Source of the DNA: an uncultured Pseudomonadales bacterium
GTDB taxonomy: Bacteria; Patescibacteriota; Microgenomatia; UBA1400; RBG-16-45-19
Direction: 5' to 3'
DNA: 64,000 nt
Assembly: GCA_964441155.1 (NCBI GenBank)
Contig: CAYYKL010000004.1
Span: forward strand, 5,103-69,102
This document shows, piece after piece, positions 1 through 64,000 of this stretch; within the stretch, counting starts at the first letter, position 1; every line of letters starts with the position of its first letter. The notes below the pieces were generated by a model. The model had not been told where the DNA came from. It made no database searches and was given only the letters and a program-made list of their open reading frames with translations. The position numbers and the translations under genes are program-made.

Positions 1-270
1 ATCGACCGTCGACCGTCGGACGAGTTGCTAACTTCCGAGCGCCATCGCCATCGTTATGAATTCAATGATGCTTTTGCTAAAGAGTTGGAGTCAGCCGGTT
101 TAGTCATCTCAGCCCGATCAGTCAAGGAAAACTTGGTTGAACTCATCGAGCTGCCAAAAGACGTGCATCCATTTTTTGTGGGCACCCAAGGACATCCCGA
201 ATATAAATCTAGACCCCTTAAACCCCACGCGTTGTTTGTAGAATTTCTCCACGCTTCATTAATAAAGTAA
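1..270 (+). CDS. pyrG: CTP synthase, C-terminal (glutamine amidotransferase) fragment; the gene begins upstream of the window
   Basis: Translation ...[10 protein letters not shown]...[27 protein letters not shown] matches the conserved C-terminus of CTP synthase. The ORF runs off the window start. Confidence 0.8.
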
Positions 271-362
271 GCTTCTCTTCTTTCACTCTTGTTTTTCAAT
301 GACTTGATAAGTCCTATAGTATATATTACAATTCGCTGCTGTGAATTTTCCAGTCTTAAAAT

Positions 363-1763
363 ATGAAAAATGAATTAAATCAAGAACAATCGATTATAGC
401 TCATATCAATGCCCTAAGGCGGAGAACGCTTAGAACATTTTCAAGCTATGGCCTGCTGAGTCTTGTGCTGCTATCTTTTTTGGGTACCCCTGATAATGCA
501 CAAGGCGGCATGACTCCAATTAATCATGATTTGCATTCAGTTATCTATGATCCAGAGGCAATTCATACAGACCAAAAAGAAAATTTTTCTGCTTCAGGAA
601 ACGTGCATGCTTTTGCATCGAAAGAAGCAGATTCTCTCTTCCAAGTACGGGGAAATACTGGAATTGAAATTACAGAGGAAGACTATAAAGACAATAAACC
701 TCCTCAAGTAGCTAGAGAATCCCTATCTCGAGCACAAGAACAATATTCTAGAATTGCCTCAATATACGCTAGTGAAGTAAGAGTGCTATATCCAACTTCA
801 TTCCAAGAACTGATGGACCGCAGCGGCCAAACCAAAAGTCCTATTAATCCATTTATTAATGTCAGACTTAGGAATGAACGTTCCGAAGATGATGCGAGAA
901 TTTTTACGAAAACTGCAACTCTTCTTCTTGGATCAAATACAACGAGAGTTGTTAGATCGGTTTCAGAAACAGGAACAGCGAGTCATGTTTTTGCATATGT
1001 AGACCCATCAAAAGAAGTGATAGGCTTTGGATTAAATTTCACAAGTTTTAGAGGCGATCTCGGAGCAAAACGGAAAACTGCCATACATGAAGTAATTCAT
1101 TTAATTGATTTATCTGCAGGGAATTACGATTTAGAAACCAGAATTCGCATGGAAACACTCAAAGCGGAGGCGTTTGCACTCTATGATCCATTTTACATAT
1201 TTGACACTAAGTATTGGGGAGACATCGATAGCTACTACGCACAGGATGGCGATGGAAATTTTGTCAATCCATTATATAAATTTGGTTTTGCAGTTATTAA
1301 TTCTTTTGAGCGAAATCCTGATTTAACATTCTTTGATAATTCGGAAATTCAGACAGAATTTATTAATAAAATGCTTGAATGGCAATCGAATGGTTGGAGT
1401 CACCAAGATATATTGCGTATTGGTCGGCTGACAGTTGAGAATCGAATGCTAAATCCAAGATTTCTTTTTCCTGATAGCAACTTGGAAAGTTGGTATACCT
1501 TTTTCTCTTCCTGGATGTTGATGGAGTCTTGGCCAGCATTAGTTGACGAATGCTTATCAGGAAATGGCTCTGCCATCAATCAAGATAAAGAGCTTAAGGA
1601 GTTAATGCGTCAGTATCTAGAGCTTGCTTCAGGGAGAAATATTGATAATATTGACGAATTAATTTACAGCTTGAGATGGGAAGGCGGTTTGTGGGAAACG
1701 GATGATCCGATAAATATTAGGTATCCTGCTCCTCCTTTAAATTTTGAGGCTATGTATCAATAA
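363..1763 (+). CDS. Hypothetical secreted or membrane-anchored protein with an HExxH motif (possible zinc metallopeptidase)
   Basis: 466-aa ORF with an N-terminal hydrophobic segment (LLSLVLLSFLG). A single HEVIH (HExxH) motif lies in ...KTAIHEVIHLIDLS.... I recognise no other family signature. Confidence 0.35.
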   Translation: MKNELNQEQSIIAHINALRRRTLRTFSSYGLLSLVLLSFLGTPDNAQGGMTPINHDLHSVIYDPEAIHTDQKENFSASGNVHAFASKEADSLFQVRGNTGIEITEEDYKDNKPPQVARESLSRAQEQYSRIASIYASEVRVLYPTSFQELMDRSGQTKSPINPFINVRLRNERSEDDARIFTKTATLLLGSNTTRVVRSVSETGTASHVFAYVDPSKEVIGFGLNFTSFRGDLGAKRKTAIHEVIHLIDLSAGNYDLETRIRMETLKAEAFALYDPFYIFDTKYWGDIDSYYAQDGDGNFVNPLYKFGFAVINSFERNPDLTFFDNSEIQTEFINKMLEWQSNGWSHQDILRIGRLTVENRMLNPRFLFPDSNLESWYTFFSSWMLMESWPALVDECLSGNGSAINQDKELKELMRQYLELASGRNIDNIDELIYSLRWEGGLWETDDPINIRYPAPPLNFEAMYQ

Positions 1764-1887
1764 ATGCTGAATTAAGAAATAAATCTATCTCCCACTTCAT
1801 CCCGGCTGCTTGCGCTTGGGGGCGAGTCTTGTTAGAATACGTCTTTGCGTGAAAATAAGCGAACAATAATTTAATACAAAAAAAGCT

Positions 1888-2262
1888 ATGTCCCTACAAT
1901 TCACACACAACGATAAAAAATTCCATATTGGCGATATGCTTAAAGTGCACCAGACCATCGTGGAAGACAAAAAAACCAGAACCCAGATTTTCGAAGGCTT
2001 ACTTATTGCCATTAGCGGACGTCAAGAAAACCAATCGTTCACCGTGAGAAAAATCGCAACCGGCAGCATTGGTGTCGAGCGTATTTTCCCCGTCAACTCA
2101 CCCTTTATTGAAAAAGTCGAAGTCAAGTCGCAAGGAAAAGTCCATCGCTCCAAGCTTTACTACTTACGTGATCGAATTGGGCGCAAAGCTCTTCGTGTTG
2201 GTGTCTACAAATCGGCTAAAAGCCTGGCTAAACACAATGCTGCCAAAACCACTGCAGCCTAA
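1888..2262 (+). CDS. rplS: 50S ribosomal protein L19
   Basis: The translation contains FEGLLIAI..., FTVRKI..GVERIFPVNSP and SKLYYLRDRIGRKA, the conserved L19 blocks. 124 aa. Confidence 0.9.
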   Translation: MSLQFTHNDKKFHIGDMLKVHQTIVEDKKTRTQIFEGLLIAISGRQENQSFTVRKIATGSIGVERIFPVNSPFIEKVEVKSQGKVHRSKLYYLRDRIGRKALRVGVYKSAKSLAKHNAAKTTAA

Positions 2263-2485
2263 ACAAGACAGTGCTTTCACCTCATGTTTTATATTTCGCA
2301 ATTTTTTATACGAATTCCATTCTCTGTAATACTCTTCGAATGAAACGACCTGCCGGCAGGCAGGCAGGGACGTACCTTAGCTGTTAGTTCTCGCTTAGCT
2401 CGAACAATATTTCTACCCACCAAATGATGTGTGCATGAACAGGTGCGAAACTCGCGGGGGGTTTATAGAAAATTTTTGCGCGCGC

Positions 2486-3289
2486 TTAAAGACTGCTCTG
2501 GCGTGCATCAATTGAAAGTGTAACTCGATTTGTTTCGTTGTAACCACCACTCATGTGTGTCCAGCGAATTTTAATGAGTTCCACAAACATGCGCCAAGAA
2601 TCCCGTAGGGGGTTGACCCGATTTGAGTACACATGTTGCCAAAACACGGGCACTTCTTTAACTCGATAATTTTCTTTTGCTGCTAGAAACAATAGCTCGA
2701 CATCGATGGCTCCTGTATACGCTTTCGTTTCTTTTTTCGACTGACCACAGACAACCAAGTTTGAAAATAATTGCACTGCGACTTTGTCTCTAAAAAGCTT
2801 AAAGCCACATTGCGTGTCGCTTATGCCATTGTAAATCAAGTGATGCACCAACATCCGAAAACCCCAACCCATAAACCGTCTATAGATTGGGTCATTATGG
2901 CGCTTTGCCTTGCCAAGTGTTCTTGAACCAATCACAATATCGTAGCCTTTTTGGGTATAACCCATAAGCTTATTAAGCTCGGTTATCGGAGTCGCCTGAT
3001 CAAAATCGGTAAACAATCGCCACGTTCCTTTTGCACTGAGCATGCCAGCAATTAATGCTTGGCCTTTGCCCGCATGGGGAATGGTTTTGACACGCACCTC
3101 TTTCTTGTCTCGAGCAAAGGCAGTTAGCAATCGCTTGGTTTTATCCGTAGAGCCGTCATTTACCAAAAGCATTTCAAACGATTTTCTTTCACCTTTCAAA
3201 AAGGTGTATACCAATTCCAATGATCCAGTGTGGAAATTTTCCTCTTCGTTGTAGGCGGGGATGATGACACTTAAATGAATTTTAGACAT
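2486..3289 (-). CDS. Family-2 glycosyltransferase (dolichyl-phosphate sugar synthase-like)
   Basis: The N-terminus LSVIIPAYNEEENF...LLVNDGSTDKT is the classic GT2 DxD-region architecture. Confidence 0.8.
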   Translation of the reverse strand: MSKIHLSVIIPAYNEEENFHTGSLELVYTFLKGERKSFEMLLVNDGSTDKTKRLLTAFARDKKEVRVKTIPHAGKGQALIAGMLSAKGTWRLFTDFDQATPITELNKLMGYTQKGYDIVIGSRTLGKAKRHNDPIYRRFMGWGFRMLVHHLIYNGISDTQCGFKLFRDKVAVQLFSNLVVCGQSKKETKAYTGAIDVELLFLAAKENYRVKEVPVFWQHVYSNRVNPLRDSWRMFVELIKIRWTHMSGGYNETNRVTLSIDARQSSL

Positions 3290-3455
3290 GATGCAGTGAT
3301 GGTTATATTTATTGCTATAACTATATTTAATGGGGTGATTATAACACGCATGTATTTAAGGGTTTGTATCTTCTGAATATAGTTATTTACGGTTTTATTA
3401 TAAGATTAGTATGTGATAGAATACAGCCTCTTATATATATCTCTAGGCTTATACC

Positions 3456-5642
3456 ATGCCCTCTTCAACCCTGCTAACCGTTGTCGTTCCAGTGCGCAAC
3501 GAACGCTACACACTCGAAGCCTTCTTTTTGCGCTTACACAAAGCGCTCTCTTACGCCAAGATACCCTATCAAGTTGTTGCGGTTGATGACTCTTCTGAAG
3601 ATGGCTCGAGCCAAAAACTCTCCAGCCTGGCTAAAGATTATCCCATCACAATCTTGCCAAAAAGCGGTCCCTTAGGAAAAGGCTACTCGTTGCATGAAGG
3701 TTTAAAAACGGTCACTACACCGTTTGCTTGCTATATCGATGCAGACAACGCCTACCCGCCAGAAATGATTCCGGAAATGCTGGTCAAGCTGAATACTGCT
3801 GATATTGTGGTCGCCCAGCGCAATTATTCCAAAAAGGGTAGATGGTTAAAAAAATCTTTAGCCAAATTTTTCAGACGAGTATTTGGACAAGCATTGTTTG
3901 GACTCGACTTCGATGTGCAAGCAGGATTGAAAGTATTTCGCACCGATGCCTTCGCGTCACTTGATCTACACCCCTCAACCTGGAGTTTCGATATAGAATT
4001 TCTCTACAAGGCCGTTCATGCCGGATTTGTCGTTGTTGCACACGACATCAACTATGCTCAGCGCTCAAATGGCAAAGGAAAACATAATCTCTTTACTGCT
4101 GGCATTGAATTGGTTTTATTGTCACTTAAACATCGTTTGTCGCCGCTTAAACCAGTGCACGTGCAAACAAGAGGTTTGACGCGTCAAGTGGGGTGGAAAA
4201 AAATGCGCTTCGATACCCACACTGATTTGCATTATTCTCAAGCAGCCATTCAAACGTTGACTATTAAACAAATTGCGCTCTTTGTGATGGCAATTGCGAT
4301 TGTGGCACTTTTATTTGTATTTGATTGGCAAAAATCCTTGGCCGTCACGGTCTCACTAATTACCGCCTTTTACTTTCTTGATTTGCTATTCAATTTATAT
4401 CTAATCCGGGCAGCATTCAAAAAAAATCCGGCGATACAGATTACCCCCAAGCAAATTGAAGCCTATGACAAACCATGGCCTATGTATTCAATCATGTGTC
4501 CACTCTATAAAGAGTGGCAGGTAATCCCACAATTTACTCAAGCAATTCAGGCAATTGATTATCCCAAAGACAAACTCGACGTGATGCTTATTCTTGAAGA
4601 AGACGATACAGAAACTATTGCAAAAGTGAAAAGCATGAGCCTGCCTGCCTATTTTCGAACGATTATCGTGCCCGATGCACAACCAAAGACAAAACCCAAA
4701 GCGTGCAATTACGCACTCAAAAAAGCCAAGGGTGAATATGCGGTTATCTATGACGCCGAAGACGTGCCAGATCCATTGCAACTCAAAAAAAGCATCGTTG
4801 CCTTCAATCAATTACGCAAGCAAAATATTGTGTGTTTACAGGCAAAACTGAATTACTACAATCCAGAACAAAATCTTTTAACTCGTTTTTTTACGGCTGA
4901 ATACAGCTTATGGTTCGATGTCATTTTGCCGGGGATGCATAGCGTCAATGCGCCTATTCCCCTGGGAGGCACTTCAAACCACTTCAAAGTTTCGGATCTA
5001 AAACTTCTTTCTGGCTGGGATCCGTTTAATGTCACTGAAGACTGTGACTTGGGCATGCGCCTCGTTAAATATGGCTATCGCACCATGATCTTAGATAGCA
5101 CCACCTATGAAGAGGCTAATTCGGACGTAGCTAATTGGTTCCGGCAACGTTCACGCTGGATCAAAGGTTATATCCAAACGTATCTCGTGCACATGCGATC
5201 ACCTCAGGAATTTTTAAGTGACTGGCATAATCCTAACTTACTCTTTTTTCAATTAATTGTCGGTGGCAAAGTGTTGTCACTCATAATCAATCCGATCATG
5301 TGGATAACCACGATTGTGTATTTCACTCTAAGATCAACTGCTGGAGCTTTTATAGAATCTCTCTTTATTGGACCAGTTTTCTATCTAGGTTTCACCGCAC
5401 TAGTATTAGGAAACTTCATGTATCTCTACTACTACATGATTGGAAATGCCAAGCGGGAGCAATGGTCACTCATTAAATACTGCTATCTCATCCCGATTTA
5501 TTGGCTGATGATGAGCATTGCAGCCTGGAAGGCATTCTATCAAATCATGGTTAAACCTCACTATTGGGAAAAAACTACTCATGGACTCCATCTAGGATCA
5601 GGGGAGTCGATTACGTTTTCATTATCTAAAAATGCACTATGA
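3456..5642 (+). CDS. Bifunctional glycosyltransferase carrying two GT2 domains; the second is a processive synthase-like domain with a QxxRW motif
   Basis: The N-terminal domain TVVVPVRNE...VVAVDDSSEDGS is GT2. The second domain has ...YAVIYDAEDVPDP..., a TED, and QRSRWIKG (QxxRW), followed by C-terminal TM helices, as in cellulose/chitin/hyaluronan-synthase-like GT2s. 728 aa. Confidence 0.7.
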   Translation: MPSSTLLTVVVPVRNERYTLEAFFLRLHKALSYAKIPYQVVAVDDSSEDGSSQKLSSLAKDYPITILPKSGPLGKGYSLHEGLKTVTTPFACYIDADNAYPPEMIPEMLVKLNTADIVVAQRNYSKKGRWLKKSLAKFFRRVFGQALFGLDFDVQAGLKVFRTDAFASLDLHPSTWSFDIEFLYKAVHAGFVVVAHDINYAQRSNGKGKHNLFTAGIELVLLSLKHRLSPLKPVHVQTRGLTRQVGWKKMRFDTHTDLHYSQAAIQTLTIKQIALFVMAIAIVALLFVFDWQKSLAVTVSLITAFYFLDLLFNLYLIRAAFKKNPAIQITPKQIEAYDKPWPMYSIMCPLYKEWQVIPQFTQAIQAIDYPKDKLDVMLILEEDDTETIAKVKSMSLPAYFRTIIVPDAQPKTKPKACNYALKKAKGEYAVIYDAEDVPDPLQLKKSIVAFNQLRKQNIVCLQAKLNYYNPEQNLLTRFFTAEYSLWFDVILPGMHSVNAPIPLGGTSNHFKVSDLKLLSGWDPFNVTEDCDLGMRLVKYGYRTMILDSTTYEEANSDVANWFRQRSRWIKGYIQTYLVHMRSPQEFLSDWHNPNLLFFQLIVGGKVLSLIINPIMWITTIVYFTLRSTAGAFIESLFIGPVFYLGFTALVLGNFMYLYYYMIGNAKREQWSLIKYCYLIPIYWLMMSIAAWKAFYQIMVKPHYWEKTTHGLHLGSGESITFSLSKNAL

Positions 5643-8116
5643 AACACAACGAAACACTGTATAGTGCAAAACAAAACGGTTTGACTACTGTAAAAACAGT
5701 CAAGTATTTTATTGGACAAGCCATATTCTACGCGGCCAACTACGGGTATGTCGTGTTATTGAGCAACCAATTGGCAGCAACTGATTTTGGCAGACTTAGT
5801 TTGTTCACTGCGTTTTTCATGTTATTGTCGGTGCCCACGAATGCAATTCAATTATTATTAATCACCTATTTAGCCAAGTTTTCTCAAGTAAAATCCCAGT
5901 CGCGCATCGAATCTGTCTTAAGGCTTGCTCGTAAATACAGCGTTGCGATCGGGAGTCTTATTTTGGGTGCCTACCTCATTACCATTCCGGTGATGCAACA
6001 ATATTTTCACATCAACGCCTTTACACCATTCATATTGCTCGTGCCCACCATAATACTGCTATTCACCTCATCGTATTACAAAGGAATTCTTCAGGGTCAG
6101 TTCCGTTTTGATGCCATGGGTGTAGTTATGGCAACGGAGGGTATCGCCAAAATCTTGTTTGCCTTACTAGCTGCTTGGTTTACCCATTCCTATATTGTCT
6201 CTCTCGCCAGCTTAACCTTTTCAATCTTCATTTCTACAATCGTTGCATTTATATTCACCTATTCCAAGAAAAAAGTGGCGACGCCTTCTTTATTGTTAGA
6301 GAAATCACTCAAAACAGAAATGCGCCTGTTTTTGGCCCAAGCAGGATTAGTTTCAGCCGCGTTATTGGTTATGACACAAATCGATGTGATTATGGCGAAT
6401 CATATTTTGGATAGTGCCGGCATTGGAACTTGGGGGCTTTTGTCTGTGGCAGGCAAAAGCATGATTATGGGCGGTGGGATTTTATCGAGCATTTTCTTAC
6501 CCGCACTTGCTGCAAAGGCGGGCACTCGCAAAGTGAGTCCCATCTTCCGCAAAGGTTTTGCGGCAGTAAGCGCGTTTGTGCTGGGTTGCATCGGAGTTAC
6601 TTTTTTGTTTGCCACGCCTTTATCCCAAATCATTTCTGGCGGCAATCAAAGTGTGGCTCAATGGTTATTTTTCTACACCTTGGCCGCTGGCATGATTACG
6701 CTGACCGCGTATATTATTAACAGCCAAATTGTTTTAAAAGAATATTTATTTGCGCTGCCTCCGCTTGTCCTCACCTTGTTGTATGTTTATGTGCTTTCGA
6801 TATTCTCGTGGGATTTAGAGTCTAGTTTATACGCATACTTCAGCTATGCCACAGCACTTCTTACTTCAAGCTTGGTCTTTTTTATGTTGCGCTATGCAAA
6901 ACCACATCTCCTTGATGTTGCTGGCCTGTTTAAACCCTCGTATGCAATTCATGAAGTAAAAGATAATCGGCTGAAAATTCTCGTGCTCAATTGGCGCGAC
7001 ACCAAACACGTTTGGGGTGGGGGAGCCGAAGTCTATGCGCAAGAACTGGGCAAACGCTTGGTGGAAAACGGCGCTCATGTAACCCTTTTTTGTGGGAACG
7101 ATCTTCATAATTTGCGCGAAGAGACCATTGATGGCGTTAATATTATTAGGCGAGGCGGCTTCGTGACCGTTTATTTCTGGGCCATGATCTACTATGTTTT
7201 CCGCTTTAGAGGCAAATTCGATTGCATTCTCGATTGTGAAAATGGAATACCATTCTTCAGCGCACTCTATACCAATACGCCTGTAATCTTATTGATTCAT
7301 CATGTCCACCAAGAAATTTTTAGAGAACATTTATTCCCGCCATTTTCTTGGTTGGCTCAATTTTTAGAAGCCCACCTTATGCCCTACGTATATCGCAACT
7401 CAAAAATTGTGACGATTTCAGACTCAACTAAAAAAGATATTCGCCGACTTGGTTTGAAAGTTCACGACGTGCCTATCGTGCACAATGGCATTTCCCTCGA
7501 TGAATTCGTGCCTGGTGAAAAATCGCCAGAACCCTTGGTTGTGTATGTTGGCAGATTGAAAGCCTACAAGCGCCTTCCCGATCTAATTGCCTGTGCTCGA
7601 TCTCTCCAGCAACGCCTGCCCAAAGTTACGTTTGTGATTGCGGGTGACGGCGAAGAATCAAATCGACTAAAAAAGCTGGTTCGCCTCTATAATCTCGAGT
7701 CGGTGATTTCGTTTACCGGCTACATTACGCCACAAGAAAAAATTGCGTTGTATCAAAAGGCTTGGGCCGTCATGAACCCTTCGTCCATGGAAGGCTGGAG
7801 CATAACCACCATTGAAGCCAATGCCTGCGGTACACCAGTAGTGGCTGCCAATGTCCCCGGTTTGCGCGATTCGGTGAAGCACAGACAAACTGGCTTACTT
7901 ATTACCATGGGTGATATCGAAGGCTATTCTCAAGCTTTATTCTCGCTATTAACTAACTCAAGCTTACGGTCAACGATGTCTGCAAACGCAAGGGAATGGT
8001 CAGAAGAATTCACCTGGGAAAAGAGTGCGCATCAATTTTTGGAAATAATCTCGGACAACAGTCACAAACTTCACCGCGCAATTGATTCGCTCACCTTAAG
8101 CAAGTTCTCTCGCTAA
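5639..8116 (+). CDS. Fusion protein: N-terminal Wzx-like (MOP family) polysaccharide flippase and C-terminal GT4 glycosyltransferase
   Basis: About 430 aa of multi-TM sequence carries the ...DFGRLSLFTAFFMLL... polysaccharide-biosynthesis-protein signature. It is followed by ILVLNWRDTKHVWGGGAEVY...EGWSITTIEANACGTPVVAANVPGLRDSV, the GT4 EX7E region. The start overlaps the upstream gene by 4 nt (ATGA). Confidence 0.65.
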   Translation: MKHNETLYSAKQNGLTTVKTVKYFIGQAIFYAANYGYVVLLSNQLAATDFGRLSLFTAFFMLLSVPTNAIQLLLITYLAKFSQVKSQSRIESVLRLARKYSVAIGSLILGAYLITIPVMQQYFHINAFTPFILLVPTIILLFTSSYYKGILQGQFRFDAMGVVMATEGIAKILFALLAAWFTHSYIVSLASLTFSIFISTIVAFIFTYSKKKVATPSLLLEKSLKTEMRLFLAQAGLVSAALLVMTQIDVIMANHILDSAGIGTWGLLSVAGKSMIMGGGILSSIFLPALAAKAGTRKVSPIFRKGFAAVSAFVLGCIGVTFLFATPLSQIISGGNQSVAQWLFFYTLAAGMITLTAYIINSQIVLKEYLFALPPLVLTLLYVYVLSIFSWDLESSLYAYFSYATALLTSSLVFFMLRYAKPHLLDVAGLFKPSYAIHEVKDNRLKILVLNWRDTKHVWGGGAEVYAQELGKRLVENGAHVTLFCGNDLHNLREETIDGVNIIRRGGFVTVYFWAMIYYVFRFRGKFDCILDCENGIPFFSALYTNTPVILLIHHVHQEIFREHLFPPFSWLAQFLEAHLMPYVYRNSKIVTISDSTKKDIRRLGLKVHDVPIVHNGISLDEFVPGEKSPEPLVVYVGRLKAYKRLPDLIACARSLQQRLPKVTFVIAGDGEESNRLKKLVRLYNLESVISFTGYITPQEKIALYQKAWAVMNPSSMEGWSITTIEANACGTPVVAANVPGLRDSVKHRQTGLLITMGDIEGYSQALFSLLTNSSLRSTMSANAREWSEEFTWEKSAHQFLEIISDNSHKLHRAIDSLTLSKFSR

Positions 8117-8132
8117 AAAAACTGGCTCGATT

Positions 8133-9107
8133 TTAGAGGTTGTCGTACGAAAAGTTTTTGGTGGTTGGCGACATTTGCCAAAGATGCAATTTCTTGTTGT
8201 TTGGGACCATCATGCATTTTGTTAGTGTTACACTCAATAGGAGCGCATAGATGAGTGCATAAGCGGGATGAGAAACCACTGCTTTAATTGCTGAAAGTAC
8301 CAAGAGAATCTTGGGAATGTGATACCAATTCACCTGATTTTTAGCTGGGGACAATTTCTTTTTTGATTTTTTGGCGAGGAAAAATCTAGAGCTTTGACGC
8401 ATATGGTCTTCTAATGTTTGTGGAGAGGTATACCAAACCCTAGCGATTGGCGCGAAAGCAAAATCAAAGCCAAAATGCTTGGCTTTCATATACGAATAGG
8501 CGTCTTCACCGGCAATTCCCGGCCAACGAAGTTTACGATACAATTTTCTTGAAAAAGCTCGGGCTCTACCGTGACACATGTACACAGTGTCTCCGTGGTT
8601 TATTTTTTGAAACAATTCGTTTTTCCATTCATGATGCCAGTCGAGTACTTTACCAACTAATGAACTATTTTGTGACAAGGGGATTATTTTGGCACCAACC
8701 AATCCAATGTTTTCTTTCGAAATAAGTGGCAAGCAAAGTCCTTGCAAAAATGTTTTGTTCACGGGCAAAATATCTGCGTTAAGCAAAACTACAATATCAG
8801 TTCTTGCAAGAGAAAAGACTTGATTTTGCCGTTGAGAAGCCCCGATTCTCCTTCTGCCCACAATTACCTTGATGCGCGAATCATCCACGCTTTTTGCTGC
8901 GCGCACTGTCTCGTCATCACTTGCATCAGAAATGACAATGATTTTTTCAAGCGCAAAGTCTTTTAATTGCTGCTTCAGGATACATTCGAGCAAAACAGCA
9001 ATATGAGCAGATTCATTGTACGCGGGAATTCCCACCGTGATTGAAAGCTTCTTCTGAAGGGATGTTGTTTTTTTCATGCGCAGTGAATAGGTGGCTAAGA
9101 ATAGCAA
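8133..9107 (-). CDS. Family-2 glycosyltransferase
   Basis: ITVGIPAYNESAHIAVLLECILKQ...IIVISDASDDETV. It is a paralog of the ORFs at 10677 and 11627. Confidence 0.75.
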   Translation of the reverse strand: MLFLATYSLRMKKTTSLQKKLSITVGIPAYNESAHIAVLLECILKQQLKDFALEKIIVISDASDDETVRAAKSVDDSRIKVIVGRRRIGASQRQNQVFSLARTDIVVLLNADILPVNKTFLQGLCLPLISKENIGLVGAKIIPLSQNSSLVGKVLDWHHEWKNELFQKINHGDTVYMCHGRARAFSRKLYRKLRWPGIAGEDAYSYMKAKHFGFDFAFAPIARVWYTSPQTLEDHMRQSSRFFLAKKSKKKLSPAKNQVNWYHIPKILLVLSAIKAVVSHPAYALIYALLLSVTLTKCMMVPNNKKLHLWQMSPTTKNFSYDNL

Positions 9108-9372
9108 ATGTTTGCTTATAAGTGTTATATATATATTGTTATAAGCTTATATGTCAAGGAGCGCACTCCACAAATCAAGGTTTGTTCAGCTCTGTTTCAC
9201 CTATATATAAGACTTATTTTGAGCAAAATCGTTTCTAATTTCAAAGCGTATAGTAAATAATACTATTATGAATAATAGCATAACCTCTATATATATTTCT
9301 AAAGTATTTATAGCCTTGTGTATACCTATATAATGACTTATAATACGCTTTAATAACTATATATACAGGCCT

Positions 9373-10680
9373 ATGCAAGCATCAAGAAATTATCGTATTG
9401 GAGTGGTGGGAACTGGCTTTATTGCCAAGGGGTTAATCCACGCGCTCAACGACCATCCACAGCTTCAGGTAAGCAGCGTGTTAACGCGCCGGCCTATTCA
9501 AGGGGTCAATAACGTTCCCGTACCTCACTCAATCATAACCCAAGACATTGACAAGGTAATTAAGTCATCTGATTTAGTCGTGGAATGCACCGGCGATACG
9601 ATTCATGGCACCGATGTCATCGAAGCGGTTATCCGCGAAGGTTTGCCTGTAGTTACCATGAATCCTGAACTACACATTGTCTCGGGTACCAAGCTCTCTC
9701 AAAAGGGAACCGTTATTGAAGCCGAGGGTGATCAGCCCGGCACACTAGCAGCACTCGATATTGAACTTAAAGATATGGGTTTTGAACCCATTGTCTATGG
9801 CAACATCAAACGATTTTTAAATCTCAATCCAACTCGTGAAGACATGGAATATTGGTCGAAACGGCAAGGGATAAGCCTCAACATGGTGACTTCATTTACG
9901 GACGGTACAAAAGTGCAAGTTGAACAAGTTTTAGTGGCTAATAATTTAGGTGCGACCATCGCGTGCCGTGGCTTATCCGCCATTAATTGCATCAATCATG
10001 AAGACGGTGCGCTGCGCCTGGCTGAAATTGCTGAGAGCTACCATCAACCCATTAGTGATTATGTGGTTAGTCCCACGGCGCCTGCTGGAGTATTTATCGT
10101 TGCCAGGCATTCAGGCAAACAACAACCCTACCTGCAATACTTAAAGCTCGGAGATGGTCCTCATTACGTTATTATTCGCCCGTATCACCTGTGTCACTTG
10201 GAAATCCCCAAAACAATCATGAAAGTGTTAACGGGAAGTCAACGTTACACTTTTAATAATGGTGGTAAGCCAGTGGCGCAAGTGGTGGCAGTTGCTAAAA
10301 AACCCTTGGCTGCAGGCGATAAATTTGCTAAAGCTGTTGGTAGTTTTGAATTGCGCGGAGAAGCAGTGCTTATTGACGCTCATTCTCAGGCTGTTCCGAT
10401 AAGCCTTATGGATAACGCTGTGCTTAAAAAAGCCATAGAGCCCGGAGAAATCATAACCTTCGCTGATGTGGAATTGCCCCCATCACGAGCATTAACTCTC
10501 TGGCACGAAACGCTCGCAGATTTGGGCCATAAGCAAATCTACAAAAAACCAGTTGAGCGTAAACGCCCGCCAAAACCGAAAAGAACCACTATTATCCCTG
10601 AACCATATTTTAAGCCATCGTTGATGTATCGCGTCAGTCAATGGTTTTTTAAAGTACCTTCCGGAAGAATTGCCTCATGA
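9373..10680 (+). CDS. NAD(P)-binding oxidoreductase with a C-terminal SAF domain (COG4091-like 'predicted homoserine dehydrogenase with SAF domain')
   Basis: N-terminal Rossmann motif RIGVVGTGFIAKG. The C-terminal region KPLAAGDKFAKAVGSFELRGEAVLID resembles a SAF domain. It sits inside the glycosyltransferase operon. Confidence 0.45.
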   Translation: MQASRNYRIGVVGTGFIAKGLIHALNDHPQLQVSSVLTRRPIQGVNNVPVPHSIITQDIDKVIKSSDLVVECTGDTIHGTDVIEAVIREGLPVVTMNPELHIVSGTKLSQKGTVIEAEGDQPGTLAALDIELKDMGFEPIVYGNIKRFLNLNPTREDMEYWSKRQGISLNMVTSFTDGTKVQVEQVLVANNLGATIACRGLSAINCINHEDGALRLAEIAESYHQPISDYVVSPTAPAGVFIVARHSGKQQPYLQYLKLGDGPHYVIIRPYHLCHLEIPKTIMKVLTGSQRYTFNNGGKPVAQVVAVAKKPLAAGDKFAKAVGSFELRGEAVLIDAHSQAVPISLMDNAVLKKAIEPGEIITFADVELPPSRALTLWHETLADLGHKQIYKKPVERKRPPKPKRTTIIPEPYFKPSLMYRVSQWFFKVPSGRIAS

Positions 10681-11600
10681 AAAACAAGCTGCCTACCGTA
10701 ACCATCGGCATTCCTGCCTACAATGAAGAAGCCAATATTGGAAATCTTTTATCAGACATAAAAAAGCAGGAAACCCAGACTTTTAGGCTTAAAAAAATTG
10801 TGGTTGCTTGTGATTCACCTAGTGATCATACGTTTGAAATTGTTAAACGCCATGCCCGGCGCAATAAAAAAATAGAGATCATCAATGGCCACAAACGACT
10901 TGGTCAAACAACCAGGCTTGGTCAATTATTTTCTATGACTGAAACAGATTATCTCGTTTGCTTTGATGCCGACGTGGCTTTGGTAGACCCCAAAGTCATT
11001 GAGAAATTAATTCAACCGCTTGAGGACCAAAAAAGCGTCGGATTAGTTGGAGCAAATTTGCAACCAGCGAAAGCCGAAAATCTTTTTGAACACGCGATGA
11101 ATACGATGTTTGAAATCTGGTATAAAGTTCGTCTTCAGCACCAAAGTGGCAATAATATTTTCAGTCATTTAGGTGCCGCTTTCGCTATTAGAAGTGAATT
11201 GGCTCATGCCATTCATTTCCCTAGCTTTATCGTGGCTAATCAACACTTTTTGTATATCAGTGTTTTGCGCAAAGGGTGGCGCTTTGCCTTTGCTCGAGAG
11301 GCGCGAGTATTGTTCCGATCACCGTCGTGTTTTGCTGATTATCACGTCCAGGCAACTCGACCATTTACGGAAAAGGAGCAAATATTTGCGTATTTCGGTA
11401 ATGGTGTGAAAAGTTTGTTTGCAATACCAATGTCATATAAAACAAAAGCAATTTTGCTTACCTTTTTACAAAGCCCCTTGCTAACGAGCCTGGGATTGAC
11501 GTTATTCGCCTGGATTCGCGTGTATACCCACTTAACCATTGCCAAAAAACAAACAGTTTTGTGGGACACACCATTTTCCACCAAACGAGCAGTGGCCTAA
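10677..11600 (+). CDS. Family-2 glycosyltransferase
   Basis: TVTIGIPAYNEEANIGNLLSDIKKQ...VVACDSPSDHT. It shares the C-terminal ...WDT..STKR motif with the next ORF, so the two look like tandem paralogs. Confidence 0.75.
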   Translation: MKNKLPTVTIGIPAYNEEANIGNLLSDIKKQETQTFRLKKIVVACDSPSDHTFEIVKRHARRNKKIEIINGHKRLGQTTRLGQLFSMTETDYLVCFDADVALVDPKVIEKLIQPLEDQKSVGLVGANLQPAKAENLFEHAMNTMFEIWYKVRLQHQSGNNIFSHLGAAFAIRSELAHAIHFPSFIVANQHFLYISVLRKGWRFAFAREARVLFRSPSCFADYHVQATRPFTEKEQIFAYFGNGVKSLFAIPMSYKTKAILLTFLQSPLLTSLGLTLFAWIRVYTHLTIAKKQTVLWDTPFSTKRAVA

Positions 11601-11626
11601 AAAATACTACGCAATAAGGATTTGCT

Positions 11627-12541
11627 ATGAAGACTAAAAAAATAACTATTGGAATTCCCACCTATTACGGCGGTCCATCACTGGTTGAAACGGTTAGAAG
11701 TATCCGTGCAAGCAGTAACTATTCGGATGCCTTAGTTGTGGTTTGTGTCGATGGTGTGCCGCTAAAAAAACCAATAGAAAAAGCATTGCAGGCACTTAAT
11801 GTCGATATCGTATTCAGCGAAGTTCGCGGTGGCCAAGTTGCCCGGATTAAACAAATTATTGGCATGTGTAAAACTCAATTTCTCGTACTTACCCAAGACG
11901 ACATCATCCTTGATGCTCAATCGCTTGAAAGAATTGTGGCGGAGTTTGATCAAAATCCAAAAACGACAATGGTTGCGGCATGTGAATTACCCACCAAACC
12001 AATAATGCTATTTGAAAAAATATTGGCTTCTGGATACGAAAGTGCCCTATGGATTGGCGAACATTGGAACAACGGGGACAATTATTTACTACCCAGTGGG
12101 AGATGCTTAGCTTTTCGCACGGCTCACGCGCAAAAATTTTCTTTACCCGAAGAAATTATTAATTCAGATACCTATCTGTATTTTGAAAATAAGCGCCTTA
12201 AAGGGTTGTGTCGGTATGTGAAGAGTGCAGTTGTGTATAATCCGCTGCCGCAAAAACTAAAAGAGCACATCAATCAAAGCCGTAAGTTTGCAATTTCTCA
12301 AGCAGAAAACCAACGCTATTTCAAACGAGATTTGAACCGTGAATATGCCATCCCCACATCTCTAAAAGTGATGGGCTTGATCCGATCACTTAGCAAACAA
12401 CCGCTATACACGGTGGCTTATCTGACAATTAATGTTTACACCCGAATTGCAGGTAGAAATTTATTTAAAAACGCCACCCGTTTTTGGGATACAGACAGCT
12501 CTACCAAAAGGCTTAAATCGAGCATGACCGCAGGAAAATAG
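11627..12541 (+). CDS. Family-2 glycosyltransferase-like protein (divergent)
   Basis: KITIGIPTYYGGPSLVETVRSIRAS...VVVCVDGVP, with the C-terminal FWDTDSSTKR. It is a paralog of 10677..11600. Confidence 0.55.
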   Translation: MKTKKITIGIPTYYGGPSLVETVRSIRASSNYSDALVVVCVDGVPLKKPIEKALQALNVDIVFSEVRGGQVARIKQIIGMCKTQFLVLTQDDIILDAQSLERIVAEFDQNPKTTMVAACELPTKPIMLFEKILASGYESALWIGEHWNNGDNYLLPSGRCLAFRTAHAQKFSLPEEIINSDTYLYFENKRLKGLCRYVKSAVVYNPLPQKLKEHINQSRKFAISQAENQRYFKRDLNREYAIPTSLKVMGLIRSLSKQPLYTVAYLTINVYTRIAGRNLFKNATRFWDTDSSTKRLKSSMTAGK

Positions 12542-12571
12542 ATTTTCCTGACAACGTGCTCAACTTTCGAT

Positions 12572-14086
12572 ATGAAGACATTACTAGCCGCACTATCGCT
12601 TTGCTTCTTTTCAGCCCTCTTGCTAGGACTTACGGTGAGAGGCAATTGGGGCAATCCGCGACCAAGTGAGATATCTACCCATCTCGTTCAACAAGGTGAG
12701 GTTTTCGAGTCAACCCTTTCGCGTGGGCGCTATGCACAAACCATGGCATTAGTAGAAGATAAAGTGGCAAATCTAACAAACGGAAAAGAATTGGTGGCGT
12801 TACCAGACGCAGGGTATGTCTCTGATAGAGTATATCCTTTATTTGCTCCGGGCCTTGCATTTTATATGGCACCTGCCTACATGATTGGTGCTTATTTTAA
12901 CGCCAATCAAATAGCAGTGTTTTCCTTTATGTCGTTGATAAGCCTTTGCTCAGTCATGATGCTGTTTGGTATACAAAAAGCAATCCGCATTCCTAGTTGG
13001 GCTGCCTGGTTTTCCAGTTTTGCCTTTTTATTCGGCACGAGCGCATTTCCCTATGCAGTAACCATTGCCCAACACAACGCAACGGTACTTTGCCTTTTGC
13101 TTATGTTGCTTGCAGGTATAAAGGGTGCTAGCAAGCCCTGGCTTTATATTTTCGGCTGGCTCGCCTATGGACTGGCAATATTTATGGATTATCCTAATCT
13201 ACTTCTATTGCTTCCCGCAGCTATTTACATGGGTTTAAGTAGCGCAACGATAATAAAAAACAAGCGAGATACAACCATTCGCTTGAAGTTGGCAGCCCTT
13301 TACTGTGTGGTCTTTTTTATGGTGGTTAATGGGTTGCATGGCTGGTATAACCAGGCTCACTTTGGCTCATTTAAGAATATTGGAACTTCGGTCTATACCC
13401 GAGTCCAAAATATGCAAGAGTTGCGGGATATTCGTGCCAACCCATTAGCACTTGAGCCAATTGCAGATACAAGACGTGTATCATCATCGCTCTTTCATCC
13501 GAGCAATTTGCCCAGAGGCATGGTTGTTTTGCTTTTCAGTTTAGATCGTGGCATCATTTTTTACGCGCCAATCGTACTTCTAGGTTTAGTGGGAATCTAT
13601 GGGCTGAGCAAATCAAAAGAGTTTTCTCGTTTGAGTGTGGCTCTTGCTATTACTATGGCCACTAATCTTGTCCTGTATGGCTCATTTGGTGATCCTTGGG
13701 GTGGTTGGGAATATGGACCGAGGTATCTTATACCAAGCATGGCAATACTAGCTGTTGGCCTCGGTAAAAGTCTCGCTGACATTAAAAGCCTTTGGTATCG
13801 ATTGTTAGCATTGCTTATCTTTGTCTATTCTTCCACCATAAACACCTTTGCCGTTCTCACCACCAATCAATCAATACCGAGCGTTGAATCAGGTGTGATG
13901 GAATTTGCATTTGTGCATAAAATTTCGCTGTTAAAAAATGGCATGATTTCAAGTTTTGCTTATCGAGAATGGTTACGTAATTACATGACTGAATACCAAT
14001 TTTTTATCGTGATCATGACTATAATCGTGATCGCTGCTTATTTAAGCCTTCTTATTGCGCCATTATTTGATCGGGAAAAAAGATAG
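12572..14086 (+). CDS. Integral-membrane GT-C-type glycosyltransferase (PMT/ArnT-like, PMT_2 family)
   Basis: 504 aa with about 11 predicted TM segments. The first extracytoplasmic loop ...EVFESTLSRGRYAQTMALVED... resembles the DE..RYA..A motif of the ArnT/PMT family. Confidence 0.45.
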   Translation: MKTLLAALSLCFFSALLLGLTVRGNWGNPRPSEISTHLVQQGEVFESTLSRGRYAQTMALVEDKVANLTNGKELVALPDAGYVSDRVYPLFAPGLAFYMAPAYMIGAYFNANQIAVFSFMSLISLCSVMMLFGIQKAIRIPSWAAWFSSFAFLFGTSAFPYAVTIAQHNATVLCLLLMLLAGIKGASKPWLYIFGWLAYGLAIFMDYPNLLLLLPAAIYMGLSSATIIKNKRDTTIRLKLAALYCVVFFMVVNGLHGWYNQAHFGSFKNIGTSVYTRVQNMQELRDIRANPLALEPIADTRRVSSSLFHPSNLPRGMVVLLFSLDRGIIFYAPIVLLGLVGIYGLSKSKEFSRLSVALAITMATNLVLYGSFGDPWGGWEYGPRYLIPSMAILAVGLGKSLADIKSLWYRLLALLIFVYSSTINTFAVLTTNQSIPSVESGVMEFAFVHKISLLKNGMISSFAYREWLRNYMTEYQFFIVIMTIIVIAAYLSLLIAPLFDREKR

Positions 14087-14087
14087 T

Positions 14088-15719
14088 ATGAACTTCAAAT
14101 TTAGTGGCTCAAGTTTTCAATTAACCCTGCCTCATGCACCTTGGCAAAGATTTGCAAGTGTTTTTAACCGTCAGAGCACTAACATCGTGCTGGCATTAAG
14201 CGTCTTATTTTCCTGGATCAGTTGGTTTTACTATTTCTCAAATGGAAACAACTTGGCTTATAACGATGCGATGTCTCACCTTGATATTGCCCGTAGAGTT
14301 TATGACAATCTTACTCCAGGTGCAGCTCAGCTGGGCAGCGTTTGGTTGCCACTTTCCCACGTGTTAATGCTACCTACCATTTGGATTGATTTTTTCTGGC
14401 GATCAGGATTCTCTGCTGCAATTGTATCCATGATTGCTTACAGCATCACAGTCGTAGCCATTTTCAAAACCAGTAAATCTTTGGGGCTTTCAACCAAAGC
14501 TTCATTAATTGCTGCAGCGGTGACGGGATTAAATACCAATTTTTTATACTTACAAACAACTGCCTTAACCGAGCCACTCTTTATGGCATGCGCGAGTATG
14601 TCTCTGTATTACTTGGCAGTATGGGTAAAAAGTAATCAATTATACAGCTTAATTGGTGCCGCGTTTTGGATTATGTTGTCAAGCTTAACCCGATATGATG
14701 GCTGGGCGTTACTAGGATTATCGGGCATTTGCGTAGTTGTTATTTCGTATCTTCGAACTAAAAAATATAAAGTATTAGAAGGAAACGCAATTCTTTTTGG
14801 AACCCTAGCTGGATTGGGCATTGTATTATGGTTGGGCTGGAATTACATGATTTTTGGTAATCCACTTTATTTTGCCACCGGAGAATTTTCGGCAAAAGCT
14901 CAGCAAGATATTTTAGAAGCAGCTAATGATTTACCCACCAAACATAACTTATGGATATCATTTATAACGTATGTCTATGCCATGATCAGCAATATTGGCT
15001 TAATCAGTATAGTGATTGCCTGTTTTGGCTGGATACTCTTTCTAAAACAAAAATTGGCCACTTACAAAGTGTTGGCTCTGGCATTTGCAGCGCCGCTTAT
15101 TTTCAACATACTGGCTCTTTATTTAGGTCATTCTGTCATTCATTTACCTGAATTGTTCGGTGCCAGCTGGTTTAATGTCCGCTACGGCCTCATTGTTTTG
15201 CCATGGGTTGCTATCGGAGTCGCCTATGTCTTTGAACAGAAAAGTGTCTTGGCTAAATCACTCGTTCCTTATCTGTTATTTTTGCAAATTGGAATGTTCT
15301 TTAATAACCGTTATATCGTGACCGTTGATGATGGTCTTTGGGGTTCGAGTCAAAAAAATGTAAAACAAGTAGGTCTATTCATTAATGAAAAAATTGGTCC
15401 TACCAACCAACCGATATTAGTTTCTGTTGCCTCGCACGATGCCATTCTTTTTCAAAGTGGACTTCCGATGAAACGATTTATCCACGAGGGAACAGGAGAT
15501 TTCTGGGACGAGGCACTCATTGATCCCGATCAATTTGCACCATATGTTCTCATGCGCACCCACGATAATCTCGATTCTGTTGCCAGAGAAATGGATAAAG
15601 TTCCTGGCTTTTTTGAGCGCTACGAACTACTTTATGACGATGAATATGCCGATGTCTATCAACGCAAACTTCCAGATTCAATCACTATGAGCGAAGCGGG
15701 GGATAATGAAGCCAATTAA
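14088..15719 (+). CDS. Integral-membrane GT-C-type glycosyltransferase (PMT/ArnT-like) with a C-terminal soluble domain
   Basis: Multi-TM N-terminal region with ...YNDAMSHLDIARRVYDN... in its first loop, then about 150 aa of soluble C-terminus. The ORF track starts it at 14055, overlapping the upstream gene; ATG 14088 immediately after the upstream stop is the more likely start. Confidence 0.45.
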   Translation: MNFKFSGSSFQLTLPHAPWQRFASVFNRQSTNIVLALSVLFSWISWFYYFSNGNNLAYNDAMSHLDIARRVYDNLTPGAAQLGSVWLPLSHVLMLPTIWIDFFWRSGFSAAIVSMIAYSITVVAIFKTSKSLGLSTKASLIAAAVTGLNTNFLYLQTTALTEPLFMACASMSLYYLAVWVKSNQLYSLIGAAFWIMLSSLTRYDGWALLGLSGICVVVISYLRTKKYKVLEGNAILFGTLAGLGIVLWLGWNYMIFGNPLYFATGEFSAKAQQDILEAANDLPTKHNLWISFITYVYAMISNIGLISIVIACFGWILFLKQKLATYKVLALAFAAPLIFNILALYLGHSVIHLPELFGASWFNVRYGLIVLPWVAIGVAYVFEQKSVLAKSLVPYLLFLQIGMFFNNRYIVTVDDGLWGSSQKNVKQVGLFINEKIGPTNQPILVSVASHDAILFQSGLPMKRFIHEGTGDFWDEALIDPDQFAPYVLMRTHDNLDSVAREMDKVPGFFERYELLYDDEYADVYQRKLPDSITMSEAGDNEAN

Positions 15720-17001
15720 ACGATTTCTATCAGTGGCTATCGCCAGTTTTGTGGTGCTTTTTCCACATAAGGTGCATGCTGAGGCTCAACCTCGCTTGTG
15801 GAATATTCAATCAATCGACACCATGAAGATATCCCGAGATCGTTCAAAACAACAATTTAGCGATCAGCAAATAATTAATGAGTTAGAACTCGTAAAAAAC
15901 GCAGGTGCAAACTACGTCGGCATTGCCACTCCTTATGATGAAGAATTCTATCCAGTGCTCAAGCGATGGAGTGATTTAGCCCATCAAATGGGATTGTCAG
16001 TTTGGTTTAGAGGGAATTTTTCTGCTTGGGAAGGCTGGTTTGGTTATGAAAAAAACATGACTCGACAAGAGCATCTTACAAAAACCAAAGCTTTTATCCT
16101 GGCACATCCCAATCTATTCCAAGATGGAGATAGTTTTACTGGATGTCCTGAATGTGAAAATGGCGGTCCAGGCGATCCACGCACGACCCGAGACCATGTA
16201 GGACATAGACAGTTTTTAATTGACCAGTATGAAACAGCCAATGCTGCCTTTAAACAAATCAATAAACAGGTCGAAACAAATTGGTTTTCAATGAATGGAG
16301 ATATTGCTCGATACGTTATGGATAAAGCGACCGTGGATAAACTTGGTGGGCTGATAACTATCGATCACTATGTCGCCACACCAGAACAATTTGAAGCTGA
16401 TTTACTAAAGTTGCACACTGAGCTTGGTGCAAAAGTGCTTCTTGGAGAAATTGGCGTGCCTATTCCGGACATTCATGGCTCTCTTACCAAAGATGAGCAG
16501 GCGACACTTTTACCCAAATATCTGGATGTCATGTTGAAACATCAGAATTTTGTCATTGGCTTTAATTACTGGACACATCATGATGCTTCAACCGCAATTG
16601 CCAATAGTCAATTGCAGCCATATCCTGCCTATTACCGCTTGCAAGACTATTGGCAACCAGGGACCGTAAAAGGGCATATCGCTAATAATCTCATGGATCC
16701 TCTCTCAAACGCACAGATTAGTCATGCTTACGGCAACGCTCTGACGGATGAGAACGGTGATTATGAATTACTCCTTCCGGTAGGCGAATACGACTTAACG
16801 GTAAGTCGTGATGGTTATATCAGCCAAACGCACCGCGTAAAAATATTTGAATATTCCACCATGGATTTACCAATTTTTCTCGAACCACAAGAGCCAGGTT
16901 TTTGGTATAAAGCTAGAGAACGAATGCAACAATTGCTTGAGAATATGCGTCCAATTTCTCAACTTCCCCAACGGTTTCGACAGTTATTGTCAACGCGGTA
17001 A
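15706..17001 (+). CDS. Secreted TIM-barrel glycoside-hydrolase-like protein (clan GH-A-like) with a C-terminal carboxypeptidase-regulatory-like domain
   Basis: Signal peptide MKPIKRFLSVAIASFVVLFPHKVHA. ...VLLGEIGVP... resembles the GH-A nucleophile motif. C-terminal DENGDYELLLPVGEYDLTVSRDGYISQTHRVKI is a CarboxypepD_reg-like motif. Confidence 0.45.
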   Translation: MKPIKRFLSVAIASFVVLFPHKVHAEAQPRLWNIQSIDTMKISRDRSKQQFSDQQIINELELVKNAGANYVGIATPYDEEFYPVLKRWSDLAHQMGLSVWFRGNFSAWEGWFGYEKNMTRQEHLTKTKAFILAHPNLFQDGDSFTGCPECENGGPGDPRTTRDHVGHRQFLIDQYETANAAFKQINKQVETNWFSMNGDIARYVMDKATVDKLGGLITIDHYVATPEQFEADLLKLHTELGAKVLLGEIGVPIPDIHGSLTKDEQATLLPKYLDVMLKHQNFVIGFNYWTHHDASTAIANSQLQPYPAYYRLQDYWQPGTVKGHIANNLMDPLSNAQISHAYGNALTDENGDYELLLPVGEYDLTVSRDGYISQTHRVKIFEYSTMDLPIFLEPQEPGFWYKARERMQQLLENMRPISQLPQRFRQLLSTR

Positions 17002-17054
17002 TACTAGAAGCTTATTTCAGTTATACTTAGTTGAATGCTTTTTCGGTTAAGAAA

Positions 17055-17579
17055 CTAAATCGCAATAGCTCGGACGATTAAGCGCTTAGAATCTAGAAAG
17101 CCCGAGCAGGTATAGAGCGTTAGCGTGGGCTCCATGGTTTGTTGAATCCAAGAGATATCACTGGGATTTACTTCGGTAATGTGTTCAATTCGATAAGTAT
17201 GTTCGTTCTGGTTTTGATCGGTGACACTTATCCATTCGCCTGTTTTCAGTTCATCGAGTGACCCAAAAATGTGGGGATAGTTGTGGCCATAAATCACCAC
17301 ATTGCCGCCTGTCCCCAAACCAGCTGATTCACTTAAATAATTGCCCATGGTGTTGTCGACATACCAGGTGCCATCTGAAAGCTCGGTTCTCACCAAATTG
17401 ATATGTTTGCCTGAAGGCAATTTAATTTTCACCGGCAACAAGCGTTGTTCGAAGACCGGGCTTGAAATTCTAGGCGGCTGCTCTGTCCCTATAGTAATTA
17501 GACCTGAAGCAATAAACATCAAACCTATAACAAATAGGATTCGTAATGTATTTCGATAAATACGGGAACGCTTTGCCAT
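17055..17579 (-). CDS. Sortase (class E-like transpeptidase)
   Basis: N-terminal TM anchor, the conserved IYGHN histidine block, and the LTLYTC active-site cysteine (TLxTC). It lies immediately downstream of a LAXTG substrate gene. Confidence 0.75.
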   Translation of the reverse strand: MAKRSRIYRNTLRILFVIGLMFIASGLITIGTEQPPRISSPVFEQRLLPVKIKLPSGKHINLVRTELSDGTWYVDNTMGNYLSESAGLGTGGNVVIYGHNYPHIFGSLDELKTGEWISVTDQNQNEHTYRIEHITEVNPSDISWIQQTMEPTLTLYTCSGFLDSKRLIVRAIAI

Positions 17580-17604
17580 AATCTAGGTTATTAATTAACT
17601 GAAT

Positions 17605-18330
17605 TTACCGAGATTTTCTTGAAGCTATCCATGAGCCAAAGCTGAGCACTAAACCGGAAAACATTTTGATTGCGTCGGCATAGCCTGATCCCGTAAATGC
17701 GAGCTCGACAGCGGCAGCCACCTCATTTTGTGTTTCAGTCGTGTTCGAAGTCGTGCTTGCGCTTGTTCCACCAACACCAGAGCTAGTTGATGGCTGAGTC
17801 GTTGGTGTAGGTGTCGGATCAGGAGATTGTGTTGGGGTTGGACCAGGGATGGGTGTGGGAGTTGGCTCAACATCACCACATACAAATGACGTGTTTTGAG
17901 CTAAATATCGATAATCACCCAAATTCCATTGAAAACCATTTTCCACAAACCAGCCTTGCAATTCAGCTAATGTTTTCCACCAATTTGTTTGAATGCCATC
18001 ACTACCTTCTTCGGGGCAAAAGCATTGCACATAATTACCATTTTCCAAGGAATAGACGTCGTCACTTCCATATAACAATGGACCACCTACAATTTGATGC
18101 CAGCCTTGCTGCCAACTTGCGTGATCTCCTGGGTTTTGCAACAGTTCTTGACAAGCTGGAAATGAAGCTTCCGTTTCAGGAGTTGGTGTGGGTGTTTGAG
18201 TTGGTGTGATTTCAATCGAAGCAGACTCGCTTGAGTCAGTGGCTCGAACCAGATTAACGCCTTGCGCAAACGCACCAGACATCAGTACACTAGTGAATAA
18301 TAAGCTTGAAAAAAGTTTAGAGTTAGTCAT
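17605..18330 (-). CDS. Sortase-anchored surface protein (LAFTG sorting signal) with Pro/Thr-rich linkers and a Trp/Cys-rich central domain
   Basis: Signal peptide. PTQTPTPTP and PTPTPIPGPTPTQSPDPTPTPTT linkers. C-terminal LAFTG, then a hydrophobic stretch and an SRKSR tail, which is a canonical cell-wall sorting signal (LAXTG is the class E sortase motif). Confidence 0.7.
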   Translation of the reverse strand: MTNSKLFSSLLFTSVLMSGAFAQGVNLVRATDSSESASIEITPTQTPTPTPETEASFPACQELLQNPGDHASWQQGWHQIVGGPLLYGSDDVYSLENGNYVQCFCPEEGSDGIQTNWWKTLAELQGWFVENGFQWNLGDYRYLAQNTSFVCGDVEPTPTPIPGPTPTQSPDPTPTPTTQPSTSSGVGGTSASTTSNTTETQNEVAAAVELAFTGSGYADAIKMFSGLVLSFGSWIASRKSR

Positions 18331-18431
18331 ATGCTTAAAGTTATATAGTATTTGCTACTAGGTCTTAATAATGAGGGTATTATAAACCCTATAACTATAT
18401 TTATCAAGTCAATGTGGCTGAATAAATTACC

Positions 18432-18806
18432 ATGAAGGATTCATCTACCTCGACAACCTTTACTGGCAGAAAAGCAGAAGATTTAGCTCAGAGATTTCTG
18501 CATGAAAAAGGATGGCGTTATATCACCAAAAACTTTTTAGGTCCGGGGGGAGAAATTGATCTCGTTTTTGTTGATAAAAAAAACGATCAACTAGTTTTTG
18601 TGGAGGTTAAAGCGAGAAATTCATCGCAATTTGGAAGTGCTCTTGAAGCGGTAACCCCACAAAAACTCAAACGAATTCAGCGAGTGGGTTTATTTTTTAT
18701 GCAAACGCATCCAAAACTGCCGCAAAGTGGGCGCATTGACATCGTTTCAATTTCTTACCATCCGAATAAGCAGCCTGCGATTGAACACCTTGAAAATATT
18801 TTTTAA
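18432..18806 (+). CDS. yraN: YraN/UPF0102 family endonuclease
   Basis: GRKAEDLAQRFLHEKGWRYITKNF...GEIDLVFVDKKNDQLVFVEVKAR matches the YraN family. Confidence 0.8.
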   Translation: MKDSSTSTTFTGRKAEDLAQRFLHEKGWRYITKNFLGPGGEIDLVFVDKKNDQLVFVEVKARNSSQFGSALEAVTPQKLKRIQRVGLFFMQTHPKLPQSGRIDIVSISYHPNKQPAIEHLENIF

Positions 18807-18812
18807 GAAGTT

Positions 18813-19496
18813 CTAGAAAAGCATTCGACCAAGCACTTCACCAATGCCGTAGGCAACCAGCGACGATCCCAACCCGGCTAACATGATCTCAATACCCCCC
18901 CGAAGTGGAGAAACTGAGGTGAATTTAGACCGTAATGTTCCCACGCCAAACAACACCAATCCCACCAAGATAAATAACAAGCTAAAATCTTTTGAAGGCA
19001 GAGCTAAAAACACTAGCACCGGCATCATGCCTACCATCACAAAGGCGGTAAAAGTCGTGAGGGCGGAAACCAGTGGAAGATTTGGCGGCTGACTTGACCC
19101 TTCAGCTTGCAGGAGTTCTTCTACTGCTAAATGGGGCGCGTGCAATAAAGTTTGAGCAATAGTTTCTGATGAGGAGCGGGCAAACCCTTTTTGTTTATAG
19201 ATCAACTCAAGCTGTTTTTGCACTGATTCGCTATCTCTTCGCACTAGGTTACCCAGCAGATGCTTTCTTTTTTCATACACTTGCAGTTGGCTTTTGACAC
19301 TTAAAAAACTCCCCACTGACATGGCAAAACCATCGGCAAAGAGATTCGCGAGAGCCATAATGAGAATAATGCGAATCGACGCGTCGGCGCCCAGAGCTCC
19401 GGCCATAACGGCAAAGGTGGTCACGGTGCCGTCGAGTGCGCCATAGACCGCCTCACCAAGTAGCATGGATGTGTTGGTTTTATGAGACTTGCGCAT
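18813..19496 (-). CDS. VIT1/CCC1 family Fe/Mn transporter
   Basis: GALDGTVTTFAVMAGALGA... start motif and the two TM clusters typical of the VIT family. Confidence 0.75.
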   Translation of the reverse strand: MRKSHKTNTSMLLGEAVYGALDGTVTTFAVMAGALGADASIRIILIMALANLFADGFAMSVGSFLSVKSQLQVYEKRKHLLGNLVRRDSESVQKQLELIYKQKGFARSSSETIAQTLLHAPHLAVEELLQAEGSSQPPNLPLVSALTTFTAFVMVGMMPVLVFLALPSKDFSLLFILVGLVLFGVGTLRSKFTSVSPLRGGIEIMLAGLGSSLVAYGIGEVLGRMLF

Positions 19497-19658
19497 ATAA
19501 TCTAAGTATTCAAGTTACTAATATATCTATGAGCAAGTATATTGAAGTAACACGAATAATCAAAGCTCACGATTGAAATACATCGGCATGAACATAAGCA
19601 TGGCAAGCAAGTTTTAGACTAAGTGCCATGATAATGTGATTTCTCAATTACAAACAAA

Positions 19659-20237
19659 GTGCTCATCATTAATAAGCAGGATAAAACTCAATTGAAACCC
19701 CTATATTCCTTTGGCAGTTATGGCCTCTTTCAACTAACCGCAGAACTCGCTGAAGTGTATGTAGCTCAAATTGGTGAAGCCCTGGATCAAATTCCCCTGG
19801 TTGAGCATCATTCTCCTGAGATCATCTTAGCCGTTTCCAAAGATGACCAAGATTTTCACGCCAAATGGGAACATAGCTTGATATCTCTGGATGAACATGG
19901 CAATTTCGTTGGCGTGATTATGGGTTATGAGCGCGAGAGTGAAGAAACCGAGCAATATCCAAATGATTCTATATTTCTGAGTGATTTTGCTGTGTCTAAG
20001 TCGCACCAAAAGCAAGGTCTGGGCAAGTGGATGCTTGGAAGCTGGCTTGATTTCAACACCAAACTCGGTTTCAAAGTGCTTAACAGCTCACTCCAATTCA
20101 CCACCCAAACCAATTCAGCCGTCTGGAATCGACACGTACAAGCGCTCTATGAATCCTTGGGTTTCGCCAAGCGCTCCACACAAAATTATCGTAACCGGAA
20201 TGAAATTGTGTACGAATTGATGATTGGTAAGAAGTAA
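19659..20237 (+). CDS. GNAT family N-acetyltransferase
   Basis: ...FLSDFAVSKSHQKQGLGKWML... carries the acetyl-CoA-binding Q/RxxGxG/A motif. Confidence 0.55.
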   Translation: MLIINKQDKTQLKPLYSFGSYGLFQLTAELAEVYVAQIGEALDQIPLVEHHSPEIILAVSKDDQDFHAKWEHSLISLDEHGNFVGVIMGYERESEETEQYPNDSIFLSDFAVSKSHQKQGLGKWMLGSWLDFNTKLGFKVLNSSLQFTTQTNSAVWNRHVQALYESLGFAKRSTQNYRNRNEIVYELMIGKK

Positions 20238-20242
20238 TACCC

Positions 20243-21202
20243 ATGGCGCAGAAGCCCACGATGTCAGCAAGCGATACAACGTCTTTTTTGCAACAAAAAT
20301 TTGGTCATGATATTTCTGAGCTTTCATTATTAAGCGGCGGGGAGTGGTCACAGGCATATTCATTTATCCATCAGAGTCAAAAATATGTGCTTCGCTGGTG
20401 CAAAACAAGAGAATCGTTTGAAAAAGATGCCTTTGCCAGCCAATTCAACTCGCTCAAACTTCCTATCCCTGCAATTTCACAACAAGGTAAAGCATTTGAC
20501 ATGTTTTATGCCATTTCGGATTTCGCACCAGGAAACTTCATCGAGACACTTTCTGCAACTGAACTAGAACTAACACTGCCGGCTTTATGTGACTTGTTCG
20601 ATGCCCTGCGAGATACAGACCTCTCGCCAACGACGGGCTATGGTTTGTGGGACGCATCAGGGCAGGGGAGTCATGCTAGTTGGAAAAGTTATCTGCTTGA
20701 CGTTATCAATGATCGTGAAAGCAGCATTACGCACGGATGGAGCGAGCATTTGCGATCACAACCAAAGCTTGGCGAAATGTTCAATTCGCTCTACGAAATT
20801 CTTGAGAAACACGTCAATGCTTGCCCTGAAGCAAGAGAGTTAATCCATTCAGACTTGCTCAACTTCAATCTGCTCGTATTGGATCACAAAATTAGTGGCG
20901 TTATCGATTGGCAATGCTCGATGTATGGCGATTCACTCTATGACATTGCCTGGTTTTTGTATTACGCACACTGGTATCCCCAATTTGCAGAGATAGGATT
21001 GAGCGAAAAAATACTTACTCACTATAAGCTCGAATCAAATCAAACCGAAAACATAGAGGACAGGCTCCTCTGCTACTATCTCCATATCGGCCTGGGCTCA
21101 ATTGCCTACAATGCCTACAAACAAGATTGGAAGGCAGCCCAAGACGCTTCCCATTACACCATGAAGATAGTTGGAGAATCACACAAGCAATTTATAAAAT
21201 AG
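20243..21202 (+). CDS. Phosphotransferase of the APH/choline-kinase superfamily
   Basis: Brenner motif HSDLLNFNLLV and DWQCSMYGDSLYDIAWF (the D..E / DxxxxxD region). It starts 5 nt after the GNAT gene, so the two are likely an operon. Confidence 0.7.
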   Translation: MAQKPTMSASDTTSFLQQKFGHDISELSLLSGGEWSQAYSFIHQSQKYVLRWCKTRESFEKDAFASQFNSLKLPIPAISQQGKAFDMFYAISDFAPGNFIETLSATELELTLPALCDLFDALRDTDLSPTTGYGLWDASGQGSHASWKSYLLDVINDRESSITHGWSEHLRSQPKLGEMFNSLYEILEKHVNACPEARELIHSDLLNFNLLVLDHKISGVIDWQCSMYGDSLYDIAWFLYYAHWYPQFAEIGLSEKILTHYKLESNQTENIEDRLLCYYLHIGLGSIAYNAYKQDWKAAQDASHYTMKIVGESHKQFIK

Positions 21203-21325
21203 GTGATTACATTGATATTTCTCATTTAAAAAGAGCCTTTGACATTCGAACTCTCACTTGCTCACTTGACTGATATTATAAAAGTAGTTCTGCTGAAAAA
21301 TTAATACAGAAATCAACTTTGATTT

Positions 21326-21577
21326 ATGAAAAGACTTCTCGCCCAAAATATTTCTATTCCAACACCGGTTGGTTATCCGCGTTATACAATGGAGCAATCA
21401 TTTTTACGCACTTTGCCGCTTTTGCTAGCTAGTTACTCGATTGCAATATTACTTGCATATGTTATTAGAAAATATTTAACAAACTTAATTCTTAAACATT
21501 TTCTACTGGTTATGATTTGGCTTGTTCCAATCGGATGGTCCGTATGGTGGATTTATGCTTGGAGCTCAACGTTCTAA
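21326..21577 (+). CDS. Small hypothetical membrane protein
   Basis: 83-aa ORF with two predicted TM helices. No recognisable homology. Confidence 0.3.
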   Translation: MKRLLAQNISIPTPVGYPRYTMEQSFLRTLPLLLASYSIAILLAYVIRKYLTNLILKHFLLVMIWLVPIGWSVWWIYAWSSTF

Positions 21578-21698
21578 CTTCAATGGTGATGATTTATATT
21601 TCTGAGGGATTCGAACTACATGAAACAAGGCATGTTGTGGATTTATAAATGCGAACGTGGGTGCCTGATTTTTTTAGCCGTTTGAATAATCAAGTGTA

Positions 21699-22286
21699 TT
21701 AACTTGAAGTTGCTTCTTCTAAAAGCTCTGGAAATTCATTCGTTCCCATTTGAAAGTAAAGAAAGTGCAATTTATCTTTTAATCTGACAATTCTTGGTTT
21801 CAATGCTTTCACATACAAAGTAAGTGACTCAAGGTGATGCGGCAAATCATTCGATGTGAATAACACAATTTCTTGGGCAATTCGAGTTGCATCTTCCGGT
21901 AGAGTGAAATCGTACAAATCTTGCCGAGTATCATCAGGAGTTTCAGGAATTTTTGCTGGAGCGACCAAAATAAGTTTTTGAACTTGTACGCCAGTTTCCA
22001 GCAACCAGCGTACTAGAAACGCTCCATCACAACTATGACCAATCAAGATGCTCTCTTGATCAATGCGGTATTTCTCAAACGCTTCTTTCCATTCAGAATA
22101 ATTTGGTTTCCAAGGTGTAGGCAAATCAAGAGCAATTGCTGATTTACCGTTTTCATTTAGCTTGTTTGCAAGCCAATTCATCCAACGATTTTCTTTGGGT
22201 GTTACTAGTGCTTCACTCGGAGGACAACCGTGAAGAATTAGGTACTGCGGGTTCGTTTGAGTCATAGTCCATAAAGTATATCGCAA
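21699..22286 (-). CDS. Alpha/beta-fold serine hydrolase (RBBP9/YdeN-like)
   Basis: LILHGCPPSE...ILIGHSCDGAFLVRWL (GHSxG nucleophile elbow). About 195 aa, typical of the Ser_hydrolase family. Confidence 0.6.
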   Translation of the reverse strand: MRYTLWTMTQTNPQYLILHGCPPSEALVTPKENRWMNWLANKLNENGKSAIALDLPTPWKPNYSEWKEAFEKYRIDQESILIGHSCDGAFLVRWLLETGVQVQKLILVAPAKIPETPDDTRQDLYDFTLPEDATRIAQEIVLFTSNDLPHHLESLTLYVKALKPRIVRLKDKLHFLYFQMGTNEFPELLEEATSS

Positions 22287-22354
22287 TCATTCACATGGTG
22301 GGCATCAAAACCCTGCTAAAACTAAATCTGGATTATAAAAAGTGTGGAAAATTA

Positions 22355-22387
22355 CAAAAAAAGACTGAAAATGATCAGTCTTTTTTA
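22355..22387. terminator. Bidirectional intrinsic-terminator-like hairpin
   Basis: aaaaaa-AGACTG-aaaatgat-CAGTCT-ttttt: a 6-bp stem flanked by an A-run and a T-run. Confidence 0.45.
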
Positions 22388-22500
22388 AAAGTGAACCCAC
22401 AGGAGAACTCTCGTTTCGCTTCGCATCACGGGATTTCTCAGGTTCGCTCTGCTCACTTGAGGCAAGAACCCTGAAGTATTAATTCAATCATAGGATAATT

Positions 22501-22534
22501 ACAAAAATAGGCTGGATTAATCCAGCCTATTTTG
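22501..22534. terminator. Bidirectional intrinsic terminator downstream of the minus-strand tRNA-Glu
   Basis: A perfect 20-nt palindrome AGGCTGGATTAATCCAGCCT flanked by caaaaat and attttg. Confidence 0.55.
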
Positions 22535-22537
22535 CAA

Positions 22538-22610
22538 GTGACCCCACAGGGAATCGAACCCTGGTTGCCGGGATGAAAACCCGATGTCCTAACCGCTAGA
22601 CGATGGGGCC
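22538..22610 (-). tRNA. tRNA-Glu (anticodon TTC)
   Basis: The reverse complement GGCCCCATCGTCTAGCGGTTAGGACATCGGGTTTTCATCCCGGCAACCAGGGTTCGATTCCCTGTGGGGTCA folds as a cloverleaf. The anticodon loop is TTTTCAT. No encoded CCA. Confidence 0.85.
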
Positions 22611-22694
22611 AGGGATAGACATGAGACGTCAGTGATAAGTCATTAGAATGTAATTTCTAACGACCCTAAGACCAAAGTCAAACGTCTAATCTTG

Positions 22695-22766
22695 TGAGCC
22701 CGGATGGGATCGAACCATCGACACAGAGCTTAAAAGGCTCCTGCTCTACCACTGAGCTACGGGCCC
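22695..22766 (-). tRNA. tRNA-Lys (anticodon TTT)
   Basis: The reverse complement GGGCCCGTAGCTCAGTGGTAGAGCAGGAGCCTTTTAAGCTCTGTGTCGATGGTTCGATCCCATCCGGGCTCA folds as a cloverleaf. Anticodon loop CTTTTAA. Confidence 0.85.
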
Positions 22767-23025
22767 GGATAAAATTCCGAGAGCATTTACTTGTCAAATA
22801 TTATTTCAATAATCCCACTGATGCCCTTACGGGCACTTGCGTCAGATATCCTTATCTGACTTCAGGCTACGGGCCCGAATAAAATTCCAAGGCATTTCTA
22901 TTTTAAATACACCACTTACTATCCCACTGATACCCTTCGGGTACTTCGGCCAATTTAAACGAATTGGTCTCAGGCATACAGGCCCAGAATAAATTCCGAG
23001 CCTGGGTATTATAGCGAGTCAAACC
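22757..23025. repeat. About 2.5 tandem copies of a ~110-bp unit; each begins with the first ~11 nt of tRNA-Lys (on the minus strand) and contains two hairpins
   Basis: ctacgggccc(g/a)ataaaattcc... recurs at 22757, 22867 and, degenerate, 22974. Both hairpins are retained in the two full units through compensatory substitutions. Confidence 0.6.
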
Positions 23026-23163
23026 CCACACAATCAACTAGGCAGACTCTTCTATCACCTCTGGAAGCAACCTCTTGACTTTTCGTCAAGCCCATCCCTA
23101 AGATGGGTAGGTGAGTAAATATCTTATCTACTCACGAATCAAAGCAGGAAGGGAGGTGAAATC

Positions 23164-24282
23164 ATGCAAATTAAATCTGCCCATTTATTAGGCGTCGCTG
23201 CCAGCTTCTTTCTAGCACTCGCAATGCTCGTTCCTGGAGCTCAAGCAGCACAAGTAAAAAACTTAAGCATAACCTTAAGTGATCCTAGACCGAATCCAAC
23301 AAGCACAACGCACACGTATTTGTTCACTCACGTGACTGCTGCAACACTCAAAATGATCAATTTTGAATACTGCACCACCCCGTCTGGAACATGCACTGCC
23401 CCTGCAAACGTTAACACCAGTTCTGCAACCGAAGGTACCCTAAGTGGTATTACGGCGGCACAATGGACATTAAACGTAGGTGTGGCTGCAAACCCCAAAC
23501 TTCAGCACACAGGTGCCGGAGAAGCCGTTTCAGGAAATACCGTTATGTCGCTTGGAATCGGTACAGTAACCAACCACGCAATTGATGACTGCCAGGCTGC
23601 TGGAGACACGTCGTCTGATACCTGTTATGTCCGTGTTACCTCGTGTACAGAAGTCACGAACTGTTCGTCTTCTGTCGCAACTAACAAGACTGATGAAGGT
23701 ATCGCCTCCTATACAGTCGTAGCCGCCGTCACGGTGACCGCTCGTGTTGATCCAACCTTTACGTTTGTGGTTAACTCAGTGGCTGCCAGCCAAGTGAACA
23801 ACGAAATCACGACTTCAGTTGCAAGTACGTTTAGCACGCTGCCTTTCGGCAACTTGACTGCCGGCACACCCAAATATGCCGCGCATCGCTTAAACGTGAC
23901 TACTAATACGCAAGCTGGATACACGGTATCCAACCGTATGGTAACTGCCATGACAGGTGTGTACGCAGGCAATAACATTGATCCGTTCACGCATGCCTGG
24001 AGTGCTGCCGCTGTCTGGACCGAACCAACGGGAACGGCCGCAAGCGTCAACACCGGCTGGGTCGGTGCGAATACAACCGACACTGATGTAGCCAACTGGA
24101 CCGCTGGTATGGCTCAAAAGTTCGGCGGTGTTACGAGTTCGGCTCAAACCGTCATGCAATCAAGCACCTCAGACAATGGTTCTAGTGGTGTCTATGTAAC
24201 TTATGCTGTAGAAGCGAATGTGTACCAACCAGCTGATACCTACACTGGTGTCCTGGTCTACAACGCTCTACCGACGTACTAA
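23164..24282 (+). CDS. Secreted Thr/Ser/Ala-rich surface protein; its C-terminal ~175-aa domain is paralogous to the C-terminus of ORF 24473..27316
   Basis: Signal peptide MQIKSAHLLGVAASFFLALAMLVPGAQA. The strong SD GGGAGGTG lies 7 nt upstream. The C-terminal ...ITTSVASTFSTLPFGNLTAGTPKYAAH...NNIDPF...WTEPTG...VYVTYAVE...PTY aligns with the end of the next gene. There are many N-x-S/T sequons. Confidence 0.6.
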   Translation: MQIKSAHLLGVAASFFLALAMLVPGAQAAQVKNLSITLSDPRPNPTSTTHTYLFTHVTAATLKMINFEYCTTPSGTCTAPANVNTSSATEGTLSGITAAQWTLNVGVAANPKLQHTGAGEAVSGNTVMSLGIGTVTNHAIDDCQAAGDTSSDTCYVRVTSCTEVTNCSSSVATNKTDEGIASYTVVAAVTVTARVDPTFTFVVNSVAASQVNNEITTSVASTFSTLPFGNLTAGTPKYAAHRLNVTTNTQAGYTVSNRMVTAMTGVYAGNNIDPFTHAWSAAAVWTEPTGTAASVNTGWVGANTTDTDVANWTAGMAQKFGGVTSSAQTVMQSSTSDNGSSGVYVTYAVEANVYQPADTYTGVLVYNALPTY

Positions 24283-24372
24283 TATGATGCCTTATTTGAT
24301 TGTTTTTAGAGGACGCCTCTCTTGAACTATCAAAACAAGCTCATGTTTTACGTCCGGATGTAAAACCAATAT

Positions 24373-24402
24373 CCCGCTGTAAGCGTTACAGCGGGATTTT
24401 TG
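24373..24402 (+). terminator. Intrinsic terminator after ORF 23164..24282
   Basis: CCCGCTGTAA-gcg-TTACAGCGGG followed by ATTTTTGG. Confidence 0.6.
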
Positions 24403-24472
24403 GTACTTCAGGTTACATACCAAGACATGTAGTCACTATATATGTGCTTAATGCGTTATGATGTTCTAGCGT

Positions 24473-27316
24473 ATGTCCATGAAATTTTTTCGTTTCGCAG
24501 CCATATTGTGTATGTGCTCTGGCCTAATTACCATGGTCGCACCTCGCCCTGCCCTTGCGGCTATCACCTCTGTTACGGAAGATTCAACCACCATTACCGT
24601 GAATGTCGCCAATAAATATCGAGCCATTTTTACCAAAGGCGATACAACTGACTATCTCAAGATTTATGATCGAGCCGAGGATGACAGTAATCCAGATCTC
24701 TTGCTGGAAGAGGTGGGACCATATATTTTTGAAGAAAACATTGATTACATGCTACGTTATGACCCCGGTCGCATCATGCAGATTGTCGAAGTCAGCGATA
24801 CTCGAGTTATCGTCGAAGCACGTGGTCATTTTTGTCGCACCGGCAATGAAAATTGTGTGGACGATGGCGCAGACGATATTTCAGTGCTAGCACTCTACAC
24901 CTTTACTCCAAATGGCATGTGGGTGAAGAACACGACTGATTTCAAAACCAGTGGCGTTGGACTTGATGCAACCGGAACCACCGATTCCTATAATTGGCTG
25001 AATCTTGAGGTTGATGGCACTGATGCCGCATTCTCGGACAGCGCATCTCCAGCAATCTATTATGGTGATGGGTCAACCGAAAGCTCAACCTCGACTGATG
25101 GAGATACCTTTGAAGATAGCAATGTCTATGTCGTCGCTCCCGGACAAGGCAGCTATCAATCCATGCATATTGGTGTAACTAATTGGCTCTCCATGGCCGG
25201 AGGTACCGATAATTGGCTTTGGGACGAAAACTTTTCTGGAACACTCGATAAACTAACCACACAGGAACAAGGGACAACACCAACGAGCACCAAAACTATG
25301 AGTTGGTTTGTTAGGTTTGCAACTCAAGGAGAACTAGATACCGAGAATGAACGTGAGGCAATTAGCAATGATCAGCGTAATCCGGATACACTTTCGTTTA
25401 CCACGGGTAGTGCGTGGCAAGAAGTAGGCAGCGATGATTTTAATGAATACCAAGGCACCTATACCGGTAATTTTTCGAGCAATGAATTATTGGTCGATCT
25501 CGACGGCAACACCTATTCTCGATTTTTCCCGCTGTGGAAGTTTAAAACCTGGAGATCAGTGAGTGCCCCCACATCAGCGAGCTTGGACGCGCTTTGGCTG
25601 GCCCCGGCAACAAGTTACAACATGAGCGTTCAACCAGTTGCGCATGCTTCCTGGGCACAAGATATTGCCCTCTACACCTCACTTGAATCCAGCGGTGCAT
25701 CAACGACACCCAACATTGGCCCTGCGGCAGGCAATGTTGACGGCACTACCACATTTGAAACGGGAATCTATGGGAATGGTGCACTCTTTAATACCGATGA
25801 TGAGCGAATCCGGTATGCCGGAGCTAATCTCACCTCCAATGCTTATTTTGACGCGGAGAGTGACTTCGGCACTATGGCGGTAGAGTTTTGGTTCAAACCG
25901 ACTAGCGACGATGACGCAGCCACGAACATGAATCTCTTTCGCATTGAGCTAGATGCAAGTAATGGCATGGGAGTGATCAAAAATTCTTCAACTAATCTTC
26001 GTTTGAGCCTGGAAACTAATGGCACCGCGTATAATTATCAGATTGCTAATGCCGACTTTTCAAGAATTTGGGAGGTCGGCAAATGGATGCATATTCGGGC
26101 TGTCTGGGACGACACGCAGGCCAACACAGATCAACAGAAAATATTTTTAAACGGGATTGAGCCCACACACACCGATCCAGGCACTGCATTTACTATTACC
26201 AATTTAACGAGTACGCCAAATGTAATCTTTATTGGAAATGGATCCGCTGGGACATCAGAAGCCAGAGGTATAATCGATGAATTTTATATCTACTCTGGAG
26301 CAATTCAACCCTTAGCTGCCGGAGGCAATACTGCTGATACTGACGAATATCTGAATGACACGAGCAGCGACTTTACTTTAAGCTTCGCCGATGACTCGAC
26401 CACCAACCAGGCAGAATATTTATTTTTAGGAGGTGAAACCAAATACACCGGCATAAATAGTTCATTGGCTACCCTTGGATCTGGCAGTTCACCTGCTGTT
26501 GATTGGGAGTATTGGAATGGGACGACTTGGAGTGCTCTAACGGTGACCGATACGACCAGCGGAGCAAATGATTTCACTGCCAGTGGCAATTTTTACTTTT
26601 CCGCTCCTTCGGATTGGGCTACTTATTCGCACTCTGCTTCACCTGAACTTTATTATGTCAGAGCCCACCTCGAATCAGGATCACTCACGACCAGCCCCGT
26701 TGAAGATACTATTCGCACCGATGCTGTTACGTTTCAATACTTAGGGAATGTCACAACTGCAGCCCAAAGTTTATCTTTGCCGTTAGAAAATCCATCAATC
26801 AGTTTTACCGTAAATGCAGTGCCTGGAAGTACTGCCACCAATGGAATTACTACGTCGGTAGCTAGCACATTCAACACCTTGCCATTTGGGAGCCTGGTCA
26901 TTGGCACGCCAAAATATGTAGCTCACCAGTTATCGGCTACCACCAATGCTCATTTTGGCTATGCCGTGACCATGAAACTCGTGAGCTACATGCAAGGCAA
27001 TTATCCGGGCAATAATATTGATCCGTTCATTGCGAGTTGGAGTATCCCCACCACCTGGACCGAACCAACGGGCTCAACTGCCAATGTGGACACTGGTTGG
27101 ATTGGTGCCAATACTTCAGACACCAGAGTAGCCAATTGGACAAGTGCTTCGGGACTGTTTGGCGGGATAACCAGCAGCGCGCAAACGGTAATGTACAGCA
27201 CGAGTGCTGATGACGGTAGCAATGTTTATGTGACCTATGCCGTAGAGGTGAACGACAAACAGCCGGCTGATCTGTATTCGGGATCGGTCACCTATACGAT
27301 TACACCCACATATTAA
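24473..27316 (+). CDS. Large secreted surface protein with a LamG/concanavalin-like domain and a C-terminal domain shared with ORF 23164..24282
   Basis: Signal peptide. ...MAVEFWFKPTSDDDA...GIIDEFYIYSGAIQPLAAGG resembles the LamG_3 motif (IDEvRIYNRALS). The last ~175 aa, ...ITTSVASTFNTLPFGSLVIGTPKYVAH...NNIDPF...WTEPTG...VYVTYAVE...PTY, are paralogous to the previous gene. Confidence 0.6.
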   Translation: MSMKFFRFAAILCMCSGLITMVAPRPALAAITSVTEDSTTITVNVANKYRAIFTKGDTTDYLKIYDRAEDDSNPDLLLEEVGPYIFEENIDYMLRYDPGRIMQIVEVSDTRVIVEARGHFCRTGNENCVDDGADDISVLALYTFTPNGMWVKNTTDFKTSGVGLDATGTTDSYNWLNLEVDGTDAAFSDSASPAIYYGDGSTESSTSTDGDTFEDSNVYVVAPGQGSYQSMHIGVTNWLSMAGGTDNWLWDENFSGTLDKLTTQEQGTTPTSTKTMSWFVRFATQGELDTENEREAISNDQRNPDTLSFTTGSAWQEVGSDDFNEYQGTYTGNFSSNELLVDLDGNTYSRFFPLWKFKTWRSVSAPTSASLDALWLAPATSYNMSVQPVAHASWAQDIALYTSLESSGASTTPNIGPAAGNVDGTTTFETGIYGNGALFNTDDERIRYAGANLTSNAYFDAESDFGTMAVEFWFKPTSDDDAATNMNLFRIELDASNGMGVIKNSSTNLRLSLETNGTAYNYQIANADFSRIWEVGKWMHIRAVWDDTQANTDQQKIFLNGIEPTHTDPGTAFTITNLTSTPNVIFIGNGSAGTSEARGIIDEFYIYSGAIQPLAAGGNTADTDEYLNDTSSDFTLSFADDSTTNQAEYLFLGGETKYTGINSSLATLGSGSSPAVDWEYWNGTTWSALTVTDTTSGANDFTASGNFYFSAPSDWATYSHSASPELYYVRAHLESGSLTTSPVEDTIRTDAVTFQYLGNVTTAAQSLSLPLENPSISFTVNAVPGSTATNGITTSVASTFNTLPFGSLVIGTPKYVAHQLSATTNAHFGYAVTMKLVSYMQGNYPGNNIDPFIASWSIPTTWTEPTGSTANVDTGWIGANTSDTRVANWTSASGLFGGITSSAQTVMYSTSADDGSNVYVTYAVEVNDKQPADLYSGSVTYTITPTY

Positions 27317-27859
27317 CTAGAGAATTTGTTTGTTTGCTGATATATCAAATTGCACAACTTTGGTCGTGGGACCTTGTTGCAGGGTGACTTGCACTAGGCC
27401 GTCTTTGCGTGGCAAGAAAAATTCATAGACAAAACTTCCACCAGCTGCAGGCTTAACGGACTTCATCTCCACTGCATGCCCAAGTACATTAGTATCTGCT
27501 GAGGCTGACGCATTAATTTCTTGTGGCAACAATGATTCGGGGGGCAGGACGGTCGCCGAAATAGTGATAGCCACTTGAGATTGGGGTGCTAATCCCGCCA
27601 CTTGCAGTCTGCCCGAATCGCTTGCATAGGCGACACTGGTGACTTCAATCGGTGAGGCTGCATCTTTTGGCGCGCTTTTTGGCTGACTCTGCATTGACTC
27701 AAGCATCTTTTTTAAATCTTCTACTGTAGCAGCATCTTTAGCGCTCGTTCCGGTGGTTGATTTGGCATCGGATTGTTTGCTTAGGGTTGCCGCGACAAAA
27801 ATCCCTACAGGGAGCAAGAGTAAAAGCAAAACGAGCAATAATTTATCTACGATTCCCAT
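27317..27859 (-). CDS. Hypothetical membrane-anchored protein (N-terminal poly-Leu TM segment, Ser/Ala/Thr-rich linker)
   Basis: 180-aa ORF with the LLLVLLLLLLPVGIFVAATL anchor. No recognisable domain. Confidence 0.35.
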   Translation of the reverse strand: MGIVDKLLLVLLLLLLPVGIFVAATLSKQSDAKSTTGTSAKDAATVEDLKKMLESMQSQPKSAPKDAASPIEVTSVAYASDSGRLQVAGLAPQSQVAITISATVLPPESLLPQEINASASADTNVLGHAVEMKSVKPAAGGSFVYEFFLPRKDGLVQVTLQQGPTTKVVQFDISANKQIL

Positions 27860-27916
27860 ACTTTTTTCCTAGAGTCACTATAGCGTACCATGATAGTGAA
27901 GGCTTAAATAACTAGT

Positions 27917-28699
27917 ATGCGTGCTGAATCTAATCACACTCTACCACCACATGCAAGCAAGAGCGCTCGCAAGGCAACCGCACAACGCATAACGTTTGTC
28001 GTTGGGCTTATTTGTCTCATTATAGGGATAACATTCATACTCGCCCTGAAGCGGGCAAGCAGCCAGGCGAAAGTCAAGGGAACCGCAACCCAACTATCAG
28101 CTTCACAAGTGCTGGCTCACGTAAACCTTCTGCGTCAAGAATTAGGCATTGCTCCTTTAGTTGTTCATCCCTCACTTGAGCAGGCTGCCGCGCAAAAAGC
28201 TGCCCACATGATCGATAGTGGCTATTGGGAACACACCGATCCCAATTCAGGCATTACCCCGTGGCAATTTATCGATGCCACTGGATATCGGTATGCAAAA
28301 GCTGGGGAAAATTTGGCTCGTGATTTCGATGATTCTCAAAAAGTCACTGAGGCTTGGATGGCCTCACCTCCACACCGAGCCAACTTGCTCGAATCTGCCT
28401 ACATGCATACGGGCATCGGCATCGCGTATGGCATGAGAAGCGATCAACCCACCGTGCTCGTGGTGCAACTGTTAGCCAAACCACTATTGCTACATGAGAC
28501 AGAAAGAACAGGCGAATTTATGTCCACTGCTGCCGTTGCCCCGCAATCAACGCCCACCATTATGCTTATCTTTGCCGGGGGAATACTTTTTGTCGTAGTG
28601 GGCTTGGGGGTACTCATGCTCTCAAGGCGCAACAGTGCACAACAGGTTTCAAATCGCCAGAGCAATAACGCCCCGCCCCTACATCTATGGAGCACATGA
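27917..28699 (+). CDS. CAP/SCP/PR-1 domain protein (YkwD-like) with a C-terminal TM anchor
   Basis: ...AHVNLLRQELGIAPLVVHPSLEQAAAQKAAHM...GENLAR...HRANLLESAYMHTGIGIAYG matches the bacterial CAP-domain family. Confidence 0.75.
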   Translation: MRAESNHTLPPHASKSARKATAQRITFVVGLICLIIGITFILALKRASSQAKVKGTATQLSASQVLAHVNLLRQELGIAPLVVHPSLEQAAAQKAAHMIDSGYWEHTDPNSGITPWQFIDATGYRYAKAGENLARDFDDSQKVTEAWMASPPHRANLLESAYMHTGIGIAYGMRSDQPTVLVVQLLAKPLLLHETERTGEFMSTAAVAPQSTPTIMLIFAGGILFVVVGLGVLMLSRRNSAQQVSNRQSNNAPPLHLWST

Positions 28700-28785
28700 G
28701 ATAACAAAAACCACACTTGAACTTAGGACCCAAAGTCAGCTACTATCAATACATAATCTAATTTTTTAAGAAGTGACCACTGCCC

Positions 28786-31128
28786 ATGGAACTATCTACA
28801 ATTGCCATTTCGCTGAATCAATCTACACTGCCATCTAGACGCGATGTAGGTAACAAAGCCTATCAATTAGCTCAAATGATGCAGGCAAAATTACCTGTCC
28901 CGAGCGCATTTTGTCTTACCACCCAAGCTTACGAACAATTTCTCGAAGAAAACAATCTTACACGACCGATCAAAGAAATTCTTGCGCACGTAAACCCTCA
29001 CCACAACGCCTCATTGTTTGATGCCAGTCGCGAAATTAAGCGGCTAATTCTTGAAGCAAAATTACCAGCGGAAACAAAATCAGCCATTACTAAAGAGCTG
29101 ACCAAGCTTGCGGCCAAAAAAAGCGAGCACTTGGTGGTTAGATCGTCAGCTATGATCGAGGATTTACCCCACTCCTCAATGGCTGGAGCGTTTACCAGCG
29201 TCATTGCCACTTCGGAAATAGCAAGCACCTATAAAGCAATCCGCTCATGCTATGCTTCACTCTACAACGCTCGCTCGCTGTATTACTTTGCTAAAAATAA
29301 ACAGCCATTTTCCACACTAAAAATGGGGGTGATTGTGCAGACCCTGGTCAAAGCTGATCGCTCAGGAGTCATGTTTACCGCTAATCCATTGAGCTCCGAC
29401 CGAGATTCAACCATCATTGAAGCTGTCTGGGGATTAGCTGAATCCATCGTGGCTGGAACACTCATTCCCGATCACTATGAAGTAAACACCAAGCAATGGC
29501 GCCTAACTCGCCAAGAAGTTGCCAAACAAACGCTGATGCTCTTGCCACATGAAAAAGGGAACAAACAAGGTGCCGTCCCTGCGTCTCAAGCAGAAAAAGC
29601 CAAGCTGACTGATCAAGAAATAATGACTCTGGCAAAACTAGGCAAAAAAATTGAAACGCTGTTTACGTATCCGCAAGACATCGAATGGGCATTCGAAAAA
29701 AACGAGTGTTTCCTGCTTCAATCGAGACCCATCACCACACTCATGCCCAAAGACGTCAAATCAGAAGTCGTTAATCCGAAGCGTTTAGGTCGAAGCTTGC
29801 CCGAGCCATTGCTTATTGGCATTATTGCCAGCCCTGGCATTGCCTATGGTCGAGTGGTCTTTGTTGACGACAAAACTGAAAGCTTGCCTGAAGATGCCGT
29901 CATCGTTGCCAAGCGCTTGCCTCCACAGCTAGCACCCCTTTTGCGCGTCGCCAAAGCGCTCATTTCCGAGCAAGGGGGAGTGAGCTCCCATGCAGCCATC
30001 TTAAGTCGTGAGTTTTTGTTGCCAACAATCATCCAAGCAAACGGAGCTACGCGCAAGCTAAAACCTGGTTCGTTTGTCACCGTCGATGCTACCACTGGCA
30101 GAGTCTATGAAGGCAAACTCCCTATTGAGCAACTTAAATTAACCCTTCCCGCTCAAAAGCGAAATATCAGAGATATTAAAACTAAAACCAAAGTATATTT
30201 ATCCCTGCCCGAGATCGAACTGGCACACCCTTACTCACATAAATATGCAGATGGCGTGGGTATTATCCGCGGGGAAGCCATCCTCAAGGAATCTATCTCG
30301 CATCACCCTTTGCACGTGTCAGCACTTCAAAAGAACAAATATTTGGTTACCAAATGGTCTGAAGGTATTGAAACTGTAGCCCAGAGTTTTTACCCCAGAC
30401 CGGTGCTCTATGCTTTCACGAGTTCTCCGAGCAATCATATGGCCGCGCTCGCTGGCGGGAGAGAATTTGAGACAACAGAGAGTAACCCGGCATTAGGTTT
30501 ACGAGGTGCCGCTAAAATGCTTCTGAATCCTCGGTCAGTTGTACACGAGCTTAAAGCATTGGAAATGGCCAGAGAAAAACGCGGCTATAAAAATATCCAC
30601 CTCATCTTGCCATTCGTGCGCACCCCTCATGAACTCAAGCAACTGAAAAAAATTCTGACTGGTTTTCAACTCAACCGCCGAGTCAATCTCAAGCATTTTT
30701 TAAGTATTGACACCATGAATACCGTTCTTATGCTCGATGATTGTATTGACGTGGGCTTAGATGGCATTTTTGTCGATAGCGACATTCTAGCGCAATCAGT
30801 TTTGAGCATCGATCCAGATAACGAACTACTTGATGAAAATTATCAGCGGGATTTGACGGGCATGCACAAAGCACTTGAGATTGTGGTACGCACTGCTAAG
30901 CGTCGAGGCATTGCATGCTTAGTAACCGGCTCGCACTTGCACCTGGACAAAGATCTTCTAGAAAAAGTCTTAAGTTGGGGAGCCAGCAGCATTGCTGCCG
31001 AAGCCGCCTATTTGGATGGCATGCGCCTGGAGACATTTGAGTTTGAACAAGAACACAACAAACCAACTGCTCAAGAGAAAAAAAGAACAACCTCATTGTC
31101 GGTCTTCCAAAGAATATTCAAAAAGTGA
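28786..31128 (+). CDS. ppsA: Phosphoenolpyruvate synthase / pyruvate-phosphate dikinase family enzyme
   Basis: The N-terminal PPDK_N region GNKAYQLAQMMQAKLPVPSAFCLTTQAYEQF, the phospho-histidine mobile domain GGVSSHAAILSREFLLPT, and the C-terminal PEP-utilising TIM barrel. 780 aa. Confidence 0.75.
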   Translation: MELSTIAISLNQSTLPSRRDVGNKAYQLAQMMQAKLPVPSAFCLTTQAYEQFLEENNLTRPIKEILAHVNPHHNASLFDASREIKRLILEAKLPAETKSAITKELTKLAAKKSEHLVVRSSAMIEDLPHSSMAGAFTSVIATSEIASTYKAIRSCYASLYNARSLYYFAKNKQPFSTLKMGVIVQTLVKADRSGVMFTANPLSSDRDSTIIEAVWGLAESIVAGTLIPDHYEVNTKQWRLTRQEVAKQTLMLLPHEKGNKQGAVPASQAEKAKLTDQEIMTLAKLGKKIETLFTYPQDIEWAFEKNECFLLQSRPITTLMPKDVKSEVVNPKRLGRSLPEPLLIGIIASPGIAYGRVVFVDDKTESLPEDAVIVAKRLPPQLAPLLRVAKALISEQGGVSSHAAILSREFLLPTIIQANGATRKLKPGSFVTVDATTGRVYEGKLPIEQLKLTLPAQKRNIRDIKTKTKVYLSLPEIELAHPYSHKYADGVGIIRGEAILKESISHHPLHVSALQKNKYLVTKWSEGIETVAQSFYPRPVLYAFTSSPSNHMAALAGGREFETTESNPALGLRGAAKMLLNPRSVVHELKALEMAREKRGYKNIHLILPFVRTPHELKQLKKILTGFQLNRRVNLKHFLSIDTMNTVLMLDDCIDVGLDGIFVDSDILAQSVLSIDPDNELLDENYQRDLTGMHKALEIVVRTAKRRGIACLVTGSHLHLDKDLLEKVLSWGASSIAAEAAYLDGMRLETFEFEQEHNKPTAQEKKRTTSLSVFQRIFKK

Positions 31129-31151
31129 TCTTTCAAAAAATGTAAAGAGCT

Positions 31152-32648
31152 GTGCGTGACACGTGTTATGATAAATGCCTCATGCACCCTGGCTTGACTC
31201 GAATCTTCAAAAAGCATCCAGTACACCTCATCATTGCAGCGAGCGTTATCGTTAGGTTTGGATTTTTGCTGGTGTCAAACCATCTCTATTATCCGGATGA
31301 AATTTTTCAAACTCTTGAACCGGCATTTGCACATATTTCTGGATTTGGTATTGAAGCTTGGGAATACGAAGCGGGAATTAGACCGTTATTTGTGCCCTTG
31401 CTTTTAAGTCTCCCGTTAAAGGTTTTTTATATGGTATCTCGAGGAGACCCGCAGGTATATACGCTGCTCATGAAATTGTTTCTCTCCACTTGGTCGATTG
31501 TTATCCCTCTTGCAGTCTTTCAAGTAGTGAAAAAATCACATGCAGACGCTCGTCGTGCAAATCACTATGCGCTTCTTTCTGGCTTACTAACAGGGGTTTG
31601 GTTTGAGCTTATCTATGTTGCTCCCAGAGCCCTCTATGAAACACTAGCGCTAAATCTCATAGCAAGTGCCTATCTCGTCTATACGCGCGCTGCAACTCAC
31701 AAAGAAAAGTCACTGAGTAAAGAATTTGGATATGCTTTTTGCGCAAGTCTCGTGGCTTTAACGGGAGCAACCAGACCGCAATTTCTGGTTGTATTTCCCA
31801 TAGGGCTCTTGTGGTTTTTTAACCAAAACACATGGGCAAAAAACAGATTGCTATTCGGTGGCTTGTTGACCGTGCTCGCAATTGGGGCTCATGAATACTC
31901 GCAAACGGGCTTTTTTATGCATAGTTTTTTGCGATATATTGAACTGCAGCTGACTACACCCATAAGCGACATTTTCGGGGTCCAATCATGGCTCTATTAC
32001 CCTAAAGCACTTCTGGCTACGAGCGGGGCATTGTTTATTCCAGCCATAATTACTCTTAAAAAGAAAGTCAGCAGGTCTTGGTGGTTGGCACTCATTGTTC
32101 TGGTTATAAGCCATAGCGCGCTACCTCACAAAGAATTGCGCTTTATCTTGCCCATTGTGCCCATAGTGATGATACTATTTGGCCAAAGTCTTGACCTTTG
32201 GCATCAAACAGCGAAGCGATTCACAAAATATCTGCCAGAAGTTTTAACTGGTGCTGCGCTACTTATGAGCATATTATCGCTTCTTTATGTTTTTCCTTGG
32301 TCTAAAGAGTACTACACAGTGCCATTTCTTTACAGAGATTCACTGCTTAAAACTGCTAATGTTTTGCATGAGGATTCGAGTGTCTGTGGAATATATGATG
32401 AATCACGAACTTGGCCAATTTCTCTGAGTTATTATCTTATAAACCGTAATGTACCGCTGTATAACCAAGATTATCCGCCGCCCAACCTGGATGTGATTAG
32501 CCATCAACTCACGCAGGTAGGTGACTCGATCGCGGTTTCAGTAAAACAACCGGCAACGTGCGCAACCGACCCAGCTTACACCAACAAGCGTTCGTTTCCA
32601 GCAATTCAATCGATCGTAGAAGAGTACCAATTCTCAAGCGTAAAGTAA
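31152..32648 (+). CDS. GT22-like (Alg9/PigB/PimE-type) integral-membrane mannosyltransferase
   Basis: Multi-TM protein. The first loop HLYYPDEIFQTLEPAFAHISG matches the GT22 hallmark (HPDEhFQSlE). Confidence 0.55.
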   Translation: MRDTCYDKCLMHPGLTRIFKKHPVHLIIAASVIVRFGFLLVSNHLYYPDEIFQTLEPAFAHISGFGIEAWEYEAGIRPLFVPLLLSLPLKVFYMVSRGDPQVYTLLMKLFLSTWSIVIPLAVFQVVKKSHADARRANHYALLSGLLTGVWFELIYVAPRALYETLALNLIASAYLVYTRAATHKEKSLSKEFGYAFCASLVALTGATRPQFLVVFPIGLLWFFNQNTWAKNRLLFGGLLTVLAIGAHEYSQTGFFMHSFLRYIELQLTTPISDIFGVQSWLYYPKALLATSGALFIPAIITLKKKVSRSWWLALIVLVISHSALPHKELRFILPIVPIVMILFGQSLDLWHQTAKRFTKYLPEVLTGAALLMSILSLLYVFPWSKEYYTVPFLYRDSLLKTANVLHEDSSVCGIYDESRTWPISLSYYLINRNVPLYNQDYPPPNLDVISHQLTQVGDSIAVSVKQPATCATDPAYTNKRSFPAIQSIVEEYQFSSVK

Positions 32649-34271
32649 TCGAATATATTCATCCAGCATCCGCTGCGTCGTAAATCGCTTGGATAATTCT
32701 AAAGTTTTTTTCATCCGCGCTAACCAACCCTGAGGCACATTATTTTGATCACGGTCATAATACAGTGGCACAATATCTTTTTCGAGGCGCAGGTAGAGTG
32801 TTGGAGCCAAGTGATTAGAGTCAAGTGACCAACCCATGTCATGCCATTCGACTTCCGCTGCCCAACCATCTTCTACGGTCAACTGCAAAACACCATTGGC
32901 GATTGCTTTCATGCCTGAAGTACCTGATGCTTCTTCACCGTATATTGGAGTGTTGAGCCACACATCCACACCTTTTACGAGGTGATTGGCCACATCCATA
33001 TTGTAGTTTGGAATAAACAGAGCGTGACCCTCTAGTTCCGTCTTCATCAGTTTAATCATGTCGGCAAGCAGTTGCTTGGCAGTAATATCACGAGCGTGTG
33101 CTTTGCCACTTAACAAGAATTGCACGGGTCGATCTGCCTGCATAAGAATTGCCTTCATTCGAGCAATATCTTCAAAAATCGCATTTGGTCGTTTATAGGT
33201 GGCAATTCTTCTTGCCCATCCGATAACCAATCGATTTGGATCGTATCCTGCTCCCGTTTTCTCGTTCACAAAATTGGCCAAATTTTTCTTAAGTTCTAAG
33301 TGATTCCACCACAGCTGATCACCAGACAAGTCAACTTGCTTAATGCTTTCATCTTGCCAAGTTGGGTGATGGACACCGTTGGTGATACCCACCCAATCGT
33401 ATTCCGGCCAAAGAGTTTTGGACAATTCATAGTGAATTTGGCTCACCGCTGAAGCTTTGCGCGAAATATTAAGTGCAAATTGCGTCATGCTAAAAGCACC
33501 CGTTGAAGGGTCAAAACCAGGGGCGAGCAATTGTTCGATAGTGACTCCCATTTTCTGGGCATAGTAGGTAGCATTGGCCTTAAGAAGGTCAACGTCAAAC
33601 GAATTGTTTCCCGCACGAACCAGAGTGTGATTGGTGTAAACGATTTTAGATTGTGCTTTTGAGCGCGCTTCTTCGTAGGTTAGGTGATCCTGATCCATGT
33701 ATCCTCGAATCAACTGCCAAAAGAGAAACGCTGGCCTGCCTTCATTGACGTGATACACCGATGGTTCGATTTTCAAAGCTCTGAGTACTTTAATACCGCC
33801 AATACCCATAACCATTTGCTGCATTAACTGCTCTTCTTCTGAGCCGTTGTAGATAGCACAGGCAATTTTTCGATCGTTCAATTCATTTTGATCGGTGTCA
33901 GTATCGAGCAAATAGAGAACCACCTGACCAAATGATTTTTTCCAAACCCGTGCCCAGACGTTTTTATTGGTGAGATGAATATTTACGAATAATGGTTGTT
34001 CATCGGCAGCGTAGACATGTTCGTAACCTAGCTTAACTGGATCAACTTCAACATCAACTTCATATTGCATGCCGTTCTCATCGACCTGTGCTTGGTTGCC
34101 ACAGCCACGATAAAGCAACCCCAATGCCACCATGGGTACGTTTGAATCTGCAGCTTGTTTAAGCGTATCACCGGACAATATGCCCAAACCACCGGCATAC
34201 AAGGGCAAGTCATGAGACAAACCAAATTCAGCACTAAAATAGGCAATGGGATGTTGAGCAGTTGGTTGCAT
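32634..34271 (-). CDS. glgP: Alpha-glucan (glycogen/maltodextrin) phosphorylase, GT35
   Basis: N-terminal AYFSAEFGLSHDLPLYAGGLGILSGDTLKQAADSNVPMVALGLLYRGCG and the PLP-lysine region SGKAHARD..AKQLL are characteristic of alpha-glucan phosphorylases. Confidence 0.85.
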   Translation of the reverse strand: MQPTAQHPIAYFSAEFGLSHDLPLYAGGLGILSGDTLKQAADSNVPMVALGLLYRGCGNQAQVDENGMQYEVDVEVDPVKLGYEHVYAADEQPLFVNIHLTNKNVWARVWKKSFGQVVLYLLDTDTDQNELNDRKIACAIYNGSEEEQLMQQMVMGIGGIKVLRALKIEPSVYHVNEGRPAFLFWQLIRGYMDQDHLTYEEARSKAQSKIVYTNHTLVRAGNNSFDVDLLKANATYYAQKMGVTIEQLLAPGFDPSTGAFSMTQFALNISRKASAVSQIHYELSKTLWPEYDWVGITNGVHHPTWQDESIKQVDLSGDQLWWNHLELKKNLANFVNEKTGAGYDPNRLVIGWARRIATYKRPNAIFEDIARMKAILMQADRPVQFLLSGKAHARDITAKQLLADMIKLMKTELEGHALFIPNYNMDVANHLVKGVDVWLNTPIYGEEASGTSGMKAIANGVLQLTVEDGWAAEVEWHDMGWSLDSNHLAPTLYLRLEKDIVPLYYDRDQNNVPQGWLARMKKTLELSKRFTTQRMLDEYIRLLYA

Positions 34272-34424
34272 ATAGAATTATTTCTTCTACGGTAAGCTTA
34301 ATCGCAAAACCCATCACCTGTAAAGGGCAAGCTTTACCAATTGACCTAGGAATCTTTCAGTTCGTAAAAATCTGCTATAGTTAAGACACGCTACAAAAAT
34401 GCATGAAATGAAGGAGAGTTTCCC

Positions 34425-35459
34425 ATGGATAGTTTTGCTGCCCACTTATCCGAACTAACCAACAAAACAGTGCTTATTCGATGTAATTTCGATGTGCCAG
34501 TCGACAAGGGTAAAGTTGTCGATACAACCAGGATCGAGGATGCACTACCAAGCCTCAAACTACTCAAAGAAAATAACATTCGAACAATCATCGTGGCTCA
34601 CTTAGGCCGACCAGATGGAGCGTTTAATGCCTCTTATTCGCTTAAGCCCATCGTGACAGTTCTGGAAAACATGATTAGTGCGAAGATCGGCGTGTTGGAC
34701 TACAACAAAGACATGAGCGTCGTGCTCAAGCAAGCGGAAACTCTAACAGAGTCAATATTACTTTTGGAGAATATTCGATTCTGGAGTGGAGAAGAGAATA
34801 ATGATCAAGATTTTGCGACTGACCTAGCCACATTAGGCTCAGCGTACGTCAACGAATGCTTCGCTACCTGTCATCGCAAACACGCCTCCATGGTTGGTTT
34901 GCCAAAGCTTTTACCTCACTATGCCGGCATTTCACTCGCAAAAGAAGTAACGACCCTCAATCGAGTTAAGCACCATCCAGAACATCCATTCGTGGTCGTA
35001 ATTGGTGGAGCAAAACTAGAAACCAAAGAACCCCTCGTCAATGCTTTCGTTACTACCGCCGACACGATTTTAGTGGGAGGCAAAGTCGCTCTCGATCTCA
35101 AGCTGCACCCTGAACCATTACCAGCCAATGTAGTTTTGGCCGAGCTGGAACCGCACGGCAAAGACATAACTAAAACATCTGCTGATAGATTCGCTGCCAT
35201 TATTAACGATGCGGCACTCATTGTGTGGAATGGGGCCATGGGTGTATTTGAAGAAGATGAATATGCGCAAGGAACTAAAATTGTAGGCAAGGCCATGGCA
35301 GAAACTAAAGGTTTTAGTGTGGTAGGGGGAGGGGACACCGAAACTGCACTTACTCAGTTTGATCTTGAATCAGGGATTGATTTTATTAGCACCGGTGGTG
35401 GAGCAATGCTTGAATACCTTACCCAAAGCAGTTTGCCAGCACTCGTTGCTCTCGGGTAG
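34425..35459 (+). CDS. pgk: Phosphoglycerate kinase (compact form)
   Basis: ...VLIRCNFDVPVDKGKVVDTTRIEDALPS...AHLGRPDG..., C-terminal GGGDT and ISTGGGAMLEYL. The 344-aa length comes from internal deletions, not truncation. Confidence 0.8.
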   Translation: MDSFAAHLSELTNKTVLIRCNFDVPVDKGKVVDTTRIEDALPSLKLLKENNIRTIIVAHLGRPDGAFNASYSLKPIVTVLENMISAKIGVLDYNKDMSVVLKQAETLTESILLLENIRFWSGEENNDQDFATDLATLGSAYVNECFATCHRKHASMVGLPKLLPHYAGISLAKEVTTLNRVKHHPEHPFVVVIGGAKLETKEPLVNAFVTTADTILVGGKVALDLKLHPEPLPANVVLAELEPHGKDITKTSADRFAAIINDAALIVWNGAMGVFEEDEYAQGTKIVGKAMAETKGFSVVGGGDTETALTQFDLESGIDFISTGGGAMLEYLTQSSLPALVALG

Positions 35460-35473
35460 AATAAACATTACGT

Positions 35474-36163
35474 ATGCGTCAATCTCACCAAGTGTCAATA
35501 ATTCTCATACTGGTTTTTACTCTTGGACTCATAAGTGCGCATCTGCTAGTTCTACGATCTATTAATCGTGAAAGTGTTGTTCCCGCACCCTCACAATCGC
35601 TGCAAAAAGTTATTCAACCAAATGCTTTTTTCTACTCAGGTGTTGTGGCTAAACGAAACCAAACGCAGGTGAGTGTCAATTATTCGATGAGTGATTATCC
35701 CCACGTCATGCACTTGGATTTAATTGTTCCCGATGGGACTCAAACTATCTCACGCCTTATAACTCACCCCATACTTACGTCTTTACCTTGGGAATATGTC
35801 GAGTCAAATGGTATTCGGTTGTATCAAAAAACTAAAATATATCAATCTATCGACCAATTCGCTACCAAGCCTGCTGCCGGAAAAACGATTCTGGCTGACG
35901 AAGCGCTCATCCTTACCCCTGCCTACAAAGACTTGAACGCCAAACCATTAAATGAATTTGCTAGTCTTGATGGCATTGAGTATATTTTGACCACATATGT
36001 GCCATCACAACCATTGGGCACTGGACATCGGTATCAAACAATCTTGGATTCAAGCAGCGCACTCGTTAATCTTAAAAACGAGCTTGTTTGGCATATTCGG
36101 ATTCCAACCGCCACTCTAGAACATCCCTTATATTTAGGGGGTGTTGAAGTGAATTACCAATAG
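35474..36163 (+). CDS. Hypothetical N-terminally anchored extracytoplasmic protein
   Basis: 229-aa ORF with a single N-terminal TM. No family recognised. Confidence 0.3.
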   Translation: MRQSHQVSIILILVFTLGLISAHLLVLRSINRESVVPAPSQSLQKVIQPNAFFYSGVVAKRNQTQVSVNYSMSDYPHVMHLDLIVPDGTQTISRLITHPILTSLPWEYVESNGIRLYQKTKIYQSIDQFATKPAAGKTILADEALILTPAYKDLNAKPLNEFASLDGIEYILTTYVPSQPLGTGHRYQTILDSSSALVNLKNELVWHIRIPTATLEHPLYLGGVEVNYQ

Positions 36164-36290
36164 CTGGGGTATTGACACTTCCAGGCATTGGTCTATCCTT
36201 AAAAAGGAATAAAATATATACAAAGCCCTTTAGTTCCGTCTTATTTGACAAACTGCCAAAGTTTGGAATAATAGTTTGTAGCACCACAAC

Positions 36291-37241
36291 ATGAACAAAA
36301 GCTATTTGCAAACGCTTTCCATCGCTGCCTTCCTTGGAATAGTCGCATCTTTATCAGCGATAATTTTTGCATTTTCTCCCGCGCGAGCCCAAGAACAAGG
36401 CAAAGCAATTACGGTAATTCCTCCCCGTTTTGAACTGTTTGCTAATCCCGGTGAAACCGTAACCGAGCGCATCAGGGTCCGAAATGAATCTGATTTTCCT
36501 GTCAATTATGCCGTAGTCATAGAAGATTTCACAGCTGCTGGCGAAGAAGGGCATGTGGTGTTAGAAGAAGATTCTAATACGAACTTTTCCCTAGCCAAAT
36601 GGATGGAACCAGAATCAAAAGAGCTTATTCTCCAACCTAAAGAGGAGCGAGCAGTTAGCTTTAGGATAAACGTTCCCCGAAGTGCAGAACCAGGTGGTCA
36701 CTACGCTTCGGTGCTATTTTCTTCGGCCGGCGAACAAACTCCCGGGTCTGCTGCCGTAACCCAAAGAATTGGTTCCTTGGTTCTATTGAGAGTCTCAGGC
36801 AACGTCACCGAAAATGCCACCATAGAAACGTTTGAAGCGCCATCATATTTACAAAATGGGCCAGTGGAAATTTCTCTACGTGTCAAAAATGAAGGAAATG
36901 TCCACGTGAGACCAAAGGGCACGATTATCATCACCAATCTTTTCAATAAAAAAGTTGATGAAATTCCCTTAAACGGTTCCAACATTATTCCTGGATCGGT
37001 TCGCAAAATGATTACCACCTGGGACAAAAAGAACATCCTCGGTGTCTACAAAGCAACGATGGTTTCCACCTACGGAGAGCAGAACGTGCCACTCACAGCA
37101 GCGACTCGGTTTACGGTCGCTTCACCCATTGCCCTAGCACTTATCGGTATTGGGTCAATTGCACTTCTCATCTTTTTACTCTCCTTGGTGAGTGGGCGCA
37201 AACGCCTCGGCAAGGCCTTCAAAGCGCTTTCAAGCGACTAA
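36291..37241 (+). CDS. Cell-surface protein with two CARDB/DUF11-like beta-sandwich domains and a C-terminal TM anchor
   Basis: Signal peptide. PGETVTERIRVRNESDFPVNYAVVIEDF and GPVEISLRVKNEGNVHV are CARDB/NEW3-like motifs. C-terminal IALALIGIGSIALLIFLLSLVSGRKR. Confidence 0.45.
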   Translation: MNKSYLQTLSIAAFLGIVASLSAIIFAFSPARAQEQGKAITVIPPRFELFANPGETVTERIRVRNESDFPVNYAVVIEDFTAAGEEGHVVLEEDSNTNFSLAKWMEPESKELILQPKEERAVSFRINVPRSAEPGGHYASVLFSSAGEQTPGSAAVTQRIGSLVLLRVSGNVTENATIETFEAPSYLQNGPVEISLRVKNEGNVHVRPKGTIIITNLFNKKVDEIPLNGSNIIPGSVRKMITTWDKKNILGVYKATMVSTYGEQNVPLTAATRFTVASPIALALIGIGSIALLIFLLSLVSGRKRLGKAFKALSSD

Positions 37242-37336
37242 ACGTTCTAACTAACAAAGTTGCTTGAATTGTCCGTACCCCTTGCTTCTCAATCCATATA
37301 CAATGATGTTGTACCGTTTATTAATCAAGCGGCTAG

Positions 37337-38578
37337 TTGTTAGTGGCAACAGTAATGAAGCGCATTGCATTATTAGGCATTCTCACTTTCTCGGTCATAG
37401 TCACCTATGTTTTTGGAGGGCGCGTTGGCGCAGCTGGAAGCCTGAATGAGCTCTCTGACCTCATCAACAACGATGAAGTCAGCACACCTGCAGAGCATTT
37501 AATAAGTTTTCAATTACCAATTACATCTGAAGCAATTGTAAGCACTGACTATATTCATGTATACCTGGCGGGATATTCGAATGTGACCGCCCCAACCTCG
37601 TTGAGTGGTTCATATTCAGGCACACCAACCTTTTCCGTTTCAGGCAATTATGCTCGAGTGACTGGCATTGGCCTAAGTCCCGGTGTATCTTTGACTATTG
37701 GCGGCATTACCGCCACTAATCCTGCTACGGTTGGCGGTTTCCAAGTTATAGTTTCAGTTACTGAAGATGAAGCTGGTTTATTAGTTAAAAATATTAGCAA
37801 TATTGTGGCCATCAGGGGAGGCAGTGCCATAACGGTAAGTGCCATGATCGATACACCCAGCGCGTCGGTGTTGTTTTCTGGCTACTCTGCTCCAAACACC
37901 TTTATCACCTTTACCGAAGATGGCACGGTGCATGGCACTGATATCACCAACGAACTAGGCTTTTTCTCCAAACTTTTGACCGGTCTTTCACCTGGAGATC
38001 ATAGTTTTAGTTTGTATGGTGTCGATTGGATCAACTTAACCACAGCTCCACACGTCATCAATGTATACGCACCCATATACACCCAAACAAATATTACCGA
38101 CATATTGTTATCACCCACACTTCAAATAAGTGATAACGAAATTCTCCAAGGCGAAGACATTGTGGCCTCAGGCTCAGCCAAGCCTGACTCAAACATCACC
38201 ATCTTCACCGAAAGCCCTCTTAGAACTTACTATGCTACAGCCACCAGCTCAGGAGCTTGGTCATACACCATCGACAACACTGACGAGTATGTCGTTGGTG
38301 ACTATACCATGTATGCACTGGCTCAAGACGATTTTGGCGTGCAAAGCTTTGTGAGCATTGCACTCGGTTTTAGCGTAGTTTCGGCAACCAGCGGATCAGG
38401 CACTGCCTGTGGCGATATTACTCGCGGGGACTTAAACTGTGATGATTCTATCAATCTAACCGACTTTTCTATTCTTATGTACTATTGGGGCACTGCCAAC
38501 GCAACTGCAGACATGAACACTGACAGCGTAGTCAATCTCACCGACTTTTCGATACAAATGTATTGGTGGGGGACGTAA
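37337..38578 (+). CDS. Secreted protein with Ig-like repeats and a C-terminal dockerin (type I-like) module
   Basis: Signal peptide. The C-terminal duplicated calcium-binding segments GDLNCDDSINLTDFSILMYYWGT and DMNTDSVVNLTDFSIQMYWWGT fit the dockerin repeat pattern (DxNxDxxxNxxDfxxhxxyW). Confidence 0.55.
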   Translation: MLVATVMKRIALLGILTFSVIVTYVFGGRVGAAGSLNELSDLINNDEVSTPAEHLISFQLPITSEAIVSTDYIHVYLAGYSNVTAPTSLSGSYSGTPTFSVSGNYARVTGIGLSPGVSLTIGGITATNPATVGGFQVIVSVTEDEAGLLVKNISNIVAIRGGSAITVSAMIDTPSASVLFSGYSAPNTFITFTEDGTVHGTDITNELGFFSKLLTGLSPGDHSFSLYGVDWINLTTAPHVINVYAPIYTQTNITDILLSPTLQISDNEILQGEDIVASGSAKPDSNITIFTESPLRTYYATATSSGAWSYTIDNTDEYVVGDYTMYALAQDDFGVQSFVSIALGFSVVSATSGSGTACGDITRGDLNCDDSINLTDFSILMYYWGTANATADMNTDSVVNLTDFSIQMYWWGT

Positions 38579-38620
38579 AGCCAAACAAATGCTTGACGTG
38601 ATTGCAATTACCTCTCATGA

Positions 38621-39751
38621 TTGGCCATATCCATGAGAGTACTTATTGCTTCCCAATTCCACTACAACGCTTTTAAAGGTGGCAATGAACAACACGCTCA
38701 CCAATTAAGTCTTGGGCTTGCTCAAGCTGGCCATGAGGTTGTCTATCTTTCAAGCTCTATTGTGAAACCTTATGATCTTACCTATCGACACGAAAGCTTA
38801 TCCGTTTATTCGTTATTAAATCAACTATTCCTCAAAAACGTATCTTTATCAGTTCAAACCGAACTGCAACATGCAGATATACTCCACGTGTTTGGATTTT
38901 CTCCGCTCATGCTTCAATTGCTTGCTCGTGCTAAAACACGCTCACCGCGATTACTGACCTATCCTGCCGACGCACAACCAAAAAATATTTTCCTGTCTAT
39001 GGTCAGCCAAGCACATCAACAGCTCATTCCTTATATGTGCGATAGCCTACTAACCACGACGAGCGCCTATGAGAAGAGGCTACGAAATCGATGGCCAAAC
39101 ATTCCCATACATCATGTTCCCCTAATGATTCCTGCTCATATTGAAGCAGATGCATTCACCAAAAAACAGGCTCGCATGAAGCTTTCATTAAATAAGGAAC
39201 AGAAGCATCTGCTTTGCGTGGCAGCGCTTAGCTCTCACCACTACTACAAGGGCATTCCGGTTTTGCTACAAGCATTACGTTTGTTGCCCCAAGACATTCA
39301 CCTGCATCTCGTTGGTGATGGCGATCAACTAGCGAAACTTATAATGCTAGCCGAAAAGTTGGGGATTTCAAGTCGCACGACCTTTTATGGATCGCTTAAT
39401 AACGAAGCTATGGCACCTTGGTATAAAGCTGCAGATCTTGTAGTGCTCCCGTCAACCTCACTTTCAGAGGGATTTGGTTTATCATTGCTTGAAGCGATGT
39501 ATTGCGAAACACCTTGCTTGACGACAACCATAATTGGTCCGGCTAAATATTATGCGGCTCACAAGCTATGTCACCTGGTAAAACCAAACGATTCACTCGC
39601 ACTTGCAAAAGCAATATCCACCGCTCTTAGAAGCAATAATGAGGCTATGATAACTCAAGCTAAAGCCTGGGCAAATACCCACACCACCAAAGCAATGACG
39701 CAAAAAACAATTTCTATATATAAAGCAACTCTGCAAAAACACAAGCTATGA
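38621..39751 (+). CDS. GT4 glycosyltransferase
   Basis: ...LHLVGDGDQLAKL...LPSTSLSEGFGLSLLEAMYCETPCLTT is the GT4 EX7E region. Confidence 0.75.
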   Translation: MAISMRVLIASQFHYNAFKGGNEQHAHQLSLGLAQAGHEVVYLSSSIVKPYDLTYRHESLSVYSLLNQLFLKNVSLSVQTELQHADILHVFGFSPLMLQLLARAKTRSPRLLTYPADAQPKNIFLSMVSQAHQQLIPYMCDSLLTTTSAYEKRLRNRWPNIPIHHVPLMIPAHIEADAFTKKQARMKLSLNKEQKHLLCVAALSSHHYYKGIPVLLQALRLLPQDIHLHLVGDGDQLAKLIMLAEKLGISSRTTFYGSLNNEAMAPWYKAADLVVLPSTSLSEGFGLSLLEAMYCETPCLTTTIIGPAKYYAAHKLCHLVKPNDSLALAKAISTALRSNNEAMITQAKAWANTHTTKAMTQKTISIYKATLQKHKL

Positions 39752-40914
39752 AGCCAAAGCAATTTCCTGAAATCTTATTATTTTTAAACGACAACCCTCT
39801 GCCATCTCTCTACACCAAAGGCGTTATTTCGGGAAAAGAACTTCGCCTGCGCAGCGCGCTTTATCAGGTAAAGGAAATTCATGTCCTGGCTCCCAAAGGC
39901 GCGTGGATGGGTGATAAGGACAATAAAGAAATTGGAAAACTTGAGAAAAAAGTTCATATCCACCACATCCCTACTTGGCCATATTACTTGAGAACTATTC
40001 CGTTATTTCTATGGGGGCTTTATGTAATGCGAAGCATAAAACCTGACCTAATTGAGGCTGAAAGTCCGATTATTTCTGGTCCAGCAGCGGTAATCTTGAG
40101 TAAATTGTTCGATAAACTCGTTGTTGTTGAAGTTAGAGCTTCGTATCACGAGCTTATTAAGCACAAGGTCACTTGGATTCCTTATGCACTAAAAAAGTTC
40201 ATGCTAAATTTAGTTTATCTAAGCACACTCAAACAGGCGTCAGGAGTTATTGCCAATTCGCGTTACTATCAACAAAGTTTGCGAGCTATGGGAATTTCTA
40301 GTGAGATAATTAACCCTGGAATTCAACTTCAATCAATTAAAGTGGCGCAATCTGTCAAAAAATCGAAGACAACCATTTTGGGATTTTTAGGCAGAATCGA
40401 GACAGAAAAAGGGGTGGAAATTCTATTAGAAGCGATGGAGATGGTGTTAAATCAAAAAGGATCTGCTCGAAATTTTAAGTTATTAATTGCAGGTGAAGGG
40501 TCACAGCGCGAAAGATTAGAATCATTTGTCAAGCAAAGTCCAATTTTAGAAAGTCGGGTGAAATTTTTAGGTTTTCAAAAACCATGTGATTTTTTTCCCA
40601 AGATTGACATTCTTGTTAATCCAAATATTGTTCGACATCCTCTTGAAATGGTTAATGTAGAGGCAGCCCACTATGGCAAACCCGTTATTTGCTTTGGTGA
40701 TGATCAAATTCCCGAAACGGTGATTCACAATAAAACTGGCTTTGTGGTGAATTCATTGGGTGCAACTTCACTTGCTCAAGGCATCAATGCTTTCGTGACT
40801 TCAAAATTTCTCTTAACGGATAGTGCTCGATTACTTCTGCTCAATCAGCACAATTTCACTTCCCAAGTTAAGGCTCTCAAGACTTTGTATGAGCGAATTA
40901 ACAAAAATATATAG
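39748..40914 (+). CDS. GT4 glycosyltransferase
   Basis: GFLGRIETEKGVEILLEAM...LLIAGEGSQRERLE...NVEAAHYGKPVICF. It overlaps the previous gene by 4 nt. Confidence 0.7.
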   Translation: MKPKQFPEILLFLNDNPLPSLYTKGVISGKELRLRSALYQVKEIHVLAPKGAWMGDKDNKEIGKLEKKVHIHHIPTWPYYLRTIPLFLWGLYVMRSIKPDLIEAESPIISGPAAVILSKLFDKLVVVEVRASYHELIKHKVTWIPYALKKFMLNLVYLSTLKQASGVIANSRYYQQSLRAMGISSEIINPGIQLQSIKVAQSVKKSKTTILGFLGRIETEKGVEILLEAMEMVLNQKGSARNFKLLIAGEGSQRERLESFVKQSPILESRVKFLGFQKPCDFFPKIDILVNPNIVRHPLEMVNVEAAHYGKPVICFGDDQIPETVIHNKTGFVVNSLGATSLAQGINAFVTSKFLLTDSARLLLLNQHNFTSQVKALKTLYERINKNI

Positions 40915-40922
40915 CGGCGATA

Positions 40923-42167
40923 TCAATTTTTGAGGTTTTTTATTACGGGGCGCAGAAGATTCCAACAAAAAATAATAAATGCAAGTATCGCTAGCGAACT
41001 AGACGCAACCAAAACATTGTTAGCAATCTCTTGAATGCTATCGTTAAAGACCATCATGAGCAAAATCTCCTCGCCCAATGCAAGAAGAACGAGGACAGTA
41101 AAAATAAACTGTCCTCTAAGCATTTTGTACAATGAAATCAACAAGGCCAGCGACAGCAAGCCGCATGCCACCAAGTATGGCAATGCGTATGGCATAATTA
41201 AATGATATCGGTCACCTAGCATTAATCCAATGCTATATGCTGGCAGCGCCGTGTAAATGCCTATTAATGACGCTATTATCCCTGATGCTCCGATAAGCAC
41301 CGCTATCATAAGTTTTCTCCGTTGATTTTCGAAAGACAAAGATGGGGCAATTAGGGGAGTGATTAAAATATAAAAACTTTGCATTATAAAAAATATTGTT
41401 TTCCCAACCAAACTCAAGAGCGCATAGGTACCTGCTTGTTCAGGTGGTAAGTATTTTTTAGCGAAAAAAATATCCACCGTAAGTAAGGCTATAACGCCAA
41501 TTCTGGCAATCATAATTTTAATTAAAAATATCCAGTGGGATCGTTTTAACTGACTAGTATTGCGAAACAATCTTATTATTTGATTACCTTCACCATAAAG
41601 ATAAAAGAGCAACACAATTATTGAAGAAGACAAAATTGCGGCCACAATAATTTCGAACGCACGAGGATTATCGGTTGATAGCCAGGTCAACAAAACTTTG
41701 GCGGTTGCCTCGAGCAGCAATCCCACCCCAACTAATACAAAAAATAGTCTTGCTTGCAAGAAACCTCTAATCCATGCAATGGGAAACATGAGAAAAATCG
41801 TCAGGGCACTCAAACTTAAAATTAACCATGAGTTGGGAAAATTAAAATAGCTACTCCACCATGGGGAGCCGATTAAAAAGATGCCTGCGGCAATTAAACC
41901 CCAATATATCGCCAATTTACCAAAGGCTGCGGTAATAGCTTTTGCTTCAGTCGAGTTTTTTGCTGCATAGGTATTAGTTGCGACTGCAATGGCGATACTT
42001 GCAATCGACACTAAAGTAATACTATTGGTCAGCAAGGCTAAATTCCCCATATCTTCCAAACTCAAGGATTTATTAGCAATAAGTGCAAAAAGCCAACCTG
42101 AAGCATTGGCGACTAATCCAGCCAGCCAAAAAAAACCAATCGAAAGTTTATTTTTTGAAATTCTCAT
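40923..42167 (-). CDS. Wzx-like (MOP family) polysaccharide flippase
   Basis: 414 aa with about 12 TM segments. The N-terminal ...LSLEDMGNLALLTNSITLVSI... is the polysaccharide-biosynthesis-protein signature. Confidence 0.5.
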   Translation of the reverse strand: MRISKNKLSIGFFWLAGLVANASGWLFALIANKSLSLEDMGNLALLTNSITLVSIASIAIAVATNTYAAKNSTEAKAITAAFGKLAIYWGLIAAGIFLIGSPWWSSYFNFPNSWLILSLSALTIFLMFPIAWIRGFLQARLFFVLVGVGLLLEATAKVLLTWLSTDNPRAFEIIVAAILSSSIIVLLFYLYGEGNQIIRLFRNTSQLKRSHWIFLIKIMIARIGVIALLTVDIFFAKKYLPPEQAGTYALLSLVGKTIFFIMQSFYILITPLIAPSLSFENQRRKLMIAVLIGASGIIASLIGIYTALPAYSIGLMLGDRYHLIMPYALPYLVACGLLSLALLISLYKMLRGQFIFTVLVLLALGEEILLMMVFNDSIQEIANNVLVASSSLAILAFIIFCWNLLRPVIKNLKN

Positions 42168-42239
42168 CTTCGGTAGTGTAGCATTCGAAGTGAGCGACTT
42201 AAACTGAAACGTGACTTACGTATTGGCAATGGAATTCAA

Positions 42240-42968
42240 TTATATATTTCTCGCGCAAATGAAAAAACTTCGATCCACTTTGGAGAGATGAGTGGGTACT
42301 AAACTATGCCTAATAACTTTGAGTCCTTTGCTTTGCAAGTATTCCTTTAGCCAGTGCTTCGGAGATCGATCCATAAACGTCAAGTTCTTACTCCATTGCA
42401 TATTTCTCTCATCTTCTTGTCCTGTTTCGAAAACAAAGTAACGGCATTTCTTCACCAAAGCATCAACAATTTGATCTGCAGCTTTAAACCCTTGAAAGGT
42501 AACTAGATGATGAAAGACACTGAGTAAAGAAATCATGTCGAATTTTTCTAATCCTCTGGCTATTTGAGGAGTTAGGTATTGATAGATAAATTTAGTATTT
42601 GGTGTTTGATTAAGTACTTCAAGAGATTTTGCGTAATAGTATGCCCGCCTGTCTTGCTCAATCCCTGTAGCTTGAATATGAGAGTTTTCAGCGATTTTAA
42701 ATACAAAGTAGCCCAGCTGAGAACCAATATCTAAATATGAATGGATTTTTTTAAGATTAATGTTTTCAGAGATTAAATGTAAACGATCATCACAAATTCT
42801 CTTGTGACTATTTGGTTTGAGATACCGGATGTAATTGGGATTATATGTGGGCTGATATAGCTCAACGAATTGAGTTGCTTGAGCAAAATTGAGGTAAAGA
42901 TAAGAAAGTGTTTTTTTAATCATCGCTTTCAAGTACCGATAATACTTTATTAAGTTCTGCTTGATCAT
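42240..42968 (-). CDS. SAM-dependent methyltransferase (class I-like)
   Basis: YLDIGSQLGYFVFKIAE is motif I-like. The start may instead be the internal Met at 42923, which would reduce the overlap with the upstream gene. Confidence 0.5.
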   Translation of the reverse strand: MIKQNLIKYYRYLKAMIKKTLSYLYLNFAQATQFVELYQPTYNPNYIRYLKPNSHKRICDDRLHLISENINLKKIHSYLDIGSQLGYFVFKIAENSHIQATGIEQDRRAYYYAKSLEVLNQTPNTKFIYQYLTPQIARGLEKFDMISLLSVFHHLVTFQGFKAADQIVDALVKKCRYFVFETGQEDERNMQWSKNLTFMDRSPKHWLKEYLQSKGLKVIRHSLVPTHLSKVDRSFFICARNI

Positions 42969-43896
42969 GGTTTAGGTTCTGGGCTATGTCAATCATGAGT
43001 TTTGCTATGCAGCAAGTCTCAACAAAATCGGAAATAAACGCCTGATTAATCCAAGACTGCGTTGCTTGCAAAGACAATGTATATGACTTGAAAGCATTAA
43101 CAAACGCATGGTAAGTTGGGCGTCTGCGTGAGAAATTTTTAACGTACGCCATCAAAAGTATGTGGTCATACAGCACAAGAAACTTGCTAGAATTTTCAAA
43201 ATCAATGAAACGATAAATGGAATTATTAACTAAAATATTATCCAGATTCAAATCTCCATGGATATGCGCAATTGGCACGGCAAATGACTTATGTTCTAAG
43301 AATTTCTGCAACTTTCTTGTCATTCTATGGGGATGCTTACGTACGTGTATTGGCAACTCATTAATCTTAGCTATGAGTGATTTTGTGAGCACATGTGAAG
43401 AACTTAATTGTTGACTCTTTTCATGCATAGGAGTGATGGCCGTTAAAACTGATTGAGTTTTGCGCAAATAATGATCAGGAATGAACGAATCAATCAGACT
43501 TCTCCCCGGAATCAATGTTTCACTACTATGCATGATTCCGGCAGTGGATGTTTTCAGCGAGATAGGCTTGGGCACTACATCTACGAGCTTGCGCTGCAAA
43601 AAAGAAAAGTTATTTTTGAGCCTTTGATCACCGATAGCACTTAAGCTGATTCTAACAACAACTTGATCTTCGTAGTCGAGGATAGTAAGACCATGAAAAT
43701 TTGTTTTTACCCGTAGCCCACGAATGTTTTTATGAGCAAGCTCAGTGATTTCATGAGCTAAAAATGGAGATATCCAAACAGGCACTGGAAGTATTGTGTG
43801 TTGACGAAAAATTCTTGGAAACACTCTTTTGTGCTCCCAGATCAAAATCCATCCTGATTTTGGCTTCTGACTAATGTGAATGAGCCCAGATTGCAT
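42916..43896 (-). CDS. APH/kinase-like phosphotransferase (possible sugar or lipid kinase)
   Basis: IAHIHGDLNLDNILVNNSIYRFIDFENS carries the HGDLxxxN catalytic loop and the DFE metal-binding motif. Confidence 0.6.
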   Translation of the reverse strand: MQSGLIHISQKPKSGWILIWEHKRVFPRIFRQHTILPVPVWISPFLAHEITELAHKNIRGLRVKTNFHGLTILDYEDQVVVRISLSAIGDQRLKNNFSFLQRKLVDVVPKPISLKTSTAGIMHSSETLIPGRSLIDSFIPDHYLRKTQSVLTAITPMHEKSQQLSSSHVLTKSLIAKINELPIHVRKHPHRMTRKLQKFLEHKSFAVPIAHIHGDLNLDNILVNNSIYRFIDFENSSKFLVLYDHILLMAYVKNFSRRRPTYHAFVNAFKSYTLSLQATQSWINQAFISDFVETCCIAKLMIDIAQNLNHDQAELNKVLSVLESDD

Positions 43897-43919
43897 ACTA
43901 GATTCATACCAAATAGTTT

Positions 43920-44615
43920 CTATTTTCTCAAAACGGCAAGTAGATAAGCAGCATGCAAGGAATCAATTTTTGCACAAATGCTATTGAGTGGATAAGGCAA
44001 GGGATAATATCCAACACCCTTCGCTTGTTGAATGCTAAATCCATGCAATCTTGCTAGATCGGTCAAGCCTCTTGGGGAAAAGACACGCAGATGCGCTTGC
44101 ATTTCGTCAATTTTTTGATTGTAGTTGGGATGGGCAGGATTACCCACAAATGATTGGTCTGAAACTTGTGTCGAAAATGGCTGCCAACCAAACAAAAGCG
44201 AGAAAATATTGTGCCATGATGCCAAATTAGGAGTGCACACAATTGCCCAACCACCAGGCTTCAAGATACGATGCATTTCTGCCATCATAAGGTCTGTTTT
44301 CGCCACATGCTCAATAACCTGATTACAAATAATTCCATCGACACTTTTATTTTTGAGTGGCAAGGGCTGATTGAAGTCGGAAGCAATCGCGTGTCCTCGA
44401 CGCTTTATAAAACTTCTTAATGTGGACAACTCGTGATCAATGCCAATTATTGTTTTAGCGCCAACAAATTCACCCAAATGAAAACTTTCAGCTCCATCGC
44501 CACACCCCAAATCAACGAGGATTTTCGCCTGCAATTTTTTTGATTCGCTGATTACGGCTTCTCTAAAAACAGCTTCATTTTGCCTGGTAATAGTTGATTG
44601 TCGACTCCGTTTCAT
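43920..44615 (-). CDS. Class I SAM-dependent methyltransferase
   Basis: VDLGCGDGAESFHL (motif I) ... ILKPGGWAIV (post-II). Confidence 0.8.
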   Translation of the reverse strand: MKRSRQSTITRQNEAVFREAVISESKKLQAKILVDLGCGDGAESFHLGEFVGAKTIIGIDHELSTLRSFIKRRGHAIASDFNQPLPLKNKSVDGIICNQVIEHVAKTDLMMAEMHRILKPGGWAIVCTPNLASWHNIFSLLFGWQPFSTQVSDQSFVGNPAHPNYNQKIDEMQAHLRVFSPRGLTDLARLHGFSIQQAKGVGYYPLPYPLNSICAKIDSLHAAYLLAVLRK

Positions 44616-44621
44616 ACATCC

Positions 44622-45539
44622 TTATCTTTTCACCATTTGCCATACATAAGGGTTCTTGCCCATAAGATTGTAATCAATCCACCCCATAAGTCTTGATGAA
44701 ATCTCAAGAATAATCAAGCTTAAAAGAGAAGATAAGCTCGTGGGACTGCGCATAATATGACGGGCAATAATGGTAGCAATGAGTGGAAGATTAAGTGTTG
44801 CTACTCGATAATTGTATTGATGATTGACCCATTGATGCCCGGCAAAAACACGTCTTCTTTGCATAATAAAATCGGCAACTGTTTTCGGGCCAGAATTATA
44901 AACAATCGATCTAGGAGCGTATACGGTGCTGTATCCGATTAACTGCAATAATACCTCAATTGTTGCCTCATCAACCGCACTTTGTGGTGGAATTTGCCTG
45001 ACTATGTTTCGAAATGCAACCATCTCACCACATTTCGGTTTTACGAGAGATATTTCGTGGTGTAATTCCCACAACAAATGCACAACTTTCCCCATGGAAG
45101 TGCTTATACTATTGGTGGGTTTTGGGTGAGCTCCCACCATACCGACATCGGGTTGCAAAAAAGGAACAAGTATCTCTTCAATCGCTTTTTTATGCAGTCG
45201 CAAATCAGCACTCACGGTAACAACAATGGGCGATTTTGCATGTGATAAAAACAGGTTAATTGCCGCTGATTTGCCTTGACGCTCAGCTTGTGTGTAGAGC
45301 TTAATTTTGGGATTCGATTGGGATTTCTTAACCACCAACTCATTTGTTTTATCATTGCTTCCAGATGAAACAACAATTATTTCTTCAATTTTTGTCAGGT
45401 TAAGCACTTGTTTTTCAATAGAATCTATTGTCGCATTGACGTTTTTTTCTTCGTTGTGAGCAAAAATTCCTATGGTTACTTTTAGCTGCTTTTGTTTAAT
45501 TGGTATTAATTTAGTCGGAATCATCGCTGCATTGAGCAT
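44622..45539 (-). CDS. Family-2 glycosyltransferase
   Basis: KVTIGIFAHNEEKNVNATIDSIEKQ...IIVVSSGSNDKT. Confidence 0.75.
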   Translation of the reverse strand: MLNAAMIPTKLIPIKQKQLKVTIGIFAHNEEKNVNATIDSIEKQVLNLTKIEEIIVVSSGSNDKTNELVVKKSQSNPKIKLYTQAERQGKSAAINLFLSHAKSPIVVTVSADLRLHKKAIEEILVPFLQPDVGMVGAHPKPTNSISTSMGKVVHLLWELHHEISLVKPKCGEMVAFRNIVRQIPPQSAVDEATIEVLLQLIGYSTVYAPRSIVYNSGPKTVADFIMQRRRVFAGHQWVNHQYNYRVATLNLPLIATIIARHIMRSPTSLSSLLSLIILEISSRLMGWIDYNLMGKNPYVWQMVKR

Positions 45540-45663
45540 ACACTACTCCAAATGTGCTCACAAGAAGTGACAACTATTTCAAATAACTCCCTCCGCGCGC
45601 CATGCGCTCACTATTTATTGGGTTATAATGGACACTGATGATGAAAAAGCCACATCATTTAGC

Positions 45664-45736
45664 GCCGGAGTAGCTCAGTTGGTAGAGCAATGGTATCGTA
45701 AACCATGGGTCGTGGGTTCGAATCCCACCTCTGGCT
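45664..45736 (+). tRNA. tRNA-Thr (anticodon CGT)
   Basis: GCCGGAGTAGCTCAGTTGGTAGAGCAATGGTATCGTAAACCATGGGTCGTGGGTTCGAATCCCACCTCTGGCT folds as a cloverleaf. Anticodon loop ATCGTAA. Confidence 0.85.
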
Positions 45737-45809
45737 CACACACAAACTCGCATCGATGCATGAAAAAACAAATGAATGTTTAATCAAAAAGTATTGATAG
45801 AATTAACGT

Positions 45810-46532
45810 ATGTCAAATCACTACCGCTCTAGACTTGAAAAAACCGAATCAAAGCGGTTTGCCAAACAGGCAATGATGTTGGGTATTGCCACCCTGATTT
45901 TGCTTGTTGTCCTCATTATCATTGGCATTCCTGCATTAACCAAACTGGCTGTCTATTTTAGTGGAAGTCAGAGTGGAGCCGACACTGAACTCGTTGATAC
46001 TATGGCACCACTATCTCCCCAAGTAAACACTGTTCCTGAAGCAACTAATAGCGCAAAAGTGTCATTGTCAGGTTTTGCTGAGTCAGGATCGGAAGTGCTC
46101 CTCAAAAAAGATGATGTCGAAATTCAGAAATCAATTGTTGACGCTGTGGGATCATTTAGTTTTTCAAGCGTTCAGTTGGAAAAAGGAATGAACGAATTCA
46201 GGTTAACTGCAGTTGACTTAGCTGGCAATGAGAGTCCACCGACCCCGCTTTTAAGCATTGACTACGACAACGAAAAGCCAAAGCTCTCCATTTCTAATCC
46301 CAAAGAAGGAAGTAAATTTTTTGGCTCAAGTGAGCGGCTCATTTCAATTGTTGGTGAAACTGACCAAAATACGCAGGTCACCTTAAACAAGCGTAGCTTA
46401 GTTGTCGATAGCAATGGTAACTTTACTACCTCACACGAATTAATCGAGGGTGACAATCAGCTAGAGATAATCGCCACTGATACAGCTGGAAACGCCGCCT
46501 CTACCACGATCAAGGTTTCTTACCAACCTTAA
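45810..46532 (+). CDS. Membrane-anchored protein with two bacterial Ig-like domains
   Basis: N-terminal TM. The repeated ...V.L.G.AE.GS.V.L..DDVEIQKS.VDA.G.FSFS.V.L..G.N...L.AVD.AGNES... / ...VVDSNGNFTTSHELIEGDNQLEIIATDTAGNAAS pattern is typical of Big-like domains. Confidence 0.4.
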   Translation: MSNHYRSRLEKTESKRFAKQAMMLGIATLILLVVLIIIGIPALTKLAVYFSGSQSGADTELVDTMAPLSPQVNTVPEATNSAKVSLSGFAESGSEVLLKKDDVEIQKSIVDAVGSFSFSSVQLEKGMNEFRLTAVDLAGNESPPTPLLSIDYDNEKPKLSISNPKEGSKFFGSSERLISIVGETDQNTQVTLNKRSLVVDSNGNFTTSHELIEGDNQLEIIATDTAGNAASTTIKVSYQP

Positions 46533-48492
46533 ATCCCTGCCTCAGCTCCTGTAATCTCTTTTTCTCGCTGGAAGCCAGCTCCAAGCTTGCAATCATCCAC
46601 CATATGAGTACGAAAGGGTAGAAAAAGGAATTATTGAAAAGTGAATGAGTGAGAATTGCGACAAGACTAAAGATTTGAAAAGGATACTTTCTAACAGAAA
46701 TACTAAAGCTCAATAAAAAATAAGAAAAACTGATCATGCCAACTATTCCCGTGGTAGCCAAAATAAGCACAAAACTATTATCCGGAGAAGAAGGATGGTA
46801 GGGAATCAGGGGATCATGTGATTGAGGCAAGGTGAACGTGCGATACGAGTTATACCCTATGCCAATATATGGGTGATCTTTAAAAATATCCCAACCAGTA
46901 ACAATGCTGCGAGCACGATGAACAATGGAATACGTCCTCGTGAGGTTTACTCCTTCTCCGCCTGGTTTTATAAGACTACTAAATGCTAAGAGACTTACTC
47001 CCAAAACTGTTATATACAATAGCGCTTGTTTGAAATACCGCAAAGAAACTACACTTGATGCAGCAAACGCAATAAAGGCTGCATAAGAACTTCGAGAATA
47101 GGTAAGTCCCAAACTGACCATGACGATTGATCCCAGCAAGTGCTTGAGAGTTTTCCCATAGGCAACGATATACATGCTAAAAAGCACAATGAGTAATCCC
47201 AGAAAATTAGGATCAAATAATGAACCAATCATCCGATAATAGTGGTCATCCCAACCGTAGTCGAGCAACCACCGCATGTCAGGCATAAACAAGTATTGCA
47301 ACCAGCCCAAAAAAAGATACATACATCCAAAATATTCGATAGCTTTTCTCCAAGAAAACGAAAGCCAATTGACTACAATCCCATCCCAGAGCATCCATCC
47401 AAAAGCCACATACGCAAGCCATCTCCACCAATATAACGCCGAAGGCAGCAGATTTGACTGTAGTTGATGAGCATTTACTAATAAACTGATTCCCATAACC
47501 AAAGAGAATACCAGTAAGCCCAGTGTCCAGGGGGCAATGCTTGGCAAGCGCCGCTTGGTAATAAGTAATCCTACCCAATTCACAACCGCCAACAGCATGA
47601 AGATTTCAAACAAATACACTGCAACACCAGGATTGAGCTGATATCGTGTGAGCTGTCCTAAGGGGACGAGCGCAACCGCGCAAAGGGCAAACATTTGTGC
47701 AAGGCGACCTAATTTCGAATTTTGACTTGTAGCTTGCAATGAGATAGTTAGCTGATGAAATCGCACTAGCGCAGAGTGAATACTCATGAGCATTGCGTAA
47801 TACAAACCTCTTCTCCCATCTCTCCACCCTGAGCGCATGACATAGTTTTGGAAAAACTTCGCCGTTGGATATGCCAAAACTTCTAACCATGTCCAAGGTA
47901 TGCCTTGCTCAAATTTTGACAGTGCTACTTTTTTTGCATATATGTTAATTTTTTTAATTGAAGTCAGAAATGACTTATGAGAATAATGCATAAGACTTCC
48001 GTGAATTACCTCTGTCTTCTTGAAGTTCCAGACTTCATGCACTCGTCCTGACCAGGTTTGACTGGTCTTTGGACCCAAGCGCACTAACTTCACGTTTCCC
48101 ACTTCACCAAACGCTACCTTTTTACCCCACAAATAATCTTCTCTCTTGATGGAGTATCCTTTGGATTTAGCAGGCAAAGCACAAATTTTTTTAACACTCT
48201 CGATTGCTCTACTATCCAATCGCTCATCAGCATCCAAAAACATCACCCAGGGGTTCGTTGCTTGAGCCAGTGCCCAATTACGAGCCGCAGCAAAATCATC
48301 ACTCACAGCATGCTTGAGGATTTTAACTTTGTGCTGCCGCGCCTCTTCAAAAGTTGCGTCAATCGAATCATCATCAATAATGATAATTTCCTTAGCAAAA
48401 TTGAGCGTCGGCAACAATTCGCGTAAATTCTGCGTTTCATTTTTCGCTAAAATCACAATGGTGAGTGGTAACAGCTTATGTTTTTTGATCAT
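46510..48492 (-). CDS. Fusion of an N-terminal GT2 glycosyltransferase and a C-terminal Wzy/O-antigen-ligase-like (Wzy_C) polytopic membrane domain
   Basis: LPLTIVILAKNETQNL...IIIDDDSIDAT...DDFAAARNWALAQATNPWVMFLDADERL is GT2, followed by about 10 TM helices. The conserved loop ...GLTYSRSSYAAF...HPYIGIGYNSY...PDNSFVLILATTGIVG resembles Wzy_C. The likely start is Met 48492 (MIKKHK...), 4 nt into the upstream gene, rather than 48552. Confidence 0.6.
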   Translation of the reverse strand: MIKKHKLLPLTIVILAKNETQNLRELLPTLNFAKEIIIIDDDSIDATFEEARQHKVKILKHAVSDDFAAARNWALAQATNPWVMFLDADERLDSRAIESVKKICALPAKSKGYSIKREDYLWGKKVAFGEVGNVKLVRLGPKTSQTWSGRVHEVWNFKKTEVIHGSLMHYSHKSFLTSIKKINIYAKKVALSKFEQGIPWTWLEVLAYPTAKFFQNYVMRSGWRDGRRGLYYAMLMSIHSALVRFHQLTISLQATSQNSKLGRLAQMFALCAVALVPLGQLTRYQLNPGVAVYLFEIFMLLAVVNWVGLLITKRRLPSIAPWTLGLLVFSLVMGISLLVNAHQLQSNLLPSALYWWRWLAYVAFGWMLWDGIVVNWLSFSWRKAIEYFGCMYLFLGWLQYLFMPDMRWLLDYGWDDHYYRMIGSLFDPNFLGLLIVLFSMYIVAYGKTLKHLLGSIVMVSLGLTYSRSSYAAFIAFAASSVVSLRYFKQALLYITVLGVSLLAFSSLIKPGGEGVNLTRTYSIVHRARSIVTGWDIFKDHPYIGIGYNSYRTFTLPQSHDPLIPYHPSSPDNSFVLILATTGIVGMISFSYFLLSFSISVRKYPFQIFSLVAILTHSLFNNSFFYPFVLIWWMIASLELASSEKKRLQELRQGFKVGKKP

Positions 48493-49301
48493 TGATTGTA
48501 TGTATGTAATAAATTTCCAAAAAACGTAATTGTCAGCAGCATCAAACTCCATGACTCAGTTAATCTCAAAAAATATTCAACGATGCTTCCTCGCACGTTG
48601 CCAAAATGTTTTCTAAAAAAATATAAGCGAGACTGCTTAAACCATTGCAATACAATCGGATTATTTTTTGGCGTACTAGCCGCTCCTTCATGCATAATCA
48701 CCGCCCTGGGTTCGTACACGACATTTTTCCCTTCCCTAAGACAGCGTCGACACAAATCTGTTTCTTCCCAATACATAAAAAAGTTTTCATCAAAGCCCTT
48801 TAATTTTTTAAACAATGAATTAGGTATTATAAACGCTGCACCAGTTACGGCGCCAACTTGGATCATGTGTGGCGCAATCTTATGATCGAACCAGTGATTT
48901 TTTACAAATGGCAAAAAATGCAAGTATTTTCCCAAAAATGAATAGACAAAAAATGATGAAGTGAAGGTTGGCTGCAATGAATAAGAAAGTTGCGGTTGTT
49001 GCATTAAGTTAACAATTTTTGGAGCCACTATACCTGTCGATTGGTGCTTGCTAAAGTGGTCAATGAGCATGTTTACACTTTTTTCACTCATGACACAGTC
49101 TGGATTTAAGAATAACAAATAGTCGCCTGTTGCTTTTGCTGCTCCCAGATTACAGCCAACAGCAAATCCACCATTTTTCTTACTATTATCAATAACAATT
49201 ACTTCCCACGAGGGGATTTTAGGTATTGAATTGAGACACCGAGCTAAAACCGATTGGTTTTTATATGCAACTATTATTATCGAGAGCTTAATGGCTGACA
49301 T
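48489..49301 (-). CDS. Family-2 glycosyltransferase
   Basis: KLSIIIVAYKNQSVLARCLNSIPK...VIVIDNS... Confidence 0.75.
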   Translation of the reverse strand: MSAIKLSIIIVAYKNQSVLARCLNSIPKIPSWEVIVIDNSKKNGGFAVGCNLGAAKATGDYLLFLNPDCVMSEKSVNMLIDHFSKHQSTGIVAPKIVNLMQQPQLSYSLQPTFTSSFFVYSFLGKYLHFLPFVKNHWFDHKIAPHMIQVGAVTGAAFIIPNSLFKKLKGFDENFFMYWEETDLCRRCLREGKNVVYEPRAVIMHEGAASTPKNNPIVLQWFKQSRLYFFRKHFGNVRGSIVEYFLRLTESWSLMLLTITFFGNLLHTYNQ

Positions 49302-49310
49302 AGTGATGCA

Positions 49311-49334
49311 TTAATTAATTAATTAATTAATTAA
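49311..49334. repeat. (TTAA)6 tetranucleotide microsatellite
   Basis: ttaattaattaattaattaattaa sits exactly between the stop codon of GT4 49323..50432 (the stop lies inside the tract) and the start of GT2 48489..49301. Confidence 0.9.
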
Positions 49335-50432
49335 TTTAGGATAGTTACCTTGTGCCTGAATTAAAATATTGTGTAGTTTTTCACCGTGAGATTGCCAACT
49401 GAAGTTTTTTACCGCATGGGCTCGACATTGTTTTGCTAGTGTTTTGTGGAATTGAGGATCAAGCATTCTATCGATTGCAGTAGCTAATGATTTCGGATGC
49501 CTTTTGATAAGTAGTCCCGTTTTCTCAGAAATTACGGTTTCCTTATAACCTCCTTCGGATAAGGCTATTACTGGTGTAGCACATGACATTGATTCTAATG
49601 CTACTAATCCAAATGGCTCTTTCCGGGCTAAACAAAGCGTTGCAACAGCCTGAGAGTAGAGATGTGCAAGTTGTTTATCGGAGAATGGAAGGGTGCCGTT
49701 CTGGGACGACACATACCTCACGTTAATTTTTTTGTGCAAGATCGCTTTATGTAAAAATGTGTGACCGTTTATTTCATCTTTGCCACCGACAAAGAGAAAA
49801 AATGGCTCATGCCAATTTGTCTTGGCTGATTTTTTAAAGATTTTGCTGTCTACACCTAAACCTATAGGCTGAGCTTGCAATCCATAATGCTTAAGAATTG
49901 ACCTCGCATTGAACTGCGAATGAGTCAATCGAACGGTAGCTGCCCAAGTATTTCTTGTGTCGATTCGCTTTAACATGCTGCGCTCATACATGGCTGACCA
50001 TCGACTGAGCAGCTTCAAATGATTGAGCGAGTGCAATTCAGGCTCTGAGACTACTCGTAGCGGCTCTTCAATAAAATAAAGTGTAGGAATTTTACTCAAG
50101 CGCAAGAGATAGGGAGCTTGCGTGTGCCTGCATGGATGCACCAATAGTAAGTCAGGATTATGGGCGGAAATTTGAGCAGAAAGCGTTTGATATATGCCCC
50201 GCAACTGATAACGTAGCCAGAATGCGCGAGAAATTATTGTTTCATGATCTGGTGTTTTGTTGTTTATTTGGTGATTAATTATCACTACAGAGTTAGGTAA
50301 TAAAGCTTTTTTTTGATGAGCCGCGCTAAACCAGACTATTTGATGACCAAGAGAAGTGAGGTAAAGCACCTGCTCATAAACTACGCGAGCAGCTCCGCCT
50401 GGAGGCACATTATCAAAAACGGCGATTTTCAT
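49323..50432 (-). CDS. GT4 glycosyltransferase
   Basis: ...FLFVGGKDEINGHTFLHKA...EPFGLVALESMSCATPVIAL. The likely start is MKIAVFDNV (50432), not the upstream Met at 50501 used by the ORF track. Confidence 0.75.
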   Translation of the reverse strand: MKIAVFDNVPPGGAARVVYEQVLYLTSLGHQIVWFSAAHQKKALLPNSVVIINHQINNKTPDHETIISRAFWLRYQLRGIYQTLSAQISAHNPDLLLVHPCRHTQAPYLLRLSKIPTLYFIEEPLRVVSEPELHSLNHLKLLSRWSAMYERSMLKRIDTRNTWAATVRLTHSQFNARSILKHYGLQAQPIGLGVDSKIFKKSAKTNWHEPFFLFVGGKDEINGHTFLHKAILHKKINVRYVSSQNGTLPFSDKQLAHLYSQAVATLCLARKEPFGLVALESMSCATPVIALSEGGYKETVISEKTGLLIKRHPKSLATAIDRMLDPQFHKTLAKQCRAHAVKNFSWQSHGEKLHNILIQAQGNYPKLIN

Positions 50433-51630
50433 TGCCTGATTGTACCAGTGATACCCAGGTACTGACCATGACAGAAGCAGATTCTTTAGCAGAAAACTCA
50501 CGAGCTTGATTCAAGCCTTTTTGAATAATTGTGTCCCGTTTATGATTACTCATCTTAAGCATTTCCGTTATGGCTGTGCTCAAAATGGTTGAACTGCTCG
50601 TGTCAACCAGCATCGCTGCGTCACCAGCAACCTCCCTAAAAATTGGCAGATTGGAACAGATGACCGGCACCCCAGCCTTCATTGCCTCTGCGATTGGCAT
50701 CCCGAAACCTTCATATCGTGAAGCATAGACAAACGCATGTGCTCTGGCATACAACTGATCGAGACAAGTATCACAAACATACTCCGTCACCCAAATATTT
50801 TCTCCCGTACCTTGAACCACGTCAGATCCCCAACCTTTTGCGCCAACTATCACTAATGGATGATTCACTTTGATTGGAGCATCAAGTTGCTCGAATGCCA
50901 TAATAAGCGTGCCAAGGTTCTTTCTTGGTTCCCGAGTAGCCACACTTAATACGTAGTTATTTTTTTGAATCGTGGAAAATAATCCAGGCAACTTCTTTAT
51001 ACAGGCAAAGTCAACACAAGAGTCAGTCAGAGTCTGCCGATTATCGATTGGAGGATAAACAACTGAAACCATTTCTTTGGGCAATTGCCAATCTTTGACA
51101 AGCTCACTTTTCATGGTTTTCGAAATTGAAAAAAAGTGAGTACAACGGGAGCGAATCGCCCTCAATCGTCTGGTTTGAATTGATGCGTTTTTTTTTGTAT
51201 GGGAAGCGGGAATCTTTTGAGCAGATAAGTCAAACACCGTGGCCGTCGCTAGGCTATTCGTGGAAAAACTATAAGCGTCAAATTGATGCATAATATCCAT
51301 CGCACCAATTAATGGGTCAACAAGCTTTAAGGGAAGCATTTGCAAAGCGCTTAGCAACGAAGATTGGATTTTTTGAGGAACAAACAGGATTTTTTGCTTA
51401 AGCTGAGGGGCAATTTGATTCAGTTGCGCTTCAATTTTTTCTTGCAAACCCCGTGGACAAACTCCAATCAGCAAATATTCATGCTGTGATTCATACTTCA
51501 CCAAAGCATGAATCACACTGGCACAATAATAAGAAACACCAGTGGGTCGATCTTGAAATATAGGCGTTATGTCTAAAGCAATGCGCATGACATAATAATA
51601 GCAGAGTAAAAAAATTACTTGAGACAACAC
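50413..51630 (-). CDS. GT4 glycosyltransferase
   Basis: ...SVATREPRKNLGTLIMAFEQL...RYEGFGMPIAEAMKAGVPVICSNLPIFREVAG (EX7E). The coding sequence contains an A9 homopolymer (51188..51196). Confidence 0.75.
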   Translation of the reverse strand: MLSQVIFLLCYYYVMRIALDITPIFQDRPTGVSYYCASVIHALVKYESQHEYLLIGVCPRGLQEKIEAQLNQIAPQLKQKILFVPQKIQSSLLSALQMLPLKLVDPLIGAMDIMHQFDAYSFSTNSLATATVFDLSAQKIPASHTKKNASIQTRRLRAIRSRCTHFFSISKTMKSELVKDWQLPKEMVSVVYPPIDNRQTLTDSCVDFACIKKLPGLFSTIQKNNYVLSVATREPRKNLGTLIMAFEQLDAPIKVNHPLVIVGAKGWGSDVVQGTGENIWVTEYVCDTCLDQLYARAHAFVYASRYEGFGMPIAEAMKAGVPVICSNLPIFREVAGDAAMLVDTSSSTILSTAITEMLKMSNHKRDTIIQKGLNQAREFSAKESASVMVSTWVSLVQSGNENRRF

Positions 51631-52860
51631 ATGGGCTACACTAAATCAGCTCTATTAGGGTTTTCATGGATTGGCCTAATGCGCTTTTTTAGTCGCGGCG
51701 GCGGCATGCTTCGAGCCGCTCTATTAGCCCGATTGCTCTCGCCACAAGACTTTGGCATATTTGGCATCGCTTTTTTAGCTCTAGCATTTTTAGAACTTCT
51801 GACTGAAACAGGCATAAATGTCGTCTTGGTTCAAGAGCACGAGAACGCCATTGAGGAATATCTCAATACTGCCTGGGTTGTTTCTATTGTGCGCGGCGTA
51901 CTTGTTTGCCTGCTTTTGTGTCTAACTGCTCCGTTAATCGTTCTCTTTTTCAAAGAACCCCGAGCTTTACCATTATTGCTTTTAGTAAGTCTAGTCCCAT
52001 TAGTGAGAGGCTTCATCAATCCCGCAGTTGCTCGATTTCAAAAAAAACTGGAGTACCGTCGGGATTTTTCCTATCGAACAGTATTAATTGTTGTGGAAAC
52101 TTTGGTGAGCGTCACTCTTGCATTTATAACTCGTCATCCGGCAAGCTTGGTTGTAGGCTTACTCGCAAGTGCATTTATAGAGCTCATCATTACCCATACT
52201 ACAATCCGTCCACGCCCAAAACTTGCATTTAATCGAAAACAATTCACAAAAATCGTGAGCTCGGGAAAGTGGGTGACTACCGCCGGTATTTTTGAGTACA
52301 TCGCTAGCAGAAGCCAGGATATCGTCATTGGTCGCTTTATTTCAAGTGTTTCGTTAGGGCTGTATCAGATGGCCAATCGATTCACCACGCTACCAACGTC
52401 AGAAATCATCGAAGTCGTTAACCGAGTCACGTTCCCCATCTACACGAAAATTGCTGATGACAAGAAACGCTTGCGACGTGCTTTTTTTCGCAATTACTTA
52501 GGGATTTTAGCTTTATTTCTCCCGCTAACAATCGTAATTTATGTCTTTGCTGATGCGATAACGCTTTTCATCCTTGGAGACCAATGGATGGCTGTGGCGC
52601 CGCTTATGCGCTCCTTAAGCTTGCTCAACGCTGCAATTGTACTTACCGCTCCTTCAAACCCACTCTTGTTGGCGCTCAAAAAGCAAAAGCATCTATCAAA
52701 TCTCACCTTGTTGCGAGCATTCGTGCTGGTGATAATGATTGTGCCGATGATATCGAAATGGGGAATTAATGGTGTGATATATGCCACTTTCATTTCATAC
52801 ATGGTTACACTTCCGTTTAGATTCTGGTACACATTCAACGTACTTAAGGGAAGCCAGTGA
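51619..52860 (+). CDS. Wzx-like (MOP family) polysaccharide flippase
   Basis: ...GMLRAALLARLLSPQDFGIFGIAFLALAFLELL... with about 12 TM helices. An alternative start is Met 51631. Confidence 0.55.
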   Translation: MRQHMGYTKSALLGFSWIGLMRFFSRGGGMLRAALLARLLSPQDFGIFGIAFLALAFLELLTETGINVVLVQEHENAIEEYLNTAWVVSIVRGVLVCLLLCLTAPLIVLFFKEPRALPLLLLVSLVPLVRGFINPAVARFQKKLEYRRDFSYRTVLIVVETLVSVTLAFITRHPASLVVGLLASAFIELIITHTTIRPRPKLAFNRKQFTKIVSSGKWVTTAGIFEYIASRSQDIVIGRFISSVSLGLYQMANRFTTLPTSEIIEVVNRVTFPIYTKIADDKKRLRRAFFRNYLGILALFLPLTIVIYVFADAITLFILGDQWMAVAPLMRSLSLLNAAIVLTAPSNPLLLALKKQKHLSNLTLLRAFVLVIMIVPMISKWGINGVIYATFISYMVTLPFRFWYTFNVLKGSQ

Positions 52861-53404
52861 TTAAAACACTTAAAGAATCTCTTGTGTATAGTGACTCGTG
52901 GCTTAGCTTCTACAAAGATGATGTTTCGTTTCCAGGTGGAGAAATTGGTACCTATGTTAAATTGAGACGTAAAAGCGGGGCAGGCGTAGTCCTAATTAAC
53001 CCAGAAAATAAATCATATTGGTACAATTATTACGATATCCAACGCAACGAGAATCATGGGTAATTCCAGGAGGAGGAATTGAGCCAGGGCAACAACCTGA
53101 AGAGGCAGCAATTTCCGAAACTCAAGAAGAAGTAGGCATACATATCGACGCCAAGCATCTCCAGCCGTTAGGTAGTTTTTATCCACTCAATAGTTTAAGT
53201 GACGAGCGCATTAGCTTGTTTTTGGCAAGAATTTCAGAATCTGAATTGAGAGATCACGTTGCAAACGATGCGGAAATCATTTCAGTTGCTCTCATTGAAA
53301 TTTCTCATGCTCTTCAAATGATTGAAGATGGACGGATTAACGATGAAATAACTGCACTCGCAATACACCTTGTTCTAAACAAACTAACTCTTGGCTCCCA
53401 GTAG
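52857..53404 (+). pseudogene. NUDIX hydrolase split by a frameshift (either a pseudogene or an assembly error)
   Basis: ORF 52857..53063 holds the NUDIX N-terminal beta-strand region. The overlapping ORF 53018..53404 in another frame holds the Nudix box GGGIEPGQQPEEAAISETQEEVG. The frame switches near 53040..53060. Confidence 0.5.
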
Positions 53405-54313
53405 TCCACGCACTGAACCGAGCATAACGCCAATATCCGCTACCACTTGAACAATAGGCAACACGACATAATATTCGAACCTATGCTTGGCCACGCGCTT
53501 CAATCGTTTGCGAAATTTAATTATCGGAAATAGAGGATAGAGCACAAACAACCAAGGCACCCAAATGAACAGGAAATAGCGCAGCCAAACTGTATGAATT
53601 CTCTGCATGTGTGGGCGATATCGCGCTTCCATATCGCCGCGTGCATATCCGGCAATTGCTTTGAAAAAATTTCCGAAAGATTTTGGTGGATGCCAATACA
53701 CAATTGCTTTAGGATTTATAATCATGCCCACCACTGACTTCAAACGCCGGGCAAATACTAAATCTTCGCATGTGGTTAAATATTCAGGATACTTGCCGGC
53801 TTTTTTCCAAGCCGCTTTTGTAAATGCAATCGATCGGGAAGACGGCAAAAAGCCCTTCGTGTTCAAATCATGCGGATCAGTTGCTGTAAACCAAGCAAAA
53901 CAACGCTCGATTATGTATTTGGTAATCGGCAAATAAAACCCGCCCACTACTTCATTTTCTCGCTTGGAACCGACTGCAATCGCCATTTCTTTAAGCCAAT
54001 CAATATCAGCCTTACATCCTGCATCGGTGATTGCAATCCATTCGTTGTTAGCGGACTCAATTCCTATATTCCTACCTTTTGAGCGATTAACATTGCCTGC
54101 TTTAATCAATTGAATTTTAATCGATGCATGCAACTCACCCCAATGCATAATTTGCTCAGCAGTAGCATCTCGTGATTGAGCATCAACAATAATGATTTCA
54201 TTCGGTTTGCATGACTGTTTTGCAAGAGAATTAAGCAAATCAGCAATGCTTAAAGCTTCATTTTTTGTCGTAACGACTACCGAAAAAGGTATTAATGGAG
54301 ATGCTGGATTCAT
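53384..54313 (-). CDS. Family-2 glycosyltransferase with a C-terminal membrane segment
   Basis: FSVVVTTKNEALSIADLLNSLAKQSCKPNEIIIVDAQSRDAT. Confidence 0.75.
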   Translation of the reverse strand: MNPASPLIPFSVVVTTKNEALSIADLLNSLAKQSCKPNEIIIVDAQSRDATAEQIMHWGELHASIKIQLIKAGNVNRSKGRNIGIESANNEWIAITDAGCKADIDWLKEMAIAVGSKRENEVVGGFYLPITKYIIERCFAWFTATDPHDLNTKGFLPSSRSIAFTKAAWKKAGKYPEYLTTCEDLVFARRLKSVVGMIINPKAIVYWHPPKSFGNFFKAIAGYARGDMEARYRPHMQRIHTVWLRYFLFIWVPWLFVLYPLFPIIKFRKRLKRVAKHRFEYYVVLPIVQVVADIGVMLGSVRGLLGAKS

Positions 54314-54505
54314 ATGGTATGTATCTTAAATAGCCCAGTCCTTATGTAGCGTCGAATTATTAGGCGAAACTCTAGATCTTAATCGGTAAAAATTCTATGC
54401 ATATATCGTGTGTAGACTTATCCCACATCCTGCTTTTAAAAATATGAGCAGTATTTTTATACTAGCTATTGTGAAATAGCATAGCAAATGCAATTGCTTT
54501 TTTTA

Positions 54506-55465
54506 CTAGCTCAGACGCTTGAAAGCGGCCACAAACATGGGGTCATATCCCTCTTGAAGATGTGGCAATACCCGTCTTACTTTGCCAAGATCAAATGCAC
54601 TTGTGAGATCAATACTTAATCCCGAAGATCCAATTTCTGGTACGTACGAAATGTCGATTAATTCAAGAGTGTTTCCCATATTCTTGAGTAGTTTAGCAAC
54701 AATTCCTTCGTTTTCTTGCACGTTTATAGCACAAGTGGCATATACCAAAGTGCCTCCAACCTTTAAGGCTTTGATAAGGCTTTTTATCAATCGAAGCTGT
54801 CTTTCAACTAGTTTGGTAATTCGCTTGGGCGTCCAAGTCTGCAATACTTTAGGGTTTTGCATCACATGTTTTTCGCTGCTGCATGGGGCATCAAGCAAAA
54901 TCTTATCGAAGACTTCGCCTGCTTTTGCACCAATAATTTCGGCTGGCAGATTAGCAGTCTCAGTATTTTCTAAACCGTAGGCGATCATGTTATTTTTCAA
55001 TTGGAGATAGCGCTGTTTAGACAGCTCATTTGCAACGATGGTGATTTCGTTCGAGGGAGTGCACCAGCTTAATGCCAAGGTTTTGCCACCTGGCGCAGCA
55101 CAGGCGTCCAGCACAACTTCTTTTGGCTGTATGTTGAGCGCTATCACCGGCAACAGTGAAGCAGGGTTAAGAAGATAAAACCAATGCTGATCGTATCCCG
55201 GCAGCTGCGATGGAAACGACATTTCCTTTGGCCATTTGATTGCCTGCGCAAACCATGGAATCGACTCCATGCTAAGTCCTTGAGCATCCCACAACTGTTT
55301 GAGCTTATTTTGATGGAGTGGATTTATTAGTATGCAAGGAACGTTTTTCAGCTTGAGAGATTGGATAAGTAGCTCATGATCATCGTTTGTCTTTGTCATT
55401 TGACGATAGAATTCATGAAATGCATTTTCGCCAATAATTTTTTGATCTCTTTTGGCTTTATTCAT
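54506..55465 (-). CDS. RNA cytosine-C5 methyltransferase of the NOL1/NOP2/Sun (RsmB/RsmF) family
   Basis: VLDACAAPGGKTLAL (motif I), DKILLDAPCSSE (motif IV, catalytic Cys) and LVYATCAINVQENEG (motif VI, second Cys). Confidence 0.75.
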   Translation of the reverse strand: MNKAKRDQKIIGENAFHEFYRQMTKTNDDHELLIQSLKLKNVPCILINPLHQNKLKQLWDAQGLSMESIPWFAQAIKWPKEMSFPSQLPGYDQHWFYLLNPASLLPVIALNIQPKEVVLDACAAPGGKTLALSWCTPSNEITIVANELSKQRYLQLKNNMIAYGLENTETANLPAEIIGAKAGEVFDKILLDAPCSSEKHVMQNPKVLQTWTPKRITKLVERQLRLIKSLIKALKVGGTLVYATCAINVQENEGIVAKLLKNMGNTLELIDISYVPEIGSSGLSIDLTSAFDLGKVRRVLPHLQEGYDPMFVAAFKRLS

Positions 55466-56552
55466 ATGAATCTAGCCTTTCGGATGCCTTTAGCATTTGA
55501 TTAATAACCTCCTGCGCAACTTCACCGTTTAACGTATGTGGTTTATATTCGTTGCCAATGTAAATTGGCTGAAATCGCACATCAACTAAACTGTTTTCAA
55601 TAAAAATGTATTCACCCACGATTCCTTGCCGGGTTTTTTCTGACCAAAATTGATCAAAAACAAGATTTCCATGAGAATACACAATCAATTTCTGGTTATA
55701 TAGCTCGATAGCTTGCACCCAATGAGGATGACTTCCTAAAACTAAGGCTGCGCCTGCTTCTATGGCAGCATGCGCTAGATCTTGTTGATGTTGATTTGGA
55801 TCGTGCGTATATTCACTGCCCCAATGAAAATAGGGGATAACAACCGATGAACGCTTATTAGCAAGCGAAACTAAGGCAATTATTTCCTGAGGATTTCTTT
55901 CTTTTAGAGTGGCATCGATGCCAACCATTGCCACTTCTACGTTATCCTTTACTTGTAAGTAGGCAATTTCATCAAATCCAACATAGTGCAGCGCACCTTG
56001 ATCTAAAATTGTTTTTGTTTCAAGCAAACCTGCACTCCCAAAATTGAGACTATGGTTATTTGCCAGGCTTACCACATCAATTCCTGCATTTTTCAAAGCG
56101 TCTACATGCCTCAAATTGCCGCAAAATTTCATGCCATCAGAAAGCAAGGGACAGTTTGCCACCAAGGCGCCTTCCAAATTGACCATCGCAATATCAGCGT
56201 CTGAAAACAAATTCCCAAGATTCTCTAGTAATTGACCAAAGCTATCTTGATTGTTAGCCACCACATTAACATGTCTACCCGGATTGTAATCGCCGCCAAC
56301 TACCAATTTCCAGGATTTTTGGTCTGTAATCTCAATCACATCATCAAAGATCGTTTCGAGTGCAAGCATGTCGTGACTAGTGGGCAGCGGAATGGTGCTT
56401 GGAGTTACGGTAGAGATTTCAGTTTTTTTTGGGATTACTAATAACTGACGATTCTGAGACAGCACGGTCATTATGTACTTGATGAGCAACATATTAACCA
56501 GTGCAAAGGCACCCACCAAAGTCATTAGCCAGAAATTTTTATGTGCGCTCAT
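55458..56552 (-). CDS. CapA/PGA_cap family metallophosphatase-like protein
   Basis: ...DIAMVNLEGAL..., ...VVSLANNHSLNFG... and ...GSHPHWVQ... match the CapA family. N-terminal TM. Confidence 0.75.
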   Translation of the reverse strand: MSAHKNFWLMTLVGAFALVNMLLIKYIMTVLSQNRQLLVIPKKTEISTVTPSTIPLPTSHDMLALETIFDDVIEITDQKSWKLVVGGDYNPGRHVNVVANNQDSFGQLLENLGNLFSDADIAMVNLEGALVANCPLLSDGMKFCGNLRHVDALKNAGIDVVSLANNHSLNFGSAGLLETKTILDQGALHYVGFDEIAYLQVKDNVEVAMVGIDATLKERNPQEIIALVSLANKRSSVVIPYFHWGSEYTHDPNQHQQDLAHAAIEAGAALVLGSHPHWVQAIELYNQKLIVYSHGNLVFDQFWSEKTRQGIVGEYIFIENSLVDVRFQPIYIGNEYKPHTLNGEVAQEVINQMLKASERLDSYE

Positions 56553-56644
56553 CCCTCTATTCTACCTGCAAATTTCTTGATAAGCGTGCTTTTTTCAGAT
56601 ACTTAGGGTAGGATGATCCCAATTAAAAAGGATGAAATGACGTC

Positions 56645-57511
56645 ATGAACTACTCCGAAACCACCTGGATATCGTTTTCGTCAATGCGAAATTTCATGCA
56701 ATGCCCACGATCATACTACCTCGCAAATGTTTTTCGCGATCCCAAAACTAATCACAAAATATCAACAGTCAGCCCTCCGCTTGCACTGGGGCAAATTGTG
56801 CACCAAGTACTTGAAGAGCTCTCTGGATTACCAGCTCAAAAACGTTTCGAAAAACCACTGACTGATGAATTTATTAAAAAATGGACCTCTGTTTCTGGAA
56901 AATTAGGTGGATTTTCAAGCGAGGCACAAGAAAATGAGTTCAAATTGCGAGGCTTAGAAATGCTGCGAAAAGTCCAGTTAAATCCAGGACCATTAGCAAA
57001 TTTGGCGATAAAACTTGCGGATAACTTACCAAGTTATTGGCTAAGCGATGTCGATCAAATCAAACTCTGCGGCAAAATTGACTGGCTTGAATATCTCCCC
57101 GACACAGATGAAGTCCATATTATTGATTTTAAAACAAGCAAGTCTACCCAAGAAAGCGAGAGCTTGCAGCTTCCCATTTATGTATTACTAACATCACACG
57201 TTCAAAAACGTGCGGTTAAAAAAACCAGTTATTGGTATTTAGGCCTGCACGACGCGCCCGTAGAACAGCCAGTGCCAGATCTCAAACAAGCGGAGCAAGA
57301 TATCGGTAAAATCGCACAAGAGATTAGATTGGCAAGAAAGCTTAATCGGTTTCCCTGCAAAAAGGCCAGCGCAACTTGCTCTTTCTGCTCACCATATGAA
57401 GCCATTATTGAAGGAAAAGCAATTTTTGTGGGGACTGGGATATACCAACAAGATTTATATATGATTCATCGATCAAATGAAGATGAAGGAAGCTCAAGCC
57501 TCATTCACTAG
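56645..57511 (+). CDS. PD-(D/E)XK nuclease of the Cas4/RecB-like type with an Fe-S cysteine cluster
   Basis: An N-terminal Cys (QCPRSYYL), the IIDFKTSK (D...E/DxK) core, and a C-terminal C-x6-C-x2-C (CKKASATCSFC). Confidence 0.55.
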   Translation: MNYSETTWISFSSMRNFMQCPRSYYLANVFRDPKTNHKISTVSPPLALGQIVHQVLEELSGLPAQKRFEKPLTDEFIKKWTSVSGKLGGFSSEAQENEFKLRGLEMLRKVQLNPGPLANLAIKLADNLPSYWLSDVDQIKLCGKIDWLEYLPDTDEVHIIDFKTSKSTQESESLQLPIYVLLTSHVQKRAVKKTSYWYLGLHDAPVEQPVPDLKQAEQDIGKIAQEIRLARKLNRFPCKKASATCSFCSPYEAIIEGKAIFVGTGIYQQDLYMIHRSNEDEGSSSLIH

Positions 57512-58245
57512 AATTTTTTTTGCGTGTAGCGCATGGTGTAAGCAAGCTCAATAAGCTGAGCTGTTTCTTCAACGCTATAGTGCTGGGTGTTTACGGTTAA
57601 GTCGTAATATTTTGGACTTTTTATCTCTTTGCCAAAGTATTGCTTAACAAATCCCGCTCGCTCTGCCGCGACTTTTCGAATAATATCTCTGGCTTTTTGA
57701 TAATCAACCCCTTCGTATTTTACTGCTCGAGCAACACAAACTCGGTAGGGTGCAGTGATGCGCACATGAAAGCCTGCACCGCGAGGGACTATGAAATTTG
57801 TACCTCTTCCTAACAAAACAACGTTTCCTTTGTGCGCCAGACTCAGGACCACTCTATATAAGTGCTTTAAATATCGCTGCTCAGAAACATAATCTGGATT
57901 AATGAGTTGATGCACAATGTCTTGAACCATTGTTCGCTGTCGCTCGTCAACTCTTTCAATTATATCTTTGCGTAATTTTGCCGATGAGGCTACTTCTTGC
58001 AAAAGCTTGTCATCATAGAATTCATATCCCAACTTTTTTGCTAATAATTGGGCTATTGGCTTACCGCCACTTCCGGGATCACGAGCAACAGTAACAAATT
58101 TTCCAAACATTGTTGTCGGTTGATTTTGAAGATTACTTTGCACTTTCTTTTGTACAAGTTCTATTCTTTTATAAAATTCATTAATGAACTCATGATATAT
58201 GTTTTTCATAATATGATTATGACAATTGAGAAATGAATTATGCAA
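57508..58245 (-). CDS. Cytidylate-kinase-like family protein
   Basis: FVTVARDPGSGGKPIAQLLAKKLGYEFYDDKLLQ is the P-loop-like start of the Cytidylate_kin2 family. Confidence 0.5.
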   Translation of the reverse strand: MHNSFLNCHNHIMKNIYHEFINEFYKRIELVQKKVQSNLQNQPTTMFGKFVTVARDPGSGGKPIAQLLAKKLGYEFYDDKLLQEVASSAKLRKDIIERVDERQRTMVQDIVHQLINPDYVSEQRYLKHLYRVVLSLAHKGNVVLLGRGTNFIVPRGAGFHVRITAPYRVCVARAVKYEGVDYQKARDIIRKVAAERAGFVKQYFGKEIKSPKYYDLTVNTQHYSVEETAQLIELAYTMRYTQKKF

Positions 58246-58406
58246 TATGTATTAAATATTTCGGAAAATAATTTGAATTCACAATTTATTTCTGTATTTC
58301 TTGCCTTTAACATAAAGAGTTGCATTACTCACTTTGCAAAAAAATGTAAACAAAGATTAATATTGATTGATATGTGGTTTACAATATAAGTTTAGCGAGT
58401 ATTTAT

Positions 58407-58478
58407 GCCCTCGTAGCTTAAAGGATAAAGCAACGGTCTTCGGAACCGTTGATGGGGGTTCGATTCCCTCCGAGGGCA
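58407..58478 (+). tRNA. tRNA-Arg (anticodon TCG)
   Basis: GCCCTCGTAGCTTAAAGGATAAAGCAACGGTCTTCGGAACCGTTGATGGGGGTTCGATTCCCTCCGAGGGCA. Anticodon loop CTTCGGA. The acceptor stem GCCCTCG/CGAGGGC pairs. Confidence 0.8.
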
Positions 58479-58581
58479 CTTAAAATCACTAAAGTACATT
58501 CAAGCTTGTACATAACAGCACTTACCTTGAGGCAACTTTTTGATTTTTAACATATTATAATAGTGTGCAAGCTTTTTAATT

Positions 58582-58653
58582 GCGCCCATAGCTCAGTGGT
58601 AGAGCGGTCGCCTCTTAAGCGATTGGTCGAAGGTCCGAATCCTTCTGGGCGCA
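58582..58653 (+). tRNA. tRNA-Lys (anticodon CTT)
   Basis: GCGCCCATAGCTCAGTGGTAGAGCGGTCGCCTCTTAAGCGATTGGTCGAAGGTCCGAATCCTTCTGGGCGCA. Anticodon loop CTCTTAA. Confidence 0.85.
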
Positions 58654-58766
58654 CACATATGGAATCATTGCTTGAATTTTTTTCTTTTATGAGCGATCGT
58701 TTCCAAGCTTCACACTTTAATCCAAGCGCTTGAGCTCATATACTGATCATGATACGGTAATAAGGT

Positions 58767-59393
58767 ATGCCTAAGTCTTTAATTGTTATCGGATGGCTCG
58801 TGAGCTGCATCGTCATGCTTTCTGTCAGCACCACAACTCTTCAGTTTTTACTTAAGCCACAATATTTGCCTGAGAAAAATTCAAACTCCCAAGCAGTTAC
58901 GCTTCCTAATACCTCGCAAGTTGAGTCTCCGGCAACCTTAGGGATTGCTACCAGCGCAATGGTTGCCGACGCTCGCACAGAGATTATCGCTCGTTACTTG
59001 CATAAATATGATTCCCCCATGTCTGGATATGCGAGCTTAATAGTAGACACGGCTAATCTGGTTGCCAATGAATACAATTTAGATGCAACTCAGTTGGCAT
59101 ATCTCACTATTGCTATTGCGCAGAATGAAAGCAACCTGGGCAAGCGGATGCCAGAAAACTGCTTTAATGCTTGGGGATGGGGAATACATTCGGCCGGAAC
59201 ACTCTGTTTTGATAGCTGGGAAGAGGCAATACCAAAGTATATGAATGACTTTGCAAAAGAATATATGTATAAACAAGGACTCAATTCTCCAGAAGCAATC
59301 ATGAGTCGATACACTCCCCACTCACCAAATGGAGCGTGGGCAAAAAATGTTTCACACTTTCTTCATCTCATTGAGACTTATACATTTGAATAG
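58767..59393 (+). CDS. Membrane-anchored glucosaminidase-like (FlgJ/LytD-type) peptidoglycan hydrolase
   Basis: N-terminal TM. ...LTIAIAQNESNLGKRMPENCFNAWGWGIH... resembles the Glucosaminidase-domain motif (AQAxLESGWG...NNLFGI). Confidence 0.4.
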   Translation: MPKSLIVIGWLVSCIVMLSVSTTTLQFLLKPQYLPEKNSNSQAVTLPNTSQVESPATLGIATSAMVADARTEIIARYLHKYDSPMSGYASLIVDTANLVANEYNLDATQLAYLTIAIAQNESNLGKRMPENCFNAWGWGIHSAGTLCFDSWEEAIPKYMNDFAKEYMYKQGLNSPEAIMSRYTPHSPNGAWAKNVSHFLHLIETYTFE

Positions 59394-59453
59394 GCCGCAA
59401 AAAGATATTTTATTCAATTGCAACTTGGTTGGAGCAGAAGATTGCTCCAGTAG

Positions 59454-59482
59454 TTGACAATCCCATATTATTTTCATATAAT
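59454..59482 (+). promoter_or_regulatory. Consensus sigma70-type promoter (TTGACA-17-TATAAT)
   Basis: TTGACA at 59454..59459, a 17-nt spacer, and TATAAT at 59477..59482. An intrinsic terminator follows immediately. Confidence 0.5.
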
Positions 59483-59492
59483 ACCGCCACGT

Positions 59493-59533
59493 CCAACGGT
59501 TTCTCTCACCGGAGTTACTGTTGGATTTTTTTT
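59493..59533 (+). terminator. Intrinsic terminator (8-bp stem, T8 run)
   Basis: CCAACGGT-[16 nt loop]-ACTGTTGG followed by ATTTTTTTT. Confidence 0.55.
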
Positions 59534-59625
59534 ATTCTCTTTTTTAAGTGCCTATAAATTAGTAGAATTTTACGTTCAATCCTGTATACTCTTTTCTGGT
59601 CGTCCCATTTCTTAATGCAAAGATT

Positions 59626-59713
59626 GCCAGAGTGCTGGAACTGGTAGACAGGCACGGCTTAGGACCGTGTGCGGTTTTACCGCGTGTGGGTTCAAGTCCC
59701 TCCTCTGGCACCA
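59626..59713 (+). tRNA. tRNA-Leu (anticodon TAG), type II with a long variable arm; CCA encoded
   Basis: GCCAGAGTGCTGGAACTGGTAGACAGGCACGGCTTAGGACCGTG...GGGTTCAAGTCCCTCCTCTGGCACCA. Anticodon loop CTTAGGA. Confidence 0.8.
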
Positions 59714-59785
59714 TCAGTCGCATATTTTAAGTGCTTGTCAATTAGTGGCATTATTACTAATGTTTCTTGAGGTATACTACGTGCT

Positions 59786-60607
59786 ATGAAATTTACACTA
59801 TCTATTCCACTTTCTGACCATACTCAAGCTCGTAATGAGGTCATTGCCAAACTGGCGCTAAGCGTAACCGTTAAAGGGTTTCGCAAAGGCAAAGCACCGA
59901 TAGCCAAGGTTGAAGAAAAATTAGATGAGGGATACATTACCGAACAGACGGTCAATCATATATTCCCTTCAGCTTTTCGTATCTATTTGCAAAAAAATAA
60001 TCTTGAACCTATAGGCGATCCAAGCGTTACGATTACCTCAATTGAAAAAGATAAAGATTGGGAATTTGAAGTTGAGATTGCGCAAAAACCAGAGGTGATA
60101 TTGGGTGATTATGCAAAAAAAATTGCATCTCAAAATAGCGCCTCGCAAATAATTTTGCCAGGAGATGAAGCATCCAAGACGCAAGTTCCAGATAAAGAAA
60201 ACAAAATTAATAAAATTTTGGAATTATTATTAGAAGAAGTAAAAGTGGAAGTTCCGAAATTATTAGTTGAGCAGGAAGCAAACCGCAAATTAGCCACCCT
60301 TGTTAAGCAGATTACCGATATGGGGCTTACGGTAGATGCATATCTAAAATCTCAAAATATCACCAAAGAACAGCTTAAAGAGCAATATGAACATGCAGTT
60401 GAAACTAATCTCAGGGTAGATTTTACTCTAGAAGCAATCGCACTTGAGCAAAAGATCCAGGTGTCAGATATCGAATTACGTGAACAAATCAACAGTATCA
60501 ACGATCCACATGAGAGAAAACACGTTGAAGAAAGTGACATGTATCAAGCCAGTCTTCGGTATTCCCTCATGAGAAACAAAGTAATTGATTATCTCTTAAA
60601 CCTATAA
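59786..60607 (+). CDS. tig: Trigger factor, short form (ribosome-binding N-domain plus C-terminal chaperone domain; no PPIase domain)
   Basis: The GFRKGKAP signature in the N-terminal domain and a conserved TF C-terminal region. 273 aa against about 430 for canonical TF. Confidence 0.65.
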   Translation: MKFTLSIPLSDHTQARNEVIAKLALSVTVKGFRKGKAPIAKVEEKLDEGYITEQTVNHIFPSAFRIYLQKNNLEPIGDPSVTITSIEKDKDWEFEVEIAQKPEVILGDYAKKIASQNSASQIILPGDEASKTQVPDKENKINKILELLLEEVKVEVPKLLVEQEANRKLATLVKQITDMGLTVDAYLKSQNITKEQLKEQYEHAVETNLRVDFTLEAIALEQKIQVSDIELREQINSINDPHERKHVEESDMYQASLRYSLMRNKVIDYLLNL

Positions 60608-60683
60608 TATTACTTTTCTAAGGTGTTTATTGCTGATATAATTGTCGAGAGCTTGTTGAGCTCGTTTGTGGTAGGAAAAAAAT

Positions 60684-61331
60684 ATGAGCGATAACAGTCC
60701 ATTTCAGCCACTAAATCAGTCAAAAACAACTAAGCCTAAGCTTAACCAACAAAGCTTTGTTGAGGCGCTAAAAAACGTGGGCTCAGGTGTCGCAAACACA
60801 GTTAAGGATGATTTAATAAAGCCCATAGCTATGGATGCATGGGATAGTCTGGTTAAAAACCCAGGTAATTCAAGGCCGACTGAATCTAAATCCGCTTCCA
60901 GCTGGGATAACGACTGGCTTAAGCAACGAGAGGAAGAAATTCGAGCTCAAGAACGAGCCAAACGACGACATCAAGAGATATTAACGGCCAAACCATTGTT
61001 TGATCGTCAAGCTGAAGAAACAAAGGCTCAAATCAAAGCTATTCAGGACGAACTTAAAGCATTAGCTAAAGACATGGCGAGCTTGGGCACGTCTTTACAG
61101 CAAGCAATTGAAGAAGAAATTGTCAGTCCAGGAGCATATCACATCAGTTTTTTCGAAAAACTGCGCACGTTTATCGTGCAACTGCGCAAGCAAGTAAACG
61201 AATCATCGAACTGGTTGGAAGCGAGCTCGGCTCGAAAAGCAGCCAAAAAATCATATTGGGGTAATGTGAAAAAGCATGGCACCAAATACATGCTCTCAGA
61301 CGAGAGATCAAAAGCTACTCAAGCTGGCTAA
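60684..61331 (+). CDS. Hypothetical coiled-coil protein
   Basis: 215-aa ORF, K/E/Q-rich with a heptad character. No recognised family. Confidence 0.3.
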   Translation: MSDNSPFQPLNQSKTTKPKLNQQSFVEALKNVGSGVANTVKDDLIKPIAMDAWDSLVKNPGNSRPTESKSASSWDNDWLKQREEEIRAQERAKRRHQEILTAKPLFDRQAEETKAQIKAIQDELKALAKDMASLGTSLQQAIEEEIVSPGAYHISFFEKLRTFIVQLRKQVNESSNWLEASSARKAAKKSYWGNVKKHGTKYMLSDERSKATQAG

Positions 61332-61424
61332 AAAGCAAATTCGATGCGGTTAAGCCTTTTCAAATTTCTTCCTGGTGGTTACAATACGCCTGTCCTATTG
61401 AATCATGTTTAGATAAGTAGATTT

Positions 61425-61501
61425 GACCGCTTAGCTCAGTTGGCTAGAGCGCTTCGTTGACATCGAAGAGGTCGGAGGTTCAAGTCCTCCAGCGGTCACC
61501 A
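61425..61501 (+). tRNA. tRNA-Val (anticodon GAC); CCA encoded
   Basis: GACCGCTTAGCTCAGTTGGCTAGAGCGCTTCGTTGACATCGAAGAGGTCGGAGGTTCAAGTCCTCCAGCGGTCACCA. Anticodon loop TTGACAT. Confidence 0.85.
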
Positions 61502-61558
61502 ATTTTCGTACAGTGTGTTAATCGATTACAAGACCATACAAGACTTGATGAGGTGTTT

Positions 61559-61954
61559 ATGGACGGTGAGCCAAAGTTAGTCGTAAAAAGTGAAATGCCC
61601 CAAGATAGAACAGGTACGAGGACCATGTTTGATCCAACGGTCACTCGGTGGGAGATTTTTACTCGCAACCTTATAGCCGGCTTTGGCAGAGCACTGGGTG
61701 GGACCATCATTTATTTTGCTTTTCTTCTCATTGTCGGTGGCGTCGTTGGACAGATAGTTTTCCCCATATTTAAACCCTATATTGACTCGTATATGAATAT
61801 ATTGAGTGGTTTTAGTCAAATTAATAACCCCCAAAACACCACGAATGACCCCAGCATGCAAATTCAAGATAGAAACAATACGGAGACTTCTAATATCGAT
61901 GAGCTGTTAAAAAATCCCAAGGTGCAAGATTTGCTTGAGCAGTTTGCTCAATAA
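61559..61954 (+). CDS. Small hypothetical membrane protein
   Basis: The ORF-track start at 61457 lies inside tRNA-Val. ATG 61559 has GAGGTG 4 nt upstream and is the likely start. One or two TM helices. Confidence 0.35.
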   Translation: MDGEPKLVVKSEMPQDRTGTRTMFDPTVTRWEIFTRNLIAGFGRALGGTIIYFAFLLIVGGVVGQIVFPIFKPYIDSYMNILSGFSQINNPQNTTNDPSMQIQDRNNTETSNIDELLKNPKVQDLLEQFAQ

Positions 61955-61994
61955 CACGTTTTGCACATGATCCGTTTTAATTTATAACAATTCA

Positions 61995-62078
61995 ATGATA
62001 CACTTCCCTCACATGAAACAAAGTCTAATGATCGCCACTACAACTACCATGCTCCTAAACGGGGAAGTCGTGTTGTAG
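61995..62078 (+). CDS. Candidate thrS leader peptide (27 aa) with four consecutive Thr codons
   Basis: atg ata cac ttc cct cac atg aaa caa agt cta atg atc gcc ACT ACA ACT ACC atg ctc cta aac ggg gaa gtc gtg ttg tag translates to MIHFPHMKQSLMIATTTTMLLNGEVVL. The stop is 24 nt before a terminator hairpin. There is no clear SD. Confidence 0.4.
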   Translation: MIHFPHMKQSLMIATTTTMLLNGEVVL

Positions 62079-62102
62079 CAAAATTGCAAAGACACTTAAG
62101 CT

Positions 62103-62124
62103 AGCCCCGATTAGGGGCTTTTTT
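62103..62124 (+). terminator. Intrinsic terminator/attenuator 80 nt upstream of thrS
   Basis: AGCCCC-gatta-GGGGCT followed by TTTTTT. Confidence 0.55.
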
Positions 62125-62206
62125 AATGCGCGTCTGCGCAAAGCACACGTTCATAATTATAGATATATGCGTCATAATAGGAATTAGTTAGTAAAAAAGG
62201 AATCTC

Positions 62207-64000
62207 ATGTCGATTGCACCAAACAAAAAACAGGAGCAGGAATATCTAGACAAGCTCCGCCATTCAGCCGCCCATTTGCTCGCTGCCGCAGTGCTTGAAC
62301 TCAGGCCAGAAGCTAAGCCGACCATTGGGCCAAGTATTGATGATGGTTTTTATTACGATTTTGATTTTCAAGATAAACCTATCTCGGAAAACGACTTACC
62401 CAAAATTGAGCAAAAGATGCGTGAGCTAGTTAAAAAGTGGCAAGGCTTTGAACGAATTGAGGTTGACAAACACGCTGCACTGCAAAAAGTTGGCAATAAT
62501 GAATTTAAGCATGAGCTTATTGAAGAGTTTTCGGCTGAAGGGAAAACTCTATCAATATACAAATCGGGAGCGTTTGAAGATTTATGCCGTGGTGGCCACA
62601 TTGAGAACCCCAGTCTTGAACTCAAACACTTCAAGCTTATGAGTGTCGCGGGAGCGTATTGGCGGGGGAGTGAGAAAAACAAAATGCTAACCAGGATTTA
62701 TGGCACGGCGTGGAAAAGCAAAGAAGACTTGGATAAGTATCTTCAATTACTTGAAGAGGCCAAAAAGAGAGACCACCGCAAATTAGGCAAAGAACTCGGA
62801 TTATATTTCATTGACGACACAGTGGGCAAAGGATTAGTAATGTGGTTGCCAAATGGGGTAATTGTTCGTGACGAAATCGAAGCGCTGGTAAAAGAAAAAG
62901 AAAAACAAGCTGGATATATGCGCGTGAGCACCCCCCACATCGCTAAAGAAGAGCTGTATCTCACCTCAGGACATTTGCCATATTACAAAGACTCGATGTA
63001 TCCACCCATGATCATGGATGATGGCACGTATTATCTCAAGGCAATGAATTGTCCGCATCATCACCAAATTTATCTCCATGAACCTCGAAGTTACCGTGAT
63101 TTGCCATTGAGATTTGCTGAATACGGAACCTGTTACCGTAACGAGTTATCAGGCACGCTAGCCGGTTTGTTGCGAGTTCGCAGCATGGCAATGAATGACG
63201 CTCATATTTACTGCCGCAAAGACCAGATAAAACAAGAGATTTCGGCGGTGATAGAGTTAACGCAAGCGTATTTTTCGCTATTCGGATTAGAAAACTATTG
63301 GTTTAGGTTATCGAAATGGGATCCAAACCGAACCGAAAAATATTTTAATGAACCTGAAAATTGGGAGTATTCGCAGAACGTCATTCGCGAAGTGCTTGAA
63401 GAAATGAAAGTTGAGTATGTTGAAGTAGATGACGAAGCGGCGTTTTATGGTCCCAAAATTGACGTACAATTCCGCTCGGCGATCGGTCGAGAAGAAACCA
63501 TGTCTACTATTCAATTGGATTTTGTTGCCAGAAAGCGCTTTGGCTTGACCTATGCAGACAATGAAGGCACTCAAAATAGTGATGTGTTCGTGATTCATAG
63601 GGCACCACTTTCTGTGCACGAGCGTTTTTTAGCATTTCTCATTGAGCACTTCGCAGGAGCATTTCCCTTCTGGCTTAGCCCTTTGCAAGTCGTCGTGGTC
63701 CCCATAGCTAGACTCCATCATGATTATGCTCAAAAAATCGTTGACCAACTTGAGTCTCAATCAATTCGTGCTCATACCTGGAGTGATGGCAGTATGGGAA
63801 AAATGATTCGATTGGCTGAGAAGCAAAAGGTGCCGGTAATTGTGGTTGTCGGTGATAGGGAGCAAGCAGAACAAACAGTTTCTCTTCGACTACATGGGAA
63901 TCAATCTCAGGGCTCGGTTGCAATTCAAGCACTGATAGACACGCTTGTTTTGGCAAAATCACAACGCTTGCTTGACATGCCTCCTTTCAAGCAAACATAA
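62207..64000 (+). CDS. thrS: Threonyl-tRNA synthetase (lacks the N-terminal TGS domain)
   Basis: Editing-domain HSAAHLL, class II motifs (…FRLSKWDP…; …QLDFVARKRFGL…), and an anticodon-binding C-terminus. 597 aa; the stop falls at the window end. Confidence 0.9.
   Translation: MSIAPNKKQEQEYLDKLRHSAAHLLAAAVLELRPEAKPTIGPSIDDGFYYDFDFQDKPISENDLPKIEQKMRELVKKWQGFERIEVDKHAALQKVGNNEFKHELIEEFSAEGKTLSIYKSGAFEDLCRGGHIENPSLELKHFKLMSVAGAYWRGSEKNKMLTRIYGTAWKSKEDLDKYLQLLEEAKKRDHRKLGKELGLYFIDDTVGKGLVMWLPNGVIVRDEIEALVKEKEKQAGYMRVSTPHIAKEELYLTSGHLPYYKDSMYPPMIMDDGTYYLKAMNCPHHHQIYLHEPRSYRDLPLRFAEYGTCYRNELSGTLAGLLRVRSMAMNDAHIYCRKDQIKQEISAVIELTQAYFSLFGLENYWFRLSKWDPNRTEKYFNEPENWEYSQNVIREVLEEMKVEYVEVDDEAAFYGPKIDVQFRSAIGREETMSTIQLDFVARKRFGLTYADNEGTQNSDVFVIHRAPLSVHERFLAFLIEHFAGAFPFWLSPLQVVVVPIARLHHDYAQKIVDQLESQSIRAHTWSDGSMGKMIRLAEKQKVPVIVVVGDREQAEQTVSLRLHGNQSQGSVAIQALIDTLVLAKSQRLLDMPPFKQT

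Follow-up and report, generated by a model that had tools for sequence, protein, structure and literature searches.

Two adjacent genes for probable Pam-type pilus subunits of a CPR bacterium

Common module and protein family

The products of two adjacent genes in the 64-kb stretch of DNA analysed here (64,000 nucleotides, hereafter the window) are probably Pam-type pilus subunits of a CPR (Microgenomates-like) bacterium. The analysis shows the module common to both proteins and its family, along with their predicted folds, the pattern of conservation and the genomic contexts. Both open reading frames lie where the initial annotation had placed them, and their products share a C-terminal module.

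23164..24282, + strand: putative small (major) Pam-type pilin, 372 aa (open reading frame and NF058581 match)
24473..27316, + strand: putative large head-bearing Pam-type pilin, 947 aa (open reading frame; profile match over residues 720-945)
26789..27313, + strand: linker and C-terminal module in the large pilin, shared with the small one (59% identity with residues 196-372 there)

The module had been proposed as a common anchoring or assembly unit with different heads. Over 177 aa, residues 196-372 of the small protein are 59% identical to residues 773-947 of its larger neighbour (BLASTP, E = 4e-63), every motif quoted in the initial annotation is found, and both proteins terminate in PTY. 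The window contains exactly two copies of the module, each behind other domains (tblastn), 293 copies were recovered across related proteins and loci, and the family profile is matched by 1986 cluster representatives in a library of 1.84 billion proteins. The module always occupies the extreme C-terminus, following either an N-terminal domain of ~160 aa or large variable heads. A common assembly module borne by different heads is thus supported.

Only one curated family, with no competitor, matches the module: NF058581 ("Pam pilus system pilin subunit"). Significant hits cover residues 224-372 of the small protein (E = 1.5e-6, 28.4 bits) and 802-947 of the large one (E = 5.5e-5, 23.3 bits), with an alignment spanning profile positions 4-148 of 148; 39 of 55 family members match as well (best E = 2.4e-9). 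All related loci tested, including those labelled Saccharibacteria, score 16-28 bits, below the curated NCBIfam cut-off of 55 bits. By sequence, the proteins represent a distant subfamily. Pam pili, a recently discovered type from ultra-small CPR bacteria, have been described from Candidatus Mycosynbacter amalyticus, with the pilins PamA and PamB (Troman et al., bioRxiv 2026, 10.64898/2026.03.03.709456), and Microgenomatia homologues, of ~21% similarity, were found only by language-model search (Troman et al., 2026).

Domain organization of the two proteins

By inspection, the small protein consists of a signal peptide (residues 1-28), an N-terminal β-sandwich (about 29-190), a linker or putative donor strand (about 191-206, VTARVDPTFTFVV) and a C-terminal acceptor domain (207-372). 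In the AlphaFold2 model (pLDDT 93) it forms two β domains, with strands at 32-186 in the first, a linker strand at 199-204, and strands at 237-370 in the second. The check for a pilin-like fold suggested by the initial annotation was well chosen: the model has the two-domain, Ig-like shape of an adhesin or pilin, and its fold matches are two-domain adhesins and pilus tip adhesins, including CfaE, FocH and FimH, and Ig-like pilins. As the structures searched were those of the PDB without solved Pam pilins, the likeness to PamA and PamB rests on their published description. By cryo-EM, Pam pilins have an N-terminal β-sandwich, a linker donor strand and a truncated Ig-like C-terminal domain (Troman et al., 2026). 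Conservation in the family is highest in the linker, with a column mean of 0.74 (0.85 at residues 191-200) against 0.65 for the C-terminal and 0.45 for the N-terminal domain; in Pam pilins, the linker and C-terminal domain are likewise more conserved than the N-terminal domain (Troman et al., 2026). Cys143 and Cys154 are invariant.

The large protein comprises a signal peptide (residues 1-29), a head of ~740 aa (30-772), and the linker and C-terminal domain (773-947). Its head contains the LamG-like domain noted earlier, now matched to a Pfam family.

25865..26308, + strand: LamG/concanavalin-A-like lectin domain, residues 465-612 (Pfam PF13385)

The Laminin_G_3 match (PF13385) is well above threshold (E = 1.3e-13, 51.8 bits versus a cut-off of 27.6). 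Full-length relatives are rare, and heads differ by lineage (LamG, DUF2341, β-propeller and other unassigned types) while the module is constant and always C-terminal. This variation of the head between lineages suggests an adhesin role. The large pilin retains a linker-like strand, which counts against the pilus reading and would allow it a position either at the tip or interspersed along the filament.

Expression signals around the small pilin gene

The initial annotation had judged the signals of the first gene consistent with very high expression. The flanks of this gene carry several signals.

23075..23104, + strand: promoter-like TTGACT-18-TAAGAT upstream of the small pilin gene (9/12 consensus match)
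23111..23135, + strand: stem-loop GTGAGTA...TACTCAC at the predicted 5' end of the pilin mRNA (inverted repeat)
23151..23158, + strand: Shine-Dalgarno sequence GGGAGGTG, 5 nt ahead of the ATG (single occurrence in the window)
24345..24366, + strand: hairpin GTTTTAC-GTCCGGAT-GTAAAAC in the pilin 3' untranslated region (conserved in two relatives)
24371..24402, + strand: intrinsic terminator between the small and large pilin genes (12-bp stem with 6 G-C pairs, then a T-run)

The proposed promoter holds up in one respect, as both hexamers and their spacing are conserved in the relatives L041 and L042 (pilins 87% and 83% identical), but not in another, since sites with a 9/12 match are no rarer here than in shuffled sequences (11 observed versus 7.4 ± 3.1). 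The inverted repeats described around it (CTTGAC/GTCAAG and CCCATC/GATGGG) are present but show no compensating changes in these two relatives. A third repeat, at 23111-23135, is maintained in both, with a two-sided change in L042; the leader (23066-23166) is more stably folded than shuffles (z = -2.85), and the stem-loop may act as an mRNA stabilizer. The Shine-Dalgarno sequence, described as the strongest in the window, is indeed unique there, and most related loci have a GGAGG-type site ahead of the small pilin gene; no such site precedes the large gene. Downstream, L041 and L042 have an identical copy of a 32-nt block containing the hairpin at 24345..24366, between diverging flanks; the hairpin has no Rfam family match. 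Termination of the first gene by its own hairpin is borne out (hairpin proper at 24371-24397). Of the 15 adjacent gene pairs examined, 12 have a hairpin and T-run in the equivalent place, with differing sequences; the stems in L041 and L042 are unlike that of the window. The high expression predicted for gene 1, with a terminator of its own at the end, finds support in the same layout being conserved in relatives. The claim that the two genes are separately transcribed was not sustained, as no promoter-like site and no Shine-Dalgarno sequence were found ahead of gene 2.

Gene neighbourhood and a candidate chaperone

Four further genes in the window bear on the pilus reading.

27317..27859, - strand: convergent 180-aa protein with an N-terminal membrane segment and a small β-rich domain (conserved neighbour)
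35474..36163, + strand: 229-aa membrane-anchored protein, first gene of a three-gene cassette (conserved gene order)
36291..37241, + strand: candidate pilus chaperone, 316 aa, WxLIP/DUF916 family (predicted fold and membrane helix)
37337..38578, + strand: 413-aa secreted protein with a pilin-like start, Ig-like repeats and a C-terminal dockerin (hhalign, Dockerin_1)

In 10 related loci, the gene after that for the large pilin, on the opposite strand, encodes a homologue of the 180-aa protein; the 180-aa protein has no family match and no similarity to the pilin profile. The order 229-aa, chaperone-like and 413-aa gene is repeated in L005, L020 and L028, directly after a pilin gene in the latter two, and L009 holds the first two genes before its sequence ends. 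No family match was obtained for the 229-aa protein. The 316-aa protein has a signal peptide, two β-sandwich domains in a PapD-like predicted fold and a C-terminal transmembrane helix, with an invariant loop (residues 79-95) that is intrinsically disordered. Pam assembly is thought to use membrane-anchored PapD-like chaperones with a C-terminal membrane helix (Troman et al., 2026). Homologues of the 316-aa protein adjoin the pilin gene in L020, L026, L027 and L028; its place in the window, 9 kb downstream of the pilins behind metabolic genes, counts against the pilus reading. An unexpected lead toward the WxL clusters of Gram-positive bacteria comes from its membership in the WxLIP/DUF916 family, as it has a DUF916 domain, a second Ig-like domain and a C-terminal membrane helix. 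The 413-aa gene invariably comes after the chaperone-like one. Its product resembles the pilin family over the first 33 mature residues (hhalign, Prob 74%, E = 2.8e-5), a dockerin is present (Dockerin_1, 26.8 bits) and the acceptor domain is absent; the protein is a possible donor-only terminator or anchor subunit.

Pam pilins are abundant proteins with signal peptides and paired cysteines, and ATP synthase genes lie nearby (Troman et al., 2026). Such genes flank the pilin pair in most related loci. Their absence from the 64-kb window counts against the pilus reading; since they adjoin the pair so widely, the linkage has probably been broken at the tRNA genes (22538-22766).

Proposed assembly mechanism

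Filament formation, subunit order, chaperone action and adhesion by the head are what we infer for the system. Both subunits would be exported by Sec and joined through a two-part module, consisting of a short linker β-strand (VDPTFTFVV in the small and NPSISFTVNAV in the large protein) and an Ig-like C-terminal domain that appears to be short of one strand. By donor-strand exchange, proposed here on grounds of homology and conservation, each subunit would insert its linker into the groove in the C-terminal domain of the next. The membrane-anchored PapD-like protein (36291..37241) probably caps each subunit groove before incorporation, with loop residues 79-95 as the likely capping strand. The 372-aa protein would be the abundant shaft subunit, given its conserved promoter, 5' hairpin, perfect Shine-Dalgarno sequence and the terminator after the gene, and the 947-aa protein would be made only via terminator read-through or a weak promoter. 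As its small N-terminal domain appears to be replaced by a large head with a LamG lectin-type domain, the large pilin would be a low-copy adhesive subunit setting what the pilus binds.

Alternative explanations

The module might instead be a non-covalent cell-wall or scaffold anchor of a WxL-type surface complex, held one-to-one on the surface by the membrane-anchored WxLIP-like protein and displaying a small and a large lectin-headed protein with no polymerization, although this is unlikely. WxL clusters of Firmicutes encode one WxLIP (DUF916-DUF3324-TM) with a small and a large WxL protein, and in AlphaFold2 models a disordered WxLIP loop becomes the strand completing the WxL β-sandwich (Hassan et al., 2023, PMC10599100). 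The conserved low-confidence loop of the 316-aa protein (residues 82-95) parallels that loop, and the architecture by which WxL clusters are defined recurs here (L033 is an example), in that a small and a large protein share the same C-terminal module and the large one has N-terminal binding domains. Collinear motifs can also be seen in the module and the WxL domain, by eye only. However, proteins of the Pam pilin model, which the module matches, have been observed as filaments by cryo-EM; WxL proteins are described as bound to peptidoglycan and not as filamentous. None of the 55 family members matches Pfam WxL, and comparison with WxL domains by hhalign is not significant (P = 0.23, 0.054 and 0.017; controls 0.2-0.3 for the N-terminal domain and 5e-5 for Actinobacteria versus Firmicutes as positive control). 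The aromatic motifs are GY.V and Y..L rather than W.L, there is no adjacent LPXTG partner gene, and the small protein, unlike small WxL proteins, has a full extra N-terminal domain and linker. Moreover, the most conserved element is the linker strand ahead of the domain, which fits subunit-to-subunit donation better than one-to-one docking.

It is very improbable that the module anchors two N-glycosylated lattice proteins, the S-layer or envelope glycoprotein pair proposed by the initial annotation. Both proteins are secreted and Thr/Ser-rich as described (T+S 27% in the small and 23% in the large; Sec-type signal peptides by inspection, ..PGAQA|A and ..RPALA|A), the signals at gene 1 point to very high expression, and the neighbourhood is rich in glycosyltransferases. 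However, neither protein matches an S-layer or SLH-type domain (Pfam and NCBIfam, E up to 1), the model is shaped like an adhesin or pilin, the module's only family match is to a domain of pilus subunits, and in relatives the glycosyltransferase genes show no consistent linkage to the pair. The count of nine N-x-S/T sequons in the small protein was correct, but the large one has 15, not 17 or more, and neither is enriched over composition-matched shuffles (9 versus 6.7 ± 2.2, P = 0.20; 15 versus 13.9 ± 3.2, P = 0.42). The N-glycoprotein argument thus fails by the refuting condition that the initial annotation had set, as sequon density does not exceed what composition predicts. O-glycosylation is possible; GT-C glycosyltransferases are encoded near the pilin pair, and a serine of PamA bears extra density (Troman et al., 2026).

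A Gram-positive-type pilus of covalent polymers, built by the sortase encoded at 17055..17579, is extremely improbable and contradicted by the C-termini: both (...PTY) are without an LPXTG-like motif, hydrophobic tail or basic end. The sortase adjoins its own substrate (ending ...LAFTG, a membrane segment and RKSR), and related loci show no linkage between it and the pilin pair.

Comparison with known pilus systems

The proposed Pam-type pilus shares with chaperone-usher pili (Pap/Fim) an Ig-like pilin domain that lacks a strand until one is donated and a PapD-fold chaperone, and with their tip adhesins (FimH, PapG, CfaE) an adhesive subunit made of a head and a pilin domain. The pap operon opens with its major subunit gene, after which a terminator reduces expression of the genes further along, a layout that the pair resembles. 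Unlike chaperone-usher pili, the predicted system has no usher (none was found among the window proteins scanned) and no outer membrane, its chaperone is membrane-anchored, its shaft subunit has two domains, and its donor strand is an internal linker between them instead of an N-terminal extension.

The system differs from described Pam pili in its distant sequence similarity, below the curated cut-off, in having only two adjacent pilin genes and a single, displaced chaperone candidate, and in a second pilin with a variable LamG head of 740 aa, as lectin- or adhesin-headed subunits are not described by Troman et al. (2026). No gene for a PamE-like protein was recognized in the window; nor was one for a PamT-like single-domain tip subunit or an RbmA-like PamR anchor, and the lack of these two counts against the pilus reading. 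With Pam pili it has in common a CPR host, Sec signal peptides, paired cysteines and high-expression signals, two pilins of unequal size with the same C-terminal domain, and, in relatives, ATP synthase neighbours. The candidate PapD-like chaperone likewise ends in a membrane helix, and the predicted model follows the same order of signal peptide, N-terminal β-sandwich, single linker strand and C-terminal Ig-like domain, with the linker and C-terminal domain again the most conserved parts.

The probable pilin pair and its common module

By sequence and predicted structure, this locus most probably encodes a divergent form of the CPR Pam pilus system in which the heads have diversified. Its expression layout is conserved, and its candidate chaperone connects the Pam-type system with the WxL clusters. 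It comprises two adjacent pilin genes:

23164-24282, forward strand: small pilin, 372 aa
24473-27316, forward strand: large pilin, 947 aa, with a LamG domain in its head

Both open reading frames were confirmed at these coordinates, which the initial annotation had assigned to a pair of S-layer or glycoprotein candidates. The common C-terminal module spans residues 196-372 of the small and 773-947 of the large protein (59% identity, 75% similarity, E = 4e-63, BLASTP), contains all the motifs quoted for it and ends in PTY, the C-terminus of both proteins; these are the only two copies found by tblastn in the 64-kb window. In the large protein, residues 465-612 match Laminin_G_3 (E = 1.3e-13), which confirms the LamG-like domain. 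Inspection shows a Sec-type signal peptide at the start of each protein, and both are, as described, rich in Thr and Ser. The core observation is real and the reading as a common assembly module with different heads is supported; the sequon count and the sequon enrichment did not hold, and separate transcription of the second gene is not shown.

Assignment to the Pam pilin family

The small protein has no Pfam match. In NCBIfam, each protein has a single match, NF058581 ("CPR_Pam_pilin_C, Pam pilus system pilin subunit"), aligned over the whole 148-position model with E-values of 1.5e-6 and 5.5e-5 and scores of 28 and 23 bits, under the curated cut-off of 55. The same model matched 39 of 55 relatives scanned singly (best E = 2.4e-9), among which no other family recurs. 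NF058581 derives from a 2026 preprint (10.64898/2026.03.03.709456), in which filaments of Ca. Mycosynbacter amalyticus, a CPR parasite, were examined by cryo-EM and two pilins, PamA and PamB, were identified. These consist of an N-terminal beta-sandwich of nine strands, a single linker strand and a truncated C-terminal domain of Ig-like type, which takes up the linker of the adjacent subunit; they have signal peptides and paired cysteines, and rank among the most abundant cell proteins (10.64898/2026.03.03.709456). No parts are more conserved than the linker and the site that binds it; PapD/FimC-like chaperones, each ending in a membrane helix, are encoded in the operon, and ATP synthase genes are conserved neighbours (10.64898/2026.03.03.709456). 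Microgenomatia homologues, at ~21% similarity, were reached only by language-model search, and the pili, described only in 2026, are thought to mediate host contact of the cultivated parasite (10.64898/2026.03.03.709456).

An alignment of 55 sequences was used to model the small protein with AlphaFold2; the model (mean pLDDT 93) shows two beta-rich domains and a joining strand at residues 199-204. Column conservation reaches the family maximum (0.85) in linker residues 191-200 (VTARVDPTFT), and stands at 0.65 in the C-terminal domain versus 0.45 in the N-terminal domain. Pro197 is invariant and Phe199 and Phe201 nearly so; the alternating linker pattern is retained in the large protein (NPSISFTVNAV). 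Cys143 and Cys154 are also invariant, and the N-terminal domain holds two more cysteine pairs. Foldseek related the model to two-domain Ig-like adhesins (FnBPA, SdrD/SdrG, Srr1), integrin legs and two-domain pilus tip adhesins (CfaE, FocH, FimH); the whole two-domain chain matched only generic Ig-like adhesins or pilins, with low whole-chain TM-scores. The PDB copy searched contained no Pam structure; PDB sequence searches with the small protein, the family profile and the large-protein head returned nothing useful, and neither a Pam nor a WxL-domain structure was reached by sequence.

Distribution and diversity of heads

The locus reveals a widespread, sequence-distant branch of the Pam family. 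The family profile matched 1986 clusters at E <= 1e-3 and 255 at E <= 1e-30 (HMMER, 1.84 billion representatives), from sources named as Microgenomates, Beckwithbacteria, CPR2 and Patescibacteria and from Saccharibacteria-labelled contigs. Two architectures were found: proteins of ~360-400 aa match the profile end to end, and proteins of 530-1105 aa match positions ~187-367 only, always at their extreme C-terminus. Since the long proteins match only there, the reused unit is the linker plus the C-terminal domain. The 947-aa protein has few relatives over its full length, and the heads of second genes elsewhere include ~400 aa without known domains, LamG with DUF2341, or a PD40-type beta-propeller. 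A constant joining module with interchangeable heads is the signature expected of host- or ligand-specific adhesins, and the variety of heads offers a handle for predicting the attachment targets of uncultivated CPR cells.

Ten comparison loci (L006, L007, L009, L010, L012-L016 and L025) have CPR-type gene content under public titles of Gammaproteobacteria or Pseudomonadales, so the taxon labels of these assemblies are untrustworthy. Two of them carry two small-pilin genes (L012, 10001-11056 and 16782-17873; L013, 3145-4197 and 10004-11065), ~5.7 kb apart and interleaved with split ATP synthase genes; the large pilin gene follows the second one only.

Expression layout

The Shine-Dalgarno sequence singled out in the initial annotation, GGGAGGTG, occurs once in the window, 5 nt ahead of the start codon of the small gene. 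In two relatives whose pilins are 83-87% identical, both the promoter-like hexamers and the distance between them are conserved. These relatives also retain a stem-loop where the mRNA is predicted to begin, with a two-sided change. The two inverted repeats first reported at this promoter exist and are not maintained in relatives, which leaves an operator or structural role for them unsupported. Downstream of the small gene, the proposed terminator hairpin was found at 24371-24397 as a 12-bp stem followed by a T-run; in 12 of the 15 adjacent gene pairs examined, the small gene is separated from the large one by a hairpin with a T-run, the stem sequences being unrelated. The large gene had been regarded as separately transcribed, but neither a promoter-like site nor a ribosome-binding site precedes it; across loci, GGAGG-type sites occur upstream of gene 1 and none before gene 2. 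This layout of terminator and ribosome-binding sites supports many shaft subunits and few large ones: a strong ribosome-binding site, a terminator and a weakly translated large gene would simply explain subunit stoichiometry. In the pap operon, a terminator follows the major subunit gene, and the small pilin gene is likewise followed by one.

Ahead of the terminator, after the stop codon of the small pilin gene, comes a 32-nt block, CTCATGTTTTACGTCCGGATGTAAAACCAA (24340-24371, with a 7-bp hairpin at 24345-24366), which is identical in two relatives while the flanking intergenic sequence diverges. No Rfam family was found in the leader or the intergenic region, this block included.

Gene context

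Neighbouring features of the window are as follows:

14055-15719: PMT_2-like GT-C glycosyltransferase
17055-18330, reverse strand: two genes, one for a 241-aa secreted Thr/Pro-rich protein and, directly downstream of it, one for a sortase (174 aa)
22538-22610: tRNA-Glu
22694-22766: tRNA-Lys
23008-23037, reverse strand: TTGATT-18-TATAAT (10/12 match), facing the tRNA genes and away from the pilin
27917-28699: CAP/YkwD-family protein, 260 aa, membrane segments at both ends
31152-32648: Alg9-like GT22 glycosyltransferase

Related loci run from the ATP synthase operon through a DUF87/TrwB-type ATPase, the small pilin and the large pilin to a downstream set of a convergent ~175-aa membrane protein, a CAP-domain protein, PPDK, GT22 and a phosphorylase. 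The window has all the downstream genes; the ATP synthase operon and the ATPase, which flank the pilin pair in most relatives (compared with loci L001, L003 and L006-L015), are absent from its whole 64 kb. Two tRNA genes, a serine hydrolase and an APH-type kinase replace them on the 22538-23163 side, and the tRNA genes mark an apparent rearrangement breakpoint upstream of the pilins. The TTGATT-18-TATAAT element is probably the promoter of tRNA-Lys and tRNA-Glu; its block is conserved in L041 and L042, the relatives with pilins 87% and 83% identical.

In most loci of the Microgenomates type, the convergent 180-aa gene that follows the pilin pair is itself directly followed by the conserved CAP/YkwD gene. 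Neither this 180-aa neighbour nor the 229-aa one resembles the pilin family. Glycosyltransferases (GT2, GT4) are dense at 2486-16998 and 31152-40914, and TMEM260-like GT-C genes lie near the pilins of comparison loci L001 and L005; putative O-glycosylation of the Thr/Ser-rich pilins is possible. The C-terminus of the 241-aa protein has LAFTG followed by a hydrophobic segment and RKSR, and this protein and the 174-aa sortase make up a sortase-substrate pair unrelated to the pilins.

Candidate chaperone cassette and proposed assembly

A three-gene cassette further downstream encodes a membrane-anchored 229-aa protein, a 316-aa protein and a secreted 413-aa protein with a dockerin. Its central member is the candidate chaperone:

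36291-37241, forward strand: 316-aa protein with a C-terminal membrane helix; Pfam WxLIP_PGBD/DUF916 match, over the cut-off

The same cassette lies directly 3' of the pilin gene in loci L020 and L028, and in L026 and L027 the pilin has DUF916-type genes on both sides; the 9-kb gap in the window is thus a lineage-specific insertion of metabolic genes, which splits a cluster that is undivided elsewhere. The sole low-confidence segment of the 316-aa model, residues 82-95, coincides with an invariant run (D79, F80, G84, E85, G87, V89, L91, E92). A conserved loop disordered in isolation is what would be expected of a donated strand, and we infer that this one may become ordered only upon donation to a partner. 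Over its first 33 mature residues, the 413-aa protein can be aligned to the beginning of the N-terminal domain of the pilins (Prob 74%, E = 2.8e-5, hhalign), and a linker-like segment is present while the acceptor domain is absent; by these sequence features, the protein may conceivably be a donor-only terminal subunit.

In the proposed mechanism, the membrane-anchored PapD-like protein would cap subunits prior to incorporation, and the small protein would polymerise head to tail, its linker entering the groove in the C-terminal domain of a neighbour. The large protein would be incorporated via the same module with its LamG-containing head displayed, making it the adhesive, specificity-determining subunit. 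The main alternative, a non-filamentous surface complex of the WxL type, is unlikely. Less probable still is the S-layer or N-glycoprotein interpretation: the relevant domains are absent from both proteins, and the argument from N-x-S/T density was refuted by the annotation's own criterion, since the 9 and 15 sequons counted (the large protein had been credited with at least 17) do not exceed 20,000 composition-matched shuffles (P = 0.20 and 0.42). A sortase pilus is scarcely credible, as sorting signals are absent and the pilin C-termini rule out sortase-dependent assembly.

Relation to WxL clusters

Homology of the 316-aa candidate chaperone to WxLIP/DUF916 is demonstrated; neither WxL nor DUF916 is mentioned anywhere in the Pam preprint (10.64898/2026.03.03.709456). 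For the PTY module, no Pfam WxL match was found in 55 members, and hhalign comparisons with WxL domains gave P = 0.23, 0.054 and 0.017 in three set-ups, none significant (control 0.2-0.3; positive control 5e-5). Collinear motifs were seen by eye only (LPFG, N...GY.V and Y.G.l.Y..l.P in the module; l.FG, D.RG..GW.L and Y.t.l.W.L...P in the WxL domain).

At the level of the system, the parallel is close. The Firmicutes WxL cluster comprises one WxLIP (DUF916-DUF3324-TM) and a small and a large protein sharing a C-terminal WxL domain, and in AlphaFold2 predictions a disordered loop of WxLIP turns into the strand that completes the WxL beta-sandwich (PMC10599100). A Lactococcus plasmid locus encodes a 376-aa WxLIP with WxL proteins of 238 and 922 aa, and on actinobacterial plasmids a DUF916 gene adjoins that of a small protein and has a gene for a large LamG or RICIN protein as a further neighbour. 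The RICIN protein of Streptomyces has a C-terminal WxL-like module in common with small proteins of Clavibacter and Cellulosimicrobium. On actinobacterial (L029, L038, L039) and Deinococcus (L030, L040) plasmids, the DUF916-type gene lies between those of a small secreted and a large protein, the latter with LamG, RICIN or carboxypeptidase-regulatory domains.

As a tentative proposal that is rather less than even in probability and in which homology of the modules is not demonstrated, CPR Pam pili and the WxL clusters found in Firmicutes and Actinobacteria could be one ancient surface family of single-membrane envelopes. In both, one small and one large head-bearing protein would carry an incomplete C-terminal module of Ig-like type, and a membrane-anchored PapD-like WxLIP/DUF916 protein would cap this module by donating a strand. 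If so, the PTY-ending module would be the CPR counterpart of the WxL domain, and WxL proteins, long called peptidoglycan-binding, would be chaperone-dependent, strand-exchanging and possibly polymerising subunits. Through its membership of WxLIP/DUF916, the candidate chaperone connects the Pam-type system with the WxL proteins of lactobacilli, enterococci and Listeria, which are poorly understood, and yields a testable hypothesis on how these surface proteins are assembled.

Follow-up and report, generated by a model that had tools for sequence, protein, structure and literature searches.

A cytoplasmic glycosyltransferase joined to an O-antigen-ligase-type membrane enzyme: two genes, usually separate in uncultured Patescibacteria, fused into one

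One gene in the 64,000-nucleotide stretch of DNA analysed here (the window) encodes, in a single protein, a cytoplasmic sugar-adding enzyme of family GT2 and an O-antigen-ligase-type membrane enzyme. The fusion is real, and is the joined form of a gene pair spread through one group of tiny uncultured bacteria. Because the pair is family-wide and the design is known from Brucella WadA, we treat it as a clue to function, not as a new kind of enzyme. Most likely its glycosyltransferase primes an acceptor and is coupled to a ligation step on the outer side of the membrane. Relatives of the housekeeping genes and of the locus are Microgenomates/Patescibacteria; the features of the window are collected in Table 1.

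Table 1. The fused gene, its domains and its surroundings (positions in the window)
Feature	Position	Strand	Basis or remark
Variable cassette: 414-aa polytopic protein, methyltransferase, choline-kinase/APH-like, methyltransferase, GT2	40923..45539	-	Pfam
Conserved Ig-domain partner, 240 aa, bitopic	45810..46532	+	Pfam Big_6, Glucodextran_B
Fused gene: GT2 module, then WaaL-fold membrane domain	46510..48492	-	660 aa + stop; ORF list, Pfam
WaaL-fold domain, residues 256-660, ~12 TM helices, predicted N-in/C-in	46513..47727	-	
Pfam Wzy_C match, residues 457-589	46726..47124	-	carries R467, R526, D571
D571	46780-46782	-	occupies position of WaaL H338
R526	46915-46917	-	equivalent of WaaL R288
R467	47092-47094	-	equivalent of WaaL R215
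GWDDHYYR motif, residues 413-420, TM5-TM6 outer loop	47233..47256	-	
GT2 module, residues 1-255	47728..48492	-	Pfam, PDB matches, Foldseek, invariant residues
DXD motif D87-A-D89 of GT2 module	48226-48234	-	D87-A-D89-E90 invariant in 22 homologues
GT2 (GT2_270)	48489..49301	-	abuts fusion start codon; Pfam
(TTAA)6 tract	49310-49336	.	TRF
GT4	49323..50501	-	upstream of fusion, same strand; Pfam
GT4	50413..51630	-	upstream of fusion, same strand; Pfam
Wzx-type MOP flippase (Polysacc_synt_3)	51619..52860	+	divergent from operon; Pfam 243 bits, NCBIfam MOP flippase
Conserved second GT2, 309 aa	53384..54313	-	Pfam

Results

The fused gene and its split relatives

The open reading frame proposed in an earlier, sequence-only reading of this DNA is present on the minus strand, with every motif quoted from it (IIIDDDSIDAT, DDFAAARNWA, LDADERL, TYSRSS and HPYIGIGYNSY). 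An alternative ATG at 48552 would carry the frame into the upstream gene, and the start that yields 660 residues is favoured by the homologues and by independent gene calls. Gene calls in runs SRR35759038 and SRR8893625 give identical 660-residue proteins, found again in an NCBI record, the longest contig to carry the gene being 108 kb. Full-length fused homologues form 22 clusters, at 33-97% identity, in which the linker between the halves is continuous and alignable.

When domain architecture was compared across related genomes, as the sequence-only reading had proposed, the halves proved to be separate genes in 57 of 60 Patescibacteria/Microgenomates loci: adjacent in 37, 1-6 kb apart in the other 20, and in some with GT-C genes (PMT_2, GT87) inserted between them. 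In two loci, L004 and L005, one in-frame stop codon is all that parts them. The fusion has a split-gene ancestry, within a conserved neighbourhood. Its architecture is uncommon in number, as first supposed, with about 21 fused forms against hundreds of split ones in some 570 family representatives (50% clustering), but precedents exist in WadA (PMC9938171) and, in reverse domain order, in the protein P0080 described below. The prevalence of separate halves and the single stop codon of L004 and L005 might suggest an artefact of two normally separate genes (a frameshift, a lost stop codon or a chimeric assembly), but this is scarcely credible for a protein found unchanged in independent runs, with alignable homologues down to 33% identity and fused forms that are essentially one clade, and we reject it.

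Literature searches for O-antigen ligases in Patescibacteria or the candidate phyla radiation, and for PF04932 together with PF00535, returned no description of the family, and no NCBIfam model reached its cut-off for the GT2 half, the membrane half or any neighbour.

The glycosyltransferase half

Pfam PF00535 (Glycos_transf_2) matches residues 11-100 at 60.4 bits (cut-off 23.3), within a GT-A core of about residues 8-172. The half has no transmembrane helices of its own; helices 175-255 look amphipathic or interfacial on our reading of the sequence. Residues N18, D41, D87, D89, E90, H152 and E153 are invariant in the alignment of fused homologues. The best PDB sequence matches of the module are GmaR (4e-12) and SunS, the half also matching dolichol-phosphate mannose synthase weakly, and its top Foldseek matches are the GT-A enzymes SunS and ThuS (3.6e-9). 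By tblastn, about 230 residues align at 25-29% identity with genes at the waaE, lgtF and lpsC positions; a K. pneumoniae GT2 lying between waaA and coaD gives 27.5% identity (E 2e-12), and an N. gonorrhoeae GT2, its gene identified from position, 29% (E 1e-16). With reference genes named by position, the half is a putative member of the LPS-core WaaE/LgtF-type subgroup. WaaE (KdtX), LgtF and LpsC, as well as GmaR and SunS, have DXD and DDFAAARN-type motifs in common with it; they are, however, stand-alone or TPR-bearing proteins, whereas this one is fused to a membrane domain, and none of their acceptors (LPS-core heptose, flagellin, a peptide Cys) is likely to be the one used by the fusion.

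The membrane half

PF04932 (Wzy_C) scores 50.6 bits (cut-off 31.7) over profile positions 6-148 of 149, compared with 50.0 bits over positions 6-146 for E. coli WaaL, so both domain assignments of the sequence-only reading hold. We looked for a better match to an unrelated membrane family: only Wzy_C scored, with no other membrane family, PglL_A (PF15864) among those undetected, at E<=1 in a Pfam scan of the fusion. The membrane-domain profile (A2) matched no PDB sequence at E<=10; among solved structures the WaaL ligase is nearest, far ahead of the rest. AF2 models (pLDDT 85.8 and pTM 0.82 for the fused protein, pLDDT 89.0 for the other) have about 12 membrane helices, rather than the ten or so first counted, and show the 12-TM WaaL fold with its big outer loop between TM9 and TM10. 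Model helices and loop charges lead us to read the topology as probably N-in/C-in, and the conserved polar motifs all face outward.

The essential residues of WaaL are, in E. coli numbering, R215, R288 and H338, and their roles in WaaL and PglL have been described (PMC3643930). Two of the three are present in the fusion, the counterparts R467 and R526 both being invariant, and the histidine is replaced: Asp stands at the WaaL/PglL essential-His position in all 22 fused forms and in 36 of 39 stand-alone ones. In WaaL-type enzymes the arginine pair has a role in binding the diphosphate of undecaprenyl diphosphate (Und-PP). Residues D415, H417 and R420 of the GWDDHYYR motif are likewise invariant in fused and stand-alone forms.

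The neighbourhood

The gene for the Ig-domain partner is convergent with the fusion, their 3' ends overlapping by 23 bp. It specifies a basic cytoplasmic tail (with an SRL motif), one transmembrane helix and two Ig-like domains; the alignment shows a low-complexity Ser/Thr/Pro/Ala linker after the helix, and a conserved P..ATNSA motif. Homologues occur in 58 of 80 related loci, adjoining the ligase-like gene convergently in all but one; 43 of these 57 pairs overlap, most often by 17 bp. A homologue search with the partner returned only 14 close relatives, and it had no sequence match in the PDB. The partner gene, the His-to-Asp change and the two-gene normal state had not figured in the sequence-only reading.

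The same-strand run of glycosyltransferase genes proposed earlier is present (48489..51630 upstream of the fusion), although its order is GT4, GT4, GT2 and then the fusion. Related loci hold homologues of GT2_270 in 32 cases and of GT4_392 in 13. The Wzx homologue recurs in 37 (about two-thirds), frequently as the gene just upstream of the GT2 half, and the second GT2 in 22 (about one-third), where it is paired with Wzx. The C-terminal stretch of this second GT2 looks to us like two hydrophobic TM-like segments; a role as a GtrB-like Und-P-sugar synthase is not supported, its nearest solved relative being TarS.

The variable cassette differs in the relative L083 (69% identical), in which the methyltransferase and kinase genes are replaced by those for a TagF-like Glyphos_transf protein, a nucleotidyltransferase-HAD protein and an Fe-ADH. 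Its 414-residue polytopic protein (40923..42167) is 43% identical to the L083 counterpart; Pfam gave it no match even at E 0.1, and BLASTP showed no similarity to Wzx.

The (TTAA)6 tract, thought to adjoin the fused gene, lies one gene further upstream, where it takes in the final codons and the stop of GT4 49323..50501 and then the 5' part of the 21 nt that separate this gene from the ATG of the following GT2. A phase-variation switch is not supported: the tract supplies TAA in every frame, its copy number is unchanged in an independent sample, and it is absent from relatives at 86% and 69% identity.

Among about 40 window ORFs scanned with Pfam there were no lpx or waa genes, and other monoderm-type surface proteins (WxLIP, dockerin) are encoded. 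This host group is not known to synthesise lipid A or LPS.

Comparison with known systems

Judged by architecture, the closest characterised precedent is Brucella WadA (BAB1_0639), a bifunctional core glucosyltransferase/O-antigen ligase (Servais et al. 2023, PMC9938171) in which a cytoplasmic N-terminal glycosyltransferase occupies residues 1-266 and an O-antigen-ligase domain with 12 TM helices residues 267-703. Layout and proportions match the 1-255/256-660 division of the fusion, the comparison being one of domain maps. WadA acts on a lipid A-core acceptor, which is not expected in the host of the fusion, and retains the conserved His (H605) where the fusion family has Asp. Its homologues are reported to be few and in Rhizobiales (PMC9938171), whereas the pair described here is family-wide and usually split.

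WaaL itself (E. coli K-12; Cupriavidus metallidurans, PDB 7tpg/7tpj) is 14% identical to the membrane domain. Relative to WaaL the fusion family has additional invariant motifs (GWDDHYYR, PGGEGVNL, HSLxNNSFFYP), D571 in place of H338, an attached GT2, and surroundings lacking the LPS context.

P0080 is a WaaL-GT2 fusion from a MAG of Wenzhouxiangellaceae (gammaproteobacteria). Its GT2 part is clearly homologous to that of the fusion (hhalign 99.7%, E 4.8e-26) and its ligase part aligns over 266 columns (E 9.5e-5), GWADRVGG standing opposite GWDDHYYR. Since its domain order is opposite, P0080 is an independent fusion; it is uncharacterised, comes from a Gram-negative host and retains the canonical HHPHN motif.

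A functional likeness only is offered by TacL (SPD_1672), the lipoteichoic-acid ligase of Streptococcus pneumoniae, proposed to shift polymer from Und-PP to a membrane glycolipid (PMC5727136). TacL has a Wzy_C domain, a length of about 400 residues and a host without an outer membrane, and the teichoic-acid-type cassette at the locus of a close relative of the fusion provides a parallel; unlike the fusion, it carries no glycosyltransferase.

Discussion

Starting from the domains, folds, topology and conserved motifs set out above, we infer which donor and acceptor are used, in what order the steps run, and that the activity is ligation rather than polymerisation, as follows. The interfacial helices would keep the N-terminal GT2 on the inner side of the membrane, and the GT2 would add a sugar, from a nucleotide sugar, to a membrane-anchored acceptor, in the manner of its probable closest characterised relatives, the WaaE/LgtF-type LPS-core glucosyltransferases. 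Neighbouring GT2 and GT4 enzymes would build a glycan on Und-PP, the Wzx encoded nearby would flip it, and the outer-face Arg, Asp and His residues of the 12-helix WaaL-fold domain would move it onto the primed acceptor. Since lipid A synthesis is not known in this lineage, some other acceptor is expected: either a different membrane glycolipid, with a lipoglycan or LTA-like product comparable to that of pneumococcal TacL, or else a protein. To a two-sided bifunctional envelope enzyme of Microgenomates-type Patescibacteria, priming and then ligating as WadA does, we give an even chance. The sequence-only proposal that one protein adds a sugar and then ligates or polymerises the unit is plausible, with two amendments: since the GT2 is cytoplasmic and the polar motifs of the membrane domain face outward, a Wzx flip is required between the reactions, and by analogy with WadA the sugar more likely goes on the acceptor than on the transferred unit.

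A further reading, which we put forward tentatively and think less likely, makes the GT2, the WaaL-fold domain (with Asp for His) and the Ig protein an envelope machine conserved across Microgenomates-type Patescibacteria. The glycan flipped by Wzx would be joined to an acceptor other than LPS, which could be a membrane lipid anchor or the Ig protein. The Ig protein would be an obligate partner or substrate, and might pair with the enzyme as a class B PBP does with a SEDS enzyme.

Among the alternatives, a Wzy-type polymerase is the strongest, though unlikely: the membrane domain would join Wzx-flipped Und-PP repeat units outside the cell, with the GT2 as a repeat-unit enzyme and the Ig protein as co-polymerase or regulator (as in Wzz-Wzy or class B PBP-SEDS pairs). 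In hhalign comparisons, which included only two polymerases, the membrane domain scored 22.9 with WaaL against 17.5 with WzyE and 12.6 with WbbH of E. coli, and the nearest solved structure is that of a ligase. Both aligned arginines are ligase/OTase residues, and by reading of the sequence no Gly stands 11 residues after R526 or R528, so that neither is followed by an RX10G motif. The GT2 partner probably comes from an acceptor-side LPS-core subgroup which elsewhere is joined to a canonical WaaL, the characterised fusion of the same design is a ligase, and the 414-residue polytopic protein could itself fill a polymerase role.

The membrane domain might instead be a protein O-oligosaccharyltransferase like PglL, PilO or WsaB, with the Ig protein as dedicated substrate and the GT2 helping to build the glycan. 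PglL/PilO enzymes belong to the Wzy_C family and have the two arginines in common with the fusion; their genes often adjoin that of the target protein (PMC3643930), as the ligase-like gene here nearly always adjoins the Ig-protein gene. The Ser/Thr/Pro/Ala linker and P..ATNSA motif of the partner, the improbability of a lipid A acceptor and the other monoderm-type surface proteins of the host are in keeping with this. Against it, PglL_A is undetected and the canonical His missing, the neighbour encodes no pilin and is convergent and not co-transcribed, overlapping 3' ends could by themselves hold the two genes together, and the putative subgroup of the GT2 would favour acceptors linked to lipid. 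We consider this rather improbable.

Less probable still is a three-component GtrB-like system in which the GT2 makes an Und-P-monosaccharide that is flipped by Wzx, after which the single sugar is moved to an outside acceptor by the WaaL-fold domain; the two halves would then act in the way of GT2 plus GT-C systems. The coupling of GT2 to membrane enzyme is tight, with the flippase directly upstream in minimal loci; the GT-C enzymes found between split halves use Und-P-monosaccharide donors; the His-to-Asp change resembles the catalytic Asp that GT-C and SEDS enzymes possess; and there is the weak match to dolichol-phosphate mannose synthase. Yet the arginines that match the WaaL-essential pair are kept, the GT2, lacking TM helices, appears to group with WaaE/LgtF-type enzymes and not with GtrB/DPMS, and we know of no WaaL-fold enzyme that uses a monophosphate donor.

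Patescibacteria are abundant and nearly all uncultured, and the chemistry of their cell envelope is essentially unknown. The fusion we prefer to read as a priming and ligating enzyme is a natural Rosetta stone, indicating that two usually separate enzymes, a WaaE-like GT2 and one of WaaL fold, act together. With Wzx and the Ig partner, these make up a compact gene set, open to experiment, for a surface glycoconjugate perhaps shared by an entire class of Patescibacteria. The bifunctional O-antigen ligase design, until now described only for Brucella WadA, extends to organisms thought to be free of LPS, and the natural swap of Asp for a His regarded as essential to WaaL and PglL is relevant to how the family works, a matter still debated. 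If the envelope-machine proposal is true, monoderm bacteria would have a class of glycoconjugate ligase not described before, with altered catalytic chemistry.

Domain architecture of the fused protein

The fused protein gives two significant, non-overlapping Pfam matches: Glycos_transf_2 at residues 11-100 (60.4 bits) and the Wzy_C 'O-antigen ligase' family at residues 457-589 (50.6 bits, against a cut-off of 31.7). The pairing of a GT2 with a Wzy_C-type domain proposed in the sequence-only reading is thus borne out, and all the motifs cited there are present in the protein. It had allowed that the membrane region might prove closer to an unrelated family; the Pfam scan returned no rival membrane family at E<=1. 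An alternative start, ATG 48552, would run into the upstream gene and is supported neither by the homologue alignment nor by independent gene calls.

The AlphaFold2 model of the full-length protein, made with an input alignment of 22 full-length homologues (pLDDT 85.8, pTM 0.82), divides the protein into a GT-A domain (about residues 8-172), three helices (175-255), which we read as amphipathic, and about 12 transmembrane helices (260-656). Judged by the positive-inside rule, the loop charges fit an N-in/C-in topology, which places the GT2 in the cytoplasm. The invariant polar residues of the membrane part (R283, E296, R357, Q399, D405, R407, D415, D416, H417, R420, D427, R467, R519, R526, D571, H616 and N620) all sit towards the cell exterior, either on the outer face or within the membrane's outer half.

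The glycosyltransferase module

Since the DXD motif (D87-A-D89) and other residues of the catalytic region are invariant in the homologue alignment, the GT2 domain looks active. The closest solved sequences are GmaR (4e-12) and SunS. Searching annotated replicons by tblastn yielded a Klebsiella pneumoniae GT2 gene at the waaE position, flanked by waaA and coaD, a Sinorhizobium meliloti GT2 that has lrp, trxB and greA as neighbours in the lps core cluster, and matches in Neisseria gonorrhoeae and Proteus. Enzymes of these types act at the cytoplasmic face, where they glycosylate a core oligosaccharide anchored to lipid. A GT2 of the same subgroup (hhalign 99.7%, E 4.8e-26) forms the C-terminal part of P0080, a 681-aa protein from a Wenzhouxiangellaceae MAG whose N-terminal part is a canonical WaaL-type domain (HHPHN). 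The domain order is opposite to ours: in P0080 the two families have been joined independently, for a second time, and in a Gram-negative.

The membrane domain resembles WaaL

Residues 256-660 were also modelled separately (pLDDT 89.0, pTM 0.89) and compared with solved structures. In Foldseek WaaL alone was significant (3e-6); in the structure comparison WaaL was well ahead, followed by FtsW (12.3) and RodA (10.9 and 9.8), with nothing else above 8. The family is remote at the sequence level, and no PDB chain matched its profile by sequence. Escherichia coli WaaL is matched by the Pfam Wzy_C profile over the same range and with equal score. A Wzy-type polymerase, for which the Ig-domain protein encoded by the convergent gene would be a co-factor, is an unlikely reading. 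The two E. coli polymerases compared, WzyE and WbbH, have no Wzy_C match and fit the profile of the membrane-domain family less well than WaaL does.

Three independent alignments, two made with hhalign, against E. coli WaaL and against the WaaL-type part of P0080 (E 9.5e-5, 266 columns), and one taken from Pfam coordinates, agree in equating R467 with WaaL R215 and R526 with WaaL R288, and in placing D571 at the position of WaaL H338, SSPDN being aligned with HHPHN. The aspartate is present in 22/22 fused and 36/39 stand-alone proteins; the family therefore retains both arginines, with the histidine replaced. According to PMC3643930, R215, R288 and H338 matter for WaaL and are also conserved in PglL. 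We give only a small probability to the reading that the domain is a PglL-like O-oligosaccharyltransferase acting on the Ig-domain protein.

Gene neighbourhood and the Ig-domain partner

We compared 80 loci from species-representative genomes, 60 of which hold both parts. The order that recurs across the related loci is GT2_309, Wzx, (GT4), (GT2), GT2 half, ligase-like gene, then the convergent Ig-domain gene. The Ig-domain partner, found in 58 of the 80 loci, essentially all Patescibacteria loci of sufficient extent, carries two conserved motifs: SRL on the cytoplasmic side and P..ATNSA where its first Ig domain begins. Its gene always adjoins the ligase-like gene, including in loci with a displaced GT2 half; the two are convergent in 57/58 loci. 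Of these 57 pairs, 43 overlap at the 3' ends, most often by 17 bp; in the window the overlap is 23 bp (46510-46532). Homologues of the 270-aa GT2 (48489..49301) lie, in many of the loci, within a stop-free ORF of about 730-750 codons, and further domains are probably fused to them there.

A perfect (TTAA)6 tract (49310-49336), with TAA in each reading frame, takes in the last codons and stop of the GT4 gene 49323..50501 and runs on into the spacer before the next GT2. Its copy number is unchanged in an independent sample (L084 995-1022), and none occurs at the matching position in the relatives L086 and L083.

The window is unusually dense in glycosyltransferases. The cassette flanking the conserved core, at 40923-45539, includes two methyltransferases and a choline-kinase/APH-like protein; that of L083, a 69%-identical relative (12992-19075), has a TagF-like Glyphos_transf glycerophosphotransferase, a nucleotidyltransferase-HAD fusion and an Fe-ADH. 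This difference suggests strain-variable decoration of teichoic-acid-like or phospho-substituent type. The polytopic protein of the cassette, which matches no Pfam or NCBIfam family and shows no BLASTP similarity to Wzx, is a candidate polymerase or second flippase.

Features of the window and of related loci (L numbers; own coordinates)
Feature	Coordinates	Strand	Remarks
Fusion ORF	46510..48492	-	660 aa
Ig-domain partner	45810..46532	+	240 aa, bitopic; basic cytoplasmic tail, one TM helix, two Ig-like domains (Big_6, Glucodextran_B)
GT4, GT4, GT2 genes	48489..51630	-	same strand as fusion; run abuts it
Wzx flippase	51619..52860		divergent from GT run
Conserved GT2 (GT2_309)	53384..54313		
Polytopic membrane protein	40923-42167	-	414 aa; counterpart in L083, 43% identity
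Extra GT2 genes	within 2486-15719 and 31152-32648		at least six; one double-GT2, 728 aa
GT4 protein	within 2486-15719 and 31152-32648		825 aa
PMT_2 GT-C enzyme	14055..15719		
Alg9-like GT22 enzyme	31152..32648		
Long-ORF GT2 homologues	L006 7766-9994; L008 7750-10008; L012 7809-9995; others		
Stretches between separated halves	L006 10851-13906; L008 10851-12452; L017 10796-16067		GT-C-type (PMT_2, GT87), a methyltransferase, unassigned 500-580-aa proteins

Host lineage

Related loci are titled Candidatus Blackburn-, Chisholm-, Gottesman-, Ames-, Woese-, Levy- and Pacebacteria, 'Microgenomates group' and 'Patescibacteria group'. The same Patescibacteria-type locus and synteny recur in over 40 MAG records (including L001-L003 and L006-L011) that bear the title 'uncultured Gammaproteobacteria' or 'uncultured Pseudomonadales bacterium'; in these bulk-submitted MAGs the titles look like placeholder taxonomy, not real assignments. 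The named relatives of the window's phosphoglycerate kinase are a Microgenomates group bacterium, Woykebacteria and Saccharimonadales, and the window encodes monoderm-type surface-protein domains (WxL-interacting, dockerin). No LPS genes were seen among its roughly 40 Pfam-scanned ORFs, and lipid A synthesis is not known from Patescibacteria.

A proposed priming and ligation model

Brucella WadA begins with a cytoplasmic glycosyltransferase (1-266), which supplies the terminal glucose of the core; once MsbA has flipped the core, a 12-TM O-antigen ligase at the C-terminus (267-703) joins O-antigen to this glucose (PMC9938171). The fused protein matches WadA closely in domain architecture and proportions. 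We class it as a putative WadA-like bifunctional glycosyltransferase/ligase, and its design is a known one; what is new is a lineage not known to make LPS, the aspartate at the canonical histidine position and the conserved Ig-domain partner. In a monoderm, the pneumococcal Wzy_C enzyme TacL is proposed to ligate teichoic acid chains onto glycolipid (PMC5727136).

With about even confidence, we favour a model that starts at the inner face, where the GT2 would prime an acceptor anchored in the membrane. The GT2 and GT4 enzymes encoded nearby would build a glycan on Und-PP, Wzx would flip it, and at the outer face the WaaL-fold domain would ligate it to the primed acceptor. The model draws on the analogy with WadA, the probable WaaE-type identity of the GT2, the independent fusion in reverse order, the WaaL fold with its retained arginines, and Wzx. 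As the lineage is expected to lack lipid A, the acceptor would not be lipid A-core, but a glycolipid, as for TacL, or a protein. The earlier suggestion that the protein adds a sugar and then ligates comes close to this model but omits the membrane flip, which is needed since one active site faces inward and the other outward; the observation behind it was confirmed, the interpretation upheld in part.

The fused gene derives from a conserved pair

HMMER, run exhaustively over 1.84 billion representatives (E<=1e-30), gave 570 relatives, only about 21 of them full-length fusions; the remainder are stand-alone ligase-like proteins (360-440 aa) or GT2s (about 250 aa). Full-length clusters with both Pfam domains number 22, at 33-97% identity. 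Of the 60 loci with both parts, 37 have the halves side by side on one strand, their ends mostly overlapping; in 20 the halves are 1.1-6.4 kb apart, again on one strand, and only three loci carry a fusion. Genes inserted between separated halves encode GT-C enzymes (PMT_2, GT87) and methyltransferases. A GtrB/GT-C-like monosaccharide system is a very improbable account of the locus. In L004 and L005 a lone in-frame stop codon (10766-10768, TAA, and 10748-10750, TGA, respectively) separates the GT2 and ligase-like genes, and one substitution there would produce the fused form; these two loci come from Candidatus Blackburnbacteria and Chisholmbacteria MAGs. The fused protein is identical in two independent sequencing runs and the NCBI record, on contigs of up to 108 kb, and we dismiss an artefact as having next to no probability.

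When the ligase-like domain was put through a rough neighbour-joining analysis, one clade took in 33 of the 35 fused sequences. With the halves mostly separate and the fused forms essentially one clade, the window gene is therefore a fused derivative of an old, conserved pair, and its chief value is as evidence tying widespread split genes into one pathway.

Follow-up and report, generated by a model that had tools for sequence, protein, structure and literature searches.

A candidate threonine leader-peptide attenuator upstream of thrS in Microgenomates-type CPR bacteria

How does a bacterium with a strongly reduced gene set adjust the amount of its threonyl-tRNA synthetase (ThrRS)? In Firmicutes the gene thrS is controlled by a T-box, and in E. 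coli by an operator to which ThrRS itself binds. CPR bacteria (Patescibacteria) have tiny genomes in which amino-acid biosynthesis is mostly missing, they generally lack the pathway for threonine biosynthesis, and to our knowledge almost nothing has been described of their gene regulation. The question is raised by one end of the stretch of CPR DNA analysed here (64,000 nt, called the window in the following), where a short open reading frame with a run of Thr codons and an intrinsic terminator precede thrS. The first-pass annotation of this DNA had read the arrangement as a leader-peptide attenuator responding to threonine. As a prediction, this reading is supported by the conservation of the leader, by alternative pairings and by co-variation. 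We consider it probable, at roughly 80%, that the element represents a classical ribosome-mediated attenuator, which would sense charged tRNA-Thr and control thrS and probably also infC-rpmI-rplT. The decisive evidence is comparative, i.e. it comes from the leader sequences of related genomes.

The leader ORF, its start and its genomic surroundings

The thrS gene (62207..64000, like all features below on the forward strand) encodes a ThrRS of 597 aa without the N-terminal TGS domain (Pfam tRNA_SAD, tRNA-synt_2b and HGTP_anticodon) and is followed beyond the window by infC-rpmI-rplT-pheST. Leader ORFs rich in Phe codons, each with a terminator, also lie between rplT and pheS of this genome. The upstream neighbour of the leader is a gene for a hypothetical membrane protein of 131 aa (61559..61954; gene call in L002/L004, no Pfam match); it lies outside the attenuator, and its read-through would reach the same terminator. 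Further upstream a tRNA-Val(GAC) (61425..61501; ARAGORN and Rfam) is syntenic with thrS, an arrangement kept in L006, L011, L017, L087, L166 and L167. The Logan contigs L003 and L005 retain the whole leader; their divergence from the window sets in immediately upstream of 61956.

The maximal in-frame leader ORF (61995..62078, encoding MIHFPHMKQSLMIATTTTMLLNGEVVL) and its four consecutive Thr codons ACT ACA ACT ACC (62037..62048), the presumed regulatory codons, can be read directly from the sequence exactly where the first-pass annotation had placed them; the stop codon occupies 62076..62078. Hence, a short ORF with a cluster of cognate codons stands before the putatively regulated gene. The two strands of the 64 kb together contain 4 runs of four ACN triplets compared to 0.78 expected, and the chance expectation for such a run in the 252-nt leader, one strand, is approximately 0.0015. 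ATG 61995 and ATG 62013 share one frame. The more likely functional start is ATG 62013, because the peptide predicted from there (MKQSLMIATTTTMLLNGEVVL, 62013..62078) resembles at its N-terminus the peptides of two relatives (MKQSLMIA-TTTT compared to MNQSFFVS-TTTT in L006 and MNKSFIVV-TTTT in L087).

Two promoter-like sequences lie close to these ATGs. The pair TTTGCA-17-TATAAC, formerly assigned to 61965..61993, does exist, but at 61960..61988, and its -10 hexamer ends 6 nt before ATG 61995. The extended -10 box TGATACACT (61996..62004), located 8 nt before ATG 62013, is probably the promoter and would yield a leaderless or nearly leaderless leader mRNA. In 7 of the 8 promoter-bearing leaders, the window included, the motif TGNTANNNT is found 6-13 nt before the leader ATG; its background rate is 0.00084 per nt. 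An extended -10 box so near to the leader ATG suggests that initiation would be leaderless or nearly so. Before the leaders of L006, L011 and L087 no promoter is visible; here, the leader ATG comes directly after tRNA-Val, at a distance of 2-12 nt. The L172b leader comes after another terminator. A histogram of -10-like hexamers before the long ORFs of the window showed very few matches.

The absence of a Shine-Dalgarno sequence before all three in-frame ATGs of the window leader was confirmed. It had been regarded as a weakness of the attenuator reading, which may be lessened by the rarity of such sequences in this genome (before just 11 of the 54 long ORFs in the window) and by the extended -10 box recurring in the other leaders.

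Terminator, protector hairpin and antiterminator

The terminator reported by the first-pass annotation, AGCCCC-GATTA-GGGGCT-T6 at 62103..62124, was found again, with the leader stop ending 24 nt before the hairpin; only the gap between T-run and thrS had to be corrected, from 80 to 82 nt. As RNA, AGCCCC-GAUUA-GGGGCU forms a predicted hairpin (62103..62119, -12.0 kcal/mol, regions 3:4) followed by U6 up to 62124. By strict criteria it is one of three intrinsic terminators in the whole 64-kb window, both strands, while a lenient scan yielded no significant excess (6 found vs 4.4 expected). The other strong terminator of the window (24372..24396) was also considered as a candidate and rejected: the 947-aa ORF after it contains Laminin_G_3 and is no synthetase, and no codon-run ORF stands before it.

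Between leader ORF and gene there is thus a Rho-independent terminator, and the stop codon is placed such that a ribosome halting there could mask an RNA segment with two possible partners. This segment, region 2 (CGGGGAAGUCGUGUUGUAG, 62060..62078), holds the stop codon and may pair with either region 1 or region 3. Region 1 (62038..62055) reaches from CUACAAC in the Thr codons through CUCC and would form the 5' arm of a protector hairpin; in the predicted fold of 62031..62082 (-13.3 kcal/mol), 62038-44 pairs with 62072-78 and 62052-55 with 62061-64. Region 3 (GCUAGCCCCG, 62100..62109), the terminator 5' arm, would join region 2 to give the antiterminator, for which a fold of 62056..62113 with -17.0 kcal/mol and z = -2.67 is predicted. 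The first-pass annotation had sketched an antiterminator from GGGG (62061..62064) and AAGT. The GGGG is present and an alternative pairing is indeed predicted, but AAGT with ACTT is not the best pairing; the best one joins CGGGG (62060..62064) to CCCCG (62105..62109) and AGU (62066..62068) to GCU (62100..62102).

The same alternatives appeared when the leaders as a set were folded in silico. In 12/12 leaders, the window included, the downstream GU-rich arm takes up the Thr codons (1:2, -12 to -22 kcal/mol), and in all ten folded leaders the terminator 5' arm has a possible partner in the G-rich segment around the stop codon (2:3). With a ribosome set at the second Thr codon, the predicted pairing is that of region 2 with the terminator 5' arm (10/10); with the ribosome at the stop codon, the predicted fold contains the terminator (10/10). 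Hence, the folding check for an alternative antiterminator, which had been proposed for the window, revealed alternative pairings in every leader examined, with an antiterminator exclusive of the terminator and a 1:2 hairpin that includes the regulatory codons. With the ribosome on the last Thr codon, however, several loci still have the terminator as their most stable fold, which means that the model relies on kinetics.

A consensus structure could not serve as evidence. MAFFT and RNAalifold on the twelve leaders gave a nearly empty consensus with the terminator stems out of register, although the MAFFT alignment displays a common layout of Thr run, CCCU, loop, GGG, GU-rich segment and terminator. 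In its place, each locus was folded separately and duplexes were compared across loci by a permutation test. Regions 2 and 3 of one locus form a more stable duplex with each other than with partners taken from other loci (-14.8 vs -10.8 kcal/mol, permutation p = 5e-5), also among 9 non-redundant leaders (-14.5 vs -10.3, p = 4e-4). The complementarity of the antiterminator and the sequence of the terminator co-vary. In this comparison across loci, the 2:3 duplex of the window reaches only rank 3 or 4 of 9. Furthermore, the shuffle test for the antiterminator within single loci is weak in several cases (p = 0.03-0.66), since the shuffles keep the G-rich composition and a C-rich arm will find a partner in any segment rich in G.

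The window is also not the cleanest member of the leader family. Region 2 lies about -16 to +14 nt from the stop codon in 10/10 leaders analysed. The window ORF extends 9 codons beyond the Thr run compared to 1-6 in the other leaders, which brings its GGGG to the 5' edge of the footprint of a terminating ribosome; starting 15 nt before the stop, it would be masked only borderline.

In the mechanism that we infer, from the transcription start and the translation of the ORF to stalling, the RNA 3' end at the terminator and the threonine response of thrS, transcription would begin at the leader AUG or a few nt before it, most likely from the extended -10 box at 61996..62004 with AUG 62013, or alternatively from TATAAC (61983..61988) with AUG 61995. 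A ribosome would load on the Shine-Dalgarno-less, (near-)leaderless AUG and trail the polymerase. When Thr-tRNA is scarce, it would stall at the four Thr codons and occupy region 1, so that region 2 (CGGGG...GUUGUAG) would be free to pair with region 3, no terminator would form and thrS would be transcribed. When Thr-tRNA is plentiful, the ribosome would reach the stop at 62076..62078 and cover region 2, and the 3:4 hairpin with its U6 would end transcription at about 62124. If translation is absent altogether, 1:2 and 3:4 would form together and transcription would end too. Hence, the element could double as a terminator for read-through from the upstream gene.

Related genomes and rival explanations

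A comparison with related genomes, which the first-pass annotation had named as a check, revealed a Thr-codon ORF plus terminator before thrS in ten further Microgenomates-type loci (L006, L011, L087, L009, L086, L169, L170, L171, L174 and L172, the latter with a tandem pair), i.e. eleven further leaders. The ThrRS of these loci are 63-72% identical to that of the window. The taxonomic placement of the window follows the labels of relatives, namely Woesebacteria, Levyibacteriota, Roizmanbacteria and Pacebacteria. The leader ORFs comprise 13-21 codons without Shine-Dalgarno and encode MNQSFFVSTTTTYPR, MIIKSILTTTTCP, MNKSFIVVTTTTFP, MKLVLRQITTTTNPV, MLIICCTTTTTQIPAGA, MKMQFRTTTSTIIPE, MIQKIMTTATTTTTR, MLNIRCTTTTTTFIPVGA, MNITTTTTTSPVWE, MNINKIINNLTTTA and MNNFFYKLTTTTTCPFFGKFL. 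Each of the 12 leaders has a Thr cluster, which comprises 4-6 consecutive Thr codons in 10/12 (9/11 outside the window), and the regulatory codons are never ACG (0/56). The in-frame AUG, the Thr-codon run and a stop at a fixed distance are conserved. The peptide varies beyond its Thr run, and the RNA varies wherever it belongs neither to this run nor to a paired segment. From stop codon to the end of the T-run, 46-55 nt were measured in ten leaders, and the element from leader ATG to T-run has a length of approximately 95-115 nt. All twelve leaders possess terminators with GC stems that differ in sequence between loci (in the relatives CCCCCG/CGGGGG, CCUCCCU/AGGGAGG, CCCCGC/GCGGGG, CUCCCC/GGGGAG, CCCUCC/GGAGGG and CCUCC/GGAGG). 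The upstream neighbours vary (tRNA-Val, IMPDH, a 378-aa protein, a divergent gene), and 26-60 nt separate terminator and thrS in the relatives.

In a scan of the 158 thrS loci for which 150 nt or more of upstream sequence were available, runs of at least four ACN codons were found only in this clade and in L024 and L088; such Thr runs are missing from the approximately 150 other thrS loci, which are mostly actinobacterial. A looser criterion (four Thr in six residues near the ORF stop), applied to 168 loci, added L169, L172 and three unrelated ORFs (L113, L136, L167). The module is absent from about 9 of 20 related thrS loci. No Thr leader was found in L007, L010, L012, L014-L017, L021, L022, L089, L090, L167, L168 and L175, and in L166 the ORF contains just two Thr (MSPIQQTTIMPVARS) and the terminator is absent.

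These data bear on the alternatives. The hairpin sits 3' of a co-oriented gene and might be an ordinary terminator of the 131-aa gene, with a chance Thr-run ORF and a thrS promoter in 62125..62206. The leader ORF lacking a Shine-Dalgarno sequence, terminator-like sites not being enriched under lenient criteria, and the promoter-like TTCATA-17-CATAAT (62150..62178) between terminator and thrS would fit such a view. However, this site agrees with a promoter at 9/12 positions, which is chance level, and the spacers of L169 and L174 (26-29 nt) are too small for a separate promoter. Thr cluster and terminator accompany thrS in ten loci whatever gene lies upstream, the leader is kept in the strain variants that differ upstream of 61956, the run itself is hardly expected by chance, and the antiterminator co-varies with the terminator. 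We therefore regard this alternative, already contradicted by the comparative sequence data, as extremely improbable, while a dual role, in which the hairpin of an attenuator also ends transcription from upstream, would agree with the main explanation.

A conserved leader could also answer to another signal, namely by binding ThrRS or uncharged tRNA-Thr, or it could contain an untranslated ORF with a constitutive partial terminator or processing site. Precedents are the T-box and the ThrRS-binding operator that control thrS elsewhere, and both the missing Shine-Dalgarno and the position of three leaders directly after a tRNA would be in line with it. Nevertheless, the conserved signature is that of a reading frame, without an anticodon-mimic loop, in a peptide that varies outside its Thr run, and the element is too short for a T-box. 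The first-pass annotation had seen no T-box motif, and Rfam bears this out: the window leader matched neither a T-box nor any other family at gathering score and at E up to 10, and T-box (RF00230) gave no match at gathering score in 18 related loci. The spacer to thrS (62125..62206), which carries the thrS Shine-Dalgarno AAGGA (62197..62201), is without significant structure; 62125..62210 folded no better than shuffled sequences (z = +0.36). An operator of the E. coli type was rejected on the same grounds, the spacer being unstructured and short in the relatives and the conserved parts being codons and terminator. Hence, we consider sensing other than by ribosome stalling improbable. Finally, the attenuator may work as proposed but have as its main product a terminated leader RNA or peptide that acts in trans, as known for rnTrpL and peTrpL in Sinorhizobium (PMC6614838, PMC7298713). 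The short terminated transcript would abound when threonine is plentiful, but conservation of RNA and peptide ends with the Thr run and the paired segments, which makes a main function in trans very improbable.

Known attenuators and significance for CPR bacteria

The attenuator that we favour has close functional relatives. With the E. coli pheST attenuator it would share transcription attenuation of a synthetase gene through a leader peptide rich in codons for its own amino acid, and the conserved cluster thrS-infC-rpmI-rplT-pheST is the same. The differences concern amino acid, gene and host, i.e. Phe, pheST and Gammaproteobacteria compared to Thr, thrS and CPR/Microgenomates, and the leader ORF, which here lacks a Shine-Dalgarno and is apparently (near-)leaderless. 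The enterobacterial thrL (RF00506) likewise combines a Thr-codon run in a short ORF, alternative hairpins and an intrinsic terminator with the sensing of charged tRNA-Thr, as predicted here. But, thrL controls the biosynthetic thrABC, contains Ile codons as well and belongs to a gammaproteobacterial sequence family; the window leader did not match Thr_leader at E up to 10. Judged from its sequence, the element would work like thrL, outside the thrL sequence family.

Leader attenuators have been published for pheST, for Streptomyces leuS/trpS and, as a weak case, for a thrL before thrS, some of them leaderless (PMC1262725, PMC8079986). Hence, a Thr leader before thrS has more precedent than the first-pass annotation assumed when calling it unusual. 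No report of leader-peptide attenuation in CPR/Patescibacteria was found in the literature searched. The Streptomyces leaders share with the present element the position before synthetase genes; they are transcribed leaderless, as is predicted here, and in S. lividans thrL precedes thrS itself (PMC1262725, PMC8079986). However, just two Thr codons encode Thr in S. lividans ThrL (MKRVRPFLETTPGFVPAR), a clear U-tract terminator is missing there and the case relies on RNA-seq from one genome, whereas here most leaders contain 4-6 consecutive Thr codons, the terminator is canonical and twelve diverged leaders are available. The thrS T-box of Bacillus and other Firmicutes has in common the gene and, as predicted here, the charging of tRNA-Thr as signal and the choice between terminator and antiterminator, but it senses uncharged tRNA directly by an RNA of 200-300 nt without translation. 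The thrS operator of E. coli (mentioned in PMC2965389) also exerts feedback control from the 5' leader of thrS; there, the ThrRS protein binds to anticodon-like hairpins by the Shine-Dalgarno and acts on translation initiation.

A wider view is speculative, and we regard it as doubtful in its full extent: Microgenomates-type CPR bacteria might possess a small attenuator regulon of synthetase genes, comprising at least thrS and pheST and read from Shine-Dalgarno-less AUGs at or near the 5' end. In some genomes this end might result from 3' processing of tRNA-Val, which would couple tRNA maturation to attenuation, and the exclusion of ACG would restrict the report to the GGU and UGU isoacceptors.

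The proposed mechanism is the textbook one, so that known biology is extended and not overturned. At present, gene callers miss such short leader ORFs or call them hypothetical proteins. The twelve diverged leaders could serve as seed for a covariance model to annotate them. They represent the clearest comparative case so far of a Thr leader on thrS itself and would add a third solution for thrS control to the T-box and the ThrRS-binding operator. If the Thr attenuator on thrS and the Phe-type leaders on pheST hold true, transcription and translation in CPR bacteria would be coupled tightly enough for classical attenuation, their translation could begin on AUGs without Shine-Dalgarno and probably without leader, and these bacteria would tune their synthetase levels by monitoring the charging of their tRNAs.

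Thr-codon leaders upstream of thrS

A 252-nt interval separates the gene of a 131-aa hypothetical membrane protein (61559..61954) from thrS (62207..64000). It harbors the elements from which the first-pass annotation had proposed a Thr-codon leader-peptide attenuator, i.e. a leader ORF (61995..62078, peptide MIHFPHMKQSLMIATTTTMLLNGEVVL), the four consecutive regulatory Thr codons ACT ACA ACT ACC (62037..62048) and a canonical intrinsic terminator, AGCCCC-GATTA-GGGGCT (62103..62119), with T6 up to 62124. The gap between terminator and thrS has to be corrected to 82 nt, and the position of the promoter-like TTTGCA-17-TATAAC to 61960..61988. Runs of four ACN triplets occur four times on both strands of the 64-kb window (0.78 expected); scaled to the length of the leader, the expectation is approximately 0.0015. 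Under strict criteria, only three intrinsic terminators were found on both strands of the whole window (24372..24396 and 62103..62119 on the plus strand, 22529..22508 on the minus strand); a lenient terminator scan of the window was not significant taken alone. We consider it probable (about 0.8) that this element attenuates the transcription of thrS by means of a leader peptide that senses Thr-tRNA, a reading supported by its conservation, its alternative pairings and their co-variation.

The comparison with related genomes, which had been suggested as a check, drew on approximately 180 thrS loci, collected from genomes, metagenomes and Logan. The combination of Thr-codon ORF and terminator was detected directly upstream of thrS in ten more loci with eleven leaders (ThrRS 63-72% identical). 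The leader peptides are MNQSFFVSTTTTYPR (L006), MIIKSILTTTTCP (L011), MNKSFIVVTTTTFP (L087), MKLVLRQITTTTNPV (L009), MLIICCTTTTTQIPAGA (L086), MKMQFRTTTSTIIPE (L169), MIQKIMTTATTTTTR (L170), MLNIRCTTTTTTFIPVGA (L171) and MNITTTTTTSPVWE (L174); in locus L172 (799..1170), a tandem pair is present, MNINKIINNLTTTA and MNNFFYKLTTTTTCPFFGKFL, and either leader has a terminator of its own. Apart from the Thr run the peptide sequence is variable. A GC-rich hairpin with T-run follows each of the eleven leaders, and the stems, that of the window included, vary between loci with perfectly retained pairing (AGCCCC/GGGGCU, CCCCCG/CGGGGG, CCUCCCU/AGGGAGG, CCCCGC/GCGGGG, CUCCCC/GGGGAG, CCCUCC/GGAGGG, CCUCC/GGAGG). 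In the ten leaders measured, the T-run ends 46-55 nt after the stop codon.

Upstream sequence of 150 nt or more was available for 158 thrS loci, which are mostly actinobacterial; in this set, at least four consecutive ACN triplets occurred only in this clade and in loci L024 and L088. A looser criterion (four Thr in six residues near the stop of an ORF), applied to 168 loci including later ones, additionally returned L169, L172 and three unrelated ORFs (L113, L136, L167). The module is absent from about 9 of 20 Microgenomates-type loci. Judged from these sequences, it is patchy, clade-restricted and travels with thrS.

In L172, a 71-aa ORF with a Shine-Dalgarno sequence lies between the tandem leaders and thrS; an N run with a repeat at its flanks breaks the second leader and has the appearance of a scaffolding artefact. 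L024 (~3640..3760, labelled Woesearchaeota) and L088 (~2670..2790) encode ThrRS with an N-terminal TGS domain, 45-57% identical to that of the window. Their upstream ORF ends with TTSTTTT(T)A before the stop. Next comes a conserved segment, CAGCGTAAA(A)GCTGCCCATTG(C/T)TTT, which offers no more than a weak hairpin, and the arrangement may represent a different variant of the Thr leader.

Alternative RNA structures and their co-variation

Folding of the nascent RNA before the terminator gave a long hairpin in all 12 leaders (-12 to -22 kcal/mol), in which the Thr codons make up the 5' side (region 1) and a downstream GU-rich segment the 3' side, with a CCCU/GGGG sub-hairpin at the tip. In the window, 62038..62044 is predicted to pair with 62072..62078 and 62052..62055 with 62061..62064. 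When a ribosome was modelled at the second Thr codon on a transcript that still lacked the terminator 3' arm, the terminator 5' arm paired with region 2, which is G-rich, in all ten leaders folded. The best predicted antiterminator pairing of the window is slightly unlike the one proposed by the first-pass annotation. A ribosome modelled at the stop codon masks region 2, and the terminator then forms, again in 10/10 folded leaders. In these models the four segments are those of a classical attenuator, with the regulatory codons inside region 1 and the stop within or beside region 2. A ribosome stalled on the Thr codons would leave region 2 free for the antiterminator, whereas unhindered translation to the stop codon would let the terminator form, as would a wholly untranslated leader.

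The antiterminator domain of the window (62056..62113) folds with -17.0 kcal/mol (z = -2.67; 3 of 200 shuffles equally good), its terminator hairpin with -12.0 kcal/mol. For some stall positions the terminator stays the thermodynamic optimum, which means that the switch must be kinetic. Moreover, the window ORF continues 9 codons beyond the Thr run, making the masking of GGGG by a terminating ribosome borderline. Region 2 fits the terminator arm of its own locus better than the arms of other loci (-14.8 versus -10.8 kcal/mol, permutation p = 5e-5; -14.5 versus -10.3 kcal/mol and p = 4e-4 for the 2:3 duplex in nine non-redundant leaders), i.e. the antiterminator co-varies with the terminator; the window's own duplex is mid-ranked in this test.

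Two further observations concern the leader RNA. CUUCCCUC (62002..62010), a short way before ATG 62013, is the complement of GGGGAAG (62061..62067) and competes with the Thr-codon hairpin in a fold started at 61995, which is relevant only if transcription begins at or before 61995. The regulatory Thr codons of the 12 leaders (n = 56) comprise 28 ACT, 19 ACC, 9 ACA and no ACG; ACG makes up 18.8% of the Thr codons in long ORFs of the window, which also carries a tRNA-Thr(CGT) gene (45664..45737). There are two explanations: the GGU and UGU isoacceptors are the only ones that the switch reads, or the pairing excludes a third-position G.

Translation start and predicted promoters

The lack of a Shine-Dalgarno sequence, already noted for the window leader, holds for all 12 leader ORFs. 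Within 20 nt of the start, a similar motif was found for only 11 of 54 long ORFs of the window; its thrS has one (AAGGA). An extended -10 box (TGNTANNNT, background frequency 0.00084 per nt) ends 6-13 nt before the leader ATG in seven of the eight leaders without a preceding tRNA or attenuator, for example TTGACA-16-TGATACAAT-6-ATG in L170 and TGATACACT (61996..62004) 8 nt before ATG 62013 in the window. This proximity predicts leaderless or nearly leaderless mRNAs, which have been reported for leader peptides in Streptomyces (PMC8079986). ATG 62013 would yield MKQSLMIA-TTTT, aligning with MNQSFFVS-TTTT and MNKSFIVV-TTTT. Alternatively, TATAAC (61983..61988) is located exactly 6 nt upstream of ATG 61995; both ATGs are in frame, so the attenuator logic is the same for either start.

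In L006 (1..65), L011 (1..56) and L087 (2800..2859), the leader ATG lies 2-12 nt past tRNA-Val(GAC) or a remnant of it, with no visible promoter in between. Hence, the translated 5' end might come from tRNA processing. In L087, the sequence before the ATG resembles the 3' half of another tRNA-Val copy that has been truncated; ARAGORN did not call it. The second leader of L172 comes after another terminator.

Rival readings, genomic setting and related systems

The hairpin could be a mere terminator of the upstream gene, preceded by a chance ORF. This is contradicted by the retention of the module with thrS whatever gene stands upstream, be it tRNA-Val, IMPDH, a 378-aa protein or a divergently transcribed gene, and by spacers of just 26-29 nt in L169 and L174. 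Nevertheless, the hairpin may additionally halt read-through from upstream. Regarding known control of thrS, the unstructured 82-nt spacer adjoining the thrS Shine-Dalgarno (no significant structure in the fold, z = +0.36) counts against an E. coli-type ThrRS operator. Rfam searches returned no T-box, Thr_leader or other family, neither for the window leader with E up to 10, in agreement with the initial failure to see a T-box, nor for 18 related loci at gathering score.

The ThrRS of the window (597 aa) is without TGS domain and has its closest relatives (57-72% identical) in Microgenomates-type CPR/Patescibacteria MAGs labelled Woesebacteria, Levyibacteriota, Roizmanbacteria and Pacebacteria. 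Upstream of thrS, trigger factor, DUF5660, tRNA-Val(GAC) and the small membrane protein are syntenic in several relatives; downstream, as seen from identical copies on Logan contigs, follow infC-rpmI-rplT, a 65-aa ORF and pheS-pheT. The trigger factor (59786..60607) is short (273 aa), with N- and C-terminal domains only and no PPIase domain detected. The 65-aa ORF overlaps the start of pheS, whose 616-aa product (L001 4190..6040, L002 5994..7844) shows Pfam tRNA-synt_2c (AlaRS-type family) besides PheRS alpha domains. Two Logan contigs from other samples (L003, L005) match the window identically starting at 61956; the ~29 nt with which they begin are the same in both and unrelated to the window (61928..61955). 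This puts a strain-level breakpoint precisely where the upstream gene has its stop codon, and the leader is intact in both contigs despite the divergence.

Among synthetase genes, pheST of gamma-proteobacteria is an established case of leader-peptide attenuation, and the Streptomyces genes leuS and trpS are predicted ones (PMC1262725). In S. lividans, an RNA-seq study described thrL before thrS, with two Thr codons only and without a clear terminator (PMC8079986). According to a survey from 2010, leader-peptide systems had until then been known from Proteobacteria and Actinobacteria alone, to which it added Firmicutes (PMC2965389); for CPR/Patescibacteria, we found nothing in the literature searched. 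The window element would work like thrL and pheST and belongs to no curated sequence family. Its mechanism is not new; for CPR biology and for annotation, a Thr leader before thrS is moderately interesting. In the same genome, outside the window, two tandem Phe-rich leader ORFs lie between rplT and pheS (L001 3734..4001), where E. coli has its pheST attenuator: MTYTFFCTFSFTWIQPGE, which also contains four Thr, with the terminator CTCCCC-CAAAA-GGGGAG-T7, and MRPKMRCMPKHNINTIFFLFTYFWSCRGGVL with CTCCC-GCACATA-GGGAG-T7. They look like pheST-type attenuators. Together with the Thr leader on thrS, this lineage would put such control on at least two synthetase operons.
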